Source: Podarcis muralis (Eukaryota). From it: a stretch of 64,000 nucleotides of DNA. Below the pieces are notes generated by a model that saw only the letters and a list, made by a program, of their open reading frames with translations, ran no database searches and was not told the DNA's origin. The stretch is taken from NCBI RefSeq assembly GCF_964188315.1, contig NC_135664.1:20398001-20462000 (forward strand), written 5' to 3'. Position numbers and translations under genes: made by a program. This document shows, one piece after another, positions 1 to 64,000 of this stretch; position 1 is the first letter of the stretch; each line of letters begins with the position of its first letter.

Positions 1-713
1 TCCCTCGCGCACTCAGCTGCTCATCCTGCTTTCCTCCACCTGCAGTCTGATCTGAAGTGCGCAAGTCGGTTCCACCACTTCATTCTGCTGCATGAATAGG
101 GCAGATGCAGAAGGACTCCAGGAAACAATACAAAGTGATGGGCATTTTGTTTCTGCTTTCATATCTTTTGCACTGTTGACACTTCAGGAGTTGTACAAAA
201 TCGGAACATTTTTTTATTTCACCTCCGTGCAGCAGCATTTATCAAGAGGTTGATGAACTGTTGGGCTGCATAGTGAATAACACCATTAAGGGAACTAAGA
301 AAAGCGACGTGCATCAGGTAGCACCAGACTGTTGAATTAGCTCAGCAACCTCTTGCCTGATAGTGACAATCACTTTCCATTTTACGTCTTCTACCCGGCA
401 GATGATGCAACTGCTGGTTTTCTCAGCAAACACACAAGACTGGAGGCCCCATAATTTCCTAGTTGCATTTCCTGACTGCTGGGAAAATGCACGAAGTCAA
501 CCTGTATGTTCAGGAGGCATGTTTTGCCCTGGCATATCTGTAATGGAGCACATGCTTTGTAATGATAAGATTCCAGGTTCAACTCCTGGCATGCCCACCT
601 AAAGGACTTCTCTCCTGCTTGGCAGCTTCATATGTAGTGGTAAGCAGCACAATCTAGAAAGGGTTTATGGGTGGGGGTACATGGAATGGTGATCTCAGCT
701 GCAACTCAACATT

Positions 714-1284
714 TGTCATGGACTGGTTGGACACAGAGGAGTGGTGGGAGGAACCAGCTGAGGAACCACGCAGGGAAGGCGTTTCAGAGCCCAGGAACTG
801 GTGGTGGGACAACAATGAGTGGTCAGAGGGAGAAGACCAGGAAGAGGAGGTGCTGGAAGCTGAAGAGCTATCAGGGCTTAGTGAGCTGGGAGAGTCTGAG
901 AGAAGTCAAGAATCAGAGGGAGAAGCTGAATCAAGTGAGTGAGGTCAAGAGATAAGTCAGGCTAGTGAAGAGTCATAGGTGTTTTCCCCTCTTGCTGAGA
1001 TAAGCTCTCCTCTCCCAGAACCAGAAGAGGGGTGAAAAGGGCAAAGGAGAGGTTGGATGCATGAAGGCACTGTCTCCAGGAAAGGAGAGGACTTAGACTG
1101 CTGTGAGGAGGTGGGGACTTTCAATCTTGGCAACTGATTTTCACAAAGTAATACCACCAGGAATGAGTTGCTGTGTTCATGAGGCCTGACATTCAGCCAA
1201 GTCTGTGGAGATCGCATTTTTGCTAATGAAAAGTTAACTCCAACTTTGAGCTGTATGATTACTGACCAGCACGCTCCTGTGACA
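714..1284. mobile_element. Probable solo LTR (Gypsy-like)
   Basis: TGTCA...TGACA termini, purine-rich interior; no matching TSD found. Confidence 0.45.
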
Positions 1285-1861
1285 AGAGGAGTTGTTGCTG
1301 TTCTGTAGGTGGTGGTAGTTGTAGTTCTTTCCACACTTATTTTTCTCAGCTTTTCACAGAGGAACACCCTTTTTCTCTCAGCCTCAGCCCACGCCCTCCC
1401 ATTTATAGCTAATGGTGATAAGTCACTTCCTTGCCATACCTGTCAAATAAATATCCTCTCTCAGTTCACCCCCACCCCACCAGATAAAATGAGAAGCCCA
1501 TCTCCCCAAAGACAAGAAACAGTTATACGGTACATGTTAGCAGAAAGAGAAGGACAACATGGGTGACCATCTCACAGATCAGAGTGGCCCAATTTTTGTC
1601 ATTTAAAAAAATGGGTATTTCTTTAAATATTACTTCGGCTCATTCAAAATTCATCCTTTTTATTTATAAAATTAAATCCATTTGATATCACTACAGTCTT
1701 AATGTTGCAAAGAGATCGGTAGCATTATCTATTATCCCCAGTGCCAAAATGCATTTGTCATTGAAAGACTAAACCGTAGCTTTGCTCTGATGCGTTGAGT
1801 CCATTTCAGGCTGTCCGTGTGAAAGTAATAGGACATCTTCATGATAGCCATCTTCAAATAT

Positions 1862-2165
1862 TTCAAGGGCTATCACATGGAGGATGGAGAAAGCTTGTTT
1901 TCTTCTGCTCCGGGGGCTAGGACCCAAGCCAATGGATTCAAGTTGCAAGAAAGGAGATTCCAACTAAACGTCGGGGGGGCGGAGCCTTTCTGACACTAAG
2001 ATCTGTTTGACAGTGGAACAGACTCCCACGAGAGTTGTGGACTCTCCTTCCTTGGAGGTTTTTAAGCAGAGGTTGGATGGCCATCTGTCATGGAGGCTTT
2101 GGTTGAGATGCCTGCATTGCAGAGGGTTGGACTGAAAGACTCGGGGTCCCTTCCAACTCTACAGT
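1862..2165 (+). mobile_element. CR1 LINE 3' fragment
   Basis: aatggattcaagttgcaagaaaggagattc...ggggtcccttccaactctacag typical CR1 3' end. Confidence 0.8.
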
Positions 2166-2342
2166 TGGAAGAGTCTATTCCTTCTCATCTATGTGAAAAG
2201 TGATTTGTAACTAGATAAGCTTTGGGTAGCTTATCTGCAACACACCAAGGAGTTGGGGTGCTGTATCTTACCAGTCTTCTGCACGTTGCAGTACAATACG
2301 ACGTCATGAACTGTATCCAATCCAACTTCTTTTTAAACTCAG

Positions 2343-2451
2343 GTTAGCCAGTACACATTTGCAATGTGCAGCTACAGAGAGAAGAAATCTGAGCCCCAGG
2401 AGTTAATGCAGCTCGAAGGATACACTGTGGACTATACAGCGCCTCATGCAG
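2343..2451 (+). CDS. CADPS2: CADPS2 exon, PH domain ([36 protein letters not shown])
   Basis: Acceptor aactcag|GTT, donor G|gtattt; 109 nt, phase 0 to 1. Confidence 0.95.
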
Positions 2452-2724
2452 GTATTTTGCTGTGTGATGCTTATTCGTTATTTATTCAACTGTTCTTGCA
2501 AATGATCTCATGTAGCTAAACAAAAACAAAAATTCTTCAATTGCAAAGTAAAACTAGCTAAGGGTCACAGAAAGAGGGGCAGGCAGGAGAAGCTTTCTGT
2601 AAAGCCCCTAAGTAGCAAATATTTGTGGCATTCTGTGGCCTGGTTCCTTTTTATGTTCCAACCTTGATCATATTGGAATGAAAGTCATATTGGAATCGGA
2701 GACTATAACTGATTGATTTTGCAG

Positions 2725-2925
2725 GTCTCCAGGGTGGTCAGATGTTCTTTAATGCAGTCAAAGAAGGCGACACGGTGATATTTGCCAGTGACGACGAGCA
2801 AGATAGAATCCTCTGGGTTCAGGCAATGTATAGAGCAACAGGTCAGTCCTATAAGCCCATTCCTGCAAGCCAAGCCCAGAAGATGAACCCAAAAGGAAGC
2901 AACATGCAGGCAGATGTGTTGCAGA
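2725..2925 (+). CDS. CADPS2: CADPS2 exon, PH domain end ([45 protein letters not shown]...ADVLQ)
   Basis: Acceptor ttttgcag|GT, donor A|gtaagt; 201 nt; overlaps ORF 2742..2996. Confidence 0.96.
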
Positions 2926-3284
2926 GTAAGTTTGTTTTGTTTTTGTTTTTTACTTTTAGGACTTCATTACTGTCATTAATCAGTATTGGAACTTGATCTT
3001 TCCCGACAGCTTGTGTCATGAAATGCCTGATTGCTGCTCATTACCACGCTTGCGCTACCTTTGAAAATGTACAGCTGATACTTTTAGAGCTCAAATGCAG
3101 ATTTCCATGGAAACAGTATTTCCTTAAATAAATAAAAAAAAGTGTTGTGGTGAGGGTTGTGGTTGGTTTTTTTCTCCAGTGGTTCTATATTGTAATGCAT
3201 ATTTTTGATCTGGGACTTTGCATTGCTCAGCAGCTGTGCAACATCTGCACAAAGGCAGTGGCTGAAGCGATGGCAAAAAGCTCC

Positions 3285-3683
3285 CAGCCAGAACTGCATC
3301 TGAGGATGATTGAGGGTCTGGAAACTAAGCCTTATGAGGAGTGGTTGAGGGAATGGAGTATGTTTAGCCTGGTAAAGAGGCGACTTAGAGGAGATAATGA
3401 CATCTAAAGGGCTGTCATGTGGAGCTTGTTTTCTCCTGCTCTGGAGGCTAGGACCCGAACCAATGGATTCAAGTTGCAAGGAAGGAAATTCTGATTCAAC
3501 TTTCTGATAGTAAGAGCTGTTCAACAGGGGAACCAGGCTCCCTCTGAGGTTGATGGACTGTCCTTCCTTGGAGGTTTTTAAGCAGAAGTTGGATGGCCAC
3601 CTGTCATGGATGCTTTAGTTGAGATTGCAGAGGGTTGGACTAGATGATCCTTGGCTCCCCTTCCAACTCTACAGTTCTATGAT
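3285..3683 (+). mobile_element. CR1 LINE 3' fragment
   Basis: ORF2 C-terminal remnant MIEGLETKPYEEWLREWSMFSLVKRRLRGD; ends ccttccaactctacagttctatgatt. Confidence 0.85.
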
Positions 3684-3861
3684 TGCAAATAACCCTTTTG
3701 CCAGGGAGAGAACCAGAGAGGAAAGCAAGAGCTGCTATTCCATCCAAAACAGCACCCTTGTCCTAGTGTCCGCTTGAGATGACCTCCTTTCTTTTGGGGA
3801 TTGTAATGGTGTCAATAAATTTGAAATGGAAAAGCAATGCTCCTTGGGATTGGATGATAGG

Positions 3862-4293
3862 TGTCAGGAGTGCGTGCAGGAGCCAGGCCCTGTGACTAGT
3901 AAGTCTTTGCAGAACTGGGGCTTTCCTAAGTTTGTTCTGAAGAGGCAAGGCGTGGCCACACAGGTGAGGCCGATTGGTAACTCCCAGCACCTGGTGGCAA
4001 GAGCCAGGAAGAGATATAAGGTCAGCATTTCCCTTTGGCTCTTTGCCACAGCAACACATTTCCTGCCTTGCTGCGTTTGGCTCCTTTGCTCCTTGGACTC
4101 TTGACTTCGTGACTCCTTCCTTCTTGATCCTCAGACCCTTGGCTTTGTGACTCCCGGCTCTCTGACCCTCGGACTCTTGGCTTCCTGACTCCTGGCTTCT
4201 GGACTCCCGTTCCTGCTCCCACCCCACTATCTTGCCCCCAGTCCTGACATCCCCAGCCAGGACTTTGACCGCCCGTGAACCAGAACCATGACA
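3862..4293 (+). mobile_element. Solo LTR, 432 bp, 5-bp TSD ATAGG
   Basis: TGTCA...TGACA; atagg at 3857-3861 and 4294-4298; homologous to 44893-45301. Confidence 0.85.
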
Positions 4294-4386
4294 ATAGGCC
4301 TCTTTCTCCATTAACCCACATCCTTAATGATACAGCCAGTGGAAAAGACAGGAGATATGTTTGTGATGGGACCCTTGTCGTGTCCG

Positions 4387-4840
4387 TGTCAGGGACTGGG
4401 CAGAGGATGAATAGTGGAGACCGTCTCCCCCTCCTAAACTTTCCAGAGAAGAGGAAGACAGTATAGATTTACAACAGTGGCTTGAGGAGGTCACGGCTCA
4501 GAGGTAGATGAAGAGCAACGTTGGGAAATAATGGGAGAGAAGGAAGAGGAGGAGGCAGAGCCAGATCCAGAGCAGCTGGCTGACAGACCCTTTTCTCCCA
4601 GAACCCGGCAAGCATTGAAAGTAAGGGCTCGTAGGCAAATGGCCCTCAGCAGCCACCGTAAGGTGGGTGGTGCTGTTGAGGAGAGAATGGGGTGGCAATG
4701 CCATTACTCCAAGTGGCTGCTTTTCTAAGCCTCTATGTGTGAATATTGAATGAAAGACATTGGTAAGAGCTTCCTTGTCTGTATTCCTGGCAGCCTACCG
4801 TGGAGGGATCAGATTCCCTGATGCCTGGCAGTCCTTGACA
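4387..4840. mobile_element. Probable solo LTR related to 714-1284
   Basis: tgtcagggactgg...ccttgaca; shares start motif and tctcccagaacc with 714-1284; no TSD match. Confidence 0.4.
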
Positions 4841-5177
4841 AATCTCCCCTTCTGCTTCCATTCCCTTATGTAGCGAGCCATAGAGATCAGGACCAAAGGG
4901 GCTCTGTAGTGACATTGTTAAGATTCTGCAGGTTTAGCATAAAAGGGTTTTGATCCTGGCTGTGGTCTGGGAGAAAATTATGGGAAGAGTCATTCATACC
5001 CAGGAGTGCAGTACAGTAGCCAAACGCCTGGTATTGCAAGAACCAAAGGTATCACTTAGCAGTTATTGACCTCCAGGATCCCTGTCAGTGGTTGATATCT
5101 CATAAAGTTACCTCCTACACTTACTCATCTTTCGGTCCAAGCTGCTGCTTCATGGTTTATCACAAGGGATGGTAGAG

Positions 5178-5307
5178 CAGGCATAGGCAAACTTGGCCCT
5201 CCAGATGTTTTGGGACTACAACTCCCACCATCCCTAGCTAACAGGACCAGTGGCCAGGGGTGATAGGAATTGTAGTCTCAAAACATCTGGAGGGCCAAGT
5301 TTGCCTG
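5178..5307. mobile_element. Palindromic hAT-type MITE, 8-bp TSD TGGTAGAG
   Basis: caggcataggcaaac...gtttgcctg; TSD 5170-5177 and 5308-5315; same family at 55837 and 57015. Confidence 0.8.
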
Positions 5308-7817
5308 TGGTAGAGTCAAGCAGACAGCCCCTCTCACTCTTGCTGGTTTTCCATTGTTAAGAGTGTCAGCAGCTGATGGGATTGTTTTGGTGGGTGATCC
5401 TCTGCTCCATTTCCATCACCAAGACCACTAAGAGAAATAAAAAGTGGGTTATTAAAAAAATAGTCTGTAAAAACATACAGACACCATGCAAGTTATGGCT
5501 TTTGTTGAACAATGCCCATTGCGACCCCTGACTGTGGATTGGGTGCTTTTTCTTCTCCTTAGGAAATGATTCCTATTATATTTATTCTTGCTATATTTAT
5601 TCAGCTTAACCTCATTTTATCGTATTAGTCATAGGCTGCCACAACAACGTGGAATCAATTTAGGTTGATGTAACTGCATTACATATGCAGGGGACCATAT
5701 TAACAAGGAGTTGATGCCTTCATTGTGCTGCATCAATACATTTCCAAAAAGATACATAAACTAATTTTCATTTTTCTGTTTTTGAAAGACTGTATAATGA
5801 AAAGAATGGTACTGAAAGACCAAGGCTACGAATGCTTTGGAAATTTCTGTCTTGAGCTCTTATGCATGAGAAACAAAAGACAAAACCATGCTTTTCTGAG
5901 CCATCGGATAATAGTTGCTTAATTTTATGCAATGAACAATACTAAGAATTGTAAAAAAAAAATCCTTCTTAGTATTGTTTGAAAATGAGGAGAGTTTTAG
6001 TAATGAGCTGTTCAAAATGTTTCATTAGTGCCATATGATTTCAGGAAATAAAACGCCATGCAATTTAAGACCAATTCCCATTTTGTTTTTGTGTTTTTTA
6101 TTATCTATTGTTGGTTAAGACATGTAAATTTATATACAAAGTGAACTCTGTTTGCCCTTGAACTAGTGGTGATCCCTTTGGGATGTAATCTACCTTTCAC
6201 TTATCTGTACGTTCATGTTATGACTTCAATGGGATTTAACTGTGCACAGGATTGCAGCTTAAAGGGTGTTTAATCATTCATGGTGTTGCTTCGTAAACGC
6301 TGGAAAAATATACTACTGTTTCTGCAGATGATCATCTCGTACCTTAAATCATCAATGTACTGTCACACTGTTTATTTGCTATATCCACCTTGGTGAAATC
6401 TGTCACATGGATGTGACTCTTGCTTTGACAATGCGGAGCCAAGTGATATGAATTAGTTTGTGCATCTTTTCAGGACGTGATACTGCAGATCCTTCAGCTT
6501 GAATTAAATAATTCTTCCATCTACAAATACAGCTGAAAGTTGGACTTGACATGGATCAATATGATCTGGGGCTAAATTTCTAAATGTGACTGATTATGTT
6601 AGCATCATGCCCACAGATCAATATGGAGTTTTATTATGAACCCAACTCTATAATTGGGTTTAATCAATAAACTTTTGTCTCCTTTTCTATAGAAATTTTA
6701 GGTTTCTACTATGCAGTTTTGTCAAAAGTACATTTAGGATGCATCTTTTCCAGTAACGAACATAAAAAGACCCATATTTGAAATTAAACGAACAAAGAGG
6801 GAGAGCGGAGACCTTATTGTAAGGGTTAAGTCAATTTTTGAGTTGATAGCAAACTATTCACCCCCAATGTTGTCTATGGAATCCAAGTGAGCTAATGTGC
6901 TAATGCATAACTAGTCCTTTTGGTCACTGTAAGGCTTTTTCCGTCCATACTTGGTGGACAACTCGCATTCAGGATTTTGACAAAACATACCATTAATGAA
7001 TGCAATCACCAGAGCTTGTCTTTTGACAAACCCGCGGGGTTCAAAGGCGTTGAAAGACGCAATCTGTGAGCAACAATAAGTCCGGATCTCTGGCTGAAAT
7101 GCCATTTAAGATGGTACGTTGTCTATAATTTACACACACAAAAATTGCTCCCTGTTTTGTTACTCAATCCTGGAAGGTTGAAGGCACTCTTTCCCATTAC
7201 TGCATTATATTTGTTTCATTAAAAGCCGCATGTAAAGAGGAAAAGGCTGGAAATGACCTCGTTCAAGCCTGTGTGTTCATTTCTGCTCCAGTTTGCCATT
7301 TGAGAAATGGCCTTGAAGCCATGTTTGCTTGCTACTTTGGTCTTTGATGAGCATCTTTGTAATGCCCATAAGCTGAGGCCTCCTCAAAACTTTATAGAGT
7401 GAGGGGTTTTTTAATGTACAAGATCTCTGTTGCACTTACTACCTTGTGAAAACAGGCACTCCAGAAAGAAAGTCTGTTGTTCCAATATTTTACAAGCTTT
7501 CTAGAAGCAGTTAGAGTAGACATCCTTTCTGAAAAATATCAGAATGGATTGTTAAGTCTGTCTCAAGTCTATGTAGGGGTAATGTTCATACTATATGAAA
7601 AGGGGGCTGTCTGCTGCCTGTTTATCCATTGCTATGTTTAAACCACTGCCGTTTGCTTAGATTTTATTGTGATAGGTATTTATCCAGGAGGGGTTTGGCG
7701 AGGCATGAAAGAGCAGATGAAACTTGAATGAGGCTGTTATTGAATTAAATTTAAAGCCTGTCTTAAAGCGGAATAATCTACATCCATACATTCATTCATT
7801 CTCCTCCCTATGATCAG

Positions 7818-7954
7818 ATGCAGATCGCGCTCAGAAACATGGCATGGATGAGTTTATTTCTGCTAATCCTTGCAAGTTTGACCATGCTGCACTCTTTAGA
7901 GTACTTCAGAGTAAGACCTTGGATCACCGATTGAATGATTCCTATTCTTGTTTG
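7818..7954 (+). CDS. CADPS2: CADPS2 exon ([46 protein letters not shown])
   Basis: Acceptor gatcag|AT, donor TTG|gtgagt; 137 nt, phase 1 to 0. Confidence 0.95.
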
Positions 7955-8933
7955 GTGAGTAAAAAGGCTGGAATAAAAGAAGTGGGGAGAGAGAGAAAAA
8001 GTGAGAAATAGTTGTTGCAAAGTGGTCTTTTCTTCCAGACTCATTTAATAACTGTGCGTGAGGTTGGGATAAAGGATTTCAATCGATTGGCTTCAAATTT
8101 GAAAATTATACACTTGAAGACTACTGCTGTGCCACTCAATAGAGAAGAGAATAGACTCAAACTGACTCTGAACCGTGGTTTATCAGCTCCTCTAGGGAGG
8201 GCTGAATAAAAACAGAAGGCTTTAATAAATATGGAACCCTCTGTGGTAGGATTTGCTAACACCTGTACAGGCATTTTAAGGTACAAATCTAGCTCGCCAG
8301 ATGTCAAGCATTATGTCATCTATCTTGTAATTCTCTCCTCTTTCATGGACTGGGAAGGAAAAAGAAATCCAAAGAATAGAATCAAAACCACAGGGGAAGA
8401 AAGGCAAATAGATTTATTGTGCTTGCATTCAGCTGAGTCAAGGTTAGCTTTGTAGGCTTAAATCCTGGATAAATTACTTACCGCTCTAGGGGTATTCTGT
8501 AATTTCACTTTTTTTCCACTTTCAAAAGAAAGCATAGAGCATTTGAGGAGTGGAGGCTGCAATCTCAAGGATGCATAATCACGAAAAATTAAACAACATT
8601 CATGTTCTATCCTTCCTTATCTACTGATCAATCTTTGCCTTGGCTGACTGGCTTGCTTTGCTTACACAACAAGAATGATCCCACTTATGGGGAAAGTGGA
8701 GGTTAGGAGTAACTTGAAAAATGCCTTCTCAGTTGCACATAAATTAATGCGATATGAGGTCTAGTTCATTAACTGAAGTGTAAACTCTGCTGTGGGGATT
8801 TTTTATTCTGATTATCTATGGTAGTTCTTGATTCCAAGATGTAATTTTTCACCAAAGAACCCAAGCTCATGCTGATCATCGCCTATCCTGGCTCCCTGGC
8901 AAACATGCCACTATTATGTACATGTTTTCTGAT

Positions 8934-9287
8934 GACGCCGTGGGTTAAACCACAGAGCATAGGACTTGCCGATCAGAAGGTTGGCGGTTCGAATCCCCGC
9001 GACGTGGTGAGCTCCAGTTGCGCGGTCCCTGCTCCTGCCAACCTAGCAGTTTGAAAGCATGTCAAAGTGCAAGTAGATAAATAGGTACCACTCCAGTGGG
9101 AAGGTAAACAGCGTTTCTGTGCACTGCTCTGGTTCGCCAGAAGCGGCTTACTCCTGCTGGCCACATGAGTGATATGAGAAGATATATGCCAGCTCCCTCG
9201 GCCAATAAAGCGAGATGAGCGCCGCAACCCCAGAGTCGGTCACGACTGGACTTAATGGTCAGGGGTTCCTTTACATTTACCTTTACT
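8934..9287 (+). mobile_element. Sauria SINE (Squam1)
   Basis: tRNA-like head ggttcgaatccc, core gcaagtagataaatagg, (accttt)n tail. Confidence 0.85.
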
Positions 9288-9373
9288 TTCTGATACAAAC
9301 ACCATGTTTGGAGAGTTTATGTTCAACATTTTTAGATATCCCTTAAATTAAAACATATTAGGTGTGAGAATGT

Positions 9374-9770
9374 TACTTGCCCCAAAATGGAAAGAAGCAG
9401 CAGTCCCAGCAAAGGAAGAATGGATACAATAACTTACGGAATATGCCGAAATGGCGAAACTTGCAGGAAGAATGAGAAATCAAGATTAATTTTTTTAATA
9501 AAAGAATGGAAATGGTTTATTGAATATTTACAGATAAATTATAAACAGATAAAAACATTGTCAGGATTATTGCAGTTTTGTAAGAGTATATATTTAAAGA
9601 AGATGAATAAATGAGCAAATTGCTTTGGATATGCAGAAGATATTAAAAGCCAATTTAAGGAACCACAGAAAGAGGGGGAAAGAAAGTCAAGTTTTGAAAT
9701 GTCAGAATGATTGTAAAATTAGTGAAATGTGTAAACTTGAAAAGTATAAATAAATAAATTAAATATAAAA
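9374..9770 (+). mobile_element. L1-clade LINE 3' fragment
   Basis: ORF2 C-terminal-like remnant (cttgcccaaaatggaaag...EWKWFIEYLQ) followed by A-rich tail. Confidence 0.65.
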
Positions 9771-10303
9771 AATAATAAAAATAAATAAAAATAAAACATA
9801 TTAGATGTGAACCTGCAAACTATTCCCTGAATGAGCAAAGTCATGGAAGTGTGCAGACATGGAGTTTATGGGCTGTTCTGGGGAATGTGAAGTCTCTAGA
9901 TGCCTCTCATATCTGCAGCTAGTCTTCTCACTCCCTGCTCTGTCAAATTAGTAAGTTCCTCACTGGTTACTATTTTTATTAATATTTTATTAAGAGAATT
10001 TTATTTATTAAAAGACAGAGTGAGGGGGAGGGAGGAAAGAAAAAGTGAGTGAGAATGAAAAAGAAAAGAACCCCATACTGTTACATTACCATACATTAAT
10101 ATATAGATGTGCAGATTCTTATTATCCTAATAGGCATGCAGTTGTCAGTAACCTAATATGTTCTGTGTAAAGTCATTCCAAGTATCATTGCATTTATCCA
10201 AAGAAAAGCTGTGGGTGGTAATTCCTCGCCTCTGAAAATGAGGTTCTTAAGTTGTGGTGACCCAATAGGGCTTGAGAGGCTAAAATTATCTACAACTAAA
10301 CTA

Positions 10304-10815
10304 CAGTGGTACCTCAGGTTAAGTACTTAATTCGTTCCGGAGGTCCATTCTTAACCTGAAACTGTTCTTAACCTGAAGCACCACTTTAGCTAATGGGGCC
10401 TCCTGCTGCTGCCACGCCGCCGCCACGCTATTTCTGTTCTCATCCTGAAGCAAAGTTCTTAACCTGAAGCACTATTTCTGGGTTAGCAGAGTCTGTAACC
10501 TGAAGCGTATGTAGCCTGAAACGTATGTAACCCGAGGTACTTGTTAAGTTGTGGGTGAACGTATCAGACGACACAGCGATTCTTCAAAAAGCTCTTGTTT
10601 ATTCACAGGCCAGAACAGAACTGAACTGAAGGGTTCAGCCAGCCTGCTTATATAGAGCTCCACTAGAATGTAACAGTAACCATTTTCTGTAACTATCCAA
10701 TCACTGAACGTCACTTTCAATCCCTTATTTGCATATGTGGACCTGAGTGAAAACTATCTACAGTAACCCCCCTGCTGGCCCAGGGTGAGAACTTCAGTAC
10801 ATAACAGTACCACTG
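10304..10815. mobile_element. Tc1/mariner (pogo-like) MITE with a solo LTR inserted in its right TIR
   Basis: TA|CAGTGGTACCTC ... GAGGTAC[LTR]CACTG|TA. Confidence 0.85.
10542..10806 (-). mobile_element. Short solo LTR, 265 bp
   Basis: TGTTA...TAACA termini; near-TSD gtact/gtacc; AATAAA and TATA-like on minus strand. Confidence 0.7.
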
Positions 10816-10988
10816 TACTGCTGAATATGCATTGGCCCACCTATATGCTGTCAGCCCTCAAGTTAAAGTTGCTACGTGATTGCAGCTGGCCTTAAGAGAA
10901 GAACATAGCTAGCAATTCTGAATGAAATTCAATGGAACAGGCTCCTGTGATCTTTGATCTCTAATAACATACTTCTATCAAGTGTGTA

Positions 10989-11347
10989 GGGACGCGGGTG
11001 GCACTGTGGGTAAAAGCCTCAGCGCCTAGGGCTTGCCGATCGAAAGGTCGGCGGTTCGAATCCCCGCAGCGGGGTGCGCTCCTGTTGCTCGGTCCCAGCG
11101 CCTGCCAACCTAGCAGTTCGAAAGCACCTCTGGGTGCAAGTAGATAAATAGGGACCGCTTACTGGCGGGAAGGTAAACGGCGTTTCCGTGTGCTGCGCTG
11201 GCTCGCCAGATGCGGCTTTGTCACGCTGGCCACGTGACCCGGAAGTGTCTCCAGACAGCGCTGGCCCCCGGCCTATAGAGTGAGATGGGCGCACAACCCT
11301 AGAGTCTGTCAAGACTGGCCCGTACGGGCAGGGGTACCTTTACCTTT
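10989..11347 (+). mobile_element. Sauria SINE, full length, 13-bp TSD
   Basis: gggacgcgggtggc...ggggtacctttacctt; TSD tatcaagtgtgta at 10976-10988 and 11350-11362. Confidence 0.92.
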
Positions 11348-12543
11348 TTTATCAAGTGTGTAGCATATGGAATCCTCAGAACAAACATTTAGACCTATTT
11401 CAGTCATAGGCCAGAGCTTTCTTGACAAACATTTTCTTACATTCCGTTCCACAGCTTCTGGGTTGTTCGCCTTTCCCATGTGCACAGCTCCCCCCCCCCA
11501 AAAAAAAACCTGAACTCAGTCACAACCCCACACTTTTTCCCTTCTTCTGTGAGAATAGTGAGTTCTATTATTAAAGGCTCCCTTTGAATCTTTACACATA
11601 CATCAACTTTAGAAAAAGATAAATAAATTAGCCATACCGTTGCTTCTGTCAGTCTGCAGATGCTGAAAATTTACTTTTAATCGTCCAACTTTTGCATTTC
11701 ATCAAATTAAATGAAAGTAGCGACATTCGCCTCAAAACAAAACCAAGCTAATATGAAACAATTAGATTTAAACATAACCTATGATTTAAACTATTAGCAA
11801 TACTGAAATTCCTTTATTGCACTCTCCAGTAAACAGTAGGGAGCTTCTAAGCAATTATAAAACAAAAGTGATTATCACAATATTAACTTGATAACTTTAA
11901 AAACTCCTACCGTTCTGTTGTGCAGGTAGAGCTTGAGTGTGAGAAAAAGCTCCTGGGGAATTTTGTGAAGAAATGAGTAACCACTCCTTAGTTGTTTCTG
12001 CTTATAACGCCATTTCTGTTCCTCAGAATAAGTAAATTTTTAGTATTATCTATTCACTGTCGACAGCCAAGCTTTGCGTATATTATTTCTATGGTGAGCA
12101 TGTCCAAGTGCATCCAGCTTTCAAAATGTTTAGGCAGAAAAGTGTCACCTAGCCAAGGAGGAACTAACTTTCAACTCTCTCAAATTGAACATATTCACTC
12201 TGAAAACTGCCCGCCAAAATTAGGGTGGCACTGTCTGCAATGATCCAGCAGTCTCTTACTATGGGATGTTTCCACCCACAGTTGAAAACATATTTAACCC
12301 CAGCATTTCCCTGACCATTAATACCAGTTACTGGTTAACATGATTGATATTTTATTTTGATATTGTTATTTTATTTGAACCACATTGGTCTTTCTTTTCA
12401 AAGTGAAAGGTAGTATGTAGGTTCTTTTTTTAAAGACGTACTCATTATTTTTCACACTTTGGTTTGGAAATCAGAGAACACCCTACATTGCCAAAGTTCC
12501 CTTTACTGGAAAAAAAGTTTGTGTACCATAATAACTTTAAGAG

Positions 12544-12712
12544 GGGTATCAATGTTAGTTGCAGTAAAAACAGCCGAGACTCTTGACACCTTTAATGATT
12601 AACACGTTTATTATGGCATCAAGTCTTTCATAGACATCTGATGCTCTGGTCCATGAAAGCTTATGTTGTAATAATTGTATAAGGTGCTACAAGATAATCT
12701 GATGTTTTTACT
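12544..12712. mobile_element. Penelope-like pseudo-LTR remnants, head-to-head, with decayed hammerhead motif
   Basis: The two halves are mutually inverted; right half ctgatg...ccatgaaagcttatg...aataa...taaggtgctacaaga matches the recalled reptile PLE terminal repeat. Confidence 0.55.
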
Positions 12713-13664
12713 TAAGCCAGTTATCTTATGAAAGCCACCTCCATCCCCAATAACAATTTCAGACAAAATGTCTAAAAACCTCTCACCCAAACACTGCCAT
12801 GTTTGATTTCTTTCTATGTCTGTCTTGTGCGTTCTGATGGCTTGCTGAGCACCATCCCTAATTCTAGCAAGTGTGTCAGCGATCTTTCTGATGTACTCCT
12901 GGATTCCTTTCTTAACCCATTCAGACATCATGCTAAACTATGGATTATTGTGATGGGAGGGAGCATAGCTTCCCACTGGGATCACACACTCCCTTCTCTT
13001 GTCATAGCCACAAGCTGGTGCTTCCGAGTTCAGTTGATCACAGTATAGCCTGGTATCCAAACCCTAAACTGTGGTTGATCTTAATGAACTTTTTCAGAAA
13101 CAAGCTAGCTTCATAAACTGTGGTTTGAAGTTGCAATGGTGCCTCACAGGCTGGTGCCTCTGGCCCTAACTGTTCCCCTATGGAAAATTTCACCAAACAC
13201 CACTGATTGAAGTCAGGACACTTTGAGACCATTGTAGAATGTACAGTCTAGATGTAATAACTGGCAGGTCTGGTTGTCAGCATTGGGCATTTTGGGTGTG
13301 AGGGGTTTGTGCGGGGAGGATACTTTCCTTTTAAAATATTGGAAGCTGACTGGGCACAACCTTGGTGATATCTCCCAATTTGGACTCTTCTCCTGAGCAG
13401 TTAAACTTCCCTTTTGCTGTGTGTCTTTTCTCTCATGAGATAATTCTAAGCCATTCATATTTGTTATTTTTTCCTGAAAGCAACATGAGAAACCTCTAAC
13501 CTTCCTACCTCAGGAAGAATTGGGAATATTGCAGGAAATAACTTTGAACATTTTAATCCATTTCTGTTTGCGATACCTCTCTTCCCTCCTCCTCTCCCTG
13601 CCAAAAAATTGTTCACGACACTGTCGATTTTGGAGCTAACAACAAATCACATTGATTAAAAATA

Positions 13665-13910
13665 CAATGGAACCGTTATATTTTTCGTTGATGAACATTT
13701 CGGAACTCGGAACGCCATAAACTTGGAAGTAAATGCTTCCGTTTACAAATGCGCCTCGTAAGTTGAACTTCTGAGGCGGCTTCCTGGTTAAGTTTTCTGT
13801 ATTAATTTTTTCCGTTTTGAGGCTTCTGTATTGAGTTTTTTATTTTTGAACGTTTCGGAATTCAAACAGTCTTCCGGAATGTATTATGTTCGAAAACCGA
13901 GTTTCCACTG
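13665..13910. mobile_element. Tc1/mariner MITE, degraded
   Basis: TA|caatggaacc...gagtttccactg|TA; interior like the MITEs at 49675 and 58426. Confidence 0.65.
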
Positions 13911-14030
13911 TATATTGCATGAAAAACTGTAGTTTTCTGTTCTTTCTCTCTGAAAATATTTGAAAACAGTGCATAAAAGAACAGTCCAGATTTAATGACG
14001 CAACACATTCCCCCTTCCCATCTTTTACAG

Positions 14031-14218
14031 GGTTGGTTTAGCCCGGGCCAAGTCTTTGTGTTGGACGAATACTGTGCTCGTTATGGTGTGAGGGGCTGTC
14101 ACCGCCATCTGTGCTACCTGAATGAATTGATGGAACACTCGGAGAATGGCGCTGTCATTGACCCAACCTTGCTCCATTACAGCTTTGCCTTTTGTGCTTC
14201 TCATGTTCACGGCAACAG
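14031..14218 (+). CDS. CADPS2: CADPS2 exon ([30 protein letters not shown]...CASHVHGNR)
   Basis: Acceptor ttttacag|GGT, donor AG|gtattt; 188 nt; within ORF 13995..14255. Confidence 0.97.
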
Positions 14219-15053
14219 GTATTTTAATATGCAGACTTGCCAGGAAAGTCATTAGGCTATGTGACAAAGAGAGGAGAGTGGTGTATTTAGACTTAGCTTC
14301 ATCCACACACAGTGTAGCAGAGGAATGAACGAGCATCAAGAGTTCAGTTCTTGCAAACGGTCTGTGTGTGTTCTGAAGTGCAGTAGAACATTTTTATATC
14401 AAAGTGAACCTCACTTGAAAATATGCAGGCATTCTGAAAGATCTACTTTGGAGGGCTATTTCTCACCAAACACAGCAGATGTTTGTTACATGTCTTTATA
14501 TGCATTGTAGCATAAAAAGTAGAGGTGCATATTTTGTAAACGCATGAAGGGGTGGGGAACAATGCATCACTTATTTAGGAGAAATGTAATGCCGTCTAGG
14601 AAGACCCTGCTTTCTAGTGACCCATAGATGTCCACTGCAAATGAAGAACACTTGTGGGACCCAGTGATGACCTCTGGGTGCTGGTGTGAACTTCTATCAT
14701 TGGCCTATGCCTGGGTCTAAAAATCTCTGTCAGTGTCTACCATGCATAAGATGTCTGGGAAAATGGCTATCATAGGTTCCAATGAATTGCTCTCGATATT
14801 GGCTTTGTTTTTGCTTCTCAAAATACATCTTGAACTCTGCTTTGAGCTAAGTAGAGGGAAATTTTATAGTGTGTGTAGCATTTTCATATTCTGAAACGAA
14901 AGCTGCAGTTGTTTTGAAAGAGGGAATTTTGGACTCCTTGAACTTCATGTGGTAGACTCTGGCCTCTGGCCTAGTTTCCATTACTCCTTTCCTTGCTAAA
15001 ATGGTTTGAATTTTGTCACACTTGCAATGAAGTAGCAATAAATGGACATGTGT

Positions 15054-15304
15054 GAGAGCCAGTGTGGTGTAGTGGTTAAGAGCGGTAGTCTCGTAATCTG
15101 GGGAACCGGGTTCGCGTCTCCGCTCCTCCACATGCAGCTGCTGGGTGACCTTGGGCTAGTCACACTTCTTTGAAGTCTCTCAGCCCCACTCACCTCACAG
15201 AGTGTTTGTTGTGGGGGAGGAAGGGAAAGGAGAATGTTAGCCGCTTTGAGACTCCTGAAGGGGAGTGAAAGGCGGGATATCAAATCCAAACTCTTCTTCT
15301 TCTT
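15054..15304 (+). mobile_element. Squam3-type tRNA-derived SINE
   Basis: gagagccagtgtggtgtagtggttaagagc head, (tct)n tail, flanking catgtg duplication; second copy at 35921-36150. Confidence 0.8.
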
Positions 15305-15729
15305 CATGTGAATTTAAGTGAACGTTCGGTTTTTCTGAGAACATAATTAGGACTTGTATGGCAAAAGCCTTGAATTTGCAGCAGTGGTACAAGGCAAACA
15401 ATCCCTAGCTGTATAATTCAAGAAATGGGTGCATGTTCATCCCAAGGGACAGGTGGCTTTGGGTAACTTCGCGTTGTTACTTTGAGCACATCTGTTTCCA
15501 TATTAATGGCTTACAGGTAAACAGACTTTTTAATTGTGTGCATGTGTAGATTTCAAGAATATCACAGTGTGTAGAATGAAGAGGATTGTGTGTGGTGTTA
15601 GAGGAAGGGTAGATGAAAAGCTCTTCAATTTGGGTAGGCTGAAAGCAAAGAGTAAGGTTACCATAACCTCTGTCATAGAGCTTCAATATGCTGAAGACAA
15701 CATAGTCTGTGCACACTCGGAGGATGACC

Positions 15730-17075
15730 TCTAAACCATCCTAAATATCTTTGCAGAAGCTTACGGAAAGCTTGGCCTATCGCTCAATAGCTAAAAAAAC
15801 CCAAAGTGCTGCACCAACAAGCACAAAACAACCCCTCTGCAGCACCATAAATTCAATTCAGTGATGTAATGTTGGAAAATGCTGATCATTTTTCCTACCT
15901 AGGCAGTTATCTTTCTTGGCCAACATCGATGCCAAAATCCATCATTGCCTGAGCTTTGTGAGTGCAGCTTTCTCTTGATTGAAGCATAGAGTGTTTGAGG
16001 ATCGGGACGTTTGCAGGGAAACCACAATGCTTGTTTACAAAGCTATTGTACTACCAACTTTGTTTGTGAAACATGGACCCCTTATAAATGCCATCTCCAA
16101 CTCCTTGAAAGATTCCATCAACGGTGTCTTCCAAAAAATTTACATATCACTTGGGAAGAAAGGCAAACTAATTTCATTGTACTGGAAGAAGCAAAGATCA
16201 CCAGTGTTGAAGCAATGAGTATTCAACATCAACTTGGTTATACTGGTCATGTTGTTTGGATGCCTGATTATCATCTTCCAAAGCAACTACTCTATTCCCA
16301 ACTTAAGAATGGAAAGCGTAATGTTGGTGGACAACAAAAGAGGTTTAAAGATGCTCTCAAGGCAAATCTTTAAAAAATAAACACCAACAACTGGGAAACA
16401 CTGGCCTGTGAGCACTTCAATTGGAGAATAAAAGGTAAAGGTACCCCTGCCCGTACGGGCCAGTCTTGACAGACTCTGGGGTTGTGCGCCCATCTCACTT
16501 AAGAGGCCAGGGGCCAGCGCTGTCTGGAGACACTTCCGGGTCATGTGGCCAGCATGACAAAGCTGCATCTGGCGAGCCAGAGCCACACACGGAAACGCCG
16601 TTTACCTTCCCGCTAGTAAGCAGTCCCTATTTATCTACTTGCACCTGGGGATGCTTTCGGACTGCTAGGTTGGCAGGCGCTGGGACCGAGCAACGGGAGT
16701 GCACCCCGCCGCGGGGATTCGAACCGCCGACCTTTCGATTGGCAAGCCCTAGGCGCTGAGGCTTTTACCCACAGCGCCACCCACATCCCTATCAATTGGA
16801 GAATAGCCTCTGCCAAAGGCGTCATGGACTCTGAAGAAGCAAAAACTCAGAACGAAAGGGAGAAACGAGCTAAGGGGAAGGCACGTTTGGCAAATCCTCA
16901 CCATGATCAACTCCTGCCCAGAAACCTATGTCCCCGCTGTGGAAGGACATGTGGATCCAGAATTGGCCTCCAAACCAACTTAAGAATGCGCTGTTAAAAG
17001 CATATTCATGGAAGGCAATCTTATTCGGCTATGAGTGATTGTCCAAGAAAGAGAAAAAGAAAGAAAGAAAGTACT
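15730..17075 (+). mobile_element. RTE-clade (BovB-like) LINE 3' part, interrupted by a Sauria SINE
   Basis: RT C-terminal remnants LENADHFSYLGS and HLPKQLLYSQLKNGKRNVGGQQKRFKDALKANL, CCHH-type tail, (gaaa)n end. Confidence 0.85.
16431..16789 (-). mobile_element. Sauria SINE, full length, 14-bp TSD
   Basis: TSD tcaattggagaata at 16417-16430 and 16792-16805. Confidence 0.92.
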
Positions 17076-17078
17076 TCT

Positions 17079-17749
17079 GGGGGGACACGTTCTGTTCCTT
17101 CTGGAGTAGTTTGCCCACCTTTGGTCCCCATCCTGCACTCAGCTCTCTTAAGTAGCTCCTAGAAGCTGTCAACATGCAATAGCGGCCACACCCTGGGAAC
17201 GGCTTTGACTTGCCAGCTAAACCAGGTGAGGGTAGCCAATGGGCCTCAAAGTTCAGTGAGTTAGGGACTTCCCCTGCGTGTCAAGACAGGCTTCAGTAGA
17301 TTGAGTGGACAAGATCAATAGTGGGTCCAACGGTCAGGAAGACGGTGTCAGCACATGCCGCAGAGGGAAGTGAAGGGCAGATGGGGCTTGCCACCTGGAA
17401 AGAGAGCCCGTCTAAGAGAAGGAAAACTCTTGCCCTAAACCTCTGCTGCCTTGTAGGTCATCTTTGGGAGAAGAAAAGGAGTGGTGTCCCTAAGATGGTT
17501 GGGTGGCACCTTGTAGGCCTTCTTCCGGCAACTCCTCCAGCCAAGCTGGTGCCAAATGTATTGCTCTGATTACTGTTGGACCACATCAAGGCCAAGAGAG
17601 GGGTCTTGTTGTCTGGACAACCCAGAACCTCCATACACACTGCCCAGGCTTGCACCCCAGAGAGGTAATTTCAGTGCTGCTAATGCAACAGTTTGACTGC
17701 ACCCCTGGAGGTGCACTCCATTGTCTCTCAAGACAAATAGATGCTGCTG

Positions 17750-17797
<48 letters not shown>
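17079..17797 (+). mobile_element. Non-coding retroposon with (AAC)n tail, probably RTE-derived
   Basis: Interior ctaagagaaggaaaactcttgccctaaacctctgctgcc and ccggcaactcctccagccaagctggtgccaaa resemble RTE 5' UTRs; no ORF; (caa)n at 17751-17797. Confidence 0.45.
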
Positions 17798-19276
17798 GGA
17801 TAGTGACCTCACTGCTGCAATAAAGGTGTTCTGCTTTGATAATATATTCAGTTCGCTTTTCTACAATTGCAGGTTTAAAAAATGGTGGATAATCCAGCTT
17901 TCAGTCTATATTTTTGCAGCAGTGTGAGAGAGAAAATTCTAGTCCATGGGTGCACTCTTTTGACTGGAGGTTTGGGATGGGATTAAGGTTTTATGGCACA
18001 GATAATTTTACTCATATGCCAAGTTACATGGTAGTCATTTAAAGATCCAACTCAGCTTTAGGAAAAAGAAAGAATTCACGAGTACACCAACTTATCAAAT
18101 TTGGCTCAATGTTAGATTGTTTTTTTTAGGCAGCCTATTTCTCTGCCCTTGACTTTATGATCTCTTGTATCTTATACAACTACTTTTTTTTGCGCCACCT
18201 TGGACACAAGCTCAACAATTGTCTGTTCCCTTTGATGTCCTCCCATTCTTGTCCATATGCCTGACTTACAAATGGAGTAGCTTTGATTGTTAAATGTTTT
18301 TCATAGGTTTCCTTTGCACTGATACAGTGCTCATATAGGCAGCCCTGGCCTCTTTGTGAAATGATTGCTAATTGTCAAGGTCTCCTGCTCTCCCTGTCAA
18401 TGCAACTCCTTTCCAACTGAAGGCAAAAGCACTTGGTTGCCACCCTGACTTGCATTTCCATTTTCCCAGGCATTTTCAGCAACTTCCTGATTAAAGGAAG
18501 CTTTTTTAAAAAATTAATAAATCAAGTGCTCAACAATAATTGTACCCAAATAAAGAAGCAACATTATAGGACCCAAACAAGAATGGAGTCTAAAATAGTT
18601 CTAGAGTAAAACATTTGACATAAAATTCCTGATTTATCCACTGGTGTCCAAAGCTGATTGAAAAACTAAATAAAAATAGCAACAAACACCAGTATAAAAA
18701 TACAAAATGGCCATACACAAGGGGAAAACATATAAGAGGATTCCATAATCTCCTATTAAACCTGCAGAATCCAGTTCAGTGGAGGTGGGATTAACCGGAA
18801 CTCCAGAGATTAAGAAGACCGAAGGATCTCTTCAAAAGTTTACCTATAGGGACACCTTTTTCCAAACGGGAAATTACTCTGCTTTTATACAACTCTGACC
18901 ATTTTAATTTACTTGCTGTAGGGAAACTGGATCACCACTCTAGTCTTCACCAACGATTCATCTTCACCTCTCCTGCCAACAGCTTTCTCAAACAAACTAG
19001 GCATCTCTGTATTAAACCGGAGGAGGAAATTTTGTTTGGTGCACTTTCTAGGTAGTTTCTAGTCTTACATCCATCTGAAAAAAGGTCAGAACAGAGAGGA
19101 AAACAGCAAGAGTGAGAGAGGGAAAAGAGTCACCAGAAGGAAAGAAAAAAGGTAATCGCATTTCAAAATGCAAGAAGTTACCAGGTCTCTCTTCATTATT
19201 TTTTATTTCTTATTTTTTTAATAACTTTTAAAAAAAGTTTTTACATCAGGTTTAGGGTTCATAAAAGTAAAATATA

Positions 19277-19638
19277 AGGTAAAGGTAAAGGTACCCCTGC
19301 CCGTACGGGCCAGTCTTGCCAGACTCTAGGGTTGTGCGCCCATCTCACTCAAGAGGCCGGGGGCCAGCGCTGTCCGCAGACAGTTCCGGGTCACGTGGCC
19401 AGCGTGACAAAGCTGCATCTGGCGAGCCAGCACAGCACACGGAACGCCGTTTACCTTCCCGCTAGTAAGCGGTCCCTATTTATCTACTTGCACCCGGAGG
19501 TGCTTTCGAACTGCTAGGTTGGCAGGCGCTGGGACCGAGCGACGGGAGCGCACCCCGCCACGGGGATTCGAACTGCCGACCTTTCGATCGGCAAGTCCTA
19601 GGCGCTGAGGCTTTAACCCACAGCGCCACCCGCATCCC
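19277..19638 (-). mobile_element. Sauria SINE, full length, 14-bp TSD
   Basis: TSD aaaagtaaaatata at 19263-19276 and 19641-19654. Confidence 0.92.
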
Positions 19639-19813
19639 GAAAAAGTAAAATATACAGAACAGTATTAATAAAAAACAAAACAAACAAGTGTGGACAATCA
19701 GATCTTAAATCAATGACAAGTTCCATATCTATGTCAAATATAGGGGGACCCAATTCTGCTGGCCATGGAGCAACTTTTCTCATATCTTATTCACAAGGGT
19801 GTTTTGTCTTAGC

Positions 19814-19814
<1 letters not shown>

Positions 19815-19870
<56 letters not shown>

Positions 19871-20215
19871 TTATACCCCACCCGTCTGGCTGGGTTTCCC
19901 CAGCCACTCTGGGTGGCTTCCAACAAAATGTTAAAAATAGGATAAAACATCAAACATTAAAAACTTCCCTAAACAGATGTCTTCTAAAAATCAGATGGTT
20001 GTTTATTTCCTTGACATCTGATGGAAGGGCGTTCCACTCTGCCTGGTTCCCTGTAACCTCACTTCTTGCAGTGAGGGAACTGCCAGAAGGTCATTGGAGC
20101 TGGACTTCAGTGTCTGGGCTGAACGATGGGGGTGGAGACGCTCCTTGAGGTATACTGGGCTGAGGCCATTTAGGGCTTTTAGGTCAGCACCAGCACTTTG
20201 AAATGTGCTCAGAAA
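19815..20215 (-). mobile_element. L2 LINE 3' fragment with (AAT)n tail
   Basis: Reverse-complement homologue of 25378-25890. Confidence 0.8.
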
Positions 20216-21586
20216 CTAAGGCCTTGTCATCATTTCCGCACCTGACAAAAAAACATCTCCACCCTTAAGACAACCATTCAGGCCTTATTCAGTCATGAGC
20301 CAGAGCTTCTTGACAAAATATGTTCTCTCTCCTCCCTGAGCTTCTGGGGTGATCACTTTCAGCATGCATGTAGATTTACCCCCTGCAAAAAAGGGGGGTC
20401 CAGTGACTCCACTATCTTGTTTTTATAAGACCTATTTTTCATGAGCCTTCCTCTGATCACACTTATACATGGAGAATTTAAGAAGACTATGCAAAAAATT
20501 AACCTGCCGGCTTCCATTGCTCCTTTAGTTGCGTGTATTTTACTCTGATCTTCAGGAAAACAAAGATAAGTAATACATGTTTGAAGCAATATATAAATAA
20601 ACCTGAAGGATAGATGGCCAGCTTACACAAAGCAAACGAGTCTGTCTCGTGGGTGTTCAAAAGGCTGGCTCTGTCATCAAGGTCTCGGTCTTGATTGCCT
20701 TCTATAGTTGGGACTGAAATTGACAAGGACAAGAGAGGACATCCTTGCAAAGATGAGTTTCTTACAAGAATATGATGGGCTAGCTTTCAGCCTCTTTCAT
20801 TAATACTATTTTGTTCAGTGAATGGGGATGGGCTTTTCTTTTCTTCCCCCCTCTTTTTTGTACAACATCTCAAGGCCTTTACTGGTTACAATGAAAGCCT
20901 ACTTTCCATGCCAACTCTTGAGCTGCCTGACACATTCATAGAAATTTTCGCGTGGAAGCCTGACTGCATGCGACTACTTCCCTAGCCTTATTTATTGTCT
21001 GGTTTTGAACCTTTTGGTGCTAATGTTTAGCACAGTGTGTCCTATAATTGCCCAAACTTATTTCAATAATTCAAAAGGAAGGTAGAAGTATTTCTTTTAT
21101 TTATTAACGCGAGTGAAGGACATCGGTGCACGCAGGACGTTGAAATATCTGAGAGAGCACATCCTCCTCCACCACTCTGTATGTATTCCTCCTATTCAAG
21201 CCGCTGTATTTGTGAGGCATTATGAGTGTTTTAGAAATAAAAGAATAGAATGGCGTTGTAAAGAGAGGCTCCAGCTGGTATTAAGATACTGAAATAAGAG
21301 AAAAAGAAATGGGAAGAAAGGGAGAGAGAAGAAAGGTAAGTCAAGGACAGAAACAGTAGCTCTCACTCGGAATTTTGCTCACACACAGATAATAACATCC
21401 ACTCAATTCATCTACAGCATTACAAAGGGGGAGAAAAGGAATTTCACAGACAAAGCAGGATAGGTCAGAGTTCTAGGCTGATATCTGTGATTATACATCG
21501 TGCAGTGTAATCCTATGTATGTTTTCTCAGAAGTAAGCTCCATGGAGCTCACTGAGGCTTCCTCCCAAGTAAGCACATGGAGGATT

Positions 21587-23936
21587 GCAGGTGTGGATCT
21601 TCTGCTGGCATCATGGAGTCACTGGGTTGGGCTCTGGCTCCACCCTGCTCATGAGGCAGAAGAAAAAACTCCTTGGGGAAATGGGCGGCTCCCAGTCAGG
21701 TTGTTTTGTTTTGTTTTTTGCTCCTGCCTAAACGATGCAGTCCTGTCATGATTGGCTCCTGCTTTTACTCAGGCTAGTTTTGCCCTTCTCCTTTGGAGTT
21801 TCCTTCTCCAAATCCTGAAGCCTTCCCAGAGAAGCCACTCTAGGACATCATGTGTTGATGGAAGTCATGGTTCCTGCCTTTGGCACCTACGGAGCGTGCT
21901 AAGAAGACCTGTGGGTGTCAGAGGCCACATCAACACTTCCTGTTGCTTCAGTTGGCCTGCTGCCTGCAAACCCTTTGCATGGCTGAGCATGGAACCACCT
22001 CAGCAGCCAGCGGCCTTCCGTGGTATAGACCTCCCGCAAGGCTAAACAGAAGCAGAAACACATGGAGGCTTCTGAAAGCATCTCCTGCAGCAGCAATTAG
22101 GTCACCACAAGGCCCTTCCCTTCCTCAGTGACCCACAGCAGACCCAGCCACTATTGGCAGTCCCTTGGGAAGGGATTCAGATGACAGCCACCCAATCCTG
22201 GCACAGGCTTTTCATTCCACCCCCCACCCCACCACCTCAGATGAGGATGAATTTGTGGGGTTTCTGGAGGCTTCTTCTTCTATCTCAATCCCCTAGGAAA
22301 CCAACCTCTCTCCCAACACATCCAAGACCAGCGCCCACAGGGGGACCTCTTACCACCAGAAATTATTCAGCAAATTAAAGAAGCCATCCCCGAGGCTCCT
22401 CCTCCTGCGTTGTAACTGAAGAAGAGTAGTGGAGTGATGGTTTCATGCTAGAGGAACAGACCTCTGCCCACTTGTTCCAGGGTGCCCATTGTTGCAAGTC
22501 TTGAGCATCTCTCAGTCTGATGACCCTGTTATCCCAAAAGAGGCTAAAGTGCTACCAGAGCCACAAACTTCCACCAGATTTGTTCCAACCCCAACAGACA
22601 ACAGGCAATTGAGGAAAATGGGATATCTCTCTCATATATATACTTGGCAAACTATACACTTGATTCGCCCACAGATTCCATCAACGGTGTCTCCGAAAAG
22701 TTTTACACATCACTTGGGAGGACAGGCAAACTAATAGTGTACTGGAAGAAGAAGCAAAGATCACCAGTGTTGAAGCAATGATTCTTCAACATCAACTTCG
22801 TTGGACTGGTCATGTTTTGCGGATGCCTGATGATCATCTTCCAAAGCAACTACTCTATTGCAAACTTAAAAATGGAAAGCGTAATGCTGGTGGTCAACAA
22901 AAGGGGTTTAAAGACTGTCTCAAGGCAAATCTTAAAAAATGTATAATCTACAACTGGGAAACACTGGCCTGCGAGCACTCCAATTGGAGAACAGCCTTTA
23001 CCAAAGCTTTGAAGAAACTCGAACTCAGGATGCAAGGGAGAAACATGCTAAGAGGAAGGCACGCCACGATCAACTCCCGCCCAGAAACCTATGCCCCCAC
23101 TGTGGAAGGACGTGTGGATCCAGAATTGGCCTCCACTGTCACTTACAGACTCATTGTTAAAATTGTGTTTATGGAAGACAGTCTTACTCAGCTATAAGTG
23201 ATTTTCCACTGTACATATTTCAGGAGAATCCAACACCCAGGTAGATAGGCTAAGTCAAACCAAACTAGATCTAGGGGGAATAGATGCTGCATCATCTGAT
23301 CTTCTCTCAGCTTCAAAACTGCTACGGGCTCTTCATGGTGGACCTCTTCATGAACTAGGCCACCCAGCAACTGCCAGAGTTCTTCTCACTTCCAGCAGAT
23401 ATTTGTAGGGTTGCCACTGGGATATCCCCTAGCACCTTTACAAGGCGCTATATGATTGATTTGCATTCATCTGCTGAGGCTTTCTTTAGGTGCAAGCCCT
23501 GCCACAGTAACCTAGTCTACAGTTGGGGTCCACCCTAACTGGATAAACTCTGGTAGATCCCAATCCAGTGACCCCCATGGTGCCAGTAAGAGATAGTACG
23601 GTTCGTACTCACCTCAACTGTAGAACTCTAATGGCATCATGAGGTCACTGGAGCCCACACCCTAACATGGACTACAACATGCCTCGTTTATTACTGCATG
23701 TTCTCATGCTCTTTGGGCAGCTGGTACTGTTAATGTATAAGGAGAAAGTGGGCTTTTACCATTTGTGACATCGATGACTGTTGGAGTTTGGCTGCAAAAA
23801 TGAGGGAGAGCCTCCCATTTTCCCCGAAGAGTTTTTTCTCCTGCCTTGTGACCATGGTGGAGCCAGAACCCAATCCAGTGACCTCATGATTCCAATCAGA
23901 GATCTACACTTCAGGTGAGTACCAATCATACTTTTC
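21587..23936 (+). mobile_element. Internally deleted DIRS1-like tyrosine-recombinase retrotransposon
   Basis: ITRs 21587-21693 and 23804-23912; ICR about 23555-23655; RNase H remnant VHISGESNTQVDRLSQ (23211-23258); YR remnant DICRVATGISPSTFTRRYMIDL (from 23398). Confidence 0.8.
22620..23197 (+). mobile_element. RTE-clade (BovB-like) LINE 3' fragment nested in the DIRS relic
   Basis: ORF 22778..23197 LRWTGHVLRMPDDHLPKQLLY; CPHCGRTCGSRIGLHCHLQTH zinc finger; homologous to 15730-17075. Confidence 0.85.
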
Positions 23937-25377
23937 CTAAGTCAGGCTTGATGAGGAGAAAGACATCATGTTGACAAAGACATCATGGAGACATAGGAGT
24001 CTTAAAGGCCCAATGGTGAAATGGTTTGGCTGTGCTAGATGAGCAGTGTGTTCTGTTCTTAAGAGGGCCATCGCATCCCTATTACCAGCTTGGCAAAGAC
24101 CATATAAGGCATGTTGCCTTTCAGAAGCCGAGTACATAGGAGTGCCATGTTTCCACTTCATACAGCAGGTAATTAATGTTTGTTTTTAATGCCAGTTTTT
24201 CTCCCAGTGTGTGGTGGACAATCTTTTTGCATAAGATGCTATGAAGAAGCTCCCTGTATCTTCTCCCTGCCCTCTGTTTTAATTTTTCTGCCGCACTGTA
24301 GTCGTACATTAACTCTACAGCCACACTTCAAAAAAGACAAACTAAATTGCTCTTGCTAGCAGTGGCAGATAGCTTTTAAAAATTAAAATGGAGTACCTTG
24401 CAATAACGTGAGTGGTGCAAGGAAATGGAGCGATTGTTGTACCGCATTTGTCTGCAGTTGTTTTGAACCACAGCTTCCACATGCATAGGCAGATTCTCAT
24501 CCTCTTTTATTTTACAAGTGTCTAAAGCTACTAGATGCTATACAGCAGTAATTGGAAAAAATCACATCGCCCTGACCTTAAGGCTTGCAATCGCAATGTT
24601 ACAGACAGAGACGAGAATGTGGTGGGAGGGGGTCAAGATGAAAAACCAGGGAATATTTTAAGTTAAACTAACCAGATGAAAGACCAAGCATCTATTATGT
24701 ATGAAGGGAATTGGGTCAAAAAAACAGACAAGTGGGTATGAGAATTGAATGAGAAAGAGACGACCAGTCTGGTGCCCAAAAGTGTAGAATCAGCCCCCAC
24801 AAGTTCCAAGTGGAAAACAATATATGCGGTAAAAAACAAGGCAGAGGTTCAAGGCATAAATATCAGAGATAAAGCCTAACTGCTTGAGATGATAAGAGAA
24901 CAGGCCCAAATTCAGGTAACGGAGTGGATAAATGTGTCATCCCTAGCCTTCAACTAGAATTGTATCTCTGGGACTTCCTTCTGCCTTGTTTCTAATTTGT
25001 CTTAAGTGATTACTTTGTCCTGGTAGCCAACCAGTACTTGATCTTTGAGGATCACCCTTTGAGAGTATTTGACTGATTTGATTCCTGTGAGATGGCATTC
25101 ACCTTTATTATTTTACTATTCAGTCACTGTAGAATTGTGCCCCTGCAGTCCCATATTATTCAAGCATGTCAGGAAGATACCATGGGTGATAATAGCATGT
25201 CACAGAGAGATCCAGCAGAATCAAGAGGAACTGCCCACGCCCCCGCCCCCGCAGTAGTCACCCTCAAAGACTACCGATTGTGTTTTAGCCACAAAAGCAG
25301 GCCTGACACCAGACTGGAAAGATCCCAGATGACTCTACTTCATGCAAGAAATCCCGGAGTTGAGTTGCCACAATCTG

Positions 25378-38858: not shown

Positions 38859-39083
38859 CAGTAGTACCTCAGTTTTTGAACGTAATCCGTTCTGGAAGAC
38901 TGTTCGACTTCCAAAACATTAAAAAAACCAAGACGCAAAGGGCGATCTGCAATTTCAATGGAGACAATTGGGGGGGGGGGACTCAGCGGAAGCCGTTTGA
39001 CTTCCAAAAAGCGTTCAAAAACAGAAGCAATTACTTCTGGGAACGTTCTGCATCCGAGACGCTCAAAAACCGAGGTACCACTT
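38859..39083. mobile_element. Tc1/mariner MITE
   Basis: TA|cagtagtacctc...gaggtaccactt|TA. Confidence 0.7.
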
Positions 39084-40999
39084 TATTCCAATTTCTTCCA
39101 TCCTGACTTGTGCAGATATTTTAAAATAAAACTTGCATTCTGGGGCAGAGGGTTGCCATATCATGAATGTAGAGAAAAACCGTAAGTAAGCAAACCTTGG
39201 GCTCCCTCCCCGTATTGTCTCTTTCACCTAATGAAATCCGCTCTCAATCCAAACCTTTCACATCCTTGTAGCTGGGTTGTATTTGCGGTTTCTTATCTCA
39301 TCGTCTCTGACACGCACCTGTAGTTTACTTCAATTAAAGTCCAATTAGCAGGATAACCTGTGCTTCCAGGAATGGGATTGGGGGGGGTCGCGGCAGCCAG
39401 AGTGCTCTATGCACCCAGTGTCTTTGCCTGTCCTCACATTCCATGGGGAAGCGAGTGCCAGACTTCTAGGCAAACTTCAGATGGGAGCCTGATTCTTCTT
39501 CCAACTGAAGAGGAATGCAGATAATGAAATTCCCCCATCAATATCTGATTATCTCCATCTCGCTCGCTCTCCCTCCTGTTATGTTGAGAGAGTCTCCATT
39601 CTTGGCGGAGGTAATTTGCAACGTCTTCATACTAAGCATAACAATAACATGAGTTGTTTAAAATTCATAATTTGGTGGAGGCCATTGTATAGATTATTAT
39701 GTTTCTAATCACATGCTCAGTATATTCTGCAACAGTTTATTTTTAGCCTGGCTGAAATTGTAGTCACAAATAATACCAAAAGCAGGGGAGAGGAATGGTG
39801 CCGGTTGTATTTAACAATTCGTTTTAACTTATTTTCCCGTCTCTTCACCATCACTGACAAACATGAGTTAGCCAATCTCTTGAGTGATTAACCAAAAAAA
39901 TAAAGCCATCTCATCACTATAGCAACCAATATTATATCATGGGAATAACAACATGAAAGCACCTCAGTAACCAGTTTATCATAATTAATTAAGATATCAT
40001 GTTGTGTTTAAATGAAGGAGGATATATGTGGATCTTTCTGAAAATGAGAAAGATACCTTTTCACCTTCAGCTAGCATCCTATGCATGCTTGCAGCAGGGG
40101 GCTCTTGCTGTTCAATTATCTAGAGTTTTTAACAAGCTTGTTTGGCATAATTGGTGTAAAAATAGAAAGTTTCTAAAAGGCGGCACCCAAGCTGGGCTGA
40201 GAGTCAAGCAAAGTAATCTTAGTGTGGAGCTCATTGTTTACAGGTGATATAAATATGTCATTCCTTAGATCCTCTGAAACTTTACAGAAATGTGAAAAAG
40301 GAGTCACATTACAAAGTACAATGTATTTTTTTATTTTATTTTTTGTCGTGGGGACTAGGTATGAAAGCTCACAGACCAGGGCATGAGCTGCAGCCAAGTA
40401 TATCTGAGTGCCTGAGTGGAAGACTGGTGGGGCGGAGGCAGGATCCTATATGTGCCCCCCTTGAGTTGTGGGGAAGAAAAGCATGAACAGAATTAGTTCT
40501 TGAAGGAAACAGGAATTCCATATTTACACGCCCAGGGAAAAAAAGGCCATATAACTGGCTCAGATTATTGCGTTTAAGTGATTTGAGTCAACAGTGTAAA
40601 GTACAAAAACCTAAATGGAAACAAAAGATAAGTGAGGCCTAACTCTCTCTTTAATTAAAGGTTTCTTTCATACAGTAAATAACAACAAAAATATCACATT
40701 ATTTAATCCAGAAACATGGGAAGACTTGAGATTGGTAGTGTTAATAAATTCCCACATTCAGCTTCTGGAATCATGAGTGAGGGAGAAAAATGTCTCTCTT
40801 TCCACTATCCCCACATGTTGCTCGCTGTCCCACTGTCTAGTTTTTTCTCTAAACAGCTCCAAATACTGTATCCTTTCATATGGATATGCATATGGAACTT
40901 TCATATGGAGTGCATATGGAACTATGCATTGCAATTCCTTTTCAAAGTGAACATGCCCATAGGGCCTAATTTTTCAGTTCCAAAATTTTACAAACAGAA

Positions 41000-41600
41000 T
41001 CCTGTTTTTACAGAGATTTCTGTACAGGCATTTCTTCTTTTCCTCAAACATTTATTAACTGTAAGCTTGTCTATAAACATGGGGTCCCATGTTTTTCTCC
41101 TTCACTGGCCAAGAGTTAGCCAACAAGCTGATTTCCATGCTTTAGCCAGTGAAGCGCATGCTATTGTTAACATGTTCACAACTAACACAACACGTTCCTT
41201 TCAAACTTGCCCCTTTATTGCTCCCAGTAACATTGCTGGGGAATTAATTTGCCTCACATACCATAATTATATCCTTGATACCTTTTACAATAATAAGTCA
41301 CTATTGTTTTTCCTCTCTTAGATCTCCAATACATATTGGATATATTTTGACACGTTTTTGCTATTCTCATAAGCATTAAGTACCAGTATTCTTCCAAAAT
41401 ATTTTCAATTTTCTTCTGTCATTGAAAGACTGAATTCTGTCACATGCTTTTATCCCCAAGACACTCCTTTGAGTTGTATCCAGGAGTATTCTATAGATTT
41501 TTGATGTCAAACCTTTTGTTATATCAGCTTTTTCATAAGATGTCAGTGGTCTCTTTATGTTCACAAAGGCCCTTTGAGACTATTTTTTTTTTGTAGTAAG
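41000..41600 (-). mobile_element. Old L1-clade ORF2 C-terminal fragment, approximate limits
   Basis: Minus strand reads LVVNMLTIACASLAKAWKS...W..MFIDKLT, like the L1 fragments at 55292 and 49915. Confidence 0.5.
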
Positions 41601-41670
41601 TAACAATAAGTGAAATATTAATAATAATATACCCTGTAGTTATTTGGAAATAGTTTCTAATTTGTAGATA

Positions 41671-42017
41671 CAGTGGTACCTCGCAAGACGAATGCCTCGC
41701 AAGACGGAAAACTCGCAAAACGAAAGGGTTTTTGGTTTTTTGAGTTGCTTCGCAAGACGATTTTCCCTATGGGCTTGCTTCGCAAGACGGAAACGTCTTG
41801 CAAATTTGTTTCCTTTTTCTTAACACCGTTAATACAGTTGCGACTTGACTTCGAGGAGCAACTCATAGAACGCGGTGTGGTAGCCTTTTTTGAGGTTTTT
41901 AAAGACTTTGGTGATTTTTGAAGCTTTTCCAAAGCTTTCCCGACACCGTGCTTCGCAAAACCCGCAAGACGAAAAAACTCGCGGAACGAATTTATTTCGT
42001 CTTGCGAGGCACCACCG
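41671..42017. mobile_element. Young CpG-rich Tc1/mariner MITE
   Basis: TA|cagtggtacctcgcaagacgaa...ttcgtcttgcgaggcaccaccg|TA; internal tcgcaagacg repeats. Confidence 0.8.
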
Positions 42018-42809
42018 TAACAGGAAAGGATAGCTGTAGACAGTGATTTCTTTATCTGGATTGATGATGCAGATTTCAGTCAGGGCAGGGGTGAAGTTTT
42101 GCAGCCCTGCAGAATTGCTATCAGAAATACAACAAATCAACACAAGCAAAACTATGTGAATTTGCTTAGTATGTATAATTCATTCAAGTTGCACAATCCA
42201 GTTTTTCTTGGCATACAATGTCAGGATATGTTTTTAATTCAGAGTACCCACAGTCATCAAATACTACCATTTTCTTAGCAAAATAGATACCATACCTGAC
42301 GGACGGCCTACAGAAGTTTGGTTGACCCAGTATCAGTTCAGTTGGTTGCTGGTGTCAATGGAATGTTTAAAAACGTTGATCTTTTTCTCTGATTTACATC
42401 TGCAGTACATTTACTCCAATCATTATTTTTGGTTGTTAAAAAACATCCAATTATTAATCGCAGAAAATGGGTTTTCTTGTTGGTAACAGAGCATATTTCA
42501 TAGAAGTTAACAAAAACACTGTTCAGGCTTTTCCATATGAAGAAATATAATGCCCATTATAGGATAGAAAATAAAGTCACAGACATCATTTATTTTCTTG
42601 CTGATCCCATATAAAAATTATGTTGTGAACTTGATTATCGGGATGAATTTGTTGTCTTTTTAACAGGATGTTAAAGAGCTTGCATATTTTTGGCTGCTAG
42701 AATAAACTGATTTCTTATACATTACAGCTTGACTTACATAATGGAGGTAAACTAATACTACTATTTTCTTCTTCTCCATCCTCCCTTTTTTCGTGCCCTT
42801 TCACTTAAG

Positions 42810-42830
42810 CTACAAATGAAAAGGATCCAG
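42810..42830 (+). CDS. CADPS2: CADPS2 21-nt alternative microexon (inserts ATNEKDP between AKTE and ETLNQ)
   Basis: Long polypyrimidine tract, ttaag|CTACAAATGAAAAGGATCCAG|gtgact; phase 1 to 1; resembles recalled CAPS1 ENQKDA at the equivalent position. Confidence 0.8.
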
Positions 42831-42955
42831 GTGACTGCTGTGTTAATTGTGTGCATGTATGCATGCATGTATTTTAAGTGTTCATTACGGCTTTATTAAT
42901 TGTACAATGTAACAACAGCAAAATCAGTGCATGCTTATTCAGAAGTAAGACCTTT

Positions 42956-43316
42956 AAGGTAAAGGTAAAGGTACCCCTGCCCGTACGGGCCAGTCTTGCC
43001 AGACTCTAGGGTTGTGCGCTCATCTCACTCTATAGGCTGGGAGCCAGCGCTGTCCGCAGACACTTCCGAGTCACGTGGCCAGCGTGACAAGCTGCATCTG
43101 GCGAGCCAGCGCAGCACATGGAACGCCGTTTACCTTCCCGCTGGTAAGCGGTCCCTATTTATCTACTTGCACCTGGGGGTGCTTTCAAACTGCTAGGTTG
43201 GCAGGTGCTGGGACCGAACGACGGGAGCGCACCCCGCCGCGGGGATTCGAACCACCGACCATGCGATCGGCAAGTCCTAGGCGCTGAGGTTTTACCCACA
43301 GCGCCACCCGCGTCCC
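42956..43316 (-). mobile_element. Sauria SINE, full length
   Basis: Reverse-complement homologue of 10989-11347. Confidence 0.9.
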
Positions 43317-43722
43317 TTACCTTTATCTAAGTATATATGGGGCCTCTGGCTAAGTCACCAGGACCGTTGTATCAAAATGGAAGGAGAGCCCTCTCTATGT
43401 GTTGTAGTCAAGGAGAACTTGTGACAAGGTTGTGGATCTCTGCCAAGTAGCCCCTCCACATCCAGTTCAAATGTTGGAAAGGTGGGAACCTTCATACAGA
43501 CTTCCATGTGATCTACAGTTCCATATCACGTGTCAGCCTTTTCATGCGAAGGCTTCCTCTTCCCCCTAGACATTTGCACTGGGCATGCAAGAGCCAAGAT
43601 GACATATTCTCCATAACTGTTAGCATTACGCTTGAAGAGGGCTAATGTCTATCACAATTCAAGTTATCCCACCGGCAGACGCATTCTAGGGGGAAGTTAT
43701 TACCATGGACAAAATATTTTAC

Positions 43723-43869
43723 AAGATTGTATAAATGTTTCAGCTTCACTTATAGAAGATTACATCTCGCACATAACAAATTGACCACAGTATAAAAATA
43801 GACCATTTAATGATGACAATACAATACGCAGTGTTTTGTTTTCTAAATGAACAATTAAAATGGCACTGC
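43723..43869 (+). repeat. Inverted repeat arm 1 (partner 46543-46689)
   Basis: 147-bp gap-free alignment to reverse complement of 46543-46689, about 17 mismatches by hand count. Confidence 0.85.
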
Positions 43870-43984
43870 AGTAGCTTTACACTTATATGTTACCTCACGG
43901 ACCACCTCTCTTCATATAAAATATCCTGGAATCTGCATTCACCATCTGTGGCCTTCCTTCATGTGCCTCTTCCATGTGAGATCC

Positions 43985-44265
43985 AGAGGGTGGCCGCATG
44001 AGAAAAGGCCTTTTCTGCAGTGGCCCCCTGCTTGTGGAATGCTCTCCCCAGGGAGGTTGTCGTGCGTTTTCATTATATATATTTTAGGCGCCAGGTGAAA
44101 ACTCTTCAACCAGGCATTTGGCTGATTAATATCCTACAGCCTTTTAAATGTGTCTGTGGGAAGGGGGGGAGTATTGTTTTGTTGTTTTGGTTTAATCATT
44201 TACATGTGATTTATTTTGTATTTTATTCTGTGAGCCACTCTGAGATCTTTTGATGAACAGTGGTA

Positions 44266-44307
<42 letters not shown>
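43985..44307 (+). mobile_element. Older L2 3' fragment with (AAT)n tail
   Basis: aggccttttctgcagtggcccc...tggaatgctctccc; gtgagccactctgag near tail. Confidence 0.65.
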
Positions 44308-44308
<1 letters not shown>

Positions 44309-44449
44309 TCAGTCTACACTGGGGAACCGTGCAGGGCCAAAATCTCCTTGTTTTTCCAACAGTTCTATGGAAGCTGAAACAACCACCAATTTGATCACCA
44401 GCAGTGTTCTTTCTGCAGAGAAATATCTAGGGGTAGCAAATGTGAGGTA

Positions 44450-44690
44450 CAGTGGTACCTTGGTTGTCCAATGCCTTAGTTGCCGAACAAATCGGCTCCC
44501 GAACATCGCAAACCCGGAAGTGAGTGTTCCAGTTTGCAAACTTTTTTGGAAGCCGAACATCTGATGTAGCTTCCAGTTGGCTGCAGGAAGCTTCTGCAGC
44601 CAATCAGAAGCCGTGCCTTGGTTTTTGAACCATTCCGGGAGTCGAACAGACTCTCATTACAGATTAAATTCAAGAACCAAGGTACCGCTG
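44450..44690. mobile_element. Tc1/mariner MITE
   Basis: TA|cagtggtacctt...aaggtaccgctg|TA; same family as 62459-62646. Confidence 0.75.
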
Positions 44691-44892
44691 TATTCCAGTA
44701 TTGGGCTGGTCATTTGGGATCTTTTCTTTTGGGGAAAGCTTCCCCCCCCCCAAGCCATCCCAGAACCGGTTTCAGTCATGTGACTCCCCATTCTCATCAA
44801 GTGTATGTTGAAGCAATTTTTTTTAAAAAAAAATCATTTGTAGAGATTGACAAATGGAGCAGGGAGGAGAGCAGGAATGGACCATCTCCAGA

Positions 44893-45301
44893 TGTCAGGA
44901 GTGCATGCAGGAGCCAGGTCCATTGGTAGGGCTTTGCAGGACTGGGGCTTTCCTAAGTTTGTTCTGAAGAGGCAAGGTGCGGCCGCACAGGTGAGGCCAA
45001 TTGGTAACTCACAGCACCTGATGGCAGGAGCTGGTAAGGGGTATAAGGTCAGCATTTCCCTTTGGCTCTTTGCCACAGCAACACGCTTCCTGCCATGCTG
45101 TGTTTGGCTTCTTGACTCCTTGCTTCCTCATCCTCGGACCCTTGGCTTCTTGACTCCTGGTTTCCTGACCCTCAGACCCTTGGCTTCTTGACTCCTGGCC
45201 TCCAGACTCTCATTCCTGCTCCCACCCTGCCGTCTTGCCCCAGGTCCTGTCGTCCTCCACCAGGACTTCCACCGTCCGTAAACCGTAAACCGTCCGTGAC
45301 A
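44893..45301 (+). mobile_element. Solo LTR, second copy of the 3862-4293 family
   Basis: TGTCA...TGACA; near-TSD ccaga/ccagg. Confidence 0.85.
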
Positions 45302-46542
45302 CCAGGGAATTTCAAAGGTGGAGGAATCACAAAGAGACAAAGGTCTTGATAAGGGGAGGAAGTAGCCTTACAAGCTTCCACCTCTTGCTTTCTCTTTGGT
45401 CTGCAGGCTGAAGGTTCCTCATCCCTGATCTTTTGCCTCCACTGACTACTGGCAGCATCTCTCCCGGGTACCCGTCAGTCTTTCCCAGCCCTGCCTGCAG
45501 ATGTCTGGGATTAAGCTAGTGACTTTTTGAATGCAAAGCATGTGCCTCTGCCACTGAGCCACTTGGTTAATATTACGAATAGATTAAAATTTCTCCTGCA
45601 TGTCGAGGTCCCCCAGGCCACCCCTAAATAAATCACAATTCACACACAATTTTTGTTTAAGATTTTTAGCATAATTTTGGCCATAGCTTTATTAAATTGC
45701 ATAAATGTGAGTGGTTGCTTAGGCATTGGTTCTGACTATCTGTCCCCTGCCCCGAGACAGAACTGACTTCTGGATTCCAGTGAAAGCCAGTCAGGGAAAA
45801 CGATATTGGGGAATTAACGGAATTCCCTTTCTGCAGCAGCATTGGAGGGGCAGGCACCGCCAATCCTTACCCCTCCACCCACCAATTTTTTCACCAATGC
45901 CTAACTGCAACCTTACAAGTTGTGACGTTTTGCTACGCAGTAGGCAAAAACCAAATGGCACCAGCCAATCAGCCAATTGGACAAAATTCCTACCAGGCCC
46001 CTGCCCGAAAGGCAGATGACCCCATGACAGGCATAGCAAGGATTAGGGAGGGTGGGCAGGCGATCCGATGCACACAGCAAAAGAGCCCAGTCAGTGCTGT
46101 GTGACTTGGGATAAAGTTAAAAAAAGGAAAAAAAGAAAAAGAAAATTCAGAATTTTGAAGCACTGGAGAATTATAAAGTAAAATGTGTAATTTTCCAGAA
46201 AGTTCCACTGCCCACCTCACCCTGGTCTGAGGTTGACTTCTTTGAAGCTCATTTTCCTTCAGCAGACAGTAGCCTAACAGCATTTATAACCAGTCTCAAT
46301 TGGTGGATTTCTCACCAGACTATGTGTTCCATCTAGTGTCAGCTCACAGACAGTATTATTTTATTTACTTATTCCAGTGCTTATCTTTCCTCAACACTAC
46401 ATAATGAGATTAAGGGAAGAGCAGGGCAAATGGCAGTAAGTTTAATTTCCACCCTCCAAACAATTTCTATCCACTAAAGTGAGATGCCATCAATGGAAAA
46501 AAAATGCCACTGTTGGACCTTTGGGTAACATATAGGTGTAAA

Positions 46543-46689
46543 GCAGTGACATTTTAATTGTTCATTTAGAAAATAAAACACTACGCATTGTATTATTATC
46601 ATTAAACGGTCTATTTTGCTATTGTGGTCAATTTGTTATGTGCGATGCGTAATCTTCCATACGTGAAATTGAAACATTTATACAATCTT
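46543..46689 (-). repeat. Inverted repeat arm 2 (partner 43723-43869)
   Basis: See arm 1. Confidence 0.85.
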
Positions 46690-46929
46690 CAAAAACATTT
46701 TTCCGCAGTAGGAACTTCACCCCAGAATGTGGTGGGGTACTACATTTTATGTTGCCGCTTTTGTGATGTTGCTTCAGCGTGTTTTCTTAGTAGCGGCTAG
46801 AATTTCAGGGAACGGGTTGATTAGAATTTCAGTCCTCTGAACTTTGAAGGGGACCTTTCCTTGTTCATGTGGCCAGAGCAGAACTGGAGCAGCAATGTTC
46901 TCTGAAGTTCACACACCTATGAGTGAACA

Positions 46930-46930
<1 letters not shown>

Positions 46931-46987
<57 letters not shown>
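46931..46987. repeat. (GT)n(GA)n microsatellite
   Basis: Direct inspection. Confidence 0.95.
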
Positions 46988-46989
<2 letters not shown>

Positions 46990-47829
46990 CACACACGTGT
47001 GTGCGCAAATGTGCACATCTAGCATACTGATTGGTGTCTTGCCTCTTTGATACGTACACGCCATGCCAGGCACAATGGATTTCCTCCCTTTTTGTGCGCG
47101 TGGACTCTTGGTGCTACTGCCGAATCGGCACAGAGAAGGGTTGCCTTGGTGATGTCCCCGAGGTTAAGGTCACTTTCCATTTTCAAAGACGGCTAAGGTG
47201 GTGATGTGATAGCTTTGAGTGATATTTGTAGGAGTGGTGAAAAGGGAGCTGCTGACAGGGTTGTGCTCCCATTTCTCCTCCTCCCTGGGAGAGGCACGGT
47301 TTCTCTAACAAGGTTTTTTTTCCCTGTTCTTTTCAAAGCATTTTGATCCCGGTGCAAATTAAATTACAAGCTTAAACACTCTTTGCATTTAATCGCAGAG
47401 TAGGGGCTAGATCTGCATTGCTTCTACCTGCATGGCACCCTTGTAGTTTCCACCTAGTTCCTGGGGAGTAGAGGGCAGCTCCAGGGGAAGAAAAACTATT
47501 CTGTGGGGGCCTAATAATGAGTTCTATGCATAGAGAATCTTAGCATCTCTGTGGATGTGATCAAAACTTGGGTGGTACAATATAGTTAGCAAAGCAGAAG
47601 CTGATGACTATTACAGAATTCGTTGCGAATTCTGCAAAATCCCAACCATATTGGGCTTTAAAACATGTTTATAGCTCTCCTGATTGCTAGAGCAACCATA
47701 AAATATGGGAGCAAGTTTTACCTTGAAGTTCGTTTATATAATCACAATGGGACTGTCTGCGGTGGTGATGTCAGTGCCCAGGACTGACTCAGTTACATGT
47801 CACCAACTCTCGTGGTTCCATACTAAGTA

Positions 47830-48072
47830 CAGTGGTACCTCAGGTTAAGTACTTAATTCGTTCCGAAGGTCCGTTCTTAACCTGAAACTGTTCTTAACCT
47901 GAAGCACCACTTTAGCTAATGGGGCCTCCTGCTGCTGCCGCGCCGCCGGAGCACGATTTCTGTTCTCATCCTGAAGCAAAGTTCTTAACCCGAGGTAATA
48001 TTTCTGAAGCACTATTTCTGGGTTAGCAGAGTCTGTTGTAACCTGAAGCTTATGTAACCCAAGGTACCACTG
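47830..48072. mobile_element. Tc1/mariner MITE (family of 10304, 54940, 62824)
   Basis: TA|CAGTGGTACC...GGTACCACTG|TA. Confidence 0.88.
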
Positions 48073-49423
48073 TACCTCCAAATTCTCCCTGTTTTTCCTT
48101 TTTCTAGCCTTATCTGTCCAGAGCTGGTTTATAAAACACTCCTGAGAAAATAATAAATGCTTTTGTCATTTCCCCTTTTTTGGCATTGTAAGCAATCCAG
48201 TAAATACTTTGAATCGACTCAGGAGTTTGACACTACCTTTCTTCCTTGAGCCCCTTTTCCAAAAAAAATTCCAGGTAAATATTGTAGATGAATTAGTCCC
48301 AGATCCTTAACACATGTGCACATAGTTGGAAAACAAAATGAAAATTCTACCCAAATCTCCTCATTTTGAGACCAGACGAATGCAGGCAAATGAGTACATT
48401 GAATTTATGCATATCTGGGTTTACTGACTAAGCGATCTGGCTTTTTTAATACAAAATTCAAATGCATAAATACAAAAGTAGACATGACATTATCATTTGG
48501 TTAGCTTTCGTCCCTTGCTGCCCCAGAGTTAATTTTTGCACATTTTCCATACCCATTCTCTTTTTCATACTTCATCCTTGGTTTGTTTGTTCATTTTAAC
48601 AATAATGAATGTTTATAGTTGCATATCTACCATATCTACACTGGGGGAAAAGTGCTGTTCATTAGGACTGGGATAGTTCTGGGATCATGACATTGCCAGA
48701 TTTTAGCTTCTGTTCGCTGATGAAATTAGCCAGATATCTAACTGTGAACGAGTGCAGCGGTGCAAATTTGCTGGGGGAGGGGGATGGAGAAAAGAAAAGA
48801 AAGAAAAAGGCTGACAAAGTGAAGGACGAAGGGCAGGCTATGGCCAGGAAAAAGGACAATGAGAGACTTCTGTCCAGACAAATGACTCAAAAGCTTGCAC
48901 CTCTTTAATGAGGTCTTTTACAGACAAGTTTTCTAAAAAGAATGGCTGCATGTAAATGCCCTCCAAGCTCACAAGGACTTGTCTGAAGGAAAACAAGAGC
49001 ACTAGAGGCACTATTGAACTGAAGGCAGAGTAGAGCCATTTGTGTATGTGGTGAGAGGCCTTCTGCGGTAATTTAAAGCTCTTAGTGCATGTTCATTTCA
49101 CTGAAAGAACAAAGGGCAGAATCGGTGAGTTGGCCGGTGGCATATATCTTTGTATTAGATGCTGGTTTTCGTTCAACGGCACAATAATCAAATACACGAG
49201 CAAAAGGCTTGTCTGTGCTAATGTGCAAATCCCGCAACCTTGCTGCGTTCATACAAGCAAGAATTTGCTGAGTCTGTGATGCTTCATCACTACCAATTCA
49301 ACAATATGAACTCAGCCATTTCATCGCGTTGACCTCTGATTCACGCACCCGGACCCTCCCCCCCCTCTCTGGAGGGCCAGAGCTCCTTCATATCTGGTTT
49401 AGAGTGTTAGCCAAAGGCCCACA

Positions 49424-49670
49424 ACTCGCAGACTTAACATACAGAATAAGAGAACAAGAAAAACATACGTTTGAAGAAGATTGGAAAACATTTATTGAAT
49501 ACATGGGAAATAATTGTGTACAGCTGAAAACGCTGGCAGCATTAAGATAAATTCAACAGTGCAGATAAGTTTTGATGGATGTAATGAATACTGAATGGTA
49601 TGGTTTTTGTAAAATATGCAGGGATCTATGACTATCTTAAACTGTAAAACGGAAAATGGAATAAAAATGA
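49424..49670 (+). mobile_element. L1-clade 3' fragment
   Basis: LADLTYRIREQEKHTFEEDWKTFIEYM...LAALR* then 3' UTR. Confidence 0.65.
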
Positions 49671-49674
49671 TATG

Positions 49675-49912
49675 CAGTAGTACCTCTGTTTTCAAGTGTG
49701 TTGGAAGCCGAACGTTTTGGTTTTCGAACACCAAAAACCTGAAAATAATTGCTTCAGTTTTTTGAATGCGCCTCAGAAGTCTAACGGCTTCTGCTGCATG
49801 TTTTTTTCAATTTTTCCAATTGAACTTGCACCTTTGCGCCTTGGTTTTCAAACGTTTCGGAAATCGAAATGTCTTCCAGAACAGATTATGTTCAAGAACC
49901 AAGGTACCACTG
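49675..49912. mobile_element. Tc1/mariner MITE
   Basis: cagtagtacctc...aggtaccactg|TA. Confidence 0.7.
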
Positions 49913-49914
49913 TA

Positions 49915-50101
49915 TGCAATAGAGTATCATCCAAAGTCTGCAAACAGTGCAGTTATAGCGTGAGGTGCAAATGAAACTCATAACCCACCTACTTTCAGCA
50001 GCCAGAAACACCATAACCAGACACTGGAGAGACCGGTCAGGAGTAAGCATGGACCAATGGTACCAAATAGTATGGCATGCATGCATGCATGCATGCATGC
50101 A

Positions 50102-50148
<47 letters not shown>

Positions 50149-50149
50149 A
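49915..50149 (+). mobile_element. L1-clade fragment followed by (GCAT)n(AAAT)n
   Basis: LITHLLSAARNTITRHWRD...DQWYQIVW reading; compound microsatellite about 50075-50149. Confidence 0.55.
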
Positions 50150-50943
50150 TTCTTCCTGTAGAGCACAATTTTTCACCCACTGTAAATGCCAATGTAGGCA
50201 GCTCAATTTGAACATAACACTAGGCATCCCTTCTACATCTCCAGTGTCGTCGTGGGGAGGTAATTTGTGGCTTCCATCTTAGATTAGGTGCAGTTCAGCA
50301 TGTCATCTGAGCACTAAGCTGAGGTTAATCGTAACTGTGGTTAGTGAAAACTTGCCCGTCTCAAAAACTGTGGTTTGAAGTTGGTTTGTTTCTATCGGTG
50401 GTAGGTAGTATTCGCCACGGTTTGTCCGGGTTTGAGCGACATGGCAGGCTGTGGTTGATCAAAAACAGATACAGATGCTTCCAAACTCCTTCTGATGACC
50501 ACGTCGGAGGGAGAAGCAAGGAACGCACAAGCCTTGAGGAAAGCTAGTTTCATTCCCAAACCAAGGCATTGTGTGATAGAGGAAAAAAACAAGCAACTAG
50601 CCTCTGCTTTTGTTCTTTAGCTCACAATGGAGAGGATTCAGACTTGGGTGTGGCAAAAGTTGAGCATCCGATGTCCCAGTGCAGATGTATCTGTTACTTC
50701 TGAATTAGAAAGGGCTCATAGAGTGGTGTTTTCGGGGGATGGGTTAAATATTTTTTGCACGCATGCAATCTGGTCATAACAACATTACCATTATCTATAT
50801 TAAAAGCATGGCTGATGTGCTTGAAAGTGTCAGCCTTTTAAGTCATCGAATTCTGTGTTGTCTCACTTCTCTGGAATGTTTTCTGTTCCCACATTTTCCT
50901 AGCTGTGATCATCCTATCATTTGTGTGTTCCTTTTCTCTGCAG

Positions 50944-51047
50944 AGACACTGAACCAAGCGTCTCCTTCTGTAAAGCTGGAAGAGGTTATTCATTTAGCAG
51001 AGCTCTGCATTGAAGTCCTACAGCAGAACGAAGAGCACCATTCAGAG
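50944..51047 (+). CDS. CADPS2: CADPS2 exon (ETLNQASPSVKLEEVIHLAELCIEVLQQNEEHHSE)
   Basis: Acceptor ctctgcag|AG, donor GAG|gtgagg; 104 nt, phase 1 to 0. Confidence 0.95.
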
Positions 51048-52448
51048 GTGAGGATAACGGCATTAGCTGTACTATAATGCTCAATAGCCACCGTCTATGG
51101 CCTCGGTGTGAAGCAATTCTGTCAAAAAACATTACAGCGAAAGCCTGTGACATATGTTAAAGGCAATTCACATTTGCAGAGCCGTAATAGTTTTGAAGGT
51201 TATGAAAAGTGAAGTGAAATAAAACCCGACTTGGGTTTTCTCTTGAATAAGCTTCAGGTTTCAACGTTAAAAATAAATAAATATAAACAGCAGATAAAGC
51301 AGAAGGGAAAGGGAGAGATGCGTCTAGTTGTCAGTCCCGAAATCTCACAGAGTGCATAGTGCGAATGGTCCAATTTCCCATCTCTTGACTAAAATAAATA
51401 GCAGAAGAGAAAGAGGGGAGGCCCTTATGAATGACACTAGATTTAAAAGTTAGAAGGCAGAGGCACGTTTAGTATTGCTGTAAGCTAACCAACGACACAG
51501 CCCCATTTAATCTGTCTTTTTCTTTTAAAAAAGTGGATTCAGTCCATGAGGAAGCTCTGTTAAATGAATGAACATGCATTCTGCTCACAGGCAAGTCCTA
51601 TTTGTTTTGGGGAAGCAAATGTTGGAGACATCCCTAAATAACTTCCACTGAAGCCACGCGGTACCAGTGATATTTCTAGAATTAAGAGTTCCGTTTATTT
51701 TACAAAATGAACAAATATATTTCATACACTTGCATTCATATTGTTGTTATTAAGCGTGTTAAAAGTTTGATCAACGAGCTTGCAAAGATGCTTGGAAGGA
51801 AGTTCATATTTTTTGAAATAAAAACCTTTTGTAAAAAAATTTCTGGGAAATCATAGAAAGTGGTAAACTAAGATATGGTGTCTATAAATATGATCATTCA
51901 AAACATCTGCTTTTATCTCACACTGTCGATTCTAGATTTTAGCTTACATCTGTCATGTGTGAACTTGTTATGGATATTTTATTTTATACTGAAGAAACAG
52001 CTGTTTCAATAATTTGAAAAGCACTCCCAAGAGGCATTATTCTTCACTAGTATTACCACTGCGTTACTCTGTAAATAATTACTTAATAAAATGTATATGT
52101 GGGTTTTGTCTTCTGAAAATATGCATTAAAGTGAAACTTTTTAAAAAGAGTCATAGGAAATGTCAGAACTTAACATCCTTATGTTTTTGTTCTTAAATTG
52201 CAATTTTAGTGCATAGTTCTGGAAATAATTTTACATACATAATTCTTATGAATATTTCTTCTTGAAAAATATTCATTATATATCTCTCCAAATATTAATA
52301 ACTGAAAATAACTTGATACTATTAAAGCCAGTACAGATCTTGTACCATTGTAGAAAAAGAGAACCTGTAATCTGCTGGCTTCAAACCCATGTTTAACCAT
52401 TTTAACTTTTTTCCCCCACAACACTACCCAAATTTTGGATTCCCTCAG

Positions 52449-52457
52449 GGAAAAGAG
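52449..52457 (+). CDS. CADPS2: CADPS2 9-nt microexon (GKE)
   Basis: ccctcag|GGAAAAGAG|gtatgt; phase 0 to 0; matches recalled mammalian HHAE-GRE-AFAWW. Confidence 0.85.
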
Positions 52458-52964
52458 GTATGTAGCTCATCCCAACCAAGGCAGGACATTTTTTTTCATG
52501 GTTCCATGCATGGAATTGTTAACCACTTTCGAACATATCGCATCAACTCTGTTCATTGATGGTTTCCTTTCCCCATATTTATCTTCCTTCTAAAATCCAT
52601 CATATTGGTATCTTCTCTTTCCTCAGTGCGGTTCTGCCTTTAAGTTTCACCTCTCTCGTGGAGCCATCAAACAGCCTTGAGAAGAACTGGAGAACCTTTG
52701 ACCTTCCTGATGTTGCTGAACTGTAACTCCCATTGTCTTTGATCATTGGCCGGTTGGCTCAACCTGATGGACATTGGAGTCCAGCAACATCTAGAGGACC
52801 AAATCTTCCCCCAGACCTGTCCTTTAAAAGACACATCAATAAAATCAAACTAATGAATCCATCACTGGGTTGTGAACACAAAGACGGTAAAATGTGCATG
52901 GTAAGTTTGGAGCTTTTCAGGGCCTAGACTCAAGTAGGTTGGTATCCCGTAGCCTGTATCCTAT

Positions 52965-53314
52965 AAGGTAAAAGGACCCCTGACCGTCAGGTCCAGTCGC
53001 AGACAACTCTAGGGTTGTGGCACTCATCTCGCTTTACTGGCCAAGGGAGCCGGCGTACAGCTTCCGGGTCATGTGGCCAGCATGACTAAGCCGCTTCTGG
53101 CAAACCAGAGCAGCACACGGAAACGCCGTTTACCTTCCCGCCGGAGCAGTACCTATTTATCTACTTGCACTTTGACATGCTTTCGAACTGCTAGGTTGAC
53201 AGGATCTGGGACCGAGCAACGGGAGCTCACCCCGTCGCGTGGATTCGAACCGCTGACCTTCTGATCGGCAAGCCATAGGCTCTGTGGAGTAGACCACAGT
53301 GCCACCCACGTCCC
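52965..53314 (-). mobile_element. Sauria SINE, full length
   Basis: Reverse-complement homologue of 8934-9287. Confidence 0.88.
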
Positions 53315-54779
53315 ATATGTATATGTATCCCATATAGAACACTCAAACCTACCTAGAGCCAGGAGATCCATGAAGGCTTCCAACGTGGCTGCAATTGTCC
53401 ACCAAGCAGGATAAGGGAATCTGAAAAGAATCTCATCTAGCAGGAGGCAACCCGTGTCACAGATGGTCCCCCAGGGAGAAGCTGCAGAGAAGGGATAGAT
53501 GCCGTGTGTCACTTCAGTCTTGAGCAGAGAGTCAGCAAATTGGAGCCACTGCTGAGTATTGTTCTGTCGACTGTGTAGCAAGTGATGCCATATAGTATAA
53601 TACACATTTTAAACAATAGTCTGGAAAAAAAGAAATCAGCCTTTAATCTCATACAATGACTTTTCTCTCTCTCTTCCTCTCAGAGTGCATGTGATAAATC
53701 ACTAATTGCATTCATTTTGGTGTCTTGTTATATGGAACAACGTTGTGTCTATGATATTTGTCTGTCTAGTTTAACCACTTTATTCATAGGCATCAGTGGG
53801 TCAAGAGAATTTTTCCAATACAATTGAATTCCCTCCCCCCCACACACACTATATTGTTCCCTCCCCCCCCCCCCACGCACTATATTGTTTCTCTGCAAGG
53901 ATATATAGAGATGGGAAAGAAATTGACTGGTTTCCTGGGCTGCATTGTGTGTTGCTTTTAGTACATGCTCAAAATGAGATATTTAGTAATGAAAGCAAAG
54001 CAAGATTGGGGAGAAGATTATATAAAGGGAAATCTTTTAATGCCTTTTTCTCCCAATTTCAGCTTTTGAGCTAATTAATTAGATGGTTATTTATATAGTT
54101 TGATGTTCTTCCTCTTAATTGATTTCATTTTTGCAGTATTTTTATCTGAGATTTCTAGTTAGAGGAAGGAAGAATCTGACCTCTGGTTTTCACATAGGCA
54201 CCGGTTATACTTTTTGATGCAACCAATTACCATTTTCTTCAGTAACAGGTAGAGAATGGTCCGGTCATTGTAAGAGCTAACCGATCTTGGAAAATACTTT
54301 TTCAGCTGTCAACAATATTCCCTTTCTAGCTGCAGCCATTAAACCCATGCCAAAAATTACCAAAGTCATAAAAGAGTCAAGGATATGAGTGACACCTATG
54401 TGGACATTTTTAGTATCTCAGTGCTTCATTACTCTTAAGAGTCCTGATTTATTAGCAGATATGTCCAAGTACCTGTGGCTATCATTCATATCTACTGTAG
54501 TCACAATGATATGTTACTTCTAATAGCTACCGTTAAGGAATTCCTTATCAGTCATCTACAATGTTGTTGTTTCAGGGGGGGAAATGCCACAATGTTGTAT
54601 ATCAATATTTTGTAATTATCCAGGGGAGCATATATCTCCATAGCTGATACCGGTGAAGTATGCAAATGGTACATAGGAATATAAGAATCTGCCATTTACC
54701 AAATTGGACCCATTAATCAATCACAAAAGATCAGTCGGTAGAGCAGGAGACTCTTACTCTCTCTTTTTTATATATATAA

Positions 54780-55680
54780 TAATTTTTATTGAGTTTACAT
54801 TATTTTTACCATAATTACAATCCGTTAGAATCATAATGTCACCTATAGCCTTGCTCAAACTGAGCCTCAACTTCACCGCCTCCCACTGCTTGGCTTTCAT
54901 AAATATTCACTTACAACTTAGCATTTCTAAATCAACCTACAGTGGTACCTCGGGTTACAGATGCTTCAGGTTACAGACTCTGCTAACCCAGAAATAGTAC
55001 CTGGGGTTAAGAACTGTGCTTCAGGATGAGAACAAAAATCGTGCGGCAAAAGCACAGCGGCAGCAGGAGGCCCCATTAGCTAAAGTGGTGCTTCAGGTTA
55101 AGAACAGTTTCAGGTTAAGAACAGACCTCCAGAACGAATTAAGTACGTAACCAGAGTTACCACTGTATTTACCTTCTTTCATGCTTATAAAATTTACCTT
55201 AATAACTGTAAAGAGGTTCCAATAATTAACATTACAAAATATTTTAACTCAAACCTGCAAACGTTCGCAAATGTTTACAGTGTTCTCTCATCTATTGTAC
55301 AAATTTACTCCAGTCCTTTTCAAACAGCTCATCGCGTTGGTTTCGTATCTTCCCCGTCAGCTTCGCCAGTTCTGCATATTCCATCATTTTAATCTGCCAT
55401 TCTTGCAATGTTGGAAGTTCCTGCTGCTTCCATTTCTGGGCTAAAAGTATCCTCTTGGCTGTGGTAGCATACATAAAGAAATTTATGTCTTTTGGGGTAA
55501 TTTCTTCTCCAATTATACCCGACAAAAACACCTCTGGTGTATTAATAAAGGTATTTTTAAAAAACCTTTCCAGTTCATTGTATATCATATCCCAGTAGGC
55601 TTTAACCTTAGTACAGGTCTACCACATATGGAAGAAATTCCTCTCCTTTTCCTTACATTTCCAACATGGTTTGTTTTGAT
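54780..55680 (-). mobile_element. L1-clade 3' fragment interrupted by a MITE, approximate limits
   Basis: ORF 55292..55588 FMYATTAKRILLAQKWKQQELPTLQEWQIKMMEYAELAKLT. Confidence 0.75.
54940..55165. mobile_element. Tc1/mariner MITE inserted in L1
   Basis: TA-flanked CAGTGGTACC TIRs; opposite orientation to 47830. Confidence 0.85.
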
Positions 55681-55689
55681 TAGGAGACT

Positions 55690-55786
55690 CTTACTCTCAG
55701 AGTTGTGGGCAAAAGATTCCTGCATTTCAGGCGGTTGGACTACATTGACCCTTGTGGTCCCTTCCAACACTACAGTTCTATGATTC
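55690..55786 (+). mobile_element. CR1 extreme 3' end
   Basis: gattcctgcatttcaggcggttggactac...cccttccaacactacagttctatgattct. Confidence 0.7.
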
Positions 55787-55836
55787 TGCAATGTAGCTCA
55801 GTATTGTCTCCATTGATGGGCAATGACTCTCTAACT

Positions 55837-55973
55837 CAGGCATAGGCAAACTCAGCCCTCCAGATGTTTTTGGGACTACAACTCCCATCATCCCTAGCTA
55901 ACAGGACCAGTGGTCAGGGATGATGGGAATTGTAGTCTCAGAACATCTGGAGGGCCAAGTTTGCCTGTGCCTG
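55837..55973. mobile_element. Palindromic hAT-type MITE
   Basis: caggcataggcaaac...gtttgcctgtgcctg; same family as 5178. Confidence 0.8.
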
Positions 55974-56251
55974 CTCTAGAACCTGGTGACAGAGTTTTCC
56001 AGCCCTAGCTGGACATGTCAATAATTGAACCAGAGAGGAGGTCTTCTGCATTCAGAAGTTCGTGGAGCTAGTGCGCATCTACATCTCATTTTCAGAGTCA
56101 ACCTACACATTAAAACAGTCTCGTAAAAGCCACTTTAAGAACAAGCATACATTCGTTACGTGGCAGCTAGAGAAGGGCCATTCTGACCATTTCAGTTTCT
56201 CTCTGTTTTTCTATTTTCCAATATAAGTTCAGGTCTCTGCATTTCTCCATT

Positions 56252-56548
56252 AAGGTAAAGGTAAAGGGACCCCTGAGCATTAGGTACAGTCGTGACAAAT
56301 TCTGGGGTTGCGGCGCTCATCTTGCTTTATTGGCCAAGGGAGCCGGCATACAGCTTCCGGGTCATGTGGCCAGCATGACTAAGCCACTTCTGGTGAACCA
56401 GAGCAGCGCACGGAAATGCTGTTTACCTTCCCGCCGGAACAGTACCTGTTTATCTACTTGCACTTTGACGTGCTTTCGAACTGCTAGGTTGGCAGGAGCA
56501 GGGACCGAGCAACAGGAGCTCACCCCGTCACGGGGTCACCCACGTCCC
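56252..56548 (-). mobile_element. Sauria SINE with internal deletion in the tRNA-like head
   Basis: caccccgtcacgggg joined directly to tcacccacgtccc. Confidence 0.85.
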
Positions 56549-57014
56549 TATTAGTTTGACTTTTTTAAAAAAAAGGCCTCGTGAAAATTCATCAACATTT
56601 AGTTTGAAGTTCTCCCAAGATGTACATTTTATTTGCCCAATATACACATTTTTGCAAGCAATTTTCTGTAATATGATGCATTTCCCACCAGAATATGCTT
56701 TTAAGGTGGCCTTTACCGTCTGTAGTTTTTATTGTATCAAAAATAATTTTAAGATTTAAAAAAATCTGCTTTTTTATTAAATCTCCAAAAATATTCCAAA
56801 ACATTTATCGTCCTTTACAATTTTTTTCAGTATAAATTTCTTCTTGACTTCCCCCCTTCCTTTCCTGATGTTTGTTTTGTACTTCTCTTTATGAGCTAGT
56901 TGACAATACATGTGTTTTTATTATCTAAACTTCACTGTCATTAGTTCTTTCGGTAAGCCACTACTTATATTTCAAATCCTGCCCACAACTTCATGTATGG
57001 GTAATACTTTGGTA

Positions 57015-57150
57015 CAGGCATAGGCAAACTTGCCCCTCCAGATGTTTTGGGACTACAACTCCCATCATCCCTGACCACTGGTCCTGTTAGCTAGGGATGA
57101 TGGGAGTTGTAGTCCCAAAACATCTGGAGGGCCGAGTTTGCCTATGCCTC
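57015..57150. mobile_element. Palindromic hAT-type MITE, 8-bp TSD ctttggta/ctttgata
   Basis: TIRs plus 7/8 TSD match. Confidence 0.82.
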
Positions 57151-57311
57151 CTTTGATAGGTAATCCATCAATGCTCTCCATTCCTCCTTTATCATTATGT
57201 CCTCTTGGTTGGGCAGTTAATTTCGCCATTTCAGCATAGTCCATCAGTTTCATAAGCTGTTACTCATAATGTTTTTAACCAATGAAACATTTCTGCCCTC
57301 AATGAAATATA

Positions 57312-57557
57312 CCGTATTTTTCCATGTATTAGATGCCCCCATGTATATTACGCCCCTATTTTGGGGAACTAAATTTAAAGAAAATGCCATGCTGCTGTGG
57401 GACATGGGGGGGGGGGGAGTTGTGAGCCCACCAAACAGATGGCTGGCGGCCCACAGCTCCCCCCCCCCCCATGCCACTATCTGTGTATAGGACGACCCCA
57501 GTTTTTTTACATGATTTTTGAGTCAAAAAACCGCATCTAATAGACGGGAAAATATGG
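57312..57557. mobile_element. Tc1/mariner MITE with CCGTATTTTTC TIR
   Basis: TA|ccgtatttttc...gaaaatatgg|TA. Confidence 0.7.
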
Positions 57558-57770
57558 TACTCTCTTCCTTCTTCACATAAGTAATATACAATGCAGAATA
57601 TGACTTTCCTTAATGCAGTTGGTTTTTTCCTAAGCGGAGTGTACACAACTTGCCATTGCTTCATGAAAATGCACGTTAGTGTGTTTCATCGTATTTTGTG
57701 TGTGTGTGTGGAAATTTGATTTATCTTCCTACTCCCTTTTAATTAAAATTGTGTCTCACTTGTGATGCAG

Positions 57771-57927
57771 GCCTTTGCTTGGTGGCCAGATTTGCTGGCT
57801 GAACATGGGGAGAAATTTTGGTCTCTGTTTACGGTTGACATGGATTCCGCACTGGAAGCACAGCCACAGGACTCCTGGGATACTTTTCCTCTTTTCCAGT
57901 TGCTTAACAACTTCCTACGAAATGACC
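57771..57927 (+). CDS. CADPS2: CADPS2 exon ([25 protein letters not shown]...[10 protein letters not shown])
   Basis: Acceptor gatgcag|GCC, donor C|gtaagc; 157 nt; within ORF 57762..57962. Confidence 0.96.
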
Positions 57928-58425
57928 GTAAGCTTTTTTTTAACAGTTTAGTTCTATCATAACATCAATTGCAGCTATGAATTATTTTGCCTTTTGAGTG
58001 TTCAGAGCTGGCCTAGATCGTGTAAATCTATGTAAACATATGTATTTCATTTAACCCTAGCCTTTTCACATTTGTGAAAGTTGTGACCCTGTGTGCTGGT
58101 ACATGGGAGTAAGCCCTGGTGGACTCAATGGACTTCCTTTAGAGTAAACATGCAGAGGCGTGGGCTGCAAGACAGCTGTCAGCCAATTATGTATATACTA
58201 AATTAGATATCAGGACACAGCCATTATATTAAATTAGCAAAAGCTAATAAGATATCTATGCAGAGTGGCTCTAACAGTTTTCTTGCCGAACGGGGTATCA
58301 TAATTCCTGGGACATCCCCTGTTAGAGAATCATGCTCTGGTTCTGCTATGTGCTGCAGAACAGATGCATGTGAGCTGCAGAAAGGCTAAAAATCTCTTCT
58401 TGCCCTAGAAATTCAGAATTGAATA

Positions 58426-59034
58426 CAGTGGTACCTCTCTTTTCGAATGTCTCTGTTGACTAACGTTTCAAAACTCGAAAGCCACAAACCTGGACATAAA
58501 TGCTTCGGTTTTTGAACACTTTTCAGAAGTTGAACATGCCGTGTGGCTTCCATTTTGAGTTTCCCTATTGTATTGAGTTTTCCTTAAAAAAAATAAAAAT
58601 TAAATTTCCATTTAACAAACCAATCAAATCACATTAATTCCAAATTATACCAATACACAATAAATTCCAAATATTTAACCGAATTTTAAATTTTTCTTGG
58701 GGGTACCCATTCTTCGAGTTCAGAAAGGGTCCAATCATCTCATATTTCTACTGCTTTGATATTCACAAGTCCCATCTTCCCATCTCATTGTTGTTATCCT
58801 TTTTCTTCCTAATAAGCTCCGATTATTTCCACAGGCAAGTTGAATCAAACATTATTTATGTTTCTGTGTGAACTTTGTAATGGTCTCCCATAATTCATCC
58901 ACGCTGATCCAAAAGTCCTGTTCCAGCGGCCGGTGCTGTATTGAGTTTTCCATGTTGAGTTTTCAGTTTTCAGACGTTTCGGAACTCGAACGGTCTTCCG
59001 GAATGGATTACGTTCGAAAACCGAGGTACCACTG
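58426..59034. mobile_element. Tc1/mariner MITE interrupted by about 350 bp of other sequence
   Basis: TA|cagtggtacctc...gaggtaccactg; ttgagtttt motif on both sides of the insert. Confidence 0.6.
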
Positions 59035-59681
59035 TGTTCCACGGGAGAAATTTTAGCAGGCAGATCTCCTTGGCATAAAAATGAAGCCTATGTCTCTCTC
59101 GTGCATATTTCCATGTTGCACTTCACAACAATTCATTTCAAAATCTTTACTTATATAGGCGCCCCCCCCTTACCTAGTGGGGGTTACGTTTCTGGCCCCT
59201 GCGTGTATAAGTGAAATCGCATGAAGTGGGGAGCACCCTCTAAACACCCCTTAAATTTTCTCTCTGCCGCACGCTCCTAATCTAGACCAAAAATAGTGCA
59301 CTCAAAAATATCCACAACTAGAATTGAAGCTCTAGTCTGGGGCTGGTGGGAGGCTGAAGGATGTGCAGGAGAGCAGCAGCAGCTGTACAACTTCTGCACA
59401 TCAGCTGTTAGGCGGGGAGGCTGAGCAGCATAAACAATCCCTACTGCACCGCCAATCTCTTCTGGGCTTCCTCTGCCCTCACTGACGTCCACAAGGACTC
59501 TCCAGCTTTCTCCTGTCATTTCCGGCTTCAAATTGAATTATTTAATTTTTTTTCCTTTATCAAATTATCCTCTAATGGTGTTGTTTTATTTACTGGTCAC
59601 CTGAATGATATAGTGATAGAGACTGATTTTCACAGCTGACTTAGAATTTACTTCCTGCAGCCAATATCTGTATTGCAAGTA

Positions 59682-59938
59682 CCGTATTTTTCGCTCTATA
59701 AGGCGCACCAGACCATAAGACGCACCTAGTTTTTGGAGGAGGAAAACAAAAAAAAATATTCTGAATTTCAGAAGCCAGAACAGCAAGAGGGATCACTGTG
59801 CAGCGAAAGCAGCAATCCCTCTTGTTGTTCTGGCTTCTGGCATAGCTGCGCAGCCTGCTTTCGCTCCATAAGACGCACACACACTTCCCCTTACTTTTTA
59901 GGAGGGAAAAAGTTAGTCTTATAGAGCAAAAAATACGG
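59682..59938. mobile_element. Tc1/mariner MITE with CCGTATTTTTC TIR
   Basis: TA|ccgtatttttcgctctata...tatagagcaaaaaatacgg|TA. Confidence 0.8.
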
Positions 59939-62458
59939 TAAATTGAAAAGGGTTCCTTTTATTTTGGAATGGTATCTGAAAACAGGGCATGCCGAGATAA
60001 TGTATTTTATGGAGAATCAAGGGGAGATAAACGTTGGTTTCTTTGAAACAAAAATGTAGATATGTGGGTTGTTTTTTGCATTTTAGAACATAGTTCAAGA
60101 TGGAATGCAACCATTTAGGGTTCCTCTCCTTTATTGTGAATGGTTGTATTTAATAATTTAATAATGAATAAGTGATAAAATTATTCCGCAAGATTTTTCA
60201 TAGACCATTGACCAACCAGTACTGATCATCTCACAGACTCTCCAGAAATGGATAACTGGAAGGCTTGGATTTACATTCTTTTTTCCCCATCAGTCAATTA
60301 AATATGTAATTACTTCAAATAATTATGGGGGGAAGCTTTCAAGGGAGGAAGACAATTCATTTAAACGACAGAAAATGCGTTTTCATTATGAAGTAATTAT
60401 GAACAACGTTATGAAGCGCTACTGAGGGAACTCAAAGCACTGGCATTTTAAAAGACCTAATAGCCCTGATATGTTGGGGAGGGGTGAGTTAATAGCAAGA
60501 AAAAGCAGATTTGGGAAGCGTTTTTTAACAGTTGTGTGTCATTTTCCACCCTTGTTCTAACTGTGAGACATAGAGAACCTGATCCTTTCTGGCAAGGAGA
60601 ACCATTTGGGAATCCCATTTATGCCACCTGAAAGCTTTTGTGAGTTGTAAATAAGATAGCTGGGGGTGGGGGAATTATAGAAAATAATTCATTTTTTCCA
60701 TCAGCAAACCCACTAGTTCCTAGTAACCCTTCTGTCTCTAGAAATGCAAGCAGATTGCAAATAATTATTCTATAAGGAATTGATTCCTAGATAAAATACA
60801 CTATTCTATGTAGTTTGTCTGTAATACACAGACTTTTCACAGAGTTAGCCTATTAAGACCATCGGACAGAATACCCTATGCTTGTGGGACTGGTGTCACA
60901 AAGAGTCTTCATGTAACGACTAATAAATATTTGTGGCTGAACTGCTAGGTATACATCTATTGCTGAAGACGTCCAACTCTTTAAAAAGAGCCCCACATAA
61001 ATTTTAAAAAATGGACACCCCCCCAAAAAAAAACCTCGAGTGTGTTCTCGTGAGGATAAAAAGGCTAGTGTTAGTAATTAACAAGGAGAGTGAAGTGGAG
61101 TCAAATTAGCCATAATAGAGCCCATAGTGACTGTTAAAGTTACCTCTCATTATCAAAAAGCTCATTAGGAAATGAAGAGGTGGAAATCCCACTGGGTTAT
61201 TCTCTCGGTGAGGCCAGTATCAGAGATGATTTTTCGGGTTTCTTTTGAAATGCAGAACTGTTAGGTCCCCATATTGTAGATGAAGTTAATCTTCAGCCTT
61301 TGAAACGTGAAGGGTTGACACCTGCATGTTGTACTATCTCAAGAGCTTTCCGTCAACTCAAAATCTGTGAAACTGCAGATGGTTTCCAGATACACCCGAT
61401 ATGAGTACCCTGCCAACATTTTAAGTATTATTTTAACCTTTTGATTATTTAATGAAACAGATGTAGTGTTGTTATCACATGTATATAACCACAGTGCCAT
61501 ATTATAAATTCCTTGGATGAGAAGCTAATTCATTTCCCATGGAATTGCAACCATTTGATAGGTGGCCCTCTCTTTCAAATAATGCAGAAAGAAAACCTTG
61601 AATTGTTTCCGTCTTCTATATCATGTATTCTTCTCTATATACCGACTTTGTCCCTGGCACCTAAAATGCCATCATTTCTAAGATAGCTTCAGAAGACTGT
61701 GCTTACTGCATGTGTGTATATTTACCTAATGGGTTAGAGGCCAATATATCAATGAAAGTTTGTCAGGCTCAATTTGCTCAATTTGAAGGATTGTGATGGT
61801 TTTATAATATATACACTGAAATTAGATGAAATAATTTGGAAGGTATGCCCTTGACTTCAGTAAAAAGCCATATTTGACTAAAGGTCAAGTACTTAAGATC
61901 TACCACTACGTAGAAACTCAAGTTTGAATGAAGGTCAAGCATTAAAATGCTTATCTTCAGCGTTACCATGTTTAATGAGTGGAGGTGGAATTTGCATAAT
62001 ATGTTGCCATATATTCATCCTTCCCACTGGACCATATGGAGTGATGCTAAACCTCACACTCTGATGCACATCTGTCTACTTAGTGTTAAATCCATGTCGG
62101 CATATCATCATCTGTAAGAAATCTGCATACATTTAGATGGAAATCCCAGTGAGTGTTAATGTTGCTATTCCTATGCAAATCTATATAAATAGGCCCGTAA
62201 ATCCATTTGATAATTCAGTCCACTTCTGTTTGATATGCTTATGGTGGGCAGCTTCCACATTCCATACCAAAAAAAATGGTATCATTTTGCTGTTTGTGAC
62301 ACTGGCTGGTGATTTGATCTTTAGGGACCACTTTAGCTGCTGTGATGGAATGAGGCAGGAAATATTTGGTTCAAATCTCTGGTGAGCCATGAATAGACGG
62401 GGCAACCTCTCTTTACTAACTTCTGGGTGGTTATAAGGATTGCTGAGTAATGAAGTAC

Positions 62459-62646
62459 CATGGTACCTTGGTTGTCAAATGGCTTGGCTCCCAAACAAAT
62501 TGGCTCTTGAATGCCGCAAACCCGGAAGTGAGTGTTCCGGTTTGTGAATGTTTTTTGGAAGCTGAACATCTGACGTGGCTTCCGATTGAGTGCAGGAAGC
62601 TCCTGCAGCCAATTGGAAGCTGTGCCTTGGTTTTCAAATGGTTCTG
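62459..62646. mobile_element. Truncated Tc1/mariner MITE
   Basis: Homologous to 44450-44690; right TIR missing. Confidence 0.65.
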
Positions 62647-62651
62647 AGAGT

Positions 62652-63109
62652 TGAGAAGTGAGGTTACAGGGAACCAGGCAGAGGGCCTTCTCAGTAGTGG
62701 CGCCCGCCCTGTGGAACGCCCTCCCATCAGATGTCAAGGAGATAAACAACTATCTGACTTTTAGAAGGCATCTGAAGTCAGCCCTGTTTAGGGAAGTTTT
62801 TAAAGTGTTATCATGTTTTAATACAGTGGTACCTCGGGTTAAGTATTTAATTCGTTCCGGAGGTCCGTTCTTAACCTGAAACTGTTCTTAACCTGAAGCA
62901 CCACTTTAGCTAATGGGGCCTCTTGCTGCCGCCGTGCCACCGGAGCACGATTTCTGTTCTCATCCTGAAGCAAAGTTCTTAACCTGAAGCAGTGTTTCTG
63001 GGTTAGCAGAGTCTGTAACCTGAAGCGTATGTAACCCGAGGTACCACTGTATTCTGTTGGGAGCCTCCCAGAGATTCTGGGGAAACCCAGCCTGATGGGC
63101 GGTGTACAA

Positions 63110-63148
<39 letters not shown>
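62652..63148 (+). mobile_element. L2 3' fragment with (ATT)n tail, interrupted by a MITE
   Basis: RLQGTRQRAFSVVAPALWNALP; tail about 63110-63148. Confidence 0.85.
62824..63049. mobile_element. Tc1/mariner MITE inserted at TA in the L2 3' UTR
   Basis: aata|CAGTGGTACCTC...GAGGTACCACTG|ta. Confidence 0.88.
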
Positions 63149-63150
<2 letters not shown>

Positions 63151-63321
63151 GCACACAGTGCCGAAGCTTCCTTTTCGGAACATAAAACTGTGAGATGAAA
63201 GTGTGGGTTGTTGTTTTCTAACATGCTACAGGGAAGAATGTGTGTTGGCAAGTCTTCATTCCGAGCGGCCGTACAGACAGGCTGCCTTCTCAGCTTGACC
63301 TTTTTGCGGGGCTTTAAAAAA

Positions 63322-63483
63322 AGATAAAGGGACTCCTGACCATTAGGTCCAGTCATGACTGACTCTGGGGTTGCGGCGCTCATCTCGCTTTATTGGGCGA
63401 GGGAGCCGGCGTACAGCTTCCGGGTCATGTGGCCAGCATGACTAAGCCGCTTCTGGCGAACCAGAGCAGTGCACGGAAACGCC
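63322..63483 (-). mobile_element. Sauria SINE, 5'-truncated
   Basis: 3' part homologous to 52965 and 56252 copies. Confidence 0.8.
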
Positions 63484-63586
63484 ATTTGGGTTCCCCAAAA
63501 TTGGAACATAAATAAGCCCTTGGAAATGTATCCTCAGGCTGATGCAGCTTCGTACTAATATGCTCATAAGGAGCCATAGCATGGCA

Positions 63587-63834
63587 CAGGTATCAGCAAA
63601 CTTTTTCAGCAGGGGGCCAGTCCACTGTCTGTCAGACCTTGTGGGGGGCCGGACTATATTTTGAAGGGAAAATAACGAACGAATTCCTATGCCCCACAAA
63701 TAACCCAGAGATGCATTTTAAATAAAAGCAGACATTCTACTCATGTAAATACATGCTGATTCCTGGACTGTCTGTGGCATTTAGAAGGCGATTGGGCCGG
63801 ATCCGGCCCCCGGGCTTTAGTTTGCCTACCCATG
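63587..63834. mobile_element. hAT (Charlie-like) MITE
   Basis: caggtatcagcaaact...agtttgcctacccatg; 6/8 TSD gcatggca/gcatagta. Confidence 0.6.
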
Positions 63835-64000
63835 GCATAGTACAACAGTCTACAAAAAAACCGCAAGAGCTAATGGAGGGGGAGCAAGGGTGCATGTACA
63901 TTATGCAGTCGGAGCTGTGTTCCCTTCAGGTCTCGGATCAAGGTCCATAGAAGCTGCGGAGCTGAGAATAGTGGGGAGAGATCAAGGTGAGGTTGGGAAT

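What the first reader, a model, noticed from the sequence alone, without database searches (positions are those of the whole stretch)
42745..42935. 21-nt CADPS2 microexon (ATNEKDP) with a neural splicing signature
Seen: actaat branch-point candidate, about 45 nt of pyrimidine tract with a TGC about 15 nt before the AG, then ag|CTACAAATGAAAAGGATCCAG|gtgact. Phase 1/1 fits the flanking exons and gives AKTE-ATNEKDP-ETLNQ. Four TGCATG motifs follow (42852, 42860, 42864, 42928). Established: upstream UGC (SRRM4/SRRM3) and downstream UGCAUG (RBFOX) promote neural microexon inclusion. From recall, CAPS1 has ENQKDA and mouse CAPS2 a shorter GPAEK here. Inference: a neuron-switched insert in the MUN/DUF1041 region, possibly closer to the ancestral form than the mammalian one, and easily missed by annotation.
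Basis: partly seen in the sequence, partly recalled or inferred. Interest (0 to 1): 0.75.

Follow-up and report, generated by a model that had tools for sequence, protein, structure and literature searches.

The report
Known CADPS2 21-base microexon, lizard copy
The 21-base mini-exon is a real, optional part of the lizard's CADPS2 secretion gene, but public gene catalogues already list it for this lizard genus and for other lizards, turtles, birds and a mammal, so it is an ordinary find whose nerve-cell-specific use could not be tested here.

Summary
The cassette at 42810-42830 has AG/GT sites and sits in phase 1/1 between exons 36560-36683 and 50944-51047. It reads AKTE-ATNEKDP-ETLNQ.

It is not a chance look-alike. 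Its pyrimidine tract is unique among 4,289 AG sites in the window. Two or more downstream TGCATG occur at only 0.4% of positions.

It is also not new. Exactly this peptide at this junction is annotated in RefSeq CADPS2 isoforms of Podarcis muralis, P. raffonei and Lacerta agilis, next to skip isoforms. The window's exons match Podarcis CADPS2 at 100%.

Relatives carry:
- ATNEKDP, AANEKDP, ATNRKDP or AKNEKDT in other lizards
- ATAEKDP in turtles
- ATAEKDS in birds
- GPAEKEA in a tenrec
- NQKDA in CAPS1

The exon is therefore ancient and alternative.

The upstream UGC is uninformative, since 28-42% of all AG sites have one.

"Missed by annotation" holds only for some catalogues. The claim that the lizard form is closer to the ancestor is unresolved.

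Side notes:
- The orthologue of the human SRRM3-dependent 9-nt microexon lies at 52449-52457.
- None of 62 snake isoforms carries the 21-nt insert.

Verdict: a correct reading of an already known exon, of low interest.

The parts
36560..36683 (+). Upstream constitutive CADPS2 exon (124 nt, phase 0 to 1), ending in ...TDYAKTE plus a G that starts the next codon.
   Evidence: Pfam MUN positions 1-22; exact match to Podarcis muralis X7, P0417.
42751..42756 (+). ACTAAT, a candidate branch point 54 nt before the AG.
   Evidence: This is a sequence match only and was not tested.
42764..42806 (+). Long polypyrimidine tract. It contains a TGC at 42794-42796.
   Evidence: Pyrimidine fraction 0.90 at -45..-4, unique among 4,289 AG sites. 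The TGC is no commoner here than at random AG sites.
42810..42830 (+). The 21-nt cassette microexon (phase 1/1), inserting ATNEKDP. Acceptor AAG|C, donor CAG|GTGACT.
   Evidence: The peptide and junction are identical to annotated isoforms of P. muralis X7-X9, P. raffonei X1, X6 and X7, and Lacerta agilis X14 and X16.
42852..42933 (+). Four TGCATG (RBFOX-type) motifs at +22, +30, +34 and +98 from the donor. The first three lie in one TGCA-type microsatellite.
42943..43317 (+). SINE copy inserted 112 nt after the microexon. It marks the downstream limit of the unique flank.
   Evidence: ten related copies in the window, 70-93% identity.
50944..51047 (+). Downstream constitutive exon (104 nt, phase 1 to 0), encoding (E)TLNQASPSVKLEEVIHLAELCIEVLQQNEEHHSE.
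   Evidence: (Pfam MUN 44-72, E 2e-7).
52449..52457 (+). Second microexon, in the next intron: 9 nt, GGAAAAGAG (GKE), phase 0/0, with TGCATG at +50.
   Evidence: It is annotated as SEGKE in Lacerta, Zootoca, Sceloporus and Anolis isoforms. The primers for human event HsaEX0012134 lie in the two exons that flank it.

Best explanation
The segment 42810-42830 is a genuine, evolutionarily old cassette microexon of CADPS2 (CAPS2), the priming factor for dense-core vesicle exocytosis. When it is spliced in, the split glutamate codon at the exon junction is replaced by Ala-Thr-Asn-Glu-Lys-Asp-Pro-Glu. This adds seven polar residues between the first two conserved sequence blocks of the MUN (Munc13-homology) domain without changing the frame. 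When it is skipped, the protein reads AKTE-ETLNQ. Both forms are made.

Shown here: the exon anatomy; its identity with annotated include and skip isoforms in the same genus; and its conservation across lizards, turtles, birds and a mammal, with a paralogous insert in CAPS1.

Inferred: recognition of so short an exon depends on the exceptionally strong pyrimidine tract, and inclusion is boosted in neurons by RBFOX proteins bound to the UGCAUG cluster just downstream. That is the established position-dependent rule for RBFOX. SRRM3/4 may contribute. I put the exon being real and alternative at about 0.95, and neuron-enriched, RBFOX-assisted inclusion at about 0.55.
For: Anatomy and statistics are.

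One unique GT-AG exon chain that includes this cassette reproduces P. muralis CADPS2 X7 residues 521-923 exactly.

The insert is annotated at the same junction in many taxa:
- Podarcis and Lacerta: ATNEKDP
- Anolis sagrei, Sceloporus and Elgaria: ATNEKDP
- A. carolinensis: AANEKDP
- Pogona: ATNRKDP
- Hemicordylus: AKNEKDT
- turtles: ATAEKDP
- birds: ATAEKDS
- Echinops: GPAEKEA
- CAPS1: NQKDA at the same spot

Skip isoforms exist in the same species.

Both microexons in the window have TGCATG within 150 nt downstream, against 0 of 9 other CADPS2 exons.

The neighbouring 9-nt microexon is reported as brain-specific and SRRM3-dependent in human (bioRxiv 10.1101/2024.06.13.598849).
Against: Inclusion, tissue pattern and alternative status therefore rest on other groups' computed gene models, whose RNA support I could not inspect.

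The upstream UGC is at background frequency.

Three of the four TGCATG come from one microsatellite, and a similar (TGCA)n run lies elsewhere in the intron at 50076-50101. Conservation of the motifs in other species could not be checked.

The fold model of the region is unreliable (pLDDT 43), so 'loop between helices' is not established.

Four literature searches found no paper on this particular exon.
Confidence: 0.85

Rival explanations
1. The exon is real and alternative, but its inclusion is not neuron-specific or RBFOX-driven. It could be included wherever CADPS2 is expressed, set by the strong pyrimidine tract and general splicing factors, or follow a neuroendocrine SRRM3 programme. In that case the TGCATG cluster is a by-product of microsatellite slippage.
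For: Three of the four motifs lie in one TGCA-type repeat, and another (TGCA)n run lies at 50076-50101 with no exon next to it. The UGC is uninformative. There are no tissue data. In lacertid models the 21-nt and the 9-nt microexon are never annotated in the same isoform.
Against: Two or more TGCATG within 120 nt is rare (0.4% of positions). Both microexons have the motif downstream, and none of the 9 other exons does. In Anolis and Sceloporus models the two microexons do occur together.
Confidence: 0.35
2. It is a chance splice-site look-alike, and the database isoforms that contain it were propagated by homology-based prediction rather than by transcripts.
For: All cross-species evidence used here is from predicted (XP_) models or automatic UniProt entries. 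I saw no RNA.
Against: The insert differs between lineages in ways that track phylogeny (ATNEKDP, AANEKDP, ATNRKDP, AKNEKDT, ATAEKDP, ATAEKDS, GPAEKEA). Each genome therefore carries its own in-frame copy with usable splice sites, kept open across all amniote lineages sampled. The pyrimidine tract is unique in the 64 kb.
Confidence: 0.03
3. The exon is constitutive in this lizard, and the skip isoforms are annotation artefacts that missed a 21-nt exon.
For: Microexons are often dropped by aligners. The UniProt P. muralis and P. lilfordi entries and all Zootoca models seen lack it.
Against: NCBI lists both forms within the same annotation run for P. raffonei (X1, X6 and X7 include; X11 skips) and L. 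agilis (X14 and X16 include; X18 skips). The donor has a mismatch at +5 (GTGACT), which fits a regulated exon.
Confidence: 0.07

Closest known systems
RefSeq CADPS2 isoforms of Podarcis muralis (X7-X9; P0417, P0414, P0413), P. raffonei (X1, X6, X7) and Lacerta agilis (X14, X16)
   Same: They carry the identical junction peptide YAKTE-ATNEKDP-ETLNQASPSVKLEE. All ten window exons translate to P0417 residues 521-923 without a mismatch.
   Different: Nothing at the protein level. This is the same exon in the same or a sister species. Those records are computed models, not experiments.
The same cassette in other amniote CADPS2 models (Anolis, Sceloporus, Pogona, Hemicordylus, Elgaria, Trachemys, Mauremys, Lepidochelys, Athene, Chaetura, Echinops)
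   Same: Same intron, same phase, and 7 residues with a core x-E-K-D/E-x.
   Different: Residues differ by lineage. Lizards have N, or R in Pogona, where turtles, birds and the tenrec have A/E. None of the 62 snake isoforms seen has it.
CAPS1 (CADPS) insert NQKDA
   Same: It sits between YAKIE and ENVGRLITPAKKLED, the paralogous junction, and shares N-x-K-D (P0208, P0089).
   Different: It belongs to the paralogous gene, and the insert is probably one residue shorter. CAPS1 also has a long alternative exon (GKKREMYEHPVF...) here, for which the lizard CADPS2 intron has no counterpart. That NQKDA is a separate exon is my inference from the protein isoforms.
Human CADPS2 9-nt microexon HsaEX0012134 ('exon 19'), brain-specific and SRRM3-dependent (bioRxiv 10.1101/2024.06.13.598849)
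   Same: Same gene and same class: a tiny in-frame cassette at the start of the MUN domain. Its lizard orthologue lies one intron downstream, at 52449-52457.
   Different: It is a different exon: 9 nt, phase 0/0, GKE or GRE, after ...NEEHHSE. Its regulation was tested in human cells; that of the 21-nt exon was not.

Membership tests
CADPS2 (CAPS2) gene | Exons encode the CAPS PH and MUN region and are orthologous to annotated CADPS2 rather than CADPS. | tested here: met
   Pfam MUN hits. Exons are 100% identical to P. muralis and P. raffonei CADPS2 residues 521-923. CAPS1 differs clearly (ENVGRLITPAKKLED).
Alternative cassette microexon (3-27 nt, frame-preserving) | Length of 27 nt or less, a multiple of 3, AG/GT sites, and an open reading frame in the gene's phase. 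| tested here: met
   21 nt, phase 1/1, no stop.
Alternative cassette microexon (3-27 nt, frame-preserving) | Both inclusion and skipping occur in transcripts. | tested here: inconclusive
   Both forms are present as computed isoforms in the same species. No reads could be laid.
Alternative cassette microexon (3-27 nt, frame-preserving) | Conserved across species. | tested here: met
   Seven lizard genera outside Podarcis/Lacerta, three turtles, two birds and one mammal carry a related 7-residue insert. Conservation at the DNA level was not testable.
SRRM4/SRRM3-dependent neural microexon | A UGC-containing enhancer close upstream of the 3' splice site. | tested here: inconclusive
   A TGC lies 12 nt before the AG, but 28% of all AG sites have one within -22..-3 and 42% within -35..-3.
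SRRM4/SRRM3-dependent neural microexon | Neural-specific inclusion that depends on SRRM3/4. | not testable with these tools
RBFOX-enhanced exon | (U)GCAUG within roughly 300 nt downstream of the exon. | tested here: met
   Four TGCATG at +22 to +98. Two or more within 120 nt occur at 0.4% of positions. Of the 9 other exons, none has one within 150 nt.
RBFOX-enhanced exon | Motif conservation and dependence of inclusion on RBFOX. | not testable with these tools
   No intron DNA from other vertebrates could be reached, and no RNA data were available.

The most novel reading that the evidence does not exclude
The ancient 21-nt CADPS2 microexon, kept in lizards (including Anguimorpha and Iguania, the closest relatives of snakes), turtles, birds and at least one mammal, may have been lost in snakes. 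None of 62 annotated snake isoforms from at least 14 species carries it, including the X1 models. It may also be missing in amphisbaenians, skinks, monitors or geckos, whose listed isoforms all lack it. If so, a conserved insert at the start of the MUN domain of a vesicle-priming factor would be dispensable in a large clade.
Probability: 0.25. Interest if true: 0.4.

Novelty: already known. Interest (0 to 1): 0.18.

Why it matters
For this genome it confirms that reading raw sequence can recover a 21-nt exon correctly. It also fixes the exon map of ten CADPS2 exons and two microexons in the window.

Biologically the exon is ordinary. It is a conserved alternative insert at the start of the CAPS2 MUN domain and is already present in public gene models, so it opens no new question by itself.

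Two modest points could interest specialists. First, CADPS2 and CAPS1 carry related mini-inserts at the same junction, which suggests an origin before the two genes split. Second, the insert is absent from every snake model seen. What the seven residues do to vesicle priming is unknown and, in the papers I could search, unstudied.

Tried and rejected
**RNA evidence**
- The look-up of sequencing runs found six RNA raw-read runs of the same species label (X12-X17).
I had planned to lay 33300-36900 and read the loose ends at 36683.

**Protein searches**
- A word search with the open stretch around the downstream exon returned only genomic ORFs (exon plus intron read-through) and no transcripts.
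- Two of its hits, P0010 and P0015, sit on very many contigs, including metagenomes. I took them for probable human DNA and did not look them up.
- The PDB has no chain covering this region.

**Structure**
- AlphaFold2 on a 32-sequence alignment gave pLDDT 43. I rejected it as evidence for a loop location.

**Intron DNA from other species**
- The exact look-up of the window's upstream-exon ORF is not in the collection, and the related ORF contigs are only 2-3 kb.
- RefSeq gene ranges are too long for the look-up of encoding contigs, so I did not try it.

**Other checks**
- The bacterial promoter/terminator scan is irrelevant for a vertebrate intron.
- tblastn for a CADPS2 counterpart of the long CAPS1 alternative exon in this intron found nothing.
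- The mammalian 'GQCK/GQCE' variants (P0289, P0436) are not a microexon. They are a +9 nt alternative donor of the upstream exon, since the intron itself reads GQC (P0058).

**Joined sequences**
Exons were searched by reference.
- The only joined step was an in-script frame check of the exon chain against P0417. Nothing was saved or printed from it.

Full report
**Observation**

- The exon is ag|CTACAAATGAAAAGGATCCAG|gtgact at 42810-42830.
- ACTAAT lies at 42751-42756.
- A pyrimidine stretch of about 43 nt ends a few bases before the AG.
- A TGC lies at 42794-42796.
- Four + strand TGCATG lie at 42852, 42860, 42864 and 42928.

The proposed neighbours are real exons with canonical sites.
- 36560-36683 ends after ...TDYAKTE plus one G.
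- 50944-51047 starts with AG and continues TLNQASPSVKLEE....
- Both hit the Pfam MUN domain, at profile positions 1-22 and 44-72.

With the cassette the reading is AKTE-ATNEKDP-ETLNQ. Without it the reading is AKTE-ETLNQ.

**Is it more than chance?**

The intron 36684-50943 holds 397 open, in-phase AG..GT cassettes of 3-51 nt, so a bare AG/GT pair means nothing.
- This candidate ranks first by pyrimidine content upstream (0.90).
- It is the only one that combines at least 0.70 pyrimidine with a downstream TGCATG.
- Across the whole window, 1 of 4,289 AG sites reaches 0.90.
- Two or more TGCATG within 120 nt occur at 0.4% of positions.

Two cautions apply.
- Three of the four TGCATG are one small TGCA-type microsatellite, and a longer (TGCA)n run lies at 50076-50101 with no exon beside it.
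- The UGC argument does not survive a background test. 42% of all AG sites have a TGC at -35..-3 and 28% at -22..-3, and the figures are much the same for pyrimidine-rich sites.

The cassette and its flanks (42500-42942) are unique in the window. A SINE with ten copies in the window begins at 42943.

**What it is**

A search of protein-cluster representatives with the upstream exon gave a partial CADPS2, P0059. I used it, and then Anolis sagrei P0315, as queries restricted to the junction region.

The window's exons are 100% identical, inside exon bounds, to Podarcis muralis CADPS2 isoform X7 (P0417) residues 521-923. P. raffonei scores the same; P. lilfordi, Lacerta and Zootoca are slightly further.

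One unique chain of GT-AG exons reproduces that protein. This was an in-script frame check only. The chain is:
- ...-2451
- 2725-2925
- 7818-7954
- 14031-14218
- 33399-33500
- 34670-34733
- 36560-36683
- 42810-42830
- 50944-51047
- 57771-57927

The window therefore comes from a Podarcis-like lacertid.

The finding's peptide is already annotated. YAKTE-ATNEKDP-ETLNQASPSVKLEE stands in these models:
- P. muralis X7-X9
- P. raffonei X1, X6 and X7
- Lacerta agilis X14 and X16

Skip isoforms stand beside them: P. raffonei X11, L. agilis X18, the UniProt P. muralis entry, P. lilfordi, and all Zootoca isoforms seen.

**Conservation**

The same junction carries the following inserts:

| Taxon | Insert |
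|---|---|
| Anolis sagrei, Sceloporus, Elgaria | ATNEKDP |
| A. carolinensis | AANEKDP |
| Pogona | ATNRKDP |
| Hemicordylus | AKNEKDT |
| Trachemys, Mauremys, Lepidochelys | ATAEKDP |
| Athene, Chaetura | ATAEKDS |
| Echinops (tenrec) | GPAEKEA |

The lineage-specific differences show that each genome has its own open copy, so this is not one model copied across species.

CAPS1 has NQKDA between YAKIE and ENVGRLITPAKKLED (P0208 and P0089). That last step is inference.

On 'closer to the ancestor', the data are mixed. The lizard N matches CAPS1, but turtles, birds and the tenrec share A there, so N is more simply derived in squamates. The K-D is shared by sauropsids and CAPS1, while the tenrec has K-E.

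**How it probably works**

Shown: this is a frame-preserving seven-residue insert between the first two conserved blocks of the MUN domain, and both forms are annotated.

Inferred:
- An exon this short is recognised thanks to the unusually strong pyrimidine tract.
- The donor is imperfect (GTGACT, with C at +5).
- Inclusion is raised in neurons by RBFOX bound to the downstream UGCAUG cluster, following the established rule that downstream sites enhance inclusion.

An internal control fits this reading. Both microexons of the window have TGCATG within 150 nt downstream, while none of the 9 other CADPS2 exons does.

The second microexon is GGAAAAGAG (GKE) at 52449-52457. The primers for human event HsaEX0012134 sit in the two exons that flank it. 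That event is described as a brain-specific, SRRM3-dependent 9-nt microexon.

A fold of the region was too poor to use (pLDDT 43). No solved structure covers it.

**Comparison with what is known, and novelty**

The exon is the same as the one in public Podarcis and Lacerta models and is orthologous to those of other amniotes. It is already known at the catalogue level.

I found no paper that treats it.
- The mouse splice-variant study lists exons 11, 22 and 25 as alternative and does not mention it (PMC1853102).
- The microexon papers that mention CADPS2 concern 9-nt events.

'Easily missed by annotation' is true only for some catalogues.

- Exons were searched by reference.
- No contig that I took for human was fetched.

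**Verdict**

The regulatory reading is plausible but untested, and half of its sequence argument (the UGC) is uninformative. The novelty claim is not upheld. Interest is low.

Noticed in passing
window 52449-52457: A 9-nt microexon, ag|GGAAAAGAG|gtatgt (GKE, phase 0/0), lies between exons 50944-51047 and 57771-57927, with TGCATG at +50. It is annotated as ...HHSEGKEAFAWW in Lacerta, Zootoca, Sceloporus and Anolis, and as GRE or ARE in mammals and turtles. It is flanked by the two exons that hold the primers for the human SRRM3-dependent event HsaEX0012134.
   Followed up: partly
protein sets (no window coordinates): None of 62 annotated snake CADPS2 isoforms (at least 14 species, X1 models included) has the 21-nt insert. 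Elgaria, Iguania, lacertids and cordylids do have it. Rhineura (7 of 7 isoforms), Tiliqua (4 of 4), Varanus (2 of 2) and the gecko isoforms seen also lack it. Only 1 of the 62 snake isoforms has the 9-nt microexon, so thin brain RNA support could explain the gap.
   Followed up: partly
window 2725-2925: [quoted passage not shown] It is missing from 2 of 19 lacertid isoforms. By its PH-domain position it may correspond to the alternative exon 11 of mouse CAPS2c (PMC1853102).
   Followed up: partly
window 42943-43317; related copies at 19265-19638, 10988-11347, 16431-16790, 52965-53317, 8933-9283, 56247-56535 and others: A SINE family of about 360 nt has ten related copies in 64 kb (70-93% identity). 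One copy is inserted 112 nt after the microexon, directly behind the fourth TGCATG.
   Followed up: partly
window 50076-50101: A (TGCA)n microsatellite gives a run of overlapping TGCATG on both strands, about 850 nt before the acceptor of exon 50944-51047. It shows that such motif clusters can arise by slippage.
   Followed up: no
P0289 (Ictidomys), P0436 (Hipposideros), P0058: Some mammalian CADPS2 models read YAKIE-GQC-K/E-TMNQ. The intron after the upstream exon itself reads GQC, so this is a +9 nt alternative donor (or a model artefact), not the microexon.
   Followed up: partly
window 15999-16370 and 22664-23194: Two long open stretches share a retroelement-like motif (HQRCL.K.LHITWE.RQTN...). 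The second lies in the region that another note of this scan (s1-152902) calls a collapsed DIRS retrotransposon.
   Followed up: no
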